Below, piece after piece: positions 1 to 64,000 of a stretch of 64,000 bases of DNA. The stretch's first letter is position 1, and every line of letters begins with the position of its first letter. Source of the DNA: Bilabrum cf. latius (Eukaryota); assembly GCA_965178125.1 (NCBI GenBank), contig OZ237752.1, positions 496,001-560,000 of the forward strand, in the 5' to 3' direction. Both the position numbers and the translations under genes were made by a program. A model generated the notes under the pieces. The model was given only the letters and a program-made list of their open reading frames with translations. It was not told the DNA's origin and did not search any database.

Positions 1-2
1 TC

Positions 3-563
3 GACACTCCCTACGGCAAGTTCGGCGTGGGCATCTGCTACGACATGCGCTTTCCCCAGCTCGCCGCCCTGCTCCGCTCCTCGGGTTGCCACTACATCGT
101 GTATCCAGGTGCATTCAACACCACCACGGGCCCCGCGCACTGGGAGCTCCTGCAGAGGGGACGTGCCTTGGACAACCAGTGCTACGTGCTGACTTGTTCC
201 CCAGCCAGGAACCCCGCGGCCAGCTACCACGCCTGGGGCCACAGCACCATCGTGGACCCTTGGGGCTCGGTGGTTGCAACCACCGGGCACGAGGAAGCCA
301 TGGTGGTCGCGGAGATCACCCCGGCTAAGGTCGAGGAGATCCGGAGCCAGATTCCCGTGGGGGTGCAGTGGCGCAGCGACCTCTACGCAACTGGCTGGAG
401 GGGCGCCGACGGAGGTGCCAAGGCCCTCGTGGCCCTGGAGCAAGAGAGGGCTGAGCTGGCGGCCGCAGCAGGGGCAGGGTCTGGGGACTCGGATGGGAGC
501 GGCCTGTCCGGGAGGAAGAGGAGCAAGGTGGAGGCGGCGGCAGGTGCCGCCGAGGGGCAGTGA
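3..563 (+). CDS. NIT2: Nitrilase-family carbon-nitrogen hydrolase (omega-amidase NIT2-like), 5'-partial
   Basis: GICYDMRFP catalytic Cys motif, [34 protein letters not shown]. Runs off the left edge; ends TGA. Confidence 0.85.
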
Positions 564-581
564 AGCAGTGTCTCGATCGAG

Positions 582-921
582 GATGGGAGGGATGCGATGG
601 GAGGGATGCGATGGGAGGGATGCGATGGGAGGGATGCGATGGGAGGGATGCGATGGGAGGGATGCGATGGGAGGGATGCGATGGGAGGGATGCGATGGGA
701 GGGATGCGATGGGAGGGATGCGATGGGAGGGATGCGATGGGAGGGATGCGATGGGAGGGATGCGATGGGAGGGATGCGATGGGAGGGATGCGATGGGAGG
801 GATGCGATGGGAGGGATGCGATGGGAGGGATGCGATGGGAGGGATGCGATGGGAGGGATGCGATGGGAGGGATGCGATGGGAGGGATGCGATGGGAGGGA
901 TGCGATGGGAGGGATGCGATG
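582..921. repeat. Minisatellite (GATGGGAGGGATGC)n, 14-bp unit, about 24 near-perfect copies
   Basis: Directly visible tandem array between two convergent genes. Confidence 0.95.
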
Positions 922-1097
922 GATGGCCGACCTGATCGAGATAGGGAAGGAGGAGCCCCCGCATATACTATCGAGAGCGGTGTTGCACAAAGAACAGCAT
1001 GCAATTGTCATGTTATTTCATGCTGGCATCTATCGTAAACTGATCGCATGCATGCACACGATTCTTTTTCCCTGATTCTTTCGTGGCAATCTTGTCG

Positions 1098-2482
1098 TCA
1101 GCCTCGCTTCCTCGCACCTCCAGACAGAGCCTCCGCGTTCTCCTCGGCAAAGTCTTTCAGCGTGCGGGGAGGCCTACCCAGCAGCCGCTCCACATCGCTA
1201 GTCAGCTCGCCCGCTAGCCCGGCGCGCGCAGTACCGTAGATCGCCGCGGTCACGCCAACATACGCCAAGGGGTCCCCCTACCTGACTCTGTGCATGACGA
1301 AGCCCAGCATGCCCGGGTCCTCGTACCTGTGGGGCACGCCCGTCGCTCCCTATAGGCTGCTCGCAACCTGACCGTAGGTGAGACTTTCTGGGCCGGTGAG
1401 GTCGTATGCTTTGCCTGCGTGCTCCTCCGGGTGCAACAAGGCCTGGGATGCCACGGCAGCGATGTCCTCAGCATCCACGAAGCTCGTCTTGCCCTCGGCG
1501 GCAGGAACCCGGATCACTCGCCCGCCGACTGAGCTCGTGTCGTCTGCGCGAAAAAAGGGGGCAGTGGCGTGTGATACTCTTCCGATGGAATATTAATTCC
1601 AGCGCGGACAAAGGACTGCGAGCTAACGTGCTGGGCCGTGGTCGAATGAGTGAACCACTGGCAGCGACACGCCCCGCAAAGCCTCACTCTCTACGTGTGG
1701 CCCAAGCAAGTTCTGCATGAAAAAGCTGGGCCGGAGCATCGTGAACGTTGGAGTAGTTGCATTGAATGGACCCGGCTGCGCGGCTGCGCTAGAATATCCG
1801 CTGCTGGGTCTATTTCTGTCGCTGCTGAATGCCGCGTTCATCCAGCCTGCCACGCCGTCGTGGGCTCGTCGCATCGAATCGCCAACACCATCGATATTGA
1901 CCGGCTCCTAGCCGCCCCCAAGATCTATGAGAGCATCTTCAATGGGCTTATGCGGCACTACCGGTATGTTCTAGATGCCTAGGAGGCTCAAGAATACAAA
2001 GTGCTGAATCCCTGCAGATCGCATGGCCCGGACTGCCGGAACAACGTCTCTTTGCGTGTTGGACAAGTGTGGTGGGCGCATCAAGAAGACTCTATCGACA
2101 CCATTAAAAGCAGCTTCCCAAGTTGACTTGTCGGTGAAGTCAAAGTGCCGTGATTCTGCGTTTGATGGATGGCTCGTCGAGCTGCTGGAATCATTCCGCG
2201 TGGCACAAGCCCTAATCACGCGGGTTTCCCCAAGACTATCTGCCAGCAAGTTGCTAACAACTCTTGTTCCCACATTTCCGGTCGCTCCTGCGGCGACTCA
2301 AGGGTTTTTGGGGGGTGATTCGAAGCGAGTTGCCGTTCGCTGATGGGGATGGATCAGTCGCAAGTCAGCCCAGCCTTACCGGTCACAAGGATGCTTGCGT
2401 GCCTTATCGGGCGTCCAGAGGTTTTGATACAAAGCGATCGTCTCACTGCTATGCCGATTGCGCCACTTTTGCGAGATAGCAT
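1098..2482 (-). CDS. NmrA/SDR-like NAD(P)-binding oxidoreductase with probable mitochondrial presequence; 3 exons; 4 in-frame TAG
   Basis: ATG 2482 (MLSRKSGAIGIAVRRS...). Intron 2288-2379 restores ILVTGATGNVG; second intron 1544-1687. Motifs LRPSFFMQN, TSFVDAEDIA, YDLTGPE, DVERLLGRPPRTL. TAG at 1971, 1908, 1350, 1278; ends TGA 1098. Confidence 0.85.
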
Positions 2483-2615
2483 ATCAACGGATGGCTAAGC
2501 GATCCTAAAGCCTGCCCTAGTGGTCGCTTAGGATGACGAGCAGCTTCGCAACGCGTGCATGCGGCCAGGACGACACGCTGCGATACAGCCACACATGTTA
2601 TGTCGGTACGTCAAT

Positions 2616-4178
2616 TCATGTTCGGGCACGTTTCTCAGCCGCCCCGCTCCCACCTCCCGCCCCGGCTCCTCCCTTCCTCCCGGCGCTCCTCCCGCGCTTG
2701 CTCCCCACCGCTGCAGCAGACCCACCCGCCCCAGCCCCACCGCCAGCAGCATCCTCCCTACCGACGGCCAGAGTAGGTCTCTTTACGTGGATAAAGCGCT
2801 CCACGTCCGTCCAAAACTTGCCTACCTGCTACGAATCCGAGTGCCTGGTGGACCTCTGGATGGGCAAGGGCGTCAGCGCCCACCGTCGCACGCAATTCGG
2901 TGTGTCCGCCCCGGCGTAATACATGTGAAACCCAGCCACGCGGTCGAACACCTCCGCGGGAGTGACGTCAGGTCTCCCCGCCTGCCTCCCCCACCTCCAC
3001 CCCTTGAACTGCCAGTCGGCCCCCAGGGCGAACACGGCCACGATCTTGCCCCAGTCCCCAGACCGGAACTGCTGCACCGAGTCCACCACGTAGTACTTCC
3101 GGTTATACCCCGTCCTCGCGTCCTGTCGGAATATCTCCAGCTTTGACGGCCGCGGAGCCGCCCCAAAGGCGGCCTTTGCCTCTGCAGGGGGCACGAACCT
3201 GCCCTCCTGCAGCAGCTGCTTGGCGTTGTACATGTTCACAAGGCTCGTGGTGGAGGCCGGGACGATGATGACGGGGGTACCGCGAGGACCCTTTTCCGTC
3301 CGTGTTGCGGCCGCGGCAGCGGCGGTCGCGCGAGTGTTGCTGAAGCGGCCACGGAGCTGCTGCTGCAAGGCCGCCGCGGCGGCCGTCTGTCCTGCCGCCC
3401 TAGCCTGATCGGCGGCTTGCTTGGTGGCCGCAGCCGAGGCTTTGGCCATGGCTCGCTGCGCCTCCTCCTCCTTGTGGTGGAACTGGGCAAACACAAAGTC
3501 GCGCAGGTAGGTCCCCCTCGGGTTGGGCGCGTCCAGCACCGTGTTCCGGGTTAGCCAGAGCTGCTCGCCCGCCCGCGCCATGAGCGCGAGGCACGAAGGG
3601 TCGTCGTCGCTCCAGGACTCGCCCGCGGCGGCGGCGGAGGAGGAGGAAGAAGACGATGACGATGACGATCGGGAGGGTGCTGCTGCGGAGCCTGTCCCGT
3701 TCGAGCTGGCAGAGGACTTGCTTGGAGTCCCTGCAGGAACCGTGGGGCCGCCGGTGCCTGCTCCGCTGGATGGTCCCGAGCCAGGCTCTACGATGACTTT
3801 GCTGGAAGCAGCTTCGGCCGCCAGTTCCAATACTTTCTTTTGATCAATTATGTCCGATGCTGCCGAGGTTCCTTTCAAGAAGCTGATGATTGCTGGCTGC
3901 TACGCAATGGTCGGCAGCTGCTAGCCCCCGCCCACAAGCTGCAATTTCATTGCTTCTTTCATTAGGACCCCGACACCTTGGCCCTACATGCTATAAACGA
4001 GCCAAATGGCCCCCAAAGTAAACTGCTGATTCTTCTTCGGATCAACGATTGGAGTTGGGAGCTGCAAGGGGTATCCTATACGAGCGCCATCCGCTACAGT
4101 CATCACCAGCTTGTCTCCCTCCACGCCGACCGGCAGCTTCGATACAACACATGATCGCAACAGATTGACAGCCTCCAT
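2616..4178 (-). CDS. CDC73: CDC73/parafibromin (PAF1 complex subunit), about 520 aa; 4 in-frame TAG
   Basis: C-terminal domain TPVIIVP..TSLVNMYNAKQLLQEGRFVP, YYVVDS, DWGKIVAVF..GADWQFKGW, RH.D...KFW. N-terminal FTLGAIW and IISFLKG. One frame with TAG at 3984, 3921, 3900, 2829; ends TGA. Confidence 0.88.
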
Positions 4179-4335
4179 TGCTTTGGTTCGGAATTCAAAT
4201 CGGGCCCAAGGCTAATTTCGGTGAAGTTGTGAATCCGGGTTTGTCGTTTAAACCGCGCCTTACATTGGTCAAGCGCCGAACTTTCTTCGACCTTTCGCGG
4301 AAGCAGCACCGAACTCACTTCAATCTTCAGCAAGC

Positions 4336-5700
4336 ATGGGGTCATCCCTGTCATCACGCGTCCTCGAAGCAATCAAAACTAACGATTCGGAGAAATTGAG
4401 AATAGCACTCCAGTCTGTGCCGCACGGGGACCAGTCTGTGCTCGGAGTGGCTGACACTACTGATCGTGGTCGAACGCCTCTAATTTTAGCTGCAAGGTCT
4501 GGAAACGGGTACGCGGTGGCATTGCTTCTCATGCACGGTGCCAATCCTAATGAAGCCGACGAGTTACTTGCCACCCCGCTGCACTATGCCCAAACTGCGA
4601 GCACAGTGGGCCAGCTGCTTGGGGCAGGCGCCAATCCGAACGCAAGAAACAAATTTTGGGCGACTCCGTTGTCCTTATGCATTGGGGAGGGCAATTATGA
4701 AAAGGCTAAATCTCTCGTCTTGTCGGGGGCAAAGCTGAACGTCGTAGATAAGCGCGGCTGGTCACCGCTTGACTGCGCTCTGCACTGGGAGCAAAACTTG
4801 GACGATCCTCATACCGGCACGCTCGGTCAGAGGCATGCCGCTGACTGGTTAAGAAGGCAAGGAGCTTTGTCGGCACATTTTGAAAGGTCGGACATCTCGT
4901 TGTTCGAAGTAGCTCCGGCTGATTTGGGCTTGCGACCACCGCCGGGTGCATGGACAGCACCACCAGCAGGCGGTGCCGCCGGGCTGGGAGTCCCCGTGAC
5001 GATCACGAACTCGGGTCCATCTGCCAGTGGAGATATCAAGCGAGCCGATGCCGACGGTGGTACATATGCTGCAGGGGCGGCTGGACCGGATGATGGCACT
5101 GCTGGCACTGCCGCCGCCGCCGGGTACGAGGAGGGGATGTCGCTGCTTGCGACCAAGTACGAGGCGATGAGGGCCGCAGGAGACATCCCCGGGGGACTTG
5201 GGGACAGCGCGCCACCCGCAGGCAAGGCTGCCGCAGGAGGGTCTGCAGGCGAAGCGCACGGTATGGAGCCGCCCAAAGCGCCGCAGCCCAGTGCACCCGT
5301 TGCGCCGACGGCCCCGCCAGACTCTTTGGAGCTCGGTGGTGCAGCGTCTGCGCCTCAGCCCGCGGCCTTGTCTGCGGATGCGGTTTTGGACGGGTGGATC
5401 GGGGTGGTGCGCTCGAGCTCCAGCCCCGAGGGGGTGTGCTTCGCGCTCGATGCACTGAGGGCACATTGCGATTCCGGGTCCGAGATAGGGGAGAGGGTCA
5501 GGAGCGAGGATGCGAGGGGGCGGCTGGTGGAGGCGGGGCTGGAGAGGCGAGCCCGGGGGGAGGAGCAGTGGCCCGCGGAGTGCGCCACTCGGTTCGGCGC
5601 CTTGCTATGTGCGATCGACGAGCACAAGGTGCGACCGGTGTACGCGCCGGCCATGCCGACACCTGCAGCGCCGCCGGCTCCCGTGCCACCAGCCTCATGA
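4336..5700 (+). CDS. Ankyrin-repeat protein with low-complexity C-terminus (possible N-myristoylation, MGSSLS)
   Basis: GRTPLILAA, ATPLHYA, ATPLSL, GWSPLDCA ankyrin repeats; ends TGA. Confidence 0.85.
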   Translation: MGSSLSSRVLEAIKTNDSEKLRIALQSVPHGDQSVLGVADTTDRGRTPLILAARSGNGYAVALLLMHGANPNEADELLATPLHYAQTASTVGQLLGAGANPNARNKFWATPLSLCIGEGNYEKAKSLVLSGAKLNVVDKRGWSPLDCALHWEQNLDDPHTGTLGQRHAADWLRRQGALSAHFERSDISLFEVAPADLGLRPPPGAWTAPPAGGAAGLGVPVTITNSGPSASGDIKRADADGGTYAAGAAGPDDGTAGTAAAAGYEEGMSLLATKYEAMRAAGDIPGGLGDSAPPAGKAAAGGSAGEAHGMEPPKAPQPSAPVAPTAPPDSLELGGAASAPQPAALSADAVLDGWIGVVRSSSSPEGVCFALDALRAHCDSGSEIGERVRSEDARGRLVEAGLERRARGEEQWPAECATRFGALLCAIDEHKVRPVYAPAMPTPAAPPAPVPPAS

Positions 5701-6244
5701 ACCATGATTCGAACGTGCTGCGATGCATGGTCCGCTGCGATGGTAATAAGCCGTGCTGGCGTGCCCGGGGTAAGAAACCGGTTGGACAGGACACATGGCA
5801 TCATGGCATGAGACAAGCGTTTCCAGAGCTTTCAATTACGTGCTGCCGACATGGTTGCTTGAATTGCGCTGCAATTGAATGCAATTACTATAATTGAAAG
5901 ATAAAGATAAAATCTGCGATGCACGACGCTGGCGGAGCAGCCGGACCAAGACAAGAGAAACACCTGCCTTGCGACTGGCAAACCCACAAATTTCAAGAGG
6001 ATAAGACTTGTTACATATGAGTGCCTCTGCACACGAGTGGTGGTGAGATATACTGGCTCCTCCTGCACGTAGCTGCAAATGATACCAACCAGTGATACCT
6101 CCACATGAAGGTCTGTTCTCGAGCACGCCTTGTTGCAGGCGCCGACTTGTTGGGGACTCAGCAAACGTTCCAAGTGAAGTACTCGCCAATATTTTGATTG
6201 GGAAGTCATATGTCCCTGATGGACTGCATATAGCTCACATACAG

Positions 6245-8157
6245 GCGATCTGCTCAGGGTTGATCGGGCAAACTACCGAAGGTTCTGCCTCGTCTATCTC
6301 CAGGGACTCCGTAAGGATACAAAAAAGATACTGAATACTGATTGTCTCTTTCGTTTTACTACGGTGTGCTTGCGAACCCAGTGTCAGCCAGCTACTCCGC
6401 TTCCCATCTCGCAGTTCGTCCAATTCTGTGGCGTATTTGGGACCGAGGGCGATATGCTGCGCGCTGCTGCCGCGTTGCTGTTGCCTGCTGAGGACCCACA
6501 GGCCCATCATCCCTGTAATGTGGCCATGACTCGGCTGGGTAGGCTTCCAATCTGCCCGCCGCACTGGTGGAGACCCGATATGGATGGACGCAGCGTAGCG
6601 AGCAAGGTTCGCAGCAATGATAGCCAGTATGTCTTCGATGGCGCATTTTTGCTACGTTACTCCAGCGCGCCCGGGATGCTGGCTGTAGACTACCTGAAGA
6701 CGAGTGCAGGTGGAGCCCTGCAGCACCACAAGACCTAGATCAAGCAAGACAGGGCTGGCCGCTTGTGCGTGTCAGTCCGAAGCGGGAGGGGCGAAGAAAC
6801 GAGGACAGGAACCGTCCCAGAGCTCATCCGATCGCTGGGCACGCATGCCCTGCGGGTGCCCATGGGAGGGAGGCCTCGCTGGTGCATCGACAAGCATTCG
6901 CTGCCCGCTGTGGCGGGCAGTTCCGCAGATCGCGCGGCGCCGGCCGTTGGTCATGACGAGGGCGCCCCCAGCGGGTATGATGCCGTTGATGAGGCCGATC
7001 TCATTGTCAGGGACTCGCCTTCGAGCACAGAAGCGGGGGCTCAAGGCGCAGGTGCAGCCGCAGTGCGTGGCTCCGGATACACGGAAGCGGAAGAAAGCTG
7101 GGGAAGTGTAGTAGCTCAGGCGTCGTCATCAGGAGGGGCGGCGATCGGAAATGGTTCTCAGGGCACAGGGCCCGCCGCGTCGTCAGCAGCACCAGCGCAG
7201 CACGACCTGCGGCCTCTACCGGCCACCCTCGGGAGCAGCACAGGGACCCATGACCCGGAAATGCGTAGGTGCCTTTCGGATGGGAGCAGGGAACAGGGTG
7301 TAACGAACCCGATAGATGCAGCGTTCCCCATCCAGGGGGGTGACGATGGCGTGTATGACATGGCACAGCCAGCTCGAGACCGCTAGCAAGACGTGCTTGT
7401 GACAACCCCGGGAGGCCCTCATCATGGGGCTTCTGTCGGTCGTGCTGGTGCTGGTGCTGGTGCTGGTGCTGGTGCCGGTGCCGGTGCTGGTGCTGGTGCT
7501 GGCTGTGGTGCGAGACCAGCCTACGAGGACTACGGTGAGGATGAGCAAGAGGGCGGGGGTGCTGCCACAGCTGCGGATGAGACTGCGAGGCATGCAGAGC
7601 CTGCTTCGGGGGCATACGGCGACTTTGAAGGGGATGCTGCTGGCAGCAATAGCCAGGCAGCTCCATCGTCAGCGCAGCAGCCGGCTCGGCTGGGATCGGC
7701 GGCTTACAACGATTTTGACGAAGGCAGCGCGGAAGTGGACAGGGGAGCCATGCCTCAAGGTGCGCAGGGACCGAGAGCTGGGCCGGGGGCAGGCACGAGC
7801 GTCACAAGGGTGCAATTGGCTGGAGCTGGACCAGGTGCGCCGAGGTCAGGAGCCCCTCCAGTGCAGCGCGTGAGCAGCTTGGCCGAAGAGGTACCGACCG
7901 GCACCCACCGACAAGCAAGCGCCGATTCGTATGGCGACTTTGAAGCGGGTTCAGGTGGGGTACTGATCACGGCAGGCAGAGGGACTGGGCCACCGCAGGC
8001 TCTCCGACAAGGGACGGCGGCGAGCTATGGCGACTTTGATGCGGGGCAGCTAAGTGGTGACTCGAACCTGGCTCAGGTGACCATGGCACGGCAGGCCTCT
8101 GAGGATCCGCCCTTGGGCGGCTCTGCCATCGACCAGTACCAGGGGTTCGAGTCGTGA
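6245..8157 (+). CDS. SH2-domain protein with an acidic tail carrying repeated Tyr motifs; 5' exon(s) unresolved; 2 in-frame TAG
   Basis: ORFs 6364-6738, 6763-7386 and 7393-8157 share one frame separated only by TAG. WW...DGAFLLRYSS..GMLAVDY...TVPELI resembles SH2. The frame opens after a likely acceptor (ACAG, 6244); ends TGA. Confidence 0.65.
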
Positions 8158-8936
8158 TCCAGCCACATGTTCGGAGCGCGAAGACGGGCTATGTGAGTAG
8201 TCTAACGCTCCTGGTGGTGTCTTTAGCTTAGGATGCCGTGTATTTTGGACTGGACTAACCAGATGCTGCCACTTCGATCAACACTGATACGGATCCGGTC
8301 TGATCCGGATTCCGGATTCCGGATTGAGTTAGCGAGTCACTGAGATCACAGATCCCCGCCACGCCTGGAAGTGGCCGCAACGAAGGAAGCATTGCACCTG
8401 CCGCCGACCTTTGGCCAAGACTAGCAGCAGGAAAAATGGTTGGGCTGGTCTGCGGCGCTGCTGACGGAGCAGCGGCCGCCCGCATCCCGCCAGACGCTTC
8501 CGAATTAGGCCGACTTTTGGACGCTGCCCAACGCGCAGCGCGCACTGATCCCTGATCCGAGTCACTCGTCACCCACACGCCCACAACACCTCCGCCTGCA
8601 CGGCCTGTGCCCCCCCCCCCCCTCGTAATCCGCCTTATCAACCAAATGACCCCAACAATCATCTCCTCCTCCACTACTCCCTCACCCGCTAGGTGAACCG
8701 TCACCCCTCTCTACTCCGCCCTCACCCCCCTTTCGCCCACCCCTAGCCGCCGTTCATGCTCGCACCTCACTGACCTAGCCTCATCACCGCGCTTTCTACT
8801 CCGCTTTGCTGCGTCGCATCTGGTCCTGCACCTCGAGCGGGTAGTGCGCCCGACGATAAACCTCAAAGACCCCATTGGTTTGACCTACGATCTTGCTAGC
8901 TGCATTGTCTACCCAATAAACTACGTATCAGCAGCA

Positions 8937-10595
8937 TCAGTCACAAATCTACATGTGCCTCTTGAGACTGCCTGCCTCCCCGAATGACTTGCCGCACACG
9001 CTGCACTCGTGCTTGCGCTCGCCCAGGTGCACCACTGACATGTGCGTCTTGAGACTGCCTGCCTGCCCAAATGACTTGCCGCACACGCTGCACTCGTGCT
9101 TGCGCTCGCCCAGGTGCACCACTGACATGTGCGTCTTGAGATGACCTGCCTGACCAAATGACTTGCCGCACATGCTGCACTCGTGCTTGCGCTCGCCCAG
9201 ATGCACCACAGACATGTGCCTCTTGAGACTGCCTGCCTGCCCGAATGACTTGCCGCACATGCTGCACTCGTGCTTGCGCTACCCCAGGTGCACCACTGAC
9301 ATGTGCCTCTTGAGACTGCCTGCCATTCCAAATGACTTGCCGCACACACTGCACTCGTGCTTGCGCTATCCCAGGTGCACCACGGACATGTGCGTATTGA
9401 GATTGCCTGCCATCCCAAATGACTTGCCGCACACGCTGCACTCGTGCTTGCGCTCGCCATGATGCACCACAGACATGTGCGTCTTGAGACTGCATGCCAC
9501 CCCGAATGACTTGCCGCACACGCTGCACTCGTGCTTGCGCTCGCCATGATGCACCACTGACATGTGCCTCTTGAGATGGCCTGCCTGCCCAAATGACTTG
9601 CCGCACACGCTGCACTCGTGCTTGCGCTCGCCCAGGTGCACCACTGACATGTGCTTCTTGATATTGCCTGCTTCCGCAAATGACTTGCCGCACACGCTGC
9701 ATGCATGCTTGCGCTCGCCCAGGTGCACCACGGACATGTGCCTCTTGAGATGGCCTGCCATCCCAAATGACTTGCCGCACACGCTGCACTCGTGCTTGCG
9801 CTATCCCAGGTGCACCACAGACATGTGCGTCTTGAGACTGCTTGCCACCCCAAATGACTTGCCGCACACGCTGCACTCGTGCTTGCGCTCGCCCAGGTGC
9901 ACCACTGACATGTGCGTCTTGAGACTGCTTGCCTGCCCAAATGACTTGCCGCACACGCTGCACTCGTGCTTGCGCTCGCCCAGGTGCACCACTGACATGT
10001 GCGTCTTGAGACTGCTTGCCTGCCCAAATGACTTGCCGCACACGCTGCACTCGTGCTTGCGCTCGCCATGATTCGTCACAGATACAGGTCGCCTCAAGCT
10101 CTGCATTGACCCCAGCACATTGCCGCTTTCGCGCTTCTCCTCTCCTATTGGCAAACCCTAGCCTCCCTTCCCCTTCCGTTTCTTTACCCTTGCCCTCTAC
10201 TAGTCAGGCTCGCTATCACCGCCAGACTGCTCGTGTCGGCTGCGCTTCTGGCCAGCCGAGGCACTGCCAGCGCCCCCTGTGCCTGCTTTCAGACTCGCCT
10301 GCATTATCGATGGCACCATGCTATGCGACATCAAGCTGCCGGCTGCTTCCGAAACGCCGGTTGCAGCACCAAATCGACGTCCTGCACTTGCTCCAGCCTC
10401 AAGAGACCGAGCCTTCTCCTTCCCACCTGTGCCATACCTGCGCTGCAGTCCACTCGGTCTCGATATAACCAATGCACCAGACCGGCCAAGATCACCGGAA
10501 GCGCCCGTCTCCTTTCCACTCGCATTGCTTGAGTCACTGTCACTGTCGCTCACGAGGTCGATGACTTCGTCGGACTTCGATCTGCTAAGCGCCAT
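8937..10595 (-). CDS. Multi-C2H2 zinc-finger protein, 13 tandem fingers (87-bp unit), about 552 aa; 7 in-frame TAG
   Basis: HECSVCGKSFG...LK.HMSVVHLGERK repeats. TAG at 10200, 10197, 10158, 9801, 9366, 9279, 8949; TGA at 8937. Confidence 0.88.
8949..10070 (-). repeat. 87-bp coding tandem repeat (zinc-finger array)
   Basis: Near-identical 87-bp units varying mainly in the recognition-helix codons. Confidence 0.9.
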
Positions 10596-10908
10596 CTTCG
10601 ATGATGTATAAACAAACCTATATGCTTACTTCGCACAGGTCCGAGGACCAGACGCAACACGCGAGCAGACGCCGCCCTGAATGACGGCCACCGAGAAGCC
10701 ACTTTGTGTGCGGCCGAACTCCAGACGCTGACCAAATTTGCCCAAAGGAAAGGAATCGGCAAGAACACGATCAAAGATCTCTCAAGCCAACTGTTGGTGA
10801 TACTATCAACACAACCAAGTGTCCTAGAGTGAGATAAATTGATAGAGCGCGCCTAGTTGTTCAAACTACACGCTACCCGCCGAAGGCTCCAGTACCCAGT
10901 ATCAGTAA

Positions 10909-12240
10909 GGACATCAGGCATCTTGCCAGCTCCCAAACGGTGCATATCATGGGATCACTCGTGGGGGTGATGGTGCCCCTCATGGGGTCGGCATTTACGT
11001 CTCTAAGGAATCTGGACTGAGCCTCCGACGATGGGAAAATCTGTCTGATGATGACCATGCCTGCAAAGACTGCATCATCGCGGACGTCCAAAAGGGCAAT
11101 CAGTATGTATTGACTGCTGTGGTTGTTTACAATCCGCCTCAGAAGGCAGTTGTTGGAGAACAGTGGCGAGACAACTGGACCTAGCTTCTTCAGGTAACCC
11201 ATGAGGGCCTCCTTGTCAACGGGACCCGAACTCGGACAGAGCACTTTGATCCCTCTCGGTGTATCTTCATGGGAGATGTCAACCCTGACCAGAGTTGGGA
11301 GTTCAGTGGTGCTGACCGAATTGACAGCTACTTCTCCAAAATCCGTATGTCTGGCCTCCAGCGTGTCTCAGTGATGGGCAGTCCACCCATGCAAAGGGAG
11401 GAATACTGGATGCGATCATTGTCCCGGAACACTGGTGCATTGCTGAGAGCGGGGTTGTCAACCCTGACCGATCGAGCGATCAACTCCGGGACCATGCTGT
11501 CGTGCACGCAACAGTTGGATTCGGGTACAACACACAACTGGACCGGCCTCACCCAGTGCAGGACCCTTTGCCAGTCCAGACCGCCATGCAGCGACTTCGG
11601 ACAACCAGTCGGTCAGTGCAAGACACAATCTGGACTAGATACTCTGAATTGGTGAGGATGTCATCTGCCTAGCTCTGGCGCCTATCTGATGAAATCAACA
11701 TGACGATCCGGAACCTAGGAGAGTATGACCCGCATCAGAACGATCATGTCCACGACCTGCTTCAGCAGTCCGTCTGCTCACTCCGAGAGATCTTCCACTC
11801 TGCATTCGTGGAATCGGTTACAACCAGCCCTGCTTCTGGCTCGAGTAGTCGACGCAGACGAGGCAGGCCTGGCAAGCTACGAAACAAGAAGAGTCGGAGT
11901 AAGAACAAGACCCTCTTGGCTGGATGGATTGCAGCGGCCAACCATTTTCTGGACATGTGTGCTGCGTCCCGACCGGATGTGCGAAGCCTAAGTAAAGCCG
12001 CTGCTTCACTACGACGTCGCGGACTGAAATTGGCTAAGCTGAAAGAAGCTCTTGGTCGGGTCTTCCGTAGTACGGCCTGGAGTGATGGAGACATCCACCC
12101 GCAGACCCTTCAGCACCCTGAATCAAGAGAAACCCTCCGTCGTGATGTTCTGTCAGACCTGCAGGCTACTTCGGATGTTGGTGCACAAGGAGCACGAGTC
12201 AATGGCGAAGTCCTCCGGCAACAGCTCGACACATGCCCTA
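10909..12240 (+). pseudogene. Apurinic-like (EEP) endonuclease domain of the LINE ORF, frameshifted
   Basis: HGVGIYVS, VVVYNPP, IFMGDVN in one frame; THAKGGILDAIIV and RDHAVV in another frame after about 11370, implying a 1-nt frameshift. Confidence 0.7.
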
Positions 12241-12870
12241 TTGTGTTTCAAATTGGGAGTCGGAGCGCGCGGAGACTTCCGGTTTGATCGGACCGTGGAG
12301 AGTGGCCCTGGAATCTGGCACCCTTTTGGGAGCACGCGCAATAAGTAGCGCAAAAGATATAAATCTGCGGCACAAGGTAACTGATACCTAGTGCACGAGG
12401 CGCACAACGGATGTTGTAGCTAAAGTTGACGCCACCAAGTGAAGTGTACGATACCTGCAGCACGACTCTTGCTATGCGAACACAACCTCGCAACGCTCCT
12501 CCACCGCAACGCACACTGGGACCATCCGACAGTTTTATGCTCAGACGGCGCGCCAAGAGGCCCGATTGCAGGTTACTGAGGTCCACAGTCGTTGTCAACG
12601 TGCCAACTGTCCCTGATGCACGTCAAGCCCCACGAGATGGACATCAAACAGACCACCCCATCGATAAGACTATATGTTGAAAACTTCTAAGTGGGCTGCC
12701 AAGCGACTTGCCGACCAGTGGGACCCGCAAAAGTAGTCCAGCCCGGTCATTGCGCACAACCGTTTGGGCACTCCCATGATATGCACTTGATGCATCGCAG
12801 CCTTACTTTCACACGAAACATAAACTATTTATTAATTCAGTCTCTCACAGAATGGAGAAACGAGGCGGGT

Positions 12871-14531
12871 ACACAACAGTGTGCACGTGTCTCTGGCTTG
12901 CGCCGGCTTGGATGACCAAGAGGCAGGCTGGGCTCGCAGTGAGACCGCTGCTTGTCCTGGCCGCCTGAGTCTCGCTGGTGCTTGCCTTGGTAGATTGGGA
13001 CACAATGCTGTGCACGTGTCTCTGGCTTGCGCCGGCTTGGATGACCAAGAGGCAGGCTGGGCTCGCAGTGAGACCGCTGCTTGTCCTGGCCGCCTGAGTC
13101 TCGCTGGTGCTTGCCTTGGTGATAGTAGACACAATTGTGTACACGTGTCTCTGGCTTGCGCCGGCTTGGAGGACCAAGAGGCAGACTGGGCTCGCAGTGA
13201 GACCGCTGCTTGTCCTGGCCGCCTGAGTCTCGCTGGTGCTTGCCTTGGTGATAGTAGACACAATGCTGTGCACGTGTCTCTGGCTTGCGCCGGCTTGGAT
13301 GACCAAGAGGCAGGCTGGGCTCGCAGTGAGACCGTGCTTGTCCTGGCCGCCTGAGTCTCGCTGGTGCTTGCCTTGGTAGATTGGGACACAATGCTGTGCA
13401 CGCGTCACTGGCTTGCGCCGGCTTGGATGACCAAGAGGCAGGCTGGGCTCGCAGTGAGACCGCTGCTTGTCCTGGCCGCCTGAGTCTCGCTGGTGCTTGC
13501 CTTGGTGATAGTAGACACAATTGTGTACACGTGTCTCTGGCTTGCGCCGGCTTGGAGGACCAAGAGGCAGGCTGGGCTCGCAGTGAGACCGCTGCTTGTC
13601 CTGGCCGCCTGAGTCTCGCTGGTGCTTGCCTTGGTGATAGTAGACACAATGCTGTGCACGTGTCTCTGGCTTGCGCCGGCTTGGATGACCAAGAGGCAGG
13701 CTGGGCTCGCAGTGAGACCGTGCTTGTCCTGGCCGCCTGAGTCTCGCTGGTGCTTGCCTTGGTGATATTAGGGACACAATGCTGTGCACGTGTCTCTGGC
13801 TTGCGCCGGCTTGGAGGACCAAGTGGCAGGCTGGGCTCGCAGTGAGACTGCTGCTTGTCCTGGCCGCCTGAGTCTCGCTGGTGCTTGCCTTGGTAGATTG
13901 GGACACATACGGTGCACGTGTCTCTGGCTTGCGCCGGCTTGGATGACCAAGAGGCAGGCTGGGCTCGCAGTGAGACTGCTGCTTGTCCTGGCCGCCTGAG
14001 TCTCGCTGGTGCTTGCCTTGGTAGATTGGGACACAATGCTGTGCACGTGTCTCTGGCTTGCGCCGGCTTGGAGGACCAAGAGGCAGGCTGGGCTCGCAGT
14101 GAGACCGCTGCTTGTCCTGGCCGCCTGAGTCTCGCTGGTGCTTGCCTTGGTAGATTGGGACACAATGCTGTGCACGTGTCTCTGGCTTGCGCCGGCTTGG
14201 ATGACCAAGAGGCAGGCTGGGCTCGCAGTGAGACCGCTGCTTGTCCTGGCCGCCTGAGTCTCGCTGGTGCTTGCCTTGGTAGATTGGGACACAATGCTGT
14301 GCACGTGTCTCTGGCTTGCGCCGGCTTGGATGACCAAGAGGCAGGCTGGGCTCGCAGTGAGACTGCTGCTTGTCCTGGCCGCCTGAGTCTCGCTGGTGCT
14401 TGCCTTGGTAGATTGGGACACAATGCTGTGCACGTGTCTCTGGCTTGCGCCGGCTTGGATGACCAAGAGGCAGGCTGGGCTCGTAGTGAGACCGCTGCTT
14501 GTCCTGGCCGTCTGAGTCTCGCTGGTGCTTG
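12871..14531. repeat. Satellite array, about 13 copies of a 129-bp unit, interrupting the LINE between APE and RT
   Basis: Units start at 12881, 13010, 13139, 13268 and so on. Small frame-breaking indels and recurring junction variants (GTAGATTGG vs GTGATAGTA). Confidence 0.93.
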
Positions 14532-14622
14532 ACCAGGAGTGCTGGCTACAGCAGTCTGATTGCAGCTTGACGCGTCATCTCGGTCCCATGTTCGATCGCG
14601 GTGGGAATCTTGAAGAACATGA

Positions 14623-17600
14623 CGTCGTCGGTCGGAAGGAAGGGAGCACCGTCCACCTATCCTATCCTGGGCGCTGTGCCTGACACGAGAATACGGCACG
14701 TGCCGGGTCATCCGCGAGCAGCTTGACAGAGCCCGTCAGGTGGCCTGCAAGGCTATCAGTGGATTAGAGGCGATTGTGTTACGGAATGGAACTCCAGTCA
14801 CCACCCTTGACGGCATTCTTCATGCGCATGCAGACGAGTTCGAGAACAGCTCACGCCGGAGGGAGATCGACCCGACAGAGTTCATTCTCAGAGTGCAACG
14901 CAGTATGCCTAGAGCATCACGAGAACTGAACCTGTGGTGCCACAGTATACGTGAGATCGATGCTGCCATCGATGTGGTTGGCGAGAACAAAGCCACAGGC
15001 CCGGACAACATCAATCCGTCCCTGCTGAAGAGATGTAGGGCAGCTCCGCATGAATCCTCAGGATCCAAACGGCCGGCAGTTGTACTCCATTTGCTGCGTG
15101 GGATTTACAACCTCATGCTGCGGACCGGGGTCTAGCCAGAGGTTTTCCAGGCAGCATTCATGCGCCCAGTTGCAAAGAACCCACGACCTGGCCAGAGCCC
15201 CAAGGTGGACGAGTTCAGACCTATCTGCTACGCTTCGGTGCTCTCGAAAACAATCAGTCTTGTGGCGAACGCTAAGGTCGTTGAGTACTGTGAACAACAT
15301 GGACTCTTTGGCCTCGACCAAGCTGGGTTTCGGGTTGGCAAGAACTGCTAGCAAGCTTACTGCACCGTGCTTGAGTGGGTCCGACAGCGTGGACTAGACG
15401 GCGGGGTCCTTGTCTTCTTTGATGTGAAGGGTGCTTTTGACAGCTGTCAGTGGAATATCATGGAAGCGATCATGAAGGCTCAGGGTTGGGGAGATCAGGC
15501 AACTGGTTTCCTTCTGTCACGACTGAAGGTCTCGGTCCGGATCAGGGACCCAGCAACTGGTAAGACATCCAGGCCAATCCAGAAGGAGGCTGGGACCCCG
15601 CAAGGAGAAGTACTCTCACCGGCGCTCTTCCTCGTCTTCATGGGGGTTCTCCTCGAGGCCATTGCGAGAGAGCGCTCAGATTTGGGACACTTTCATGTAC
15701 TACAACCGTCACCAGGTTCTCGAGGTACTCCTTGGGGACAGTGCGGCTATGCAGATGACTATGTAGCGGCAGCAACGACATGGACGGAGGCCTGTCAGGT
15801 GGTCGCGGTCGTCACTGAGCTGTTCGAACTGGCCGGACTTGAGCTTGGGTTTCGACCAGTGAGTCAATCAGGGCTCGCGAAGAAGACTGCCATGATGCCG
15901 TTTGGACTTGCGGCCGACTCCTTTCCCCGTGGGTGGGACGACGATATCGCGTGTACAGCCACGGAAGTGAACCCGTCATGGGTAGAACAGACACGGACCG
16001 TTCCCCGCGCGAAGTCGTATGTGTATCTAGTGTTGCTGATATCGACGACGAGGATCCATGCCACAGCAGCAGAGCTTGGCCCCGGCTACGAAGATAGGGA
16101 CGTGATAGCCATTGACATGGTCCCCCACGTTCGGCGGAGGGTGGCAATGGCGATGCAACAAGCATCCATCATAACCCGCGCTGCAGTTGACTGTGATTGG
16201 TCGGTTCGTCTACACTCCCAGATTCTCTATTCTGGAGCGCTCACAAGTGCGCTCTATGGCATTGGTGCTGCTGGATGCGCCACTGGCTGGGAACGCTTCC
16301 GAGGTCTGGAACAGCGGATCTCTGTGAACTACGGCGTGATCATGAATGCAGCTGTAATGAGTGTAGTGGACCGTTTCCTGGCACGCATGAGGTGGATGCT
16401 GGCCACTGGAATGGCTGACCGTATGCCATTTGCCGTTGAAGGACGTCGCTTACCGAAAGTGGCGTTGGATTCTGAGGTATGGCTTGCGAGTGCTGCCGGA
16501 AGGACCGCACGGGACCTCTTTGAGCTCATGCGAGCCCCAGATAGAAGGGGTCTACCAGTGGTATCTCACTACATCCGGACTGCATACATATGCCAGTAGA
16601 TGTCGCAGCAGGGACCTCTTAGTGCTGCGGCGTCTCTCAGGCTTCACCTTCATGACAATGGAGTATCTGTTGACAACGGAGTGACTTGGCTGGGGGAGAA
16701 GGAGCTGAATCGGGCGGTGCGCCGTTGGCACTCGTCGAAGTCTGCTTCTAGCATCAGGTCTTTCAGGAACTTGAGCCCTGGATGCCACTCCGGCTACGTC
16801 CTGGCGAGCGCAATCAGGCAGCAGAATGCAGAACAGACAGTATCACTGGATCAGTACCATTGCCAGGTTGACGGGGTGTTCGGCCCTGGTTCACTGCCTA
16901 CCACTGCAGCACTGCAACCGCGTGGCTCCGACGGGCGATTGATCCTTCGTGTTCGTGCGGGTATTTACCCTCGTTCCTGTTCCCCTACTCCAGAGCTGAC
17001 TGACAAGGTGGCTGTGGAGATGACTCGCCGAGAGTCATCGCTGCAGTCACGTGGTCTTCAGGCAGAGTGGGTCTCCGGTGACTGGGCCAGTCGAACTTCA
17101 GAGGAGAAGGGCAAGATAAGGAAGGCATGGGCGGACCATGGCCTACGTCTTGAACCTCACCCACAACCTCTGGAGCAGGACAGGCGTGGAGTCGCTGCTG
17201 CTGAGCGAACCATTCCCAGGATGCGCCGAGCAATTGCCCGTTCTAGCGCCTCTGTTGGATTGGTACGGCTTGCGACACGGGTGGTTGATGAGCTGAGTGT
17301 AAAGATCAGAACGTTTCCGTCCTGGACTGCCTGCAGGTGGTGGACTGGGGCCTCGGTTCGAGGCTGGACTGCGAGCTCATCGGATGACCTGTTTGCTGCA
17401 ATGCGAGCTCATGATCGGAGGGGACATCGTGTGGCTCGCCCTAGAGGGCTCATGCACACTCTTGAGAGGATCTGGGCGCGTGAGATGGCGACTTCGCTTC
17501 GCTGTGTCTTGCGTGAAAGGGAGTAGCTGCGTCGCACATGGACGTCCCGCTGGTGGCGGATGGCATGTGTTGACGGTCCGGCTGTCCTTACGAGGATGGC

Positions 17601-17640
17601 TCGGGCTCACTCTCCTTCCCTCTGGTCCTTTGGTGGATGA
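14623..17640 (+). CDS. LINE reverse transcriptase and C-terminal region; 4 in-frame TAG
   Basis: KATGPDNI, FRPICY, QAGFRVG, FFDVKGAFD, GTPQGEVLSPALF, GYADD. TAG at 15133, 15349, 16597, 17524; TGA 17638-17640. Confidence 0.85.
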
Positions 17641-17954
17641 GTGGCTGAGTCTCAGGGTGATCGTCTCGGTATGTGTAGCAACATGATGTTTCGGAAATCC
17701 TCTTCGGGACGAGGGGTTCTTCTTTCTTTCTTTTGCTTTCTCTTGAGGCTTTGGCCTTTGCTTTAGGGGGGGGCTGCGGGTCTTTTGATCGCGTTGTTCT
17801 CTGAGGTCATCTTTGATGGCCCCACCTTGGGGGTGTGACAGCCACTCGTGAAAAGTCGTATCGTTACATTCAATCATCATCGTCACCTTCGAGATCTCGC
17901 ATCGGACCCTCGTCCAACACTTAATCTCTGTGGCACTCATCGAGACTCCCGAGT

Positions 17955-19136
17955 TCACTCAGGATGATCCAGAAGCACCTATACCCCGCCGTGGTGGGGT
18001 TGTGCTGCAGCTGGAGCTCCTGGATCCTCGGGCTCGATCTCTTGAGGAGGTGCTTCGCCAGGGTCAGCAGCTGCGACTGCTCCTCCCCGGATTCCGCCCT
18101 GCAGGTTGAGTGCGACCGGCAATTCTTCCTGCTGCTGGTCGGCTTCAGCTTCGGTCTGTTCAACGACTGCTGCGAGTGCTGCGGCCTCTGCCGCCTCACC
18201 TGCCGCTGCCACTGCTGCTGCTTCCTGTTGCTGTTCCGCTCTCTCTGCGTCCTCCCTCCTCTTCTCCTCCTCGGCAATGGCACGGCGCGTAGTAACCAGC
18301 TGAACATGTTTGTAATAATCGTTCATGTACTTCGCCCGTGTCGTTGCCAAACTCATCGTGATGCGCCTGGCCCACGTCCTGACCTGTGCGTCCACGCTCT
18401 TGCTCTGCTCTGGCCCAACTCGCTCTCGCCTGATCCTCGCCAGCTCCTCTAAGACCTTCCATGCGCCGGTTCCTAGTTTCCCGGTGTGTAGAACGACGAA
18501 GTCCCAAAAAATGTACCTCCCCGGGTATTTCAGGTGTTTGCAGACCTTCTCGCTGGGCGCGTTGCCTCCCACCGGCACCTGTCCTGCGATCAGCCTCGTC
18601 TAGTCCTTGGGTTGGTAGTACATCTGCAGCTTCACCTACGCCCCTGCGTATAGTGCGCTCTCGTTCTGCCAGTCTGACCCCGACCGCTTGCCTGGTCCCC
18701 TCGTTTCGTCGAAAATGTGGCGTGCATACTTGCCCGTGTGTGCTTGTGCCACAAGCACGTCGACGACTACGTTGGTGCCATCCTTCCTTGTGTAGATCGC
18801 GTCCGCGTACCTACTTCTCTCCTTGAACAGCCCACGTGGTTTCATCGTTCTACGAAATCCTACGGCGGTGTTGATGATGTTGCCGAGGATCCCTTCGATT
18901 TCCCCACTGCCTCGCGTGGCGAAGCCCTTCTGGAATGTGTGCTGTTTTCCTGATCCGCACCGTGCCCAATGCAGTGGGTCGTGCAAATATCCCTCCTTGC
19001 CACACCTGGGCATCGGGCACGTGTGGTTCTTCTCCTTCTCGAGGTCGTGCTGCCCCTCTGTCGTCAGCTTGGTCCGCAGCTGAGCGATGGGGCGCGCTTT
19101 GACGTAGGGCACGTACAGCCTGACTCGTGGTTGCAC
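17955..19136 (-). pseudogene. Antisense zinc-knuckle/RLE ORF, copy 1, with an in-frame 741-bp deletion that removes the ATG
   Basis: Near-identical to the 3' part of 55816-57726. At 19122-19125 the segment equivalent to 56984-57726 is replaced by 2 nt. Confidence 0.7.
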
Positions 19137-19372
19137 ATTACTTTGTGTGGTTTCTTTACCCTACAAATTATTCTGGTATTCTGGTATCCTGGCTACTTCG
19201 ACCGGGAGGATGCATCTCATCACTGATCAGCTCAAGTATTGAAAAAAGAACAAACGAGTCAAAAGTACATTCCACCCCAACTACAACGACCACCACGGGG
19301 GAACATCGCATCGGGCACGACGAACAGATCAACAAGCTCACGCCGCAGTACGCCCTTGGTCCTCGCCTCCGT

Positions 19373-22300
19373 TCACAAAACAGCAGGCCCAGACGAAGCG
19401 CTCATCCCAAAGTGTTGCCCAGGCAGCATGGACCGCTGCCATACGCCAGCCGGGCGACCCCGATCATCATCCAGCGGGAGGTCGCCATCTGCTGCTGCGG
19501 ATGGCGGGGCTTCACCTCCCGCCAGCCGCCGGACAGCGGGAGGATACCTGCTTGCCATCGCCCGCAGGCGGCCAACAATTCGATGGGCATCTGCGGGCGG
19601 CAGGAAGACCAGCCTCCCGCGCGCCACTTCCGGCAGCACCTCCTTCGACCACTCCCTCAGCAAGCGGAACCCAACAGGGGCGGCGCTCTGCCACCGTGCC
19701 GGCTCCACGGTGATGCAGCACCCACCGCTCGTGACAAGGACGTCAGCCAGCGGCACCAGTCGGCCCTCATCCGCGTGCACCGCCGCGACCACTGCACTGC
19801 GCTCACGCTGCGCTGCTTCCTGGCTATCATAACCCGCACCTGCCAGCACGCTGCGCGCGACATCATCTGCCGGATCCTACGATGCCGCCCCAGCAGCAGC
19901 CGCCACCAGAGTCTCGGGCTGGTACGCCTCGAAGCAATCGCCCCACACCGGCGCCACATCACTCGATCCTTCCCGCTGCACCGCGCACACCAGCGAGTGC
20001 TTGAACAGCCTGCCAGCCAAAGGGGCTGAACCGCCAGGCATCAAGCCAGCCGGCTCGCCCTCAGGGCCCGCCTGTCTCCCTGCCTACCACGCGTCCAGCC
20101 ATGTCTCTGCCATGGCGCGGTAGGGCACTCTGGTGGACGATGCTGAGCCTAGCGACTGCCTATGTCGGCCCAGAGCTTGGCTGGGAGCCAGGCAGTGCCC
20201 CAGCACCGCGTCACATCGCCCGCACCTCAACCAGCACGGGCTCAAGGCACCCCCAGGCTCTCCAGCAGTGCTTGCACCCGGTGCAGTCGCCGCGCTGGCA
20301 GCCTTCGATGCCTGGCCCGGAGGTACTGCTCTAGCGCCGCCAGAGCTTCGTGCCTCCTGTGGTGGAGACCACGGGTGAAGCATGAGCCGACGACCGTTCC
20401 GTCCATGCTTCGCTTCAGCGCCGCCACTTTTCAACACCCCAACAGGCGCGCCGCCCATGCCGCTACCAGGATCAGTGGACATCACATCGGCGCTGCCATC
20501 TGCAGCGAGCCCAGCATCGCTCAACCTGCTGTCTCGGGCGGTATCGAGCGGGTGCACGAGCAGTTCATGCTGGCCCACTCCCACGATGCCGCGGCGAGCT
20601 GATGTCGCCAGCAGGCCAAGCACCGCGAGTGGCTAGTCCTTTGGCTTGTCACCATCGTCGCTACCGCTGCTGCCACCGGCGCTCGATCGCGACACGTCAG
20701 CGACAGGCGTCGAGAACTCGATCCCGCCGCATACCCACATGCCAAGTCTCCTGGAGAGACCGAGGTCCGACGACAGCGCCAGAGCCCCCGCACTGGGTCG
20801 CGCTGCAAGAGCGCCGCTTGACAGCGAAGGCACAAGCGCGCCCCGTGCAGACCCGGTGGCCCCAGTCCTTGCACCACCACCGAGCGTTGCCCCCATGCCA
20901 ACCACCGCGCCTGCCGCAGACTGGCCCCTTGCCTCGATCGAGGCTCCGGATGCCACTCCGTACCCTATCCTCTCCCATGATTCGCCGCTCTCAATGGGCT
21001 GCAATCTCCTGCCGTCGGCTGCATGCCCGGTGTTCGCAGTGATGACCGTGCGGTCGTGCGTGTCTGACCCGGCCAGCAGCCTGGTGGCCCGCTCGCATGG
21101 CTCTGCCTCATCCATCACCGAGCATCCGCACATCCTGCAACGGATGCAGCCCATGGATGCAGCAGTCGCTACGTCGGCCAGCTCATCGTCTCCCCGAAAC
21201 TGGAGCGGCACGAAAGCCGGCTGACTCTGCAATGGGGTGCGCTCGCCATTCCCCTTGCAGTCGCGGTCGGTTCGTGTGAAGAACCCGGTCACTCGCACAA
21301 AATGCATTGCACCAAGGTCGTCTGTCACGTTGCCGACGGCATCCAGTGCCTCCCAGCGGGGCCCAGGGCGCTCGCCAAGCACCTGCGGCTTGAACCCGCC
21401 CGCCCGGTCAATCTACATGCCCTTCAACTAGCTATCGATGGGTGCAGGCGCAGGCGCCCTAGCGCCCGACAAGTTGACATCTGCTCCAGTGACGACGACG
21501 CAGCCGGGCGGCAGGGATGCCCTAGCTTCGAATCCGCCTGCACCTCGTCTTGCAGGCTTCCAGCTCACAGCCATCGTGCCGCCGAGCACGACGACTCTGG
21601 GCTCGTTCTCGGGATCCGTCAACGATGCTTCGGCCGATCGCCGAGGGAGCTTCACAAGCAGCTGAAAGGTTTGAGACAGCGGCCGAGATTCCAGAGTGAA
21701 CTCCGCAGGGGTTGCTCCTGGGCTCGACTCGGGCAAGGCCGGCGGATGGACGGCGGCAGGAGTGGCCATGCCTGCTAGCTTGATAGTTTCGTCGCGAGCA
21801 GGCTCGCCCCCATGATTCACCAAAGCAGACAGGTCTGGCGCTTGCTATGGAGATGCACCCGCTGGAACCACCTCGAACGGCATGCTGGCTCCCGCCACGC
21901 GCCACCCATGCCTGAGCCTGTCGTCTGCCGTGGTGTACATTGCGTGCGAGGGATCGCCAGACGACTCGCTGCTGGCAGTGCCAGTCCTACCAGGATGCGC
22001 TTCGTCTCCTTTCGCTCGCACATCGCATGCTTCTGGAACCACGAACAAAACGACGTATGTGCCCGGAGAGCTGGCAGGCACCCTCAGGTCAGCCCGAAGC
22101 ATGCTCGGGCCTTGGTACTAGTGGAACGAGGCCGGTGGCTCTGGTGCTGCAGGAGGGGCCTTGGAAACAGAAGACGAAGAAGATGACGAAGGTGAAGACG
22201 AAGAAGAGCCCGCGCCTGGACTGGTCCAGCCGACTGCCTCCGTGGGTAGGGACTCCGGGGGATGCTGCTGGCCTGGTGAAGTCTTTGTTTGGCACCGCTC

Positions 22301-23443
22301 CCGTTCTCGGGCTCGAGCTCGAGCTCGCTTCCTGTGGGTTACCAGCTCCATCATCCACTCCTCTTCCCAGTCCACCTGGCACACGTCATAGTGGGATCGA
22401 TTCACATCAAGCGTACCGCCACATGCCGCTGCATCGCCCGCGGAGATCCCAAGTCCCTGACCACTGCCGTGTTCTGGTGCAACTCCACCCGACCCAGACG
22501 CAGGGCAATGCTCCGACGAGCGACTGGCAGACGAGCTGTCCGGTTGTGTCTAGGGTGCACCGAAAGCACAAGGGGACAGCAAGGATCCACGCAGTGCCAT
22601 TACGCTTGCCAGCTGCCTCTGCGCCTCATGCGCGCAGCTGAACGCCGACGCCGACTGCAAGAGCAGCCGGTCGACATCCGCAGGTGGTGCACCAGCTCGA
22701 TCCAGCAAGCCGAGCTCTCCGATCCTGTACAGAGCTGCAAATGACCCCTCCGGCAGTGGGACGCGGGCCCATTCGCCCCACTTCCCAGGCCCGTCCAAAG
22801 CTGCCAGCTCTCCGGTGCCTCGGGCGGGTGGCGGTCCTGACCCTTTCGAATCCTACACCTGCCACGCTCGGACGCGCGCTCTGATCAAGGACCCTGGAGC
22901 CACGGTGGGGACGAATACGATGCTTTTAGGACCCTACAGGTCAGGTACGGATCGAACATCACACCCCATGCTGGCACCTTCCCAGCCGGCATGTGTGGGA
23001 GGCAAACCTACAACGGCTGCCTTGCGTACGTCCTAGCATCCAGACAATGTAATTTCAGCAGAAACGTGCTGTGCAGCAGTCGCAGCTGATGATTGCAACG
23101 ACATAGGAGCCTGAAACCGGCTGCTGGCGACGCCTGATGACTCTGCTTGCTTTCCCGGCGCCCCAGCTTCTGCGAGCAAGCTCGCCAGACCGTCCGCGTT
23201 ATCTCCATCCTTAACGTGTGATGCAAGCATCTCAACAACTGAAGCAATCATATCCCGCTTTATTGCATCGGCAGAAGTTCCAGCTTGATCAAGGGATGAC
23301 TGTACCTTGTCTTTCGTACTTGTGGTTGCAGCAGACGTTTGCTTTAATTGCTCTACTGCCTGCATAGCAGCGTCGCGGTTCGCTGCCGCTTCTGCGCGGA
23401 GCTTTTCAAGCTATGCAATTTGTTGCGCTAAGTTGCCGTTCAT
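19373..23443 (-). CDS. Large protein with C-terminal UBE3D/Ipa1-like (HECT_2) E3 region; 5' end uncertain; many in-frame TAG
   Basis: ORFs ending at 23033, 22550, 22118, 21845, 21428, 20633, 20084 and 19373 are all in one frame linked by TAG. CRMC, MWVC, LLVHP, CGRCDAVLG, RLFKHSL and LPP...YPPAVRRL...WQRSML resemble UBE3D. Ends TGA. Confidence 0.6.
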
Positions 23444-24271
23444 TGCAAGCCCAACAGCCAACAAGGTGAGCCAATCAAGGTTTCAAAAGCTCAGCAGGCT
23501 GTGTGATCAGTGGCAATTCCGATTCAACACTCTTGCGACCAGCACATTCATTCTAGACGGTAGTAGTTTGTCCAAATTGGTGTATTGGATAGAGCCAGGG
23601 AGGGCCAGGGTTCAACTCCGAGCGACAGCAGCTTTTTGGTAGAACACGCGGCCGTTCTGCAGACCACCATGATCCCCGCAGGATCAATTGCCGACGTTTG
23701 TCAGTACCTGCTCCCGCACGATTTGGTTCTGGGGGCATCATAGTCTAGCACATTATGGGCACATGTCAGCACTTCAGAGGCGGTGCAAGCGCGTCACCGG
23801 TCCTAGAAATTCACTGCATCCGCAGCGTACATCAGGTGGCCAGCTTTTTCGGCCACAGTCCCACGGCATTTGCGTTCTCTCCCAGCAGTACTCCCAGCTA
23901 ATGCGGGACTGCGGCAGGTTCAAGTGTAGGTGGGTCTGGAGCCTTGGGCAGTGCTGCAGCTGTGCAGACCTTGCCCACGCGCCCTCCTTCCATTCATGTG
24001 GAATGAGCTGCAGCTTGAGTAGTTTTCGTCCAATGCACAGAGAGTACCACGGGGCAGTACCACACATGATGATGTTCTTGTGGTACGCTACTGTGGCAGA
24101 ATAGAGGGAGATCGCATCGTAGTCGCTGACAGGCCAATGGCGCAGATCCGGCATTCAGGTAGGTTCCCCATGGAGTTGATGCTAGATTCGCATCCGTAGG
24201 AACTTGATGTCTAGTCATCTACAATTTACGTCGAAGGGGTGCAGTCACAGCAAGCCACACGTGCACGCCCG

Positions 24272-27200
24272 ATGGCCGACGACAGCTCGAAGTCCAGCGT
24301 GGAACAAGACAGCACTCAGGCTGGTGGATCTGGAGCACCCACAGCGGTCATAAAGCTTCCAGGTCGCATAGCAAAGCTGAAACGGCTGTTGCAGAACGCA
24401 CGCGTAGAGATGCTTGCTCGCGTGAGGGACGGTGTTGACAGCGCACAGCCCCCGGCAGCGCAAGCACAAGCAACACCCACTGGGCATGCCGCGATCAAAG
24501 ACACAGCCCAATCAGGTCAATCAAGTCAACCAGGTCAATCAGGCGGATCAGCTGCTTCCATTACTGCGAAATCACGCCCTTAGGCAGCATCTAGCGCGCC
24601 CGTCAGCGGAGGTGCCCCGGCTGCAGAGACCGATGGTGCCGGAATAGCAACGCAGCGATTGCTGTCGGCTTGGATGCGCGAGTTCAGGCTTAAGCCAAGC
24701 ACGTGGCACGATGCTCCCACGATGTCGCCGCCCTCATTCGATTCGAGCGACCCTGTTGAGACTGGCTCCGTACGGGACGCTGCCATGCGGCGAGACGAGC
24801 AGCTCGCATCGCGGCTGCGAAAGGAGAGGCAGGAAGCGGCTGCGCTGGGCGATGCGGCGTCCTCATCGGCCGCAAAGACAGGGGAAGGATCCACCGGTTC
24901 AACCTCCGCATCGAGTGCCCGGGGTGCGGCGGGCGCCAGCCCCGGTGACAGCGCAAGGGCTAGAGCAGAAGCCCGGCTGGCAGCGCGATCGCTGGTCGGC
25001 AAGACAGGCGCCACTGGCAGAGGACGGAACCCTGCCCGCAGCCGTCGGAACGAGCCCGGGATCCAGCTGACGCAAGCTGTTTTCCCTGAAAGGGTTGCAA
25101 CCGCTCCTACGGATCTGTTGTCAAAGGACGGCCGGTTGCTGACGGGAATCGACCTGCCGGTGCACGCCGATCTATGGGACATGCCCCCGCCGCACGTTGG
25201 GCAGCCGGCAGGGGCATAGGGAAGGTCCCCCGGCAGTCAGCGGTCAGGTGCGGGGGCTAGAAGTGCAGGCGTGCGTGTGGCCGAGGCCAATGGCGCGGCA
25301 TCTGGCGGCGACCGGCGGGCCGGCGGGCAAGCCGAGGCAGTATCGTTGCCGATGTGCGGTGGGTGCGTGCCTCGCGTGTGCTCCTATTTCGAAGTCACGA
25401 TTGGGACGAAGGCAGACATCACAACGTGTGGAGGAGATTACGAAGCAGAGCAAGCCGCCAGGGTTGCTGAAGGAGGAGGCATGTTTCTGGGAGGACCCGA
25501 TGAAGGGGTCTGCGTCGCGGTGGGCCTGACCAAAGACAGCGTGGCGCTCCGGGGATCCATGCCCGGCTGGAATCGTGCCTCTGTGGGCTACCACGGGGAT
25601 GATGGGCACAAGTTCCATGCGAGTGGAAGGGGGCAGCGCTTCGGGCCCAGGTTTGGCGCAGGCGACACTGTAGGGTGCGGCATCGACTACGGCCCTTGCC
25701 TGCCGGTGGGGGTGCCTGCTGGCGTTCGGGTGCAGGCTGAGAGCGAGCTCGCGGAAGCAGGACTGCCTCCCCTCGGCGGCTTGGGCGCAAGTGCAGATAA
25801 TGGAGCGGACGAGGAGGAAGAAGAGGGGCTTGGGGGTAGCTTGGACGCAAACGACGAAGACGACGAGGATGCTTCCGTCGGCAGCACGAGGCGCACCCCA
25901 GCTGCGGTGATGGCCGCTTCTCTCAGCAGTGCCGCTCGCATGGCAAGCCAGTGGGGCGATGGTACACCCAGCGCTACAACAGCTATGTTTGTAGGGTCTA
26001 CATCCAATGAAGGGGACCCCTATGGACCTGGAGAGAGACAATCCGCCAGGGTGCGGCGCAAGAAGGCGAGAGCTGCAGCCGGTCACGCACCCGGACAAGT
26101 GACCACTCGCTCGATAGAAAGCAGCGGCAACGACTCCGTCACGGTCCAACCGGCCGATCCCCGCGGGGCCAGGGTATTCTACACGCTGAATGGCAGCTTC
26201 ATTGGATATGCGTTCGTCGGTCTTGACGTGAGCCAGGCATGGTACCCGTGCGCGGGGCTGGACTCGCCGTATCCGGTGCGCTTCAACTTCGGCGTGGACC
26301 CGCGCAGGCCATTCCTCTTCCCTCTGGCTCAGTTTGAGCACTCCATATGGAGGGAGTACTACAAGAGGAATGCCCCCTTTGTTCATGAGCTGCTGGGTAG
26401 GATTGGCAGGAAGGCTGCGGGCCAGCTAAAGGCATGCCCCATGCTACAGCACGCGTCCGTGGGTGGGCTGCGAGTCGAGCGGCTTCCCGCAGGTTCAAGT
26501 GGGACGGCAGCGCACAGTGCAGCTGCAGGTGTCAGCAGTCGCAGCCAGGCAGACAAGCATGAAGCCGAGTCAAGAAAGGCTCCAGCACGACCCATGGGAT
26601 TGCTCGCAGATCGTGACGCGGGCCGCATCAAGATCTTGCCAGGCAGCTCCCCCATGGCCGGTGGAATGCTCGCCCCGCGTACGTCGCCGCCGACTTCCAG
26701 GCACAGGCCGCTGCCGATGGCTGGGGCAGCACAGGGCGGCAGTGTGCGGCTTCGGAGCGGGATGGCTGCGGTAGTACCAAGCCCCGGGACCGGGCCCATG
26801 GAAGGCGGGACCAGGTCAAGAGCACCTAGCGAATCGTCCACCTCGATGCAGAGCGGTCAGACAGCAGCGAAAAGCACGCTGCTGCGCAAGGGCAGCATAA
26901 GCTCGGTCGGCAGCGAGGGCGGCACCGCCGGAGAGGGCCCCGGCAACAGCAGCCACAGGGTTGTCCTAAGCAACCTGACGCCCGTCGCGGCTCGATTTCC
27001 TGGGGTAGAGGACACCTCCGTGGGACAGGCCATTCTGGGGATGCAAGCCGCGTTTGCAGTGGGTGTTCTGGCCAGGAGGCGTGATGTGATCAAGCAGAAA
27101 CTCTCCCATGCACGGTCTCTCGTCAACCGTATAGCTACAGCGATCGAGGGTATCGAAGTTGCCGCCAGCCATGCGCAAGTTGCCTTCCCAGATGTGCTAC

Positions 27201-28399
27201 AACAATAGCGCGATGTAGATGCCCATGCGTCATAGTCAGTGGACAAAGTAAGGTCTGGCGGTGCGTTATCACCCGGAGCCGCAGGTTCGACAAGCGATGA
27301 TGCCGTAGAAGTGCCTCCAAGCATCGCTGGCACGAGTCCTCAGGCGGTCGGTGGCCCCGCCCACCAGGCCCTCCTAGATACCATCAATCGGCTGATAAGC
27401 ATGATTGAATCCACCGGTGAGGGAAGTGAGACTGCCCCTGCGAAGGAGTCCACGGATGGAGCGGTGAGCTCTTCAGCGGTTGAGGCAGCGGCAGCCTAGG
27501 GTGGTTCGGCTGGAACCACTGCCGCAGGAGCCGCGTCTGCTCGTGAGTCAGAGTCCACCCGCGCGGCGGGCACGCATGACAAGGGCAAGCCAAGGCTGGC
27601 CCACCTGTTCCGTGATCTAAACGACGCAGTGGAGGCGATGGTGCAGGAATCGAAGCTAAATCTGAAGCGGAGGCAAGCGACCAAGGACGACGAGAAACGC
27701 CAGGACATCGCCGGGATCCAGTGGTCCAGGGGGCGGAAGCCCGACCCAGAGGTTGACGCATGGGAGACAACAGAGGCAGTCGCGGGTGCAGGTGAGGGCC
27801 ACGGAGCAAGGAAGCGGCCCCGATGGGACAATGTGCACAGAGAGGACCAAAGCCAAGGCCCCGGTGATGTCCCCGTGCACCACGCCGGGGCGGTTCGGCC
27901 CAACTGGCAGCTGGAGCGGGTGAGACGGCAGAACGCACGCGGTGGTTTAAGGGGTGCCCGGGGAGGGATGGCGCAGATGCAGCTGCTGGTCGATTTGATG
28001 AGGGGTGCGCGCATGCAACTCCGCAACGCGATGGATGGCGGCGATGATGGTGCGGAAGACGAAGAAAATGCGGAGTGGCCCGTGCGTGCGCCTGGAGAGA
28101 TCAACGATGGGGATGACGATGAAGCTGTTGAAGGCGATGAAGATGGCGGGCATGGTGAGGTGCTGGGCGGTCCGGCTGGCGGCACTGGACCCGTGCAGCA
28201 CCGGGACCCGGAGTTGCGGATGATGGGGCGGGTTCTGGCCATGCTGGAGGCCATGGATGGGCAGGAAGCTGGCGGCGAAAGCGATGCAGACGAAGACATT
28301 GATGTCAGTGATGGCAGCGAGGCCAGCGAGGGCGAGTCCAGCAGCGGCGAAGGCAGCGATGCGGTCGGTGACGATGGGAGCGATCACGATTCAGGCTGA
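24272..28399 (+). CDS. SPRY-domain protein (RanBP9/10-type SPRY) with long low-complexity regions, about 1375 aa; 5 in-frame TAG
   Basis: YFEVTI, MPGW..SVGYHGDDG, FGPRFGAGDTVGCGID, VFYTLNG, WYPCAGLDS, RFNFG. TAG at 24581, 25217, 27206 (after CAA CAA), 27233, 27497; ends TGA. Confidence 0.8.
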
Positions 28400-28575
28400 G
28401 TGGAGGGCGATCGTGGTGAGCTTCTCGATGCCAGCCGTCCGATTCTAGCCCTATTTGTGGTTGAGGAGCCATTGGATAGTATTATAGGCAAGGGGGGATT
28501 GCAGTTGCACGGATCTTTACTCTTGAGCAATGACGCCGATCAGTTATGCACGTACGGATCTATTTGCAAGTTGAG

Positions 28576-29661
28576 TCACTTCCCCCACCCCCTTCCTCCA
28601 CCCCTTCCTCCACGCCCCCTTCCGACCCCCCTCCCTCGGTCTTGACCCCTTCCCCTTCCTCTGCCCCTACCATAGCCCCTTCCTCTGCCACCGTGCTCGC
28701 CACCACGTCCAAAGCCACCTCTGCCATATCCCCCGCCTCGACCTATGCCCCGCCCACCCCCTCGTCCACTGCCAGTACCTCGCCCTCCCTCCCACCCACC
28801 CCCACGGCCTCGCCCGCGAGACACCCCCCTGCCCCTACCCCTCCCCCTCCCATTGGCGTGGCTCCCTGCCTCCTCCCTGGCACCCCTCGGCTGCCGAGAG
28901 GCCTGCTCCTCCTCGATACCCTCGTAGATCGCGTCGATCCCGTGCTCTGCAATGAAATCTTCTAGTGGTGCGTACCGCTCGCCCCGCTCGATCGCGGCCA
29001 TCATCTCCTTGCGCATGGACACAAGCGGGTTGTCCACCCCGAATCCATACCCACGTTGCTTTTCTTGTTCGTGCTTCTCTTCTGGAGGCGGACCGGCGTC
29101 CATCTGGGCTTCTTGCTCCAGCTCAGATCGTACATCTCGTGTTATTGCTTTCTATTCGCGTCGTCGTTGGCGTTGAATTGCCTGCCAAGACGGGTGCTTG
29201 TCCTCGAACAGCGGCTCGCCGAATTGGTCTAGGCCGCGACCCTTGCCTGCCCCCCTGCCGTGAATCTTGGCCCCCCCTCGCGGTGCAGAAACGTAGGAAG
29301 ATCGAGCAGCTGTTGTTGCCGAAACAGCAATTGATTCAACCACAGATGGGGGCATGCCATCAGAACCAGATGCAATCGGCAGCGACGGTCCCTCCTCGAC
29401 ATCTGCATCGGAATCGCTATCACTCGAACTGCCGCTAGAGCTTTCGTTTGTATCTTCTAAAGAAGTGTCCTCTACACTATCTTCGGATTCGCTGGCTGGT
29501 GGAGGAGGTTCCGAGAGATTTTCGTTCGGTTCCTCCGCAGACTTTCTGCCAAGTTTTTGCAGCAGCTTAAGCCTGAGCTTTTCGAGGGCACCCTTTCGAG
29601 AGGTGCTCGCTTTAATCGTGCTGTCATCACTGGGTCTGGCGCGTTTCGTGCCTGGTCGCAT
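28576..29661 (-). CDS. Probable nucleolar protein with a BUD22/SRFBP1-like HPSW motif and an RGG tail; 1 in-frame TAG
   Basis: KHPSWQA motif, acidic/serine tract, C-terminal RGG/GAR repeats. TAG 29152 joins two ORFs; ends TGA. Confidence 0.6.
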
Positions 29662-29778
29662 GTTAGAATGGTGGCAGTTGCACTAAATGCAGCCGACGAA
29701 ACTGTAGTTGCACTTCGTGCACTGGCAGCTTTGAGGTGACGACTGCGGGCCTAGAGAGCATCAGGATTCACATAACAA

Positions 29779-32700
29779 TCAAAGCTCCTCCCCTGATGCC
29801 CTGTCGGTGCCTGTCCAGCTCTCGGTCAGCTCATTGACACTCCGATGCCGGTTCCCGGCAAGCCGCTCCCTGATCCCAACTACAAATTCCTGTAGGCCGG
29901 CCCCAAGCGCAATGCCAGTCTGGGCCGGGCCCATCGCCGCGTACCGGCACCCTGCGTCGCTCCAGCAAGATTCCGAGGACGGCTGCCGCGTGCTGCTGCT
30001 CTATGTACCGCTGTCCTATCCACCAGCGATGCCGGTTTCCTCCAGCGCTGCCTCTAGCTATCCAGTGGTAGCAGCCAGGAGCAGCGCCACGAACAGCAAC
30101 ACGACAAGAGACAAGCACACGCCCACCACCCCGCAGCAAGATCCCGACGATGATGCACCTGCCCGCCCCTCGCCCACCTAGGCCCTCAGGGCATCGATCT
30201 GCCGCGTTGCCTCCTCATACGCATTGGTCGCGTCCGTGCACCGATGCTCAAGCCTCTCCACCTCCTAGGCCAAAGCGCCCTCCTCACCCTGATCGAGCCC
30301 GGCTCCACCCGATGAAATTTGTTCCCTGAGCTCTCCCAGTTCGCCCTCCAGCCGCTGCAGCGCCTCCCTTAGCCCTTGCGCGTCCGACTCGCTGTTCCTC
30401 AGCCGAGTCCTCACCTCCTCGAAGGCCTGCTGTGCCTCCTCTGCACGCGCCTCGGCTCGCTTGCTGCGCTCCGCTGCAGCTTCCAGATCCTTCCTTAGGG
30501 ACTCGGAGCGGGCACGCTCCTGCTCCAGCTCAACTGCATAGGCCTAAGCGTCTGTTTCAGATACGGCTGACCCTCCCGCTGCAGTACCGGCGGCGGCCTG
30601 CTGCTGCCTGAGACCCTCCATCTCCTCCTGCATGCGCTTGGACTTGCCTTGCTCCTCCTGCAGCTGGCTCTGGGCAGTGTCCAGCTTGCTTTGCAGCTGT
30701 GCAAGCTGCCTCCCCGTGGCAGCCCCCGAGTGCCTCTGTGTTCTCTTCATGGACTCCAGGTCGCCGATCCTCGACTCTGCGTCCTTGGCGCGGGCCTCCA
30801 GCGCCTGCACCTGCTGCTTTGCCTGCGCGGCGGTTTCTTCCCACTTGCTGGCGGATTGCCTCGCCTGTTCCAACTCCTGGCGAAGCTGTGCCTGTGCCTC
30901 ATCCTGGGCTTGTTGCTTCTGCTTGAGCTGCTGCAGCAAGCTGGCATCCGGGCCTTCGCCCTGCACATGGGCTGGCGAGCTCGGGTTGCCTACACCAAGC
31001 GGAGCAGGAGCAGCGGTTGAACTGGAAGGATCTGCTGAAGCAGTGGAAGCGTGTGCACCGCTGGCTGCGTGCTCCCTGCCGGCAGCGGGAGCACCTGCGG
31101 CCCCCGAAGACCCAGAGGTGCTAAACTCAAGGGCTTTACGGATCTCGTCCATCCCAGGAAACTATTCCCCGGCTGCAGCGCCTCGACTGAGATTGTTCTC
31201 TATAGCTGTGCCTTGCTAGTTTCCCTCACCGGTGCGCACAGGGTTGCTCCCGTCGGCAGCACCCGCTCCATCCATGGCACCTGCTGGCACAGCGACTTGC
31301 TCGGATCCAAGGCCGCCGGCTCGGTGGGACCGCGAGAGGGCTTGCTCGGCCCTCCTGCCCGCCGAATCCACGGAAGGTGGCAGCACCGGCGGGACGGGAG
31401 CCCTTTGCCCTGATGAACCCTTGCCTCTCGAGGCTGACCCACGGCCACTGGACCTTGCTCGCATGGCGATGGCATGCCTCTGGCGCTGGCGACTCGCAGC
31501 TCGGAGCGCCTTGGAGGGAGAGAACGCGCGAAATGGGCGGCGGGACATGCCCGACCTGCTCAACCCGCCTGCTTGGCTACGGGTGGACGAACCAGGCGCC
31601 GCAGGGGGACGCGTGGACCCGCCCGGCAGCGAGCGATCGACATCCTGCGAAGCCTCCGCCGCCTGCGGTCCTGCCCATGTTGATGACAGTTTTGGCGGCG
31701 AGGTGTTGCTTTGACCGCCCGAGTTAGCGTGCGCATCCCCCGCTGCTGCTGCTGCTGCTGTCTCTCGAGGACTCGCCGGTGTGGACACGAACATGCCTCG
31801 CGTGTCGGAGACGATCTCGACGCTGCGGTCCTGGGAGGCTGCACCCGTGCTGCCGCCCTCTTGGCTACCCCGTTCCTGCTCCTAACCCTTCCCCTCCTCT
31901 GTGCGGGCGAGTCCAGGGACCCTTGCGACGGCGGGGGAGCCCACGGTCCCATCCAGGTCGAGTCCAGTGCCAGCGAGCAAGCTATCTGCAGCTGCCTTCT
32001 CGTCCGTGCTTTGGGCGCCATCTTCACTGCACTGCTCCTGGTCTTTGATGAAGGACACTGCGCCCTCGTACACTGTTCCCTGCACCCTCCGCTCAAGTGC
32101 CGCCCTCATCCGGTCGTCCACCCTGCGTGCTACCGCGGGAGAGAGCGCCCCGCTCATGACGAGCTTCTCCAGGGGCGTCGGTGAGCTGGCCTTGTCCTCG
32201 TCCTCATCCTCATCTTCCTCGTCTTCGTACAGACCGTCATCTTCCCCTTCTTTGCGTTCCTACAGCCCGCCCTTACGACCCCCTGGCCGAAATTTCGGTG
32301 AAACATCGGCCCCGTGTGCAGCTGCGTCCTACTGCCACTCGTCCCCCACGAGATCAGCGGGGTCGATCAACGAGCCTGGGTACTGCGCCCCATCTCCGTG
32401 CCCGTGCCCGTGCCCGTGCCCGTGCCCGTGCTCCAGAAGACCCGCCGATCCCGCCTGTGCCTGGCTGCTGCCCAGCATCGTGGACGCCTGCCCCGCTGGG
32501 GCGCCTCTGGCACCGGCATGTGCCACCGGTGACAGGGCCTCGGTGGCCTTGGCATCAGCAGCTGTCTGCGGCGCTTTGTCGCCCTACGGCTCCTCGCCCA
32601 TGCCCCACTCGTCATCATCGAACTCCAAGTCATCCGCTTCGCCCCACGCAGCACCGACATCGCCGGACCCGGGCTGCTGCGTTCCACTGGCCGGCATCGC

Positions 32701-33424
32701 GCCGGCCGCTGCTCCATGACGCGGCTCTGACGGAGCAGCGAAGCCATCAATGAAGCTCGCCTCGCCGCCTGCCCGGCTCTATCTCGCATTGCTGGGGGAT
32801 TGATCACCCCTTGGGGTTGCGCCCGAGTAGTTGCTGTACAGGTCGGTGTCCATGCCGGGTGTTCGACCAAGAGGTGGAGTCGCCCCGGCATCGAATGTGC
32901 TGGATCCAGGCCTCGTGCCTCGATGCGGAGTGAACGGTGACATGATACCGGCATACGCATCTTGAGATGCATCGTCCCGTCTCACGACTTCTTTGTATGA
33001 AGCGGTCAAGAGCATCGTGGTGAGGGTTCCATTCGACGTTTCTCCGAACGCATGATTCGGGTATATCGCGGAGGCGTTTTCAGCTGCCACATGCTCCATG
33101 AACTTCAAAAGTGCGAGCTTGTCTGGAACTCGGCGGGAGCCGCTGACCTTATCGGGTGCTTCGCCAAGTGCCTGCTTTGCAGAGGCTATCGTGTCCGGCT
33201 TCAATGCTCCTCCAGGTAGCTAGAGGCTGATCAGAAGATCTTCATAACGCTTGATATCTGCGTTTACGCTGGAACAAAGTAAAAGTCGTACCAAAATCAG
33301 TGGCAATCGTACAAGACCCTAACTTCGAGAAAACCAAAATGAACATACCTAGCTGGTCTTGTGCGTCGCCGTACTCAAACACGCGATCTAGTAGACCTGA
33401 ATACGACCCCATCAAGCGCTCCAT
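29779..33424 (-). CDS. Long low-complexity/coiled-coil protein with a C-proximal transmembrane helix, ending GEEL; intron 33258-33348; many in-frame TAG
   Basis: ORFs ending at 32779, 32329, 31882, 31216 and 30544 are in one frame linked by TAG. Heptad-rich 30180-30950; TM VVGVCLSLVVLLFVALLLAA about 30070-30130; TGA 29779. Confidence 0.7.
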
Positions 33425-33587
33425 GGCACAATTTGTGGTGAGGCCCGCTGTCCAGCTGCTCTGTTCAGGTTTCATGACTGTTGGTGGCAGCGGAACCACT
33501 GCGCCAGCGGCGCCTTGGCTGTGATCGAGATCTACAAGTTGGCACTACCAGCACACTGTTGCACTTTTAAAGCGGCATTGGTCCGCT

Positions 33588-36409
33588 ATGTCGAGTACAG
33601 ATGGGACCGCTGCGGCGGATCTAAGCGAGCACGCCATTCCATTTATAACCTTCGACGACGATGCGAAAGAGGGTGGGCAGTACAAGATCAACCCAGAGGC
33701 GATAGAATACTTGCAATCCATCAAGGAGAAAATCGCTATTGTATCCATAGCAGGTGAGTCCGCTCTTGATTCGCGCTGGATAGCTTCTGAACTCTTCGTT
33801 GCTGCCAACGGTTGCCGTGCTGAGATCGCATCCATTCCTTCGTCACTGCAGGTCTATACAGGACTGGCAAAAGCTACCTATTGAATGCGTTGATGGGAAA
33901 ACCAGCTGGCTTCACCGTTGGCCCGACCGTGAAGGCCTGCACTCAAGGCATCTGGCTGTGGGGAAAGGCGATTCCAGCGATACCCTTCGAGGGTCCCACT
34001 AATCCAACTGAGGATGGAAAGGAAGTGGACACACGCGGTTTGAAGGTTTTATTTATGGACACAGAGGGTCTTGGCAGCACGAAACGCTCGGAGACGTACG
34101 ACACGCGCGTGTTTGCCCTCGCGCTGCTCCTGTCCTCTTGCTTCGTCTACAACAGCGTGGGCACGATCGACGGTAGCGCCATTTCCAAGCTCTCGCTTGT
34201 AGTGAATCTCACAAAACACATTCATGTTAGGTCGCATGCAGGCTCCGGCAAGCCTGCGGCTCCTGGTGCGGGAGCGGGTGCCTCGTCGGGAGCTGGCAGC
34301 AGCAGCAGCAGCGGCGGCGGCGGCGGCTCGTAGCCAGTGGAGGACAGCGGCACTGAGTACAGGCACTACTTCCCGCAGTTTGTTTGGGTGGTAAGAGACT
34401 TTGGGGTGAAGCTGGAGAGGAACGGGCGGCACATTTCCAGCTCCGAGTACCTGTCCTACGCCCTGGAAGACGAGCCCGGAGTGGACGACTCGACCGAGCG
34501 GAAGAACGTGGTGCGGCGGATGCTGCGGGAATTCTTCCCCGAAAGGGACTGTGTGACAATGGTGCGGCCCATCAGCGACGAAAAGAAGCTCAACCGCCTC
34601 TTCGATGTCCCCTGGGAGGAGATCAGGCCACAGTTCAGGAAGCAGCTGGAGGGGCTCAGGAGGAAAGTGCTGGGCGGGGCCAAGCCCAAGATCCTGTTCG
34701 GGCAGGCGCTGGACGGTCCCATGCTGGCCTCTCTAGCTGAAGCGTACGTGGAGGCGCTGAACCAGCAGGGCACCCCGGTGATATCCACCGCCTGGGACAG
34801 AGTGGTGGAGGGGCAGTGCAGGGAGGCAGCGGAGAAGGGCCTCAAGGTGTACCAGGAGGCCATGAAGGCGAGCATGAGGGCGAGGGGGATGATGGGCCCG
34901 CCCGCGGGGGAGGCAGGGGGGCCCATGGGGGCGAGTGGGTCGGGCGCCACGCAAGAGGCCCTGGGGCTGGGGGGCGGGATCGTGCTGGAATCGAGCGGGA
35001 TGGAAATGGCGCACGCGGAGTGCCTGGGCGCCGCGCGCGACACGTTCCGCAAGGAGGCCGTGGATGACGTGGCTAAGGCGGGCGAGCACGAGCAGCTGCT
35101 CCTGCAGCGTGTGACCCAGCACCGGACTCGCTGCGACAGGGTGAACGAGGATAACAGCAGGGTGCTGTGCGAGGGGGCTCTGCAGTACCTGCACGAGATC
35201 GCGTCGAGGGAGCTGATGGAGGCGCTGGAGGCGCAGGGTGAGGAACAGGTAAGTCGTGGTGCTCAAGAAGACAAGGAGGAGCAAAACCAACAGCAGCATG
35301 AGGCAGATGCTGACGGCTCCGAGTCGCTCCCCGCCGCGGTGCCCGCCACCCAGGTCGCCTCTGCGTACAAGCGGGCGGTGGAGAGGCTGCAGAGGGAGTA
35401 CCTGGGGATCGGGACGCCGGGGGAACAAGTGGAGGAAAAGCAACAGGCGGATAGCTCGGCTGGATCGCAGGGAACAAAAGAGCCGTCCGGCGGAGAGCCC
35501 GCGGCGCTGCCTGCCGGTCGTGGAGCAGGCCCCCGGAAGCACTCGTGCCTCGCCGGTTACCTCGTGGAGCAAGCCCCCCGCATGCTGGGCCAGGCAGCCG
35601 ATGCCTCGAGCAGGAGGCAGGTGGAGCGGGAGAGGCACCTGCGGCGGGCACTGGAGTCGGCGAGGAGGGCGGAGGCAGCGGCCCAGGGGCGCGCGCGCGC
35701 CACGGAAGAGAGTCTGGAGAGGGAGCGGAAGGAGGGCGAGCGAGCGCTTGCGCAGGCTGCCAAGGAGGCGGCGCTGGAGCAGGAGAAGCACGGGCAGCTG
35801 GTGGCAAGCCTTTAGAAGGCACAAGCGAGCATGCAGTCCAAGTTCGAGCAGGGCATCGCCTTCGCGGAGCGGGTGCAGAAGGACTGCGAGGAGCGGGCGA
35901 GCGAGGCGGAGGCCAAAGCGAGCAAGGAGAGGGCGGGGGCGGGGGAGGCGAGGTCCGAGCTCGCGGCGGAGCTGAGGAGGAGGGGGGACAGCGCGGAGGC
36001 GCTTGCAGAGGCGCAGAAGAAGCTGCTGGAGGCGTCGGAGGCGCGGAGGCTGGCCGAGGGTTCGCTGGGCGAGGCGGTTTCGGCCAAGCAGGTGCTCGAG
36101 GAGCGGTTGCGGGGAGCGCAGGCGGAGCTGACGCGGCTTCGGGAGCAGAGCGAACTCTTGTACGACAAGGCCCGGTCGCAGAAGGAATTGCTTGGGCAGG
36201 CAATTGAGCAGAAGCAGGAGTGCGAGCTGCAGTGGGGCATGGCGAAGGCGCAGGTGGCCGAGCTGGAGTCCGAGAAGGCGGGGCTGGAAACAGACCTCGA
36301 GACGCTCGAGTCGCTCGCGCGAACCATGAAGGATGCCCTCGTTGCGCTCAGATAGGCCGGTAACCTGCAGCTGGACGAGCCAGAGCAGGAAAAATTCGAA
36401 GAGTTGTGA
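33588..36409 (+). CDS. Guanylate-binding protein (GBP/atlastin family) GTPase with long coiled-coil tail; intron 33754-33851; 3 in-frame TAG
   Basis: Splicing restores P-loop AGLYRTGKSYLLN. CTQGIWLW, DTEG, YNSVGTID, WVVRDF. TAG at 34331, 35813, 36353; TGA 36407-36409. Confidence 0.9.
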
Positions 36410-36513
36410 TCGATTGTTTGGTTCCGCACGACTGCGCGGCGAATAATGGTTGCGTGCACAACCGCAGATATGTCGCACTCGATGCAGGGGCACAACATTT
36501 CGCCACAATCTTA

Positions 36514-39500
36514 ATGCCCAAAGGGCGCCAGAACCGGCGCGATGCCGGTTCGAAGCGCTCGAATAAAGTGAAATAGACAGTTTCAAGTCATGGAGCTCCA
36601 TCAGACGAGGAGGACGTGCTTGATACTTGGACATCCATCCCGTCGTTGCCTTCCCGCTCCGATGGCTTCCAAGATGTCCAGTACAAGTCGGCGAGAGCCG
36701 AGACGCAGAAATGGCAGAAAGAAGAGATAATGGATGTCAATCCAGGGCTGCAAGGCCTTGGAATGCTCTCGTTTGAGGTGCTCGACCTGACACAGGACGA
36801 GGCTCGTGCGATTACCGACGTCGACCCCGCAGCTGCAGGCCACAGGGGCTCCACGAAAGCTGAACTGAAGTCCGCAAGCTCTAGTAAGGCAAGTAGTGGT
36901 GCCTCACACGATCATTTGCCGGTATCCGGCGCTAAACGCCCGTCTCGAAGCTCTGCTGCGTCTGAAGGAACAGGTAGCTCGGCGCGCAATGCAGCCGGAA
37001 AGAAACGCAAGCGGGATAGCAGCAAACAATCAGGTTAGCGAAACGCATATGATTCTGCTGATGACAGCAGTGATGACTTGTTTGAAGCTACTGCTAAGGA
37101 GTGGGCACCGCTGCGACTGCACCCGCTGTTGATTCGAGGTCTGGCACGGCTTGGCTTCACTAGTCCGACTCCAATCCAGTTGGGCTGCGTACCTCAGGCA
37201 ACTATGAAACAAAAGGTAAGACATGTGTACCTCTGCTGCTGTTATGTTTGTGTAACTTCTGTATGGGCAATGACGATTGGAATTAACCCAGCTCGCTTGG
37301 ACATGGATTCGACACTCATGGATGAAGAGCAATCTCGTGCAATCTCACACCCGCACGTTTCGGAGCCTTTCGTATACAGAAGTTTTTTGTTTGATTGACC
37401 GTGCTTCGTACTCGTCCGTTGCGTGCAACCATCGTGGTGTGCTTCTTCGATCCCTGCTATCCCATCGCAGGATGTAGTAGCTGCCGCTGAGACTGGCAGC
37501 GGAAAGACGTTGGCGTTTGGTCTTCCCCTGCTCCACGGAATTATCGAACGCCGACTTCGTGCAGGCATGGGCGTCCTCGCGAGCGGGCAGTCGCCTCCGA
37601 CCGCGGACGAGATCGAGGCATGTGAAAGGCACGGCGGAATCGAAGGCGTGGTGCCCTACAGCAAGGGGACATCGGAGAGGAGGCGCAAGGCGGGGTGGTA
37701 CGAACCCCAAGATGCCAGGCCCCGGTGGTCTAAGCTGCCTGCGCTCGTCATGTGTCCCACGCGAGAGCTGGCCCTGCAGGTCCGAAGCCACCTGGCCGCT
37801 GCAGCGGAGGGGCTGCTCGTCCGGGTCGGTGCTGTGGTGGGCGGCCTCTCCCAGGTCAAGCAGGAACGCGTGCTGGCCCAGCGGCCGGACATTATCGTGG
37901 CCACTCCTGGCCGTCTGTGGGAGATGCACGTGCAGGGAGCGGCCTATCTCTCCGACCTGAGCAGGCTGCAGTACCTGGTGCTGGATGAAGCCGACCGCAT
38001 GGTGGACAGGGGCAGGTTCCAAGAGCTCGCTTCTCTTCTGGCAGAGGTTAATGCTCCCTCCAAGTCGTTAGAACAAACCTACGACAGCGTGCTACTCGCC
38101 ATGCAGGCCGAGAAGGCCAGCAGGGCGGCCAGCAGCGGTGCAGGGGATGATGATGATGATGGCGAAGCGGCCGGCAGCGATGCTGAGCGCGTCGAGGAGC
38201 TTGATGAAGGGGCATCAGACAGCGATGCACCCCCCGCGTCTAAGAAGAGGCGCAAGGGCAAGGCCCAGAAGAAGAAGGTCAAGTCCAAACAACAGGCCAA
38301 GACGAGACACACAGTGCTGGTGGACCCGCCCAGTGGCACACGCAGGAGGACCTTCCTGTTCAGTGCCACGCTGGCATTCGCCGCGGCAGGCACGTCGTCC
38401 GACATGGCAGAGACGCTGGTGCGGGCAAAACTGGCGGCCAGGGCGCGCGCAGACAAGCGCAGGGCCGGCACGGAGGGCGGAGGGGACCTGGTGGCAGCTC
38501 AGGAGGGCAGTCGTCAGGCGGACCGCGTTACCAAGAAAGCCAGGCGGAGGATGCTGGAGGAAGCTAGGAGGACGAGTGCCCTCGTTGGCCTGTTAAGGCA
38601 CGTGGGCGCTTCGGAACACCCGGCTATGGTCCGCGTGGCGAAAGCCAGCGAGGTCGAGGCGGCGTCTGCCTTGGCCTCGGAAGAGGCCATGGAGAGCCTG
38701 GCCAAGATCTCGCTGCGAGTGGGAGAAGATGTTATTCTCAGGGGCGAGCACGCCCTGAAGCCCCTGTCGGACCTAGTGAATGCCAGCGAGGCAGAGCAGG
38801 CACCTGCGAAGTAGTCGGCGCGGATCGCAGACAGCTCCAAGGGGACCTCGGCAGCGGCAGCCGCGGCCAAGAAGAGAACCGCAGCCTCAGCCCTCACCCT
38901 GCCATCCAGCCTGAAGCTGGCCAAGATGTCGGTAGCCGAAGACGAGAAGGACGCGGCCCTGTACTATTTCCTGAGTACTCACCCGGGAAGGACGCTCGTG
39001 TTTGTGAACCGCATCGGGCAGACGAGGCGGCTGGCGGGGCTACTGGGTCTGCTGCGCATGCCAGTGCATGCGCTGCACGCCAAGATGCAGCAGCGGCAGC
39101 GCCTCAAGAGCCTCGAGCGGTTCCAGCGTGAAGACGGGAGCGTGCTGGTGGCAACTGACGTGGCTGCTCGCGGCCTGGACATCCCCGGCGTGACACACGT
39201 GGTGCACTACGACGTGGCCATCGACCCCGAGACCTTCGTGCACCGCAGCGGGCGCACGGCAAGGGCATCCAAGGAGGGCCAAGCGCTCACCCTGGTGGAC
39301 CCGGCCTCCCACTCCCGGTACGTGAGGTGCTGTCTGGCCTGCGGGCTAGAGGGTGGCATGGACACGATGGAGGTGGACTCTAGGTTCAAGAGGCAGGTGG
39401 ACGACAGGGTGTACGCCGCGGGTCAGGTATGGAAAATCGAGTCCAAGAAAACCCGCGCGGCCACGAAGGCGTCGTGGGTCTAGCGGCAGGCGGGCGCCAT

Positions 39501-40140
39501 GGACTTGGACGTTGACGAGCTGACCGCCAAGGAGGCCGGCTTGAGCACGAGGGCCGTGGATGGAGACTCTGAGTCGGACGACGAGAGCAAGGTGATGCGC
39601 AGCAGGGAGGCAAAGAAGGAGGCGAAGGCGCTCAAACGGTGGAAGGGACAGCTGTCCCGGCTGCTGGGTGAGCGGTTTCTTCCCGCCGGCGTGTCGCAGC
39701 GCTTCGTGGCTGATGGTGCGGTGCAGGCGTCCCTCGCCGGCGCCTCATCCATGCGGCCGGGTGCAGCTGGGCCGGCCCGGGGAGGCGCGGGCGCGCAGCA
39801 GGATGGAAACGAGGACGATGAAATGCCAAGCGATGCCTCGGAGCTCGAGTGGGAGTCTGGGAGCGACGAGGACGAGGACGAAGAGGTGGACGAGCGGTCC
39901 GCGCCGTCGTCGTCAGCCTCGTCCAGCCTGGTCGCACGGCCGGCCCCTCGTTCCGGAATCGTAGCTGCGGTCGCGCCGGGGGCTGCGTCAAACGTTATCG
40001 TCTAGTCCATCCCGTCCATTGTTGCGCGGTCGGGCAAGTCAAGTCGTGTTCGCAGACTGCAGGCTGCTGCAAAGAGCGCAGCTGGTGTGGTATCTGCAAG
40101 GCGAGGCAGGAAGACTGGGAGGCTACCAGGTGCAAACTGA
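36514..40140 (+). CDS. DDX24: DEAD-box RNA helicase DDX24/MAK5; intron 37216-37470; 5 in-frame TAG
   Basis: Q-motif GFTSPTPIQ, AAETGSGKT, PTRELA, TPGRLW, DEADRM, FSAT, HPGRTLVFVN, ARGLD, HRSGRTARA. TAG at 36574, 37036, 38812, 39481, 40003; ends TGA. Confidence 0.9.
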
Positions 40141-40310
40141 ATGTGCATGCAGCCGAAACAAATTAATCTTAATGTCGATCTGTCCATCGCATAACCAAAT
40201 CAAACTGTAAGCCACCGTAATTTGTCGACCTCCAGCACAAGCACTCCTTCCTCGGGTGCAGTGCGTTTCGACCAGTTAGGACTCCGGATTCCAGGTAGGT
40301 AGCCCCCACG

Positions 40311-43300
40311 TCAGTCCATGGATCTGACGTCGAACCCAGAGTACGTGAAAGGCAGCCCGTGACTGGAGTTGCGAGTGCGTTCCGGGCTCTCGGCCTCGCT
40401 GAGGCCCTCGTCATCAACCTGCTGGGCGATTTGCTATGCCCTCTGGCCAGCAGCAGCACCAGAGCGGTCTTGCGGCTCAGCCAGATCATCGTGGGCATCG
40501 TCGCCTATCGTCACTTCCCCTTCGGACTGCCCTTCATCTGCTACCACGCCAGGAGACTCTGCCGCAGATGCGCCTCGTCCTGTCCCTGCAACAGCCGCCG
40601 TGGACTCGAGCGCGCCGCTGACTCCCTGGGGCACTTCATCATGGACGCCGCCAGAAGCGCGGTAGTGCATTGCACTTTCACCCTCTGGCACAACAGCCTC
40701 AGACACACCTTCAGGGATGGCCCCTTCTGACACACCTTCCGGCATCGCACTCTCTGACGCACCCTCCGGCATCGCGGCACCAGAAGCAAATCCGAGCCCG
40801 CCGGACAGCGGACTAGACCCCAGCTGGGGACCACCCGTCTTGTACTGCTTCCACGCATGCTAGATGACGAACGCAGCGGCTAGCTTATCGATATCATCCT
40901 GATCGTCTCCCTCGGATTCGACCCTCCACCACCGCTGGATCAGCAGCGCGGCTTCCTCGCGATCCCTCGTGGATGCAGCGGCTGGCTCAGCTGGGGGCTA
41001 CGCTGGTTGGCTGCTGGCAGCCTCTTGTTGCGGAGCACCATATTCTTCGCCTGGTCCGCTACGCTCCGAAGAGCTCTTCTCTGTAGCACCAGAGTCAGCT
41101 CCATGCTCCAATTGCGCTGGTGGTTCAGTTTGCGGAACATGACCCTGGGAGGCAGCGGCAGCCAAGTTGTTGCCAGCACCGTCGTGCTGCAGCCTAGCTT
41201 TGTACATGTTCCGGGTAACAAAGCCGCGCCCGGCGGCCTGAATCATAGTTGCGGCTTGCTACTGCTTGCGCGCTGCTTCTTCCTCCTCGGCCTACTTGCG
41301 CGCTGCTTCTTTCTCCTCGGCCTGCTTGCGCGCTGCTTCTTCCTCCTCGGCCTACTTGCGCGCTGCTTCTTTCTCCTCGGCCTGCTTGCGCGCTGCTTCC
41401 TCCTCCTCGGCCTACTTGCGCGCTGCTTCCTCCTCCTCGGCCAGCCTTCGTGCGTCATCTCGCATACTGGCCAATCTCCGTCGAGCACCCCAACCTCTTG
41501 CTGCAGCCTATATACACGTAGCGCACTCATCCCTGGCAAGACTAGCAGCCATCACCGATCGCAACTCAGCGCTCATGCGCCGCCCCTGGCTGCCCCGGTA
41601 CACGCGCTGGATCGCGCCTGCCGATGCCTCACGCTCCTGCGCAGCACACACACGAGCGCGCGCCTCCCCCATGCGACGCCGAGCCAGCCACTGACGCACC
41701 GCGCACTGAGCACGCACAGCCTGCTCTTCCCGCAGACTAGCCATGGCTGCATCTGCACGCAGACCCGCGCTCATGCGCCGCCCCTGGCTGCCCCGGTACA
41801 CGCGCTGGATCGCGCCTGCCGATGCCTCACGCTCCTGCGCAGCACGCACACGATCGCGCGCCTCACCCATGCGACGCCGAGCCAGCCACTGACGCACCGC
41901 GCACTGAGCACGCACAGCCTGCGCTTCCCGCAGACTAGCCATGGCTGCATCTGCACGCAGACCCGCGCTCATGCGCCGCCCCTGGCTGCCCCGGTACACG
42001 CGCTGGATCGCGCCTGCCGATGCCTCACGCTCCTGCGCAGCACGCACACGATCGCGCGCCTCACCCATGCGACGCCGAGCCAGCCACTGGCGCACCGCGC
42101 ACTGAGCACGCACAGCCTGCGCTTCCCGCAGACTAGCCATGGCTGCATCTGCACGCAGACCCGCGCTCATGCGCCGCCCCTGGCTGCCCCGGTACACGCG
42201 CTGGATCGCGCCTGCCGATGCCTCACGCTCCTGCGCAGCGCGCACACGATCGCGCGCCTCCCCCATGCGACGCCGAGCCAGCCACTGACGCACCGCGCAC
42301 TGAGCACGCACAGCCTGCTCTTCCCGCAGACTCGCCATGGCTGCGTCTGCACGCAGACCCGCACTCATGCGCCGCCCCTGGCTGCCCCGGTACACGCGCT
42401 GGATCGCGCCTGCCGATGCCTCACGCTCCTGCGCGGCACGCACACGATCGCGCGCCTCCCCCATGCGACGCCGAGCCAGCCACTGACGCACCGCGCACTG
42501 TGCACGCACAGCCTGCTCTTCCCGCAGACTCGCCATGGCTGCATCTGCACGCAGACCTGCACTCATGCGCCGCCCCTGGCTGCCCCGATACACGCGCTGG
42601 ATCGCGCCTGCCGATGCCTCACGCTCCTGCGCGGCACGCACACGATCGCGCGCCTCCCCCATGCGACGCCGAGCCAGCCACTGACGCACCGCGCACTGAG
42701 CACGCACAGCCTGCTCTTCCCGCAGACTCGCCATGGCTGCATCTGCACGCAGACCCGCACTCATGCGCCGCCCCTGGCTGCCCCGGTACACGCGCTGGAT
42801 CGCGCCTGCCGATGCCTCACGCTCCTGCGCAGCGCGCACACGATCGCGCGCCTCACCCATGCGACGCCGAGCCAGCCACTGGCGCACCGCGCACTGAGCA
42901 CGCACAGCCTGCGCTTCCCGCAGACTCGCCATGGCTGCGTCTGCACGCAGACCCGCACTCATGCGCCGCCCCTGGCTGCCCCGGTACACGCGCTGGATCG
43001 CGCCTGCCGATGCCTCACGCTCCTGCGCGGCACGCACACGATCGCGCGCCTCCCCCATGCGACGCCGAGCCAGCCACTGACGCACCGCGCACTGAGCACG
43101 CACAGCCTGCTCTTCCCGCAGACTCGCCATGGCTGCATCTGCACGCAGACCCGCGCTCATGCGCCGCCCCTGGCTGCCCCGGTACACGCGCTGGATCGCG
43201 CCTGCCGATGCCTCACGCTCCTGCGCAGCACGCACACGATCGCGCGCCTCACCCATGCGACGCCGAGCCAGCCACTGGCGCACCGCGCACTGAGCACGCA

Positions 43301-46300
43301 CAGCCTGCGCTTCCCGCAGACTCGCCATGGCTGCGTCTGCACGCAGACCCGCGCTCATGCGCCGCCCCTGGCTGCCCCGGTACACGCGCTGGATCGCGCC
43401 TGCCGATGCCTCACGCTCCTGCGCAGCACACACACGATCGCGCGCCTCCCCCATGCGACGCCGAGCCAGCCACTGACGCACCGCGCACTAAATAGAGGTA
43501 GCAGACGATGATTGTGCTTGGTGCAACTGCACTTTAGCTCGCTGTTCGCTCGCCTTCCGTCTTCCCAGCCATCCTCTGGTGATGGCCTGGGCAGAAACCG
43601 CCGTGCGCGTGCGCTTTTGTGCCAGCTCGGCTTGCTTCTGCCTGCGTCGCATTGCGTGCCGCACTCGTGCGCCACGCACCATAGACTGCATCCTGCACAG
43701 GCACCACATCCCATCAATCCATGCCTGGGCCCGCATGCGCCCTCTGTGTCCCCGCCATGCCTTCTAGATCTCCACAGCGCACTGATCTTCCTGCACCTGT
43801 ACCCTGGTGAGGTAGTTCTCCACCGTGCGGTGCACGTCCGGCGATGCGACCGAGGGATCCCGCGGGCGCCCGCTCCCCTCTGGGTCCGTGAGTGCCTTCC
43901 ACATCGGCGTGTAGCTGGCCGGTAGCCACGCCTCGAACTCTTTACTGACTACGACCTTGAGAGGTTTCGTCTTTGGCAGCTTGCTGGCCGACACCCTGCT
44001 GCTGGTGCTGCCAGCGGCAGAGTCTCGCCGAGATCTGGTTTTGGTGCCTCGGCGCTTGGGCCTCTCCTCCTCTTCGTCGTCTGCTGACACCTCCAGCTCT
44101 GCCGGTTCTTCTCCTGAATGGGCGATGCCGTGCAGTGAACCTCTCATTGGCTAGGTCTCTTTCCTGTCGCTGATAACAACTTTATTTGCACTGACGGCTG
44201 CGGGCACTGGCTAGACCGGGCTCGAACCATCACCAGGAGACAAGGGCCGCTGCGCGCTCGCTGAGGGCAGCTCCCGTGGCAGCTATCGAATGGGCCCGGT
44301 CACCACCGCATCAACGGTCCTTGCACCTCTATGAGCAGACCCAGTGTGCGGGTCCTCGTGACCGTCCGCAATACCGTCAGACGGTTGCGCAAGGAGGGAT
44401 GACGAGGCGAGGTAGGGCACCGCTGCATCTCGCTGTGCCTGCACCTGAAGGTTGATCCCTGTTTGTCGTGAGTGGGACTTTGACGAAGAGGATACTTTTG
44501 TCGAGCGGCTCGGACGAAACCCTCCGGTCATGCTGAGCGGGTCAGTTGTATCCAGCTTGCCACCAGCAAACGGTGACGGATGCGGGTTGAGGTGCTTCAG
44601 CTGCTTTGATATGGGCTCGTTTCCTTGCGCTTTCTCTCGAAGTCGGCGTGAAGCAGCCGCGGCTTGCAGCACTGAGGCGGGGTCGTCGTGCTTGTGCTTC
44701 CCTCCGAGTGCCTCCTCGAGGCGACTCTCCACCAGCGGGCCTCGTTTCTGCATCGATCGGGGGAGCACCTTCGTGGCCAGTCGAGAGGACAGCCCTGCGC
44801 CAGGGGCCGGCAGGGCAGGGGCAGGCAGGGCACTCAAGGAGGCAGTGGCCTCGTTCATCACACTGCGCTTGCTGTCCTGCAGGACCGATCGACGGAGCCT
44901 GCGAATGTCCTTTGGGTTGTTGAGATCGATTGGCCTCCGACGTGCTTTGGATGGCCTGCGTTTGCCAGCCGACCCGGCGGGTGCGGCAGAACGGCTCGGG
45001 ACTCTCGATTCAGCTTCTGAGTCCGAGCTGGTTGTGGCGCAGTCTGCCTCTGCCTCTTGCAGGACTCGCCGCCGCACCAAGTGGTTGTCAAACACTCGTG
45101 CGTCTGGCTTGGCTGTCGAGTCAGCCCTCCTGACACCCACCGAGTGCAACCGCTTGTCAAAGGCGTGGCCACCGCGCACCCCAGGCCTTCGCATGGGCGA
45201 CAGCTCTGTGCCTGACCCAGATACGGGCCCAGCACCAGGCGCCTTGACCTGCATGCGATCTCGGCCACGTCTGGAGAACCTCTCGGGCAGCAGCACGTCC
45301 CTTGCTGGGGGCTTGCCCAGCCGCGGGTGCCCGTGTACCATCGCTGGACTGAGGCTGGGGAAGGAGGCCATGTCCTGCTGATCCACCCGTGGAGTAACGA
45401 CGGGACTGCTACCATACTCCCCGCGCAATAGCTGCTTGGCTCGTTGCCTGGGTTGAAAGCCTGCCAGACCTGCCAGGCTCCTCTGAGAGCTGCCGTGCGG
45501 ATCGCCAGTGGGCAGCTAACGCTGTGACCCACGGACCCCCCGCACCTGTGCATCCGATACCCCGGCCCCATCACGCACTTCTTCCACGAGGTCCAGCGGA
45601 TCGACACCCTCAGGAGCGTGCACTGCCCTGTGCCTCACGCCCGACTTTCTGCCGCGGCGAGCGCTGGAGAACTTGAAGGCATCGTGTGGGGGACCTGCGC
45701 CTGAATCGCCAGTGGGGGACGCCTGTGCCACTGCCTGCGGGTCACTCGTCACACGGGACGCCCAACCACTCGCTGCTGTCGTGGCTGACCACGGTCGCGT
45801 CCTGCCCACAAGTGCTGGTGGGTGTTCCCCAGCTGCCCCTGTCCCTGCCCCTGTGCGCCTCCTCTCCGACCCTGGCCCTGGCCCCTGCCCTACAGTCTCT
45901 GACACTGCCGCCGATGAGGTGGGGCTGGGCGTGTGCCCCCTAGGGAGCGGGGACACGTCCCTTCCCCCCGACGTGTGCACTTGGAGTCCGTTCCGCCCAA
46001 CCTGCGGCATTCGTGATCGTGACGAGTGCTGCGGTGGCTCGGCGGGCGCTGCTTGCGACGCCCGGGCGGCTCGCACCCCGGAGGGATTCGTGGTGTGTGC
46101 GGCCCTTCCTATGTCCGGCAGCATGTGCTCCCTCCTTCTGAACGCCTTTTCGTCTTGCATTGCCTGCCATTCGTCCCTTTCTCTCCGCCCCCACCACGCG
46201 TCATCGTTCCGCAGCCTCCTCCTCGCCTCGCTCTCCCGCGATGCTGCAGCCACCTCGGTGCCCACGGGGCCACCCACCACGGGCACCCCGTAGGCATTCA

Positions 46301-46916
46301 GGGTCGGTCTCATTGTGTAGGATACAGGGGACACAGGCTGCGGTCCATTTGTACTACGAGTGTTGCGATCACGAGGATGACCAGCAGCACGAGAGTCTGT
46401 TGCACCGGCAGGTGCAGTAGCATGAAGTGACACCCCCCCTGGCGATTTCTGCACGTGTTTGGCCGGCTATACTCGACTTTGAACGGCATAATATTCTTTC
46501 CTACCGATTGCTCGGCGATGCGTAGCGCTTCTAGGCCGAAATGCTCTGGCTGCCGGTCTCGCGTCCTCGTATGCTACTCTTGCCAAGTCGTGCGTTGCTT
46601 TGGCCCGAGCTGTGCTAGGTCGCTTCCTTCGCGAATGTTGGCTTGGTAGTCGACTCTGGTCTAGATGCTGCCCTATGCTAGCTGTTCGGTACCCTTTTTG
46701 CGGTGATGAAATGCCGGGTTGACGAGCAGTAGGCACTACGCGCACCGAGGAGCTCGGCGTGGATTGAGCTGAGCTTTGTGCTGCACCAGAGTGACTAAAT
46801 GGGCGTGCTTGTATATCATCGGTATGCCTAGAATCGTTCGACTACGCGATAGGCTTGCGACCACGAACTGCGACCACCGGTACAATGAGCAAAAATGGCG
46901 GATAGGGACGATGCAT
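40311..46916 (-). CDS. Giant IQ-motif repeat protein (about 2200 aa; start uncertain); about 16 in-frame TAG
   Basis: All ORF fragments from 46467 to 40434 share one frame joined by TAG. Many IQxxxRGxxxR motifs; ends TGA 40311. Confidence 0.8.
41255..41445 (-). repeat. 30-bp coding repeat (AEE[E/K]EAARK[Q/TAG]), about 6 copies
   Basis: TAG at 41412, 41352, 41292 alternates with CAG at 41382, 41322, 41262. Confidence 0.92.
41570..43490 (-). repeat. 198-bp (66-aa) coding tandem repeat, about 10 copies, two IQ-like motifs per unit
   Basis: Unit AIQRVYRGSQGRR...RAQCAVRQWLARRR; differences between copies are mostly synonymous. Confidence 0.93.
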
Positions 46917-47824
46917 GCAATGCTGCGGCGCTTAAGCTACCTTGAACACCAAATCTCACCTTCAGCTTCCATCCAAGCCTCTGTATGAGTCAAAAAATCT
47001 TTGGCAGCCGCAATGGTTGGTCGTGTTGCTGATGCAGCAGGAGATTCGGTAGTACTCGCCGAATTCTAACGCACGCTGTTGTGCAGCATGGACCGCAGTA
47101 ATTCTACAGTTTGAAGCATTTTGTCATAGTCGACAGACGTCTACTACATCGCTGTGCCAAGAGACAAAAAGTCGCATAGTCATGGCGGGTAGCGTGCATT
47201 TTCATCACAGCGGCTGAGCGGCACTCTGTAATTGCAGAAGAATGCCGCAGTGCGACCTGGATCATGATGGGGTGTGTGCGCAGAAAGAGGCAGATTGGCG
47301 TCGGGTTAACCAAGTGCGGCCGTCTGTAAAGCACCCATCTCCTTGTCCCCGTTCTCGCGCTTGTGGCCCGCCGGCGACAGCAAGCATCGCGATGCGCGCC
47401 TCGGCCAGTAGCGCAAAGGCGCCTTCACCAATGGAGGTTCGACCAATGGCCCTAGGCTGATGCCCCATGCATTCCCTTGCAAATGAACGTACGAGCCATA
47501 CACAGCGGGCACCGGGACCCCATACCCAGTGGGTATCTGCTAGTGGCTGAAGGTGCTGCCACGAATGCCATGTGCAGTGGATTGACGGAGTAATTTGACT
47601 CGGATCGACTGTTCAGTGAGGCGCATCCGCTAGAGCTTCCTTCGTACCCCCTTCCAATTGAGTTTAGAGACTTTGCAAAACTCTGCGTGAGCTATGTGAA
47701 CTTCCGATTTCGGTCCCTCCGTTACCACTGGTGGACGGCAGGAGCAGTGCACATTTGTCCTAGGGGTTGGCCGATATTTTGCTGCTTTTGAGCTAGTTCG
47801 TCCTGCATCCAACTCCACAGATCG

Positions 47825-48058
47825 ATGCACATATTTATCAAGACACCCGCGGATAAGACGATTAACATCGAGGTCGATCCAACTGCCACAGTAACCCAAG
47901 TCAAGGAGAAAATCTGGGATAAGGAGGGCATTCCCGTGGACATGCAGGAACTTAGCTTCAATGGGATCGACTTGGTGAACGGGAACACCCTAGAGGGCTA
48001 CATGATCGAGAGGGATTCGACACTGCACGTCGCAGTACGACAGGCTGACGGTGTGTGA
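47825..48058 (+). CDS. Divergent ubiquitin-like protein lacking the C-terminal GG
   Basis: MHIFIKT..KTINIEV...TVTQVKEKI.DKEGIP..Q.L.FNG..L....TL..Y.I..STLH; ends ADGV-TGA. A spliced 3' end cannot be excluded. Confidence 0.75.
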   Translation: MHIFIKTPADKTINIEVDPTATVTQVKEKIWDKEGIPVDMQELSFNGIDLVNGNTLEGYMIERDSTLHVAVRQADGV

Positions 48059-48465
48059 GAGAGTTGTAGCTTGGCCAGATTCGATGTTCAACTAGGTCAT
48101 CGTCTCGTTGATTGGTAAGCGGAGGACGGTGAGCGCATTAAAAGGTGGTCGCTTAAAGTGGATGCAGTGTGGGACGAAGAGTACGTCGGGATGAAAAAAC
48201 TGGAGCTCCAAGAGGAGCGTGCCGTCGGATGAGTTCTAGCAGACCCACGTGGTGCTTTTATATCTGGCTTCTTGTTGTAGTATTCGCTGAGCACCACTGG
48301 ATAGTCAAACTCACGTTCCGTGTCTGCTGGGTGACGTGGGTGACCCCTTCCCACCAAGAGCCAGGAGTCCGCGATCTGAGACGCGAATGGTAGCCGACGT
48401 ATGTATGGACCTCTTGTGCTGCTCGGCGGTGGGGATTATTGCAAGACAGGATCTAAGAAAAACAT

Positions 48466-51400
48466 TCAAGACGCCTCCGCTTGGAACCGCTCTTGGCTGC
48501 TAGGCTCCGAGAGGCTGTAACGCTTCGCCTTCTAGTTGCCACTCAACTGCGAGTCAGCGGAACTGGCAACCCTCTCGCGCGCGTGTTTCGACCGGCAGCA
48601 CATGGACAGGCCATATAGCGCGCCTAGAAGAATCACACCCCCGCCAACCGCACCCGCAATAATGATCCCGATCTAAACTTCCTCGTCATCTGCGCCCTCG
48701 CCGTCCCCAGCCTCGCCAGAGGGTGGAGCAGCGAAGGAGCGCGCACCTGCAGCCAACTGCGCCTGCAGCAAGTCGCTGACCAGATTCGGGGTACCTCCCA
48801 CCACGGCACCATCCGATGCAGCGACCACCACATACACGGGATCATCCTCCGACTCGAACGAGAAGCCTGCAGCGGCGGGATCTGCCCGCACCGCAGCTGC
48901 AGTGAGCCCGCTCTCGATTGCCGCTCGCTCACTAAGCAAGCCAGATACTGCTGTAGCAACAACAGATTCAGTTGCCTGCACAGTAGCGAACCCCATTGAT
49001 GCATTTTGAGTCACACTGGCCGCGAGAAGCATGCGCACCTCGTCGGCGCCAGAACCCGAAGCGGCTTGCAGTGTCCTCGCTGTCCAACGCATGGCCCGAA
49101 GTCTTCTCGACACTGCCTCGGCAGCGCCTGTGTCGCCATACACATCCTCATTGCCACCTGAAGCATCCGCCAAATCCATCTCCGCTGCAATCGTCAGCTG
49201 GGTACCACCCACCACCCAGCCGGGCGGCAGCAGCCCCTGGAGCATAGCCCCGAATCCACCCCGCACTGCAGCAAGACCGACCGCACTCTGCACGAGCCTG
49301 CTGCCCCGACGAGCAGCCAGCACCAATTGTACCACTGCACCAAGAGAAGCTTCCTCCTCGCTGGCACCTGCACGCAGGGACAGGCCGAGCGTGTCCGTGA
49401 CTGCATCGTCCTCTTGGTCCAACTGCGCCATGGACGGCAAGTCGGGCAGTATCGCCAGCGTAGATGCCAGAGACGATGATCCAGCAGAGGAACTGGACGC
49501 TGGCGGCAGGCAGCGAGTGGGTCTCGTCACGTTGGACATGGATGCGTCGATCAGCGGCCTACACACGGTGCTCCCGCTACAGTCAGCATCGATAGAGCAG
49601 GCTCTACCAGTCTCGCACAGCCCGCATGTCTCCTCAGATGCACCGCATGGTGGTAAAGCGTCAACTATCGCTAAGCAGGTCGATGCGCTCCCCTCGTCAT
49701 CGCACTACGGCAGGGCCGCAGACATTGCAGCCGGGCAGGCCGCTCTGGTGATCAGCTCGTTAGGGCTGGGGCACTGCGTCCCACCATGGGCCGGCAGACT
49801 GAGCACTATCCTGGTAGAGTACAGCCAGCCGCCATCTCCACACTCATTGGAGCACTTGTCTGCCTCTACTGCAAGGGACAGTTCGCAGTCCCTGGCTTGC
49901 GGGGAAGCAGACGGGGATGGGCTGGCCGTGGGGCTAGGGCTTGCAGCTGGCTGGTGGGATGAGCTGGAAGATGGCGATGGCGATGGCGACGCACTCGATG
50001 CTACGGCGGTGCTTGAGCTGGAGGGTGTTGGACTGGACGTACTGGCACTCGTACTGGCACTCGTACTGGCACTAGCACTCGCGCTTGCGCTAGAGGACGG
50101 CGTGCTGGCGACTGGGGATGTGCTGGGGCTACCTGACGGGGACATCGAAGGGCTGCCACTCGCGCCGTTGCTGGCACTTGGGCTTGGGCTCGTCGATGGG
50201 CTACTGGTAGTTGATGGAGATGCGCTAGCCGTGGTGCTGGGTGTCGGAGACACTGCAGCTGGTGTTGCGCTAGCTGTAGCTGTAGCTGTAGCGCTGGGTG
50301 TTGGACTAGCCGCAGGCGGTGACGGGCTCGGCGTCGGCAGCACACATGTCACGATCGTGTCCGGCTCTTCTTCCGGACTACTGCACAGAGCGGGAGGCAT
50401 GGTCGCCACAGCACCTTCGCAAAAGGCGCTCAGCTCGATGCCGTCGGTCGTCTGCCCCGTGCGCGCGATGCAGTCTGCCTCCACGATGAGGCCATACTTT
50501 AATGCAGAGCGTCCCGGGATGAGCCTGTCGTCCACTCCAAAGAACTGAGTGTAGTCGGGTCCCTGGACCCCCCCATCTGTGAGCAGGTTGAAGCCATCGC
50601 CAGCATTCCTCGGGTCATAGATCCTACTGCCACTCCTGGTTGCAATCCCCACGGGTCGGAGGTAAAGGTAAGTCCCGTCAAAATAGTAAGTATCGCCCCT
50701 GGATTGTCTCACTGCCTCCACCGAGTCTACCTCGGCAAAATCTACCTCGCACACCCGCCTGGCGTTGGGCGAGCATCCATCGATGGACCCCTTCACCGTG
50801 AATGAAGTACCAGGGGGGTACGCCAACGCCACAATCAGCGCGTCGGTGTGTTTCACCTAGATCTGACGAAACGTGACCTTCTTGGGCGCACCCTTGGCGT
50901 AGCTCACGAACCACCCGCCTGCCCGCGTGTGGTTGAAGGGACCCACCAGCTGGGGGTCATACCCGATCGGGGCGCTGTCATTCGTGCCCCAGTGCGAGAT
51001 GGTGCCGGCCTGCACGCCGTACATGCTCGCTGCGTTGTTGGTGTTCTTGCCGGGGGCCGTCTCCTCCCCTAGGTAGGCATCCATGGCAGCGACCTTGAAG
51101 AAGGCCTGGTCGCACAGCCACATGGGGTACTGGTAGTTGCGCTTGGCCTCGCACTGCACCGATGCCAGCGAGTCATTCCTGCGCGAGAGCCTCCAAAACG
51201 TGGTCTCTGGCCTCCGCACGAGGTCGTTGTTATCCTCCTTGTGCACGATACCCATGGATCCTGCGAGTGTGGGCACACCCCTTCGGGTTAGCGAGCCGTC
51301 GTAGTCAAGGAGGTTGCCATGGTACGCTCCATACCTGGCCTTCTGGCCGATGTCAAACCCAATCAGACCGTCGTCGTATGGCTCCTGCACGTAGGTTATG

Positions 51401-53592
51401 TTGTCGAAAATCTGCTAGAACTGTGGTACGTTGACGCCGTGAGGTATGGCCCAGATGGTCGAGTCGTCGTCGCGCACGACGGGGTCACTCGGTGAGTGGC
51501 CCGCGTCCGCCGCGTTGTTGCAGCTGTCCACGACCCAGTTGCTCATGACGTGGCGCTGGCCCGTGTCGTACGCTCGGAACATGTTGTACGCGTTCTTCTC
51601 CCAGTCCCTCTCGTTGCCGAGCGGGTCTGCAGCCACTGGCAGCTGGGTGTTGTTGGTGCGGCACTTCACGCTGACGTCCTTGAAGATGACCTCGCCGAAC
51701 GCATTGAAGGTGCGGTCGCCGATGTCGTGAATGTCGATGCCGCGCCAGTCGCCGCGCACGTTCCAGTCCGCCCCCGCCACCCTGCACAGCGACAGCTTCA
51801 TGTTGGTGAACACGTTGGGCACGAGCGTCCCGTCCTCCAGCTGAGGCTGCCTGCGCTTGCGGGGCCCGCCGTGCACGCTGTCCTCTGCGTTATTCCTACC
51901 AGGATTGTACTCCAGCTTGTAGCCGTCGTTTGGATCCTCCTCCAGAAACCCGCCCAGGTACACGCACCCCGCCAGCTTCTGCCAGTATCCCGACGACCGC
52001 ACCGTGTTGCCGTCGAACCGCAAGGTGGGCTTGTCCTTGGGCACCATCGGGTCGTTGCGGTCCTGCCCGATCACCTTGGGGAAGTTGACCAGCGCAAACC
52101 CAGCCCAACCGCCCACGGCCGCGTTCCCCACGACGGTGTTGTTGAGGTTGGTGATGTAATAGGGGGAGGCTGTCGTGTCCGCGGGCACCGTCAGGTTGGC
52201 AGACTCACGAACGTTCTCCTGCTCCTGTCCCCCCTGCGTGGCAATCCTCCCGATCGGATGCACGTGCGCCGCCAGGTTTCCCTCTATGATATTGTCCTCC
52301 TCGTTCCCGCTCTCGAGGTATACGCAGTGTCCCGTGGCATCATACATCACGTTGCGGGACACCGCGGCCCCTCTAGTCCCGTGCACTACAATGCAGCGAT
52401 AGTACGACTCGTGCACACTCGAGTCGGTGACATAGGAGCCATAGCCCGCATCCCTCATGAGGTGGAAGTGCACCGGGTACCTCCCAAATGCGTTGGTCTG
52501 GCCCATCCGATGGAACTCCACGCCGCTCACCCTGGCAGTGACACCCTCCCCAACGAAAATGACGTGACCACCGTGCCCTGTGAGGTACTTGTCCGGACAG
52601 GGGTACTTGGTGTGCCTCTTTCTCGAGCTGGAGATGCTGCTGTCGGTCGCCTCGGAGCACACCGCGTCATGGGTGTCAGTGGGAGGGGAGTCGGCGGCAT
52701 CGCCCTCCACTGTGATGGTGCGGGACAGCAAGCCCACCTCTGCCTGGTACTCCCGCTCGACCGCATAATGGTGGGCAGAGAGCGGCTCCGTCACGGTCAC
52801 CGACCCGAGCGTGTGCGACTGGCAGCTGGTGTCCCTGTACGTGACGCACCGCACAGACTCGATCGTGCGCACCTCGTTGTAGTTGTGGAAGCGGGCGTCC
52901 TTGTGCTGGGTGGTTGTAACCACCAGCTTCTGTCCTCTTCTCCAGCCCCCCTTGCCCGGCCCCTCCCCGTCTGCCGGGCACTACTGCAAAATGAGCACGG
53001 TGTCGTTGACGTCGGCCGTGCGGGCCAGGCGCGTCCACGTAGGGCGGTACACGTTGCCGTGCATGTCAATTTGTCCCATCCCATGAACCTCGAGGCTTTT
53101 AGACCCGCCGTCCCCGCGCCGCCCCGTGAGCACGATTCGCACACCGGCGGTGCTCGGGCACGTCGGGCTGCCGATGCTCAGCTTGCCGTTCACGATGATG
53201 CTGCTCGCCGTGAACACAGTCGACTCGTTAGCGAACACGAGACTCGATGTCGACGGAATCTTGACCTGCCCGAAGGACAGTCCCAATGTATCCGCCGCAG
53301 CAACCAGCACATCAGTATCTGCTGGTAGGGTCACGTCCGACTGGTTTGTGGGAACAGAGCCGCTGAAAGCAGAGCTCCAGGAAACCAAGGAGGGATTATC
53401 TTCAGCACAATCAGTGTTCTCAACTGTGTAAGGCTAAGCATTGGGCATTGGGATTGTAGCGGCTATGCTTGCAGTCTCCGGAACCACGATCGGCGTTGTG
53501 GATTGGAGGTCAATTCCATCTAATTGGGCGGTACACTGCGCATTGGCTGCAGGAAGGCAGTAGATGCCGGCTAATATAACATAGAGATACAT
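48466..53592 (-). CDS. G8-domain / PbH1 beta-helix type I membrane protein (TMEM2/CEMIP/fibrocystin-like), 1708 aa; 7 in-frame TAG
   Basis: Signal peptide MYLYVILAGIYCLPAANA; G8 region ending TWTRLARTA; GRYPVHFH, RCIVVHGT, GHCVYLESG; S/T/P stalk; TSP1-like Cys motif; TM IGIIIAGAVGGGVILLGALYGL. TAG at 53434, 52981, 51415, 50857, 49705, 48673, 48532; TGA 48466. Confidence 0.88.
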
Positions 53593-53682
53593 AATCGGAA
53601 GGGTTATTCACCCGCAACCGTTCAGTGTGCGACTGAAGCAAATTCCGCTGCTATTGCAGATTTTGTAGCGTTTCTTTGGATG

Positions 53683-56600
53683 CTGAGCTCGAACTGGCCG
53701 GACTTGAGCTTGGATTTCGACCAGTGAGTCCATCAGGGCTCGCGAAGAAGACTGCCATGATGCCGTTTGGACTTGCAGCCGACTCCTTTCCCCGTGGGTG
53801 GGACGACGATATCGCGTGTACAGCCACGGAAGTGAACCCATCATGGGTAGAACAGACATGGACCGTTCCCCGCGCGAAGTCGTATGTGTATCTAGGGTTG
53901 CTGATATCGACAACGAGGATCCATGCCACAGCAGCAGAGCTTGGGCCCGGCTACGAAGAGAGGGACGTGATAGCCATTGACATGGTCCCCCACGTTCGGC
54001 GAAGGGTGGCAATGGCGATGCAACAAGCGTCCATCATAACCCGCGCTGCAGTTGACTGTGATTGGTCGGTTCGTCTACACTCCCAGATTCTCTATTCTGG
54101 AGCGCTCACAAGCGCGCTCTATGGCATTGGTGCTGCTGGATGCGCCACTGGCTGGGAACGCTTCCGAGGTCTGGAACAGCGGATCTCTGTGAACTACGGC
54201 GTGATCATGAATGCAGCTGTGCTGAGTGTAGTGGACCGTTTCCTGGCACGCATGAGGTGGATGCTGGCCACTGGAATGGCTGACCGTATGCCATTTGCCG
54301 TCGAAGGACGTCGCTTGCCGAAAGTGGCGTTGGATTCTGAGGTATGGCTTGCGAGTGCTGCCGGAAGGACCGCACGGGACCTCTTTGAGCTCATGCGAGC
54401 CCCAGATAGGAGGGGTCTACCAGTGGTATCTCACTACATCCGGACTGCATACATGTGCCAGTAGATGTCGCAGCAGGGACCTCTTAGTGCTGCGGCGTCT
54501 CTCAGGCTTCACCTTCATGACAATGGAGTATCTGTTGACAACGGAGTGACTTGGCTGGGTGAGAAGGAGCTGAATCGAGCGGTGCGCCGTTGGCACTCGT
54601 CGAAGTCTGCTTCTAGCATCAGGTCTTTCAGGAACTTGAGCCCTGGATGCCACTCCGGTTACGTCCTGGCGAGCGCAATCAGGCAGCAGAATGCAGAACA
54701 GACAGTGTCACTGGACCAGTACCATGGTCAGGTTGATGGGGTGTTCGGCCCTGGTTCACTGCCTACCACTGCAGCACTGCAACTGCGTGGCTCCGACGGG
54801 CGATTGATCCTTCGTGTTCGTGCGGGTATTTACCCTCGTTCCTGTTCCCCTACTCCAGAGCTGACTGACAAGGTGGCTGTGGAGATGACTCGCCGAGAGT
54901 CATCGCTGCAGTCACGTGGTCTTCAGGCAGAGTGGGTCTCCGGTGACTGGGCCAGTCGAACTTCAGAGGAGAAGGGCAAGATAAGGAAGGCATGGGCGGA
55001 CCATGGCCTACGTCTTGAACCTCACCCACAACCTCTGGAGCAGGACAGGCGTGGAGTCGCTGCTGCTGAGCGAACCATTCCCAAGATGCGCCGAGCAATT
55101 GCCCGCTCTAGCGCCTCTGTTGGATTGGTACGGCTTGCGACACTGGTGGTTGATGAGCTGAGTGTAAAGATCAGAACGTTTCCGTCCTGGACTGCCTGCA
55201 GGTGGTGGACTGGGGCCTCGGTGCGAGGCTGGACTGCGAGCTCATCGGATGACCTGTATGCTGCAATGCGAGCTCAGGATCGCAGGGGACATCGTGTGGC
55301 TCGCCCTAGAGGGCTCATGCACACTCTTGAGAGGATCTGGGCGCGTGAGATGGCGACTTCGCTTCGCTGTGTCTTGCGTGAAAGGGAGTAGCTACGTCGT
55401 ACATGGACGTCCCGCTGGTGGCGGATGGCATGTGTCGACGGTCCGGCTGTCCTTACGAGGATGGCTCGGGCTCACTCTCCTTCCCTCTGGTCCTTTGGTG
55501 GATGAGTGGCTGAGTCTCAGGGTGATCGTCTCGGTATGTGTAGCACCATGATGTTTCGGAAATCCTCTTTGGGACGAGGGGTTCTTCTTTCTTTTGCTTT
55601 CTTTTGAGGCTTTGGCCTTTGCTCTAGGGGGGGGCTGCGGGTCTTTTGATCGCGTTGTTCTCTGAGGTCATCTTTGATGGCCCCACCTTGGGGGTGTGAC
55701 AGCCATTCGTGAAAAGTCGTATCGTTACATTCAATCATCATCGTCACCTTCGAGATCTCGCATCGGACCCTCGTCCAACACTTAATCTCTGTGGCACTCA
55801 TCGAGACTCCCGAGTTCACTCAGGATAATCCAGAAGCACCTATACCCCGCCGTGGTGGGGTTGTGCTGCAGCTGGAGCTCCTGGATCCTCGGGCTCGATC
55901 TCTTGAGGAGGTGCTTCGCCAGGGTCAGCAGCTGCGACTGCTCCTCCCCGGATTCCGCCCTGCAGGTTGAGTGCGACCGGCAATTCTTCCTGCTGCTGGT
56001 CGGCTTCAGCTTCGGTCTGTTCAACGACTGCTGCGAGTGCTGCGGCCTCTGCCGCCTCACCTGCCGCTGCCACTGCTGCTGCTTCCTGTTGCTGTTCCGC
56101 TCTCTCTGCGTCCTCCCTCCTCTTCTCCTCCTCGGCAATGGCACGGCGCGTAGTAACCAGCTGAACATGTTTGTAATAATCGTTCATGTACTTCGCCCGT
56201 GTCGTTGCCAAACTCATCGTGATGCGCCTGGCCCACGTCCTGACCTGTGCGTCCACGCTCTTGCTCTGCTCTGGCCCAACTCGCTCTCGCCTGATCCTCG
56301 CCAGCTCCTCTAAGACCTTCCATGCGCCGGTTCCTAGTTTCCCGGTGTGTAGAACGACGAAGTCCCGGAAAATGTACCTCCCCGGGTATTTCAGGTGTTT
56401 GCAGACCTTCTCGCTGGGCGCGTTGCCTCCCACCGGCACCTGTCCTGCGATCAGCCTCGTCTAGTCCTTGGGTTGGTAGTACATCTGCAGCTTCACCTAC
56501 GCCCCTGCGTATAGTGCGCTCTCGTTCTGCCAGTCTGACCCCGACCGCTTGCCTGGTCCCCTCGTTTCGTCGAAAATGTGGCGTGCATACTTGCCCGTGT

Positions 56601-57789
56601 GTGCTTGTGCCACAAGCACGTCGACGACTACGTTGGTGCCATCCTTCCTTGTGTAGATCGCGTCCGCGTACCTACCTCTCTCCTTGAACAGCCCACGTGG
56701 TTTCATCGTTCTACGAAATCCTACGGCGGTGTTGATGATGTTGCCGAGGATCCCTTCGATTTCCCCACTGCCTCGCGTGGCGAAGCCCTTCTGGAATGTG
56801 TGCTGTTTTCCTGATCCGCACCGTGCCCAATGCAGTGGGTCGTGCAAATATCCCTCCTTGCCACACCTGGGCATCGGGCACGTGTGGTTCTTCTCCTTCT
56901 CGAGGTCGTGCTGCCCCTCTGTCGTCAGCTTGGTCCGCAGCTGAGCGATGGGGCGCGCTTTGACGTAGGGCACGTACAGCCTGGCGCATACCTCCTGTTG
57001 GAAGACTGCCTCAGTGATGCCTCCGTGGCACTGCCTGATGGGTTCAGCTGTGTGTGCACTCCTGCGTGAGCGAATTGCGATCCTCACGTCCTGCACCTGT
57101 TGCCGTTGTTGCCACGTGTAGTCGAGGGGGGTCTCGCCCAACAGTTTGCCTGCTTCGTGCTCCAACATAAAACGTTCGCACTAGGCGTACGCTGCTGCAG
57201 CCCTGAGCAGGCTCTGATGGTTGCCTCCCATGATGACGCGCTCTGGTCCTGCCTACTACAGCTTCAGATGCACCCAGTCTGACAGGTTCTTACTCTCCAT
57301 GAGCCATGCTGGGGGTTTTGGTATCGCCTTCTTTGCTCGAGCGAGACGATCCGTCCCGGTGGACGGTCCCCGTTCTGCGGGTGGGGGTGGAGTCGGATCT
57401 CCGGGGATCTCGAGTGATTTGCCAGGCGGGGGCATGATCACGTTTGCCAACTTGGGTCCTGTCTGCGGGTCTCGAGCAGCTGCTTGGAACTTCTGTGAGT
57501 TCCATACTGTCTGTAGGAAAGTGGGAAACAAATCGGTGGCGAGAGGCTGGAATGGCTATACGTTCCGCTCGAGCTCGTTGGGCAGTTCCTTCTTGCCCCA
57601 AATCAGCCTCTTCATCTTGTCCAAGGTGTACCTGAGGGCCCAGTCTGCCACCTCCAGCAGGGGGGCACTGTGCACGCCAAAGGAGGGAGCCCGCTGCTCA
57701 ACCTCTCCATCTCTCGCCGGCTCCATTCGTGGTTGCACATTACTTTGTGTGGTTTCTTTACCCTACAAATTATTCTGGTATTATTCTGG
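53683..57789 (+). mobile_element. Non-LTR retrotransposon copy 2, 5'-truncated just after the YADD motif, with intact antisense RLE ORF
   Basis: Near-identical to 15815-19180 (offset about 37865), same right end and TATTCTGG tail. LINE frame ends TGA 55505, with TAG conserved at 54462 and 55389. Confidence 0.85.
55816..57726 (-). CDS. RT-less zinc-knuckle + restriction-like endonuclease (CRE/R2-type RLE) protein, 636 aa; 7 in-frame TAG
   Basis: ATG 57726. CPMPRC...HWARC knuckle; RYAD...VVVDVLV...K..Y...DFVVLHTGKLGTGAWKVLEELA. TAG at 57556, 57256, 57253, 57181, 56497, 56461, 55840; TGA 55816. Confidence 0.72.
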
Positions 57790-57892
57790 AGCTGCTCCTC
57801 GCCCACCCACGCTCAGGTGGCTTGGTTAGGGCGCATGGCGATTTTTCAAACTTGTGCAAGGATCCCATTCATAAAACGACTGCTCTACATCC

Positions 57893-59200
57893 TCAGCCCT
57901 CCAGCGTGATCCCCGCCACCGTAGGCTTGCCCTCCGCGAGCCCCTTGATGAACGCGTCCACGTCCTCCTTCTTGAAGGGCTTGGTGCCCCCCTCGTTGTC
58001 CAGCACGTACACCTTGTCCTCCTGAGGGGCAAGGGCCGCGATCCGCAGCGAGGTGGCCCCGTCCTTGTCCCCCGTCAGCTTGGTCAGCATCCTGATCCGA
58101 TCCGAATGGGGGTCCTCCGAGGTGGCCACGCAGGCCTGCACGGTCTTGTCCCCAAGAGGGTCGAAGTGCGGCTTGGTGGCGTCACTCAGCAGGGCACCAG
58201 CGGTGGCGGCAGCGTCCGCGTCGGTGCACTTGTCGGCCAGCAAGATGGCCGTGTACTTGAAGTCGGTGATCCGGCTCCAGGCGCTCGCCACGCCCTCGCA
58301 GGCCTCCGGCAGCCAGGGGAAGGCCTTGGGCCGCCGCTGGAACTCGCTGATCCCGTCCGTGGATACAACTGCGCCGTCGCTGGCCCTGACGATGACGAAG
58401 GAGGGGATGCCCCTGACCTCTAGCATCTGGCCCATCATCTGGCCCACATCCTTGGAGGCCCAGCCGATGGCGGGGAAGGGGTACTGCTTCCTGTAGGCGT
58501 CCAGGTCCGACTCGGAGCGGTCCAATGAGAGCAGCAGCATGCTGAGGTCAGCCTCCTTGCCATCGCCCTCGAGCCATGCCTTGAGCTTGGGCTTGATCAT
58601 CTGGCAGGGGCCGCACCATGAGGCGCTGAACAGCAGCCCGACGTACTCGCTGCTGGACAGGTACTTTTTGGCGTCGATCTTCTCGCCATCCGGCTTGACG
58701 AACGTCTCGGCAGACGAAAGGATCATGTTCTTCACGTTGCCCCACTGGTCAGATGACTTGCACTCGGGGTCCAGCTGCACGACCATGCGCCCGTCACGAG
58801 TGAGCTCCTTGCCTTCACCATCGACGAACACTAGGGTGGGGATCCCCTGCACGCCGAACTTCGAGGACAGGTCGTTCTTCCTCGACCGGTCGGAGAAAGG
58901 GAGGGCCTTCCACGGCATCTCTCCCAAATACTCGTCAAACTCTGCCTGGCCCTTATCGCTGGACACGAAGACGATCTCCATGTCTGCCGAGTCTTTGTTC
59001 TTGGAATACCACTTGGCCAGCTGCGGAGTGAACATCTTACAAGGCGGGCACCAATGGGCCGAAAAGTAAAGTCCAACCACCTTCTTGCCGGTGAGGGCCT
59101 TTGCCGTCTCCACAGTCCCTCCCTTTTGCACGAGCTTCTCGCCGAGGAGAGCCTGCAATCCTGTGACGCTAGTTGCACCCGATTCAGCGACACCAGCCAT
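57893..59200 (-). CDS. NXN: Nucleoredoxin/tryparedoxin-like multi-thioredoxin protein
   Basis: VGLYFSAHWCPPC, EIVFVSSD, MPWKALPF, VQGIPTLV; second domain FSASWCGPC; ends TGA. Confidence 0.9.
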   Translation of the reverse strand: MAGVAESGATSVTGLQALLGEKLVQKGGTVETAKALTGKKVVGLYFSAHWCPPCKMFTPQLAKWYSKNKDSADMEIVFVSSDKGQAEFDEYLGEMPWKALPFSDRSRKNDLSSKFGVQGIPTLVFVDGEGKELTRDGRMVVQLDPECKSSDQWGNVKNMILSSAETFVKPDGEKIDAKKYLSSSEYVGLLFSASWCGPCQMIKPKLKAWLEGDGKEADLSMLLLSLDRSESDLDAYRKQYPFPAIGWASKDVGQMMGQMLEVRGIPSFVIVRASDGAVVSTDGISEFQRRPKAFPWLPEACEGVASAWSRITDFKYTAILLADKCTDADAAATAGALLSDATKPHFDPLGDKTVQACVATSEDPHSDRIRMLTKLTGDKDGATSLRIAALAPQEDKVYVLDNEGGTKPFKKEDVDAFIKGLAEGKPTVAGITLEG

Positions 59201-59408
59201 GATTAAGTTGGATTTTATTGTTTCCTAAGCTGTAAACAGAGAACTCTTGCGGTACAAGCTGCCTCTACTGCTTGTAACTTCGTTTAGTGTGGCAGATGGC
59301 GCCATTGTGCGAGCCCATCGGGGGGATCTGATATTTTGTGGACTCAACTCAAAAGCGCACGCTATCACGAAGAAACATCTGGAACGAGGGCCCGGGACCT
59401 ACCAGACT

Positions 59409-60764
59409 TCACGCTTCAGCTGCAATGGCCTAAACCACCTAAGCTCCACCCTGGGGACCCATTTCCCCCTGGGGAGCGTCAGCGTTCACGTTCCCTCCGG
59501 CGCCCGCTGCCGGCACCCCGTCCTGCTGCCCGTTCTGAGCCAACCCTGCCTTGACGTTGGCGATCGCCACGGCGAGGTTGTTGTTTTCGGCTGCCCCTAC
59601 AGCCAGGCTGGCAAAGTCCTCCCGGACCGCCCTTGCGAGCGCCCGTTTGGCCTTCGCTGCAGCCCTCCTCGATCCCTTCGAGACAAAATCGAGGATCCTT
59701 GAGTGGTCCTGCATGACCCGTGAGTACATAGTGTGGTACACACGCTGTTCCCCGCGCACGTGCTGGTGCTAGGCGGCAACGGAGAGGCGAGCCTTTGCCA
59801 CAGAAGACCACGAGAGGCGTGCGTTGGCCGGACGAGTCGAAACCCGCCGCCCTTTGTCCTCCTACCTCTTCTTCCGCAACTTGTCGAGCACCTGCAGGAA
59901 CTCGACCGACTTCTCCCCGATTCCCCCCAACACGTCCACCACAAAGGGTACGACCCGCACGCCACTGCGTACCGCCCCTTTCTGCGTCCTCACGGTCCCA
60001 GGACACCACTTGTCTTCTCCTCCGATCCGGACGCCGAGCGCTCCGAGGTCGACGGGCCTGCCGTAGCTGGCCAGCTTCGTGGCATGCGCGGCCCGCAAAG
60101 CAGACCCCTCTTGCCAGTCGCTGCCAATCCTCCACGACGAGCGGTCCCACCGGTAAGTTGCCGCAGTGGAATCAACCACCGTGACATCGATGAGATAAGC
60201 CGTCCCCTCGTGCTCAAAGAACAGGTCGCCGCGTGGCACGAGCGGACCGCGCCGACCCGGCAGCCGGGCCACTTGGCCCTCTGGCTCCCGGATAGGGCGT
60301 CTGCCCGTGGCCTCGCGGACCACCTGCTCGAGCACGTTGAGCACCCGGAAGTGCCTGCGGCCTGGAAGGCCTCCGCAGACACGCTTGTCCTTGCACGTGG
60401 CACCGTGGCGAACTGACTAGATCAGTTCGACTACCTTGCCCTGCTTCCGGCACCCCGGGCAGATCTGCGTGACGCGCCACGCCTCCCCACATGCACCGTG
60501 CGTTGCCCCAAGAGGTTGTGGGGGACAGCTGCACGGCTATGGGATGGCGAGACGCTGGCAGAACATGCCCCGGGCATCTTCAGGCTGGACTCGGCTCAGG
60601 ACAGAGAGCGGCGCATGCAGCCAAGACCCGGCTCCTTGGGACCTGGCGGCGCGGATTGTGGCTCGCGCCACTCCTGCGTACTCTCTGGTGACTGCATCGA
60701 CTGGAGCGAGTCTGTCGTGCGCAAGCGGAGATGAGGCATCCCAGAGGAGCCTCTCCACCTGCAC
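59409..60764 (-). mobile_element. Diverged CRE-type zinc-knuckle/RLE ORF without RT; no in-frame ATG at its 5' end (truncated or spliced); 6 in-frame TAG
   Basis: GAGSWLHAP, CPGC...HGATC, RH.RV, EP, PRGD...IDVTVV, KLASY, VVPFVVDVLGGIG. Shares GSDWQ..SAL with 55816-57726; ends TGA 59409. Confidence 0.72.
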
Positions 60765-60906
60765 TCGCTCAGCCAGTCACTTTTCGTTAATAGCGTGTGA
60801 TTCATAAATCGGATTTCAGCTGACGCGGTGACGTCTGCTCGACAAACTCGCGACAAATGAACACAGAAATGCCCGCTCTTACCTGCAATCATTCGACACT
60901 TCAAGT

Positions 60907-63414
60907 TTAACCCAACATCGGGGACCTCCCTGCACCGCCGCTGCTCGAAGACGAGCGCTTGTCCCCCGCGCCGCCCCGTTCGTTCGACGGGCGACCAACA
61001 CTCTCCCGCCCGAACACCCCGCTAGAATCATCATCATCATGCTCCCTGCTTGCATCCGCAGCCATAGGTGGCGGTGAGGCCGCCAGCCGCCTGGGCACCG
61101 AGGAGCCCGACGACGAGCGAGCGCCCCCGCTGGAGGAGGCACCGGCACCGGTACGTGCACCGGCACTTCCACTTCCACTTCCACTGGCATTAGCATTAGA
61201 GGCAGCACCCGCCTGGGAGACCGGAGAGGCAGGCCCGGCAATTGCCACGCCAAGGCCAGGAGCCGCGCTGCCACTGGCGGAAGGGGGGGCGACGAGGGCG
61301 CGCGCAGACCTGGGAGCACCCGCAGCCACGCCCACGACTGCCGCTGCGGGGCTATCCCTGCCGGCGCCGCGCGATGCGGAGCCGGCAGACCCCTGCCCCG
61401 ACTGCCCGTCCTGCTTGGGACTGGGAGCCACCTGCGACTTGCACACCGGGCATGAATTGTTGCTCCGGATCCACGTTGCCACGCAGTCCTTGTGGAAGTC
61501 GTGCCCGCAGTGGGGCAGGCGGGCCACCTGCTCCCCCGCCTCAAACTCGCACATGCAAATGGAGCACGTGGGGCCCTCCTCCCCGTCCTCCTCGTCGCTC
61601 GAGTCGTCCGCGCCTACGCCGGCCTTGGCCAGGGCGGCCAGGACGGCTGCTGACAGCTGCGGCTTCTCCTTCTTGGCCTTCTTGTTCCCCCCGGCGGACG
61701 CCCTGGCCGCCCTGGCCCCTGGAGTCCCCGCCGCCTCCTGCGCGTCCTTGGCCGACCACGTCCTGACGGGCAGCGCCTCCACGACGGCCCCGCTCCTGGC
61801 AGCCCACCTCTCGCTCTTCACATCCCCCAGCCTGGCGCCCAGCTCCAGCAGGGCGTCGTAGTCCCTGCCGTCGTTCCTCTCCTCCAGCACGGCACCGTCC
61901 GCGCCTCCTCCTCCTTCCCCGCCCCCCGCCGCATCCACCACGCTTTGCTCCATGACCTCGGCCTCCTGAGCAGCCCGTGCGGCCTCGGCATACCCCTCCA
62001 GCGCCTGGTCGCCGCCCACCCTCCCCGCCAGCTCCTCCTGCATGAGCTGGAGGGCCAGGGCCTGGCTCTCGTCCTGCTCCCCGCCGGCACCCGCGCCCGC
62101 TCCGCCCATCTGCGCCAGCGCCATCTGGTAGGACGCGTGCTGCAGCCGCTGCACCGCCATGCGCTGCTCTTCCTCCATCAGGCGCATGGCCAGCGCCAAG
62201 GAGTCCTCCTCACTTGTGTTCCCTGGAGCCTCTTGCTGCGCCCCTTCCTCGTCCTCATCCTCCTGCTGCTCCGGCGCGTCGGCCGCTGCGGCCTGCGATC
62301 TCGATGCACTCGTCACACCAGTCGGAGGCACCTCACCGGGGCTAAGTAGCATGGAAGCATCCCTGCTGGTACCGTCTCCCGAAAACATGCCGCCGGCACT
62401 CGACATACTGCCGCCGATCCCGCTCACATCCATGCCGCTGTCGTCTCCAACACCGCTCCCGTCTCCCCGCAGTGCAGCCAGCATCGCGCCGGAACCGCCG
62501 GGTGCCCTGGACTCGGCCTCACCAGCGGTCTGGTTTTCTGATTCCGAGTCCATAGACATGGACAGGAGCGCCGCCTCGTCGCACCCGTGCTCCGGCGACT
62601 TGCTCTCCTCCTCCTGCCCCTCCCAGCGGCGGTGATCCCGGGCACCCCCCCTCCTCCTGCCACTCGCCGCGGCTGACATATCGAGCGCCCGGCGAGGGGC
62701 AGGTCCCGATCGTAGCCCCCCAGATCTGCGCGACGAGGACGAGGAGGACCAGCCGCGGCCGCCAGAGGCAGAGGCAGCCGCTGCACCCTAGGACACTCCC
62801 GCGCTGCCCTCGTCCTGACGGCGGCGGCGCCTGCGGAACCGCTGCCTGCGCCTTGATGAAGATACTGGTGCCTGTTGCTCTGCTACCTCAGGGCTCTCAC
62901 CTGCTGCCTGCGCCGAATCGGGAAGGCCGCGACCCGCCGCCCGCACAGGAGCAGATGCTCCCGCGGCCGGCGTGTCGCCGAACATCAGGCGGGCCCTTGG
63001 CCCCGATGAAGATGGCTCGGCAGAACGTTTCGATTCAATACGAATCGAAGACATATCGCTGCCAGAGCTCATGCGCCGCTGCCCATTGTCGATTGATTCG
63101 CCAGTTGCACCTCGTGCAGGCTCCCGCGGTCGAGTGGCACCCTCATCGAGTTCATCTTCCTCTGCCATCAGTAACGAGGCCATCATAAGACTTGACTAGG
63201 ATACTTTGGGAACGTGCGTGCTAGATTCATCGCTGCTTTCGTTGCGTGCCGTTCCGTCGCCTCGTGCAGCTGCTGGCAATTCCGGCATTCGATCCAGGTC
63301 TTCAATGCGCTTCACGCCGTGTTGAGCGATATCCGGTACCGGATCCTGGTACGCAACTGGATTTGGCCCCAAATCACCGAACAACTGTCTGCAAGCCATG
63401 CTTTCGTTGTTCAT
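60907..63414 (-). CDS. RING-H2 E3 ubiquitin ligase with UIM-like motifs (BIG BROTHER/RNF38-like), about 835 aa; 2 in-frame TAG
   Basis: CSICMCEF...LPHCGHDFHKDCVATWI...CPVC, DYDALLELGARLGDV, EEDSLALAMRLMEEE. TAG at 63196 and 62788; ends TAA 60907. Confidence 0.85.
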
Positions 63415-63561
63415 GGTCTGCGACTGTAGTTCTGGCGCGCGAACGGATTTGAGCGCCTTGTAGCGTGCACTTTGAAGACCAAGTGCGACATAGTGAAGTC
63501 AAGTGCAACACTGCTGCTTTGGACCCAGTAGGCTTCGATTTATTCGCTCCAGGCTGCAGCC

Positions 63562-64000
63562 ATGCATGTGCTATCTAGCGTAGTTCTGTTTGGTTTGGGT
63601 GTCTCTGCGTAGTCGCCAAATGGTTCGCCTGCACAGTTGCAGCTTTTGGATCTTACGAAATTCCCACACGCCAAGTGTATGGACGGATCGCCGGGAGGTT
63701 TTTACGTTCAGAAGGCATTGAATGCACCTGATTCAAGCAAATGGACCATCAATTTGCAAGGCGGTGGCGAGTGCACGACAGCGAGACGTTGCATTCCCCA
63801 AATCAACTCCACGCTTGGCTCCTCCAAGAACTGGGCCGAAACTGAGTATCTGGGGTGGTATGGCATCTCAGATAAGTCGCAAAACCCTGATTTGTGGGGA
63901 TGGAACCACGTCAGGGTGGCGTACTGCTCACAGGACCTGTGGACGGGCCAAGGTACCGAAGCGTCCAACGCAACCTTCGGCGCGTACTTTGCCGGCCACC
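63562..64000 (+). CDS. Secreted Notum/pectin-acetylesterase family hydrolase, 3'-partial; 1 in-frame TAG (absent from the ORF track)
   Basis: MHVLSSVVLFGLGVSA-TAG(63610)-SPNG; AKCMDGSPGGFY, WTINLQGGGEC, LGSS, NPDLWGWNHVRVAYCSQDLWTG. Confidence 0.88.

Follow-up and report, generated by a model that had tools for sequence, protein, structure and literature searches.

UAG as a probable glutamine codon in the nuclear genome of a putative bicosoecid-like stramenopile

Introduction

In nuclear genetic codes, a change in the meaning of UAA nearly always goes together with one in UAG, and the exceptions come mostly from uncultured or poorly assembled organisms. Passages of two papers (PMC5304391, PMC11687900) describe UAG as a glutamine codon, with UAA as a stop, in Iotanema spirale (Fornicata), in the phyllopharyngean ciliates Hartmannula sinica and Trochilia petrani, and in Protocruzia tuzeti; no decoding tRNA is identified for these cases in the same passages. 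In Iotanema, for which there was no genome, a CUA tRNA was predicted, eRF1 carries T32G, and UAA is the dominant stop (passages of PMC5304391). The ciliates have a GC content of 27-54% and end 87-98% of their genes in UAA; no suppressor tRNA was detected in them, and no evidence of dual UAG use is given for the phyllopharyngeans (passages of PMC11687900). UAG alone has also been reassigned to other amino acids: to Leu in the rhizarian exLh, whose eRF1 is altered at Leu69 (PMC5304391, in part), and to Ser in Scotinosphaera (cited in passages of PMC11687900). In the UAR = Gln codes of Tetrahymena, Paramecium, hexamitids and Ulvophyceae, a CUA tRNA reads TAG as Gln, and UAA is Gln too (PMC11687900, in part).

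We analyzed a stretch of 64,000 nucleotides (hereafter the window; contig C18, 496001-560000) from an assembly of 48.6 Mb in 111 contigs, with a GC content of ~60%. The code that this genome appears to use makes the same assignments as that of Iotanema, an unrelated lineage, with UAG uncoupled from UAA; here, in contrast, the tRNA gene is known, Thr32 of eRF1 is intact and TGA is the dominant stop. It likewise agrees with the code of the three ciliates but differs from them in its higher GC content, its TGA-dominated gene ends and its CTA tRNA gene. As in exLh and Scotinosphaera, UAG alone would be reassigned, although to a different amino acid, and eRF1 residue 69, the one altered in exLh, is TAG-coded here. 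Unlike in the UAR = Gln codes, TAA ends the genes for eRF1, Rabs and a dynein, and a tRNA gene with anticodon TTA was not found in a DNA search and two pattern searches. A ciliate-type UAR = Gln code was rejected, since TAA ends defined genes and reading it as sense gave no gain in long frames.

Results

When TAG was read as sense, the window resolved into long, mostly non-overlapping frames, many of them with Pfam domains. Reading TGA as sense gave many overlapping frames without conserved-site support, and this option was discarded. In 133 stretches covering 759 kb, a non-random set of targeted loci plus 20 arbitrary stretches, TAG lay inside 86 of 107 long coding-like frames. The Gln-type codons of these 107 frames comprised 3944 CAG, 592 CAA and 387 TAG, so that TAG accounted for ~8% (387/4923). 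Closed long frames ended in TGA in 67 of 78 cases and in TAA in the other 11, some of these ends being intron read-ins; TGA, not TAA, is the main stop. The genome contains in-frame TAG at conserved Gln positions, no TAG at defined gene ends, a tRNA gene that matches the codon, and unedited contigs across TAG. On this basis we put at roughly nine in ten the probability that the nuclear code reads UAG as Gln genome-wide while UAA and UGA remain stops, UGA being the main one.

On the minus strand of the window, a frame of 2201 codons (40311..46916; ATG at 46916, TGA stop at 40311..40313) encodes a long protein of low complexity with numerous IQ-like motifs; a Pfam comparison gave it no credible family. 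The frame contains 16 in-frame TAG, 106 CAG and 29 CAA codons and no internal TAA or TGA, and it stays open solely when TAG is sense. Within it, six 30-bp units (41262..41441, minus strand) encode AEE[E/K]EAARK-Gln in a 60-bp higher-order repeat, as determined by TRF (period 30, 5.9 copies, 93% match) and by reading of the units. The initial annotation had described unit ends that alternate AAG TAG/AAG CAG three times and are followed by TAG CAA, and this is exact on the minus strand from 41441 to 41262. The TAGs stand at the ends of unit 1 (41412..41414), unit 3 (41352..41354) and unit 5 (41292..41294), and another lies in CAG TAG CAA (41259..41261). Alignment of the units also confirmed the proposed 60-bp unit, units 3 and 4 being identical to units 5 and 6, which indicates that the alternation is one mutation copied by duplication and not three events. 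In units 3 to 6 a non-synonymous GAA/AAA (Glu/Lys) change runs in the same phase as TAG/CAG, and the array alone is therefore no proof that TAG and CAG are synonymous. Its description as a homology-free internal control does not hold, because the array amounts to one mutation with non-synonymous changes copied along. The synonymy itself stands as a conclusion, on independent genome-wide evidence, and the argument drawn from the repeat is weak.

A pattern match over the 2201-codon protein placed TAG at the Gln of 3 IQ motifs and CAG at that of 21 others. A 198-bp array of 9.7 copies (41569..43489, minus strand) encodes IQ-like motifs in pairs, in which CAG provides the Gln. On the same strand, TAG takes the Gln position in a canonical IQ motif (I-x-KAWRGHRGR, 43764..43766), in an IQ-like motif (43488..43490), in a further IQ motif (I-x-AAARGWGARR, 41508..41510) and, as read by eye, in a degenerate IQ-like motif (I-x-HAWKQY, 40860..40862). 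At 43764 the related proteins P0373 and P0393 have Q, the fragment P0373 being 87.5% identical to the 2201-codon protein over 216 aa. Both of the relative's predicted proteins stop precisely one residue short of TAG 43488; judging from these protein ends, the relative may share this TAG. At TAG 44151, which lies in a variable region, the relative has Leu; this is counter-evidence. Gln at 17 of 20 IQ matches was dropped as support: the count is biased because the query itself had Q there, and the close relative alone counts.

Of eight sequencing runs listed, none of them recorded as RNA, four were compared over 30000-41560. Three GT-AG-type introns that are retained in X1 and X2 are missing from the contigs of X3 and X4, and from these spliced joints we judge X3 and X4 to be RNA, possibly with some DNA in them. 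The X3 and X4 contigs, which carry no strand information, cover 40215-41291 in one piece and 40178-41291 in two pieces, respectively, and include four TAGs, that at 41259 among them, with no changed letter and no gap. Thus, across these four TAGs, the X3 and X4 contigs give no sign of editing or splicing-out. Transcript-like cover extends beyond the array and ends shortly after the TGA; the array itself is bridged by none of the contigs listed.

Under the standard code, the TAGs would be premature stops in a decayed gene, would be spliced or edited out, or would be passed by leaky read-through. Such a reading could appeal to the lack of a credible Pfam family for the 2201-codon frame and to the fact that repeat arrays may be open by chance. 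However, the essential genes for eRF1, PRP8, Rabs and the 19 dyneins examined have in-frame TAG without in-frame TAA or TGA, TAG is kept in contigs of the spliced runs, and a dedicated CTA tRNA gene is present. We regard the standard code as having a negligible chance of being correct.

In a 13-finger C2H2 zinc-finger array (8937..10595, minus strand), TAG alternates with GAG (Glu) in 3 of 13 linkers; by repeat logic TAG would then be Glu, so repeat alternation cannot fix the meaning of a codon. In these TAG linkers the preceding codon changes too (GGC GAG to GGA or GGG TAG), and the 3' end of the gene reads ATG TAG ATT TGT GAC TGA, with the last finger cut off. Repeat-internal pairing was abandoned as a synonymy test after an automated search of the 107 frames, which left out the 2201-codon frame as below the coding-score threshold, returned the zinc-finger array alone (partners GAG and TCT). 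Among 7 variant pairings in retrotransposon copies, TAG was paired with CAG in 4, TAC in 2 and TGG in 1. This test was also set aside, as the copies are near neutral (139 synonymous and 154 other variants) and 7 pairings are too few. The 7 pairings count as counter-evidence to TAG = Gln.

Non-LTR retrotransposon-like elements with RVT_1 lie in the window at 14905-17640 and 53757-55505 on the plus strand and at 17955-19220, 55816-57726 and 59409-60776 on the minus strand. They have 26 genome matches, mostly 5'-truncated and most at 94-98%, and their frames use TAG as sense. The window also holds a perfect 14-bp array of 24.4 copies (582-922), a 129-bp array of 12.8 copies (12880-14531) that is open in two minus-strand frames and yields no clear protein, and a gene (48466-53592, minus strand) for a 1708-aa G8/CEMIP beta-helix protein that has a stalk rich in Ser and Pro and, at its C terminus, a membrane helix. 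An Atlas look-up of a thioredoxin from the window yielded nothing on lineage.

The amino acid was read from conserved protein sites. All 19 dynein heavy-chain loci examined carry in-frame TAG, 273 in total. Of these, 75 fell in columns with at least 6 paralogues, and 30 of the 75 in columns conserved to at least 60%; these 30 faced Gln in 21 cases, Glu in 6, and Ala, Arg and Val in 1 each, counts that are not all independent because dynein TAGs partly share columns. As a reference, dynein codons faced their own residue in 295 of 383 cases for CAG (Gln), 37 of 46 for CAA (Gln) and 537 of 613 for GAG (Glu). A profile fit to the dynein TAGs favored Gln, with a log-likelihood of -178 versus -217 for Glu. 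The switch-II Gln of Rab/Ras proteins, readable in 21 of 30 loci with L088 included and two spurious pattern rows left out, is encoded by CAG in 8, TAG in 8 and CAA in 5, and Gln46 of eRF1, a position with Q in 109 of 111 homologues, is TAG-coded.

Several sites are counter-evidence. Glu is in excess at the TAG columns (6/30, versus 27/429 for CAG plus CAA; Fisher p=0.015), and one Ras-like gene has TAG at the Glu right after the switch-II Gln. The two alignable TAGs of PRP8 face His (37/38) and Pro (36/38). The second eRF1 TAG, at residue 69, faces Leu in 116 of 119 proteins and Q in 2; Gln at this position occurs in two plants (P0001, P0002) and in 7 of 76 metagenome loci. TAG might be ambiguous, standing partly for Glu or, from the acceptor stem of the tRNA, for Tyr. 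Besides the 6 of 30 conserved columns with Glu, this would fit the TAG/GAG zinc-finger linkers, the TAG/TAC pairing at 2 retrotransposon codons, and a CTA tRNA that shares its anticodon-loop flanks and 14/16 D-arm bases with tRNA-Glu(CTC) and 12/14 acceptor bases with tRNA-Tyr. A mixture fit, on the other hand, gives Glu a share of 0.08 (95% interval 0-0.22) and Tyr 0.01 (0-0.03); 3 of the 6 Glu cases fall in a single alignment column, and in 5 of the 6 another paralogue has a CAG- or CAA-coded Gln. Moreover, GAG to TAG is a single-step route from Glu to Gln under the proposed code. We consider ambiguous decoding very improbable.

We also looked at whether TAG ends genes. Rab/Ras ends of the CC/CaaX type, recognized by eye in 20 of 30 loci, are followed by TGA in 16 and TAA in 4 and never by TAG; dynein ends, where the C-terminal motif was matched in 7 of 13, have TGA in 6 and TAA in 1. 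The 27 motif-defined gene ends thus comprise 22 TGA, 5 TAA and no TAG, which bounds the use of TAG as a terminator at roughly 10% of genes. A further possibility is that TAG is Gln within genes and, for a minority of them, a stop near the 3' end of the mRNA, resembling Condylostoma or Blastocrithidia; this would add to the preferred explanation without replacing it. TAG is slightly overrepresented among the last 10 codons of long frames (7/40 Gln-type codons versus 211/2743; p=0.03) and among the last 60 (p likewise about 0.03), the zinc-finger gene has non-coding-like codons after the TAG at its end, and eRF1 keeps its GTS and NIKS motifs intact. Against such dual use, TAG is absent from the 27 motif-defined ends, and among the 19 frames whose last 60 codons include a TAG, most look protein-like beyond it by eye and a few resemble intron read-in. 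We consider dual use improbable as an addition to Gln decoding.

One nuclear tRNA gene with anticodon CTA was found (C23:907607-907679, 69.8 bits), and a DNA search and two pattern searches gave no second copy; another "CTA" call at C7:264163, seen solely at a relaxed ARAGORN threshold, was dismissed as noise. The tRNA set is partial: 63 of 780 candidates were scored, and Asp, His and Leu tRNAs were not found in it. Compared with 33 other nuclear tRNAs, the CTA tRNA is closest to tRNA-Tyr (50/73), versus 44/73 for Glu(CTC), 44/73 for Gln(CTG) and 43/74 for Gln(TTG). Its nearest match is thus not among the cell's own Gln tRNAs, which is counter-evidence to TAG = Gln. The likeness to tRNA-Tyr comprises 12/14 positions of the acceptor, 8/10 of the anticodon stem, and C1-G72, whereas in the D-arm 15 positions match Gln(TTG) and 14 match Glu, and G73 matches Gln(TTG). 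Among 502 pairs of different isotypes, 12/14 in the acceptor was reached by 3 and 68% overall by 14, and the Tyr likeness is therefore suggestive only. Its D-arm and anticodon arm agree as well with the usual eukaryotic tRNA-Gln(CUG), which would favor an old Gln origin with a drifted acceptor.

According to passages of PMC9976931, eukaryotic Tyr identity depends on C1-G72 and A73; for E. coli TyrRS G73 is an antideterminant, and in bacteria it is a Gln determinant; Gln is inserted by several amber suppressors made from other tRNAs; those passages give no eukaryotic Gln identity set. A former tRNA-Tyr could have become the decoder: C1-G72, near-identical acceptor and anticodon stems and a 5-base variable loop would be retained, GUA would become CUA in one step, the change of A73 to G would drop Tyr identity, and a gained Gln-type D-arm would lead to Gln charging. 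That this is the first stramenopile nonstandard nuclear code and also that its UAG decoder is a former tRNA-Tyr now charged with Gln is a joint claim that we find doubtful. Whatever its origin, we infer that the CTA tRNA is charged with Gln.

No tRNA-Asp or tRNA-His gene was found in the 30 of 32 pattern matches scanned, which leaves these two tRNAs as possible ancestors of the CTA tRNA. A phage source was rejected, as a pattern of acceptor plus D-arm matched nothing in viral or prokaryotic genomes. Two phage contigs (L266:2985-3059 and L267), chosen by the D-arm/anticodon-loop pattern itself, have beside a tmRNA gene a CTA tRNA that shares this D-arm and anticodon loop; frames near these phage tRNAs have almost no in-frame TAG.

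Other features of the tRNA set were observed. Both nuclear tRNA-Ile genes found (L008 and L045; C32:91173 and C4:952092) have anticodon GAT, with AGC in tRNA-Ala and AGT in tRNA-Thr; the anticodon of eukaryotic tRNA-Ile is usually AAT. G37-T38 occurs in several tRNAs (Tyr, Trp, Arg, Cys). Multi-copy tRNA-like genes with anticodon CAT (C5:282086, C7:1154419, C3:1096994, C3:1133102 and others) are 69-73% identical to tRNA-Pro(TGG) and are without the usual initiator marks; this family is possibly a tRNA-derived repeat or another identity switch.

A genome search gave a single eRF1, the other two matches looking like Pelota. In human numbering, this eRF1 has G29A, N30D, S60V, N129S, K130H and a TAG-coded residue 69, with T32 intact. 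None of 120 homologues has its Ser-His pair at 129-130, and a metagenome scan of 79 loci found no close kin (best 72%). Passages of PMC3632111 link position 129 with recognition of the G in UAG and treat position 60 as unimportant; S60V is thus unlikely to be the cause of the code change, because changes at position 60 had no significant effect there. Leu69 and Thr32 are tied to UAG in passages of PMC5304391. Gln69 is also present in standard-code plants, however, and is therefore not diagnostic. GlnRS is ordinary when compared with the human enzyme.

A PRP8 tree of 39 sequences joins the organism first to P0147 and next to P0123/P0241 (0.997), and this set falls with named oomycetes and ochrophytes (0.999), the named outgroups being animals and green plants only. 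Judging from its accession prefix, P0241 may be Halocafeteria seosinensis. We infer that the organism is very probably a stramenopile and, with somewhat less assurance, probably a bicosoecid flagellate. Its PRP8 (L053, C24) sits on a long branch, and the N-terminal part of the protein contains a low-complexity insertion of roughly 170 residues. The 38.4-kb mitochondrial contig C111 encodes Trp almost always by TGA and has a tRNA with anticodon TCA, as in Cafeteria and Cafileria, where mitochondrial UGA is Trp with a UCA tRNA (passages of PMC6972860 and PMC6723347); this reassignment is common to other lineages too and hence not diagnostic for Bicosoecida. The nuclear genome of Cafeteria is likewise GC-rich and intron-poor, at 34-36 Mb and ~70% GC, and the same passages mention a nonstandard code for the mitochondrion only.

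All 15 closed long mitochondrial frames seen end in TAA, none in TAG, and cox1 has environmental relatives at 96% and 90% and no named close match. Two 18S types, 83% identical, are present: C95:6099-7900 (L031) and the rDNA array of C12 (L032), the latter short (1700 bases) and divergent. The 18S on C95, an 18-kb contig, looks dinoflagellate-like and probably comes from a contaminant or co-cultured organism.

Discussion

These data favor the following account of UAG decoding. The codon is most likely decoded by the single CUA tRNA, which should be unable to pair with UAA; for that reason UAA would stay a stop. The eRF1, with unusual residues beside its stop-reading motifs, probably ignores UAG, and its own synthesis would need read-through of two UAG codons. 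The repeat array that drew attention to the locus would have arisen from one CAG/TAG change in a 30-bp unit, copied by duplication of the 60-bp pair.

The code itself is known. New here are the lineage, the predominance of TGA as a stop and the CTA tRNA, now identified and mosaic in appearance. A search for a stramenopile or bicosoecid nuclear code change found none in the literature covered, which lay mostly outside subscription journals and took in passages of PMC11412368, PMC10553269, PMC4987115 and PMC10120064. It is possible, at well under even odds, that an earlier report or a note in an assembly record of such a case exists.

If the proposed code is correct, nuclear code change would extend to a new lineage and to a GC-rich, TGA-dominated genome, in contrast to the UAA-dominated cases known. 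With tRNA, eRF1 and GlnRS all identified, the loss of UAG recognition alone by eRF1 becomes directly testable. The former-Tyr origin of the tRNA, if true, would be a natural identity switch comparable to the engineered bacterial amber suppressors. Standard gene callers would truncate some four of every five long genes in this lineage, and a database protein of the relative already appears to be cut short where a TAG stands. Any virus or mobile element in such a host has to handle the code, and the retrotransposons already use TAG as sense.
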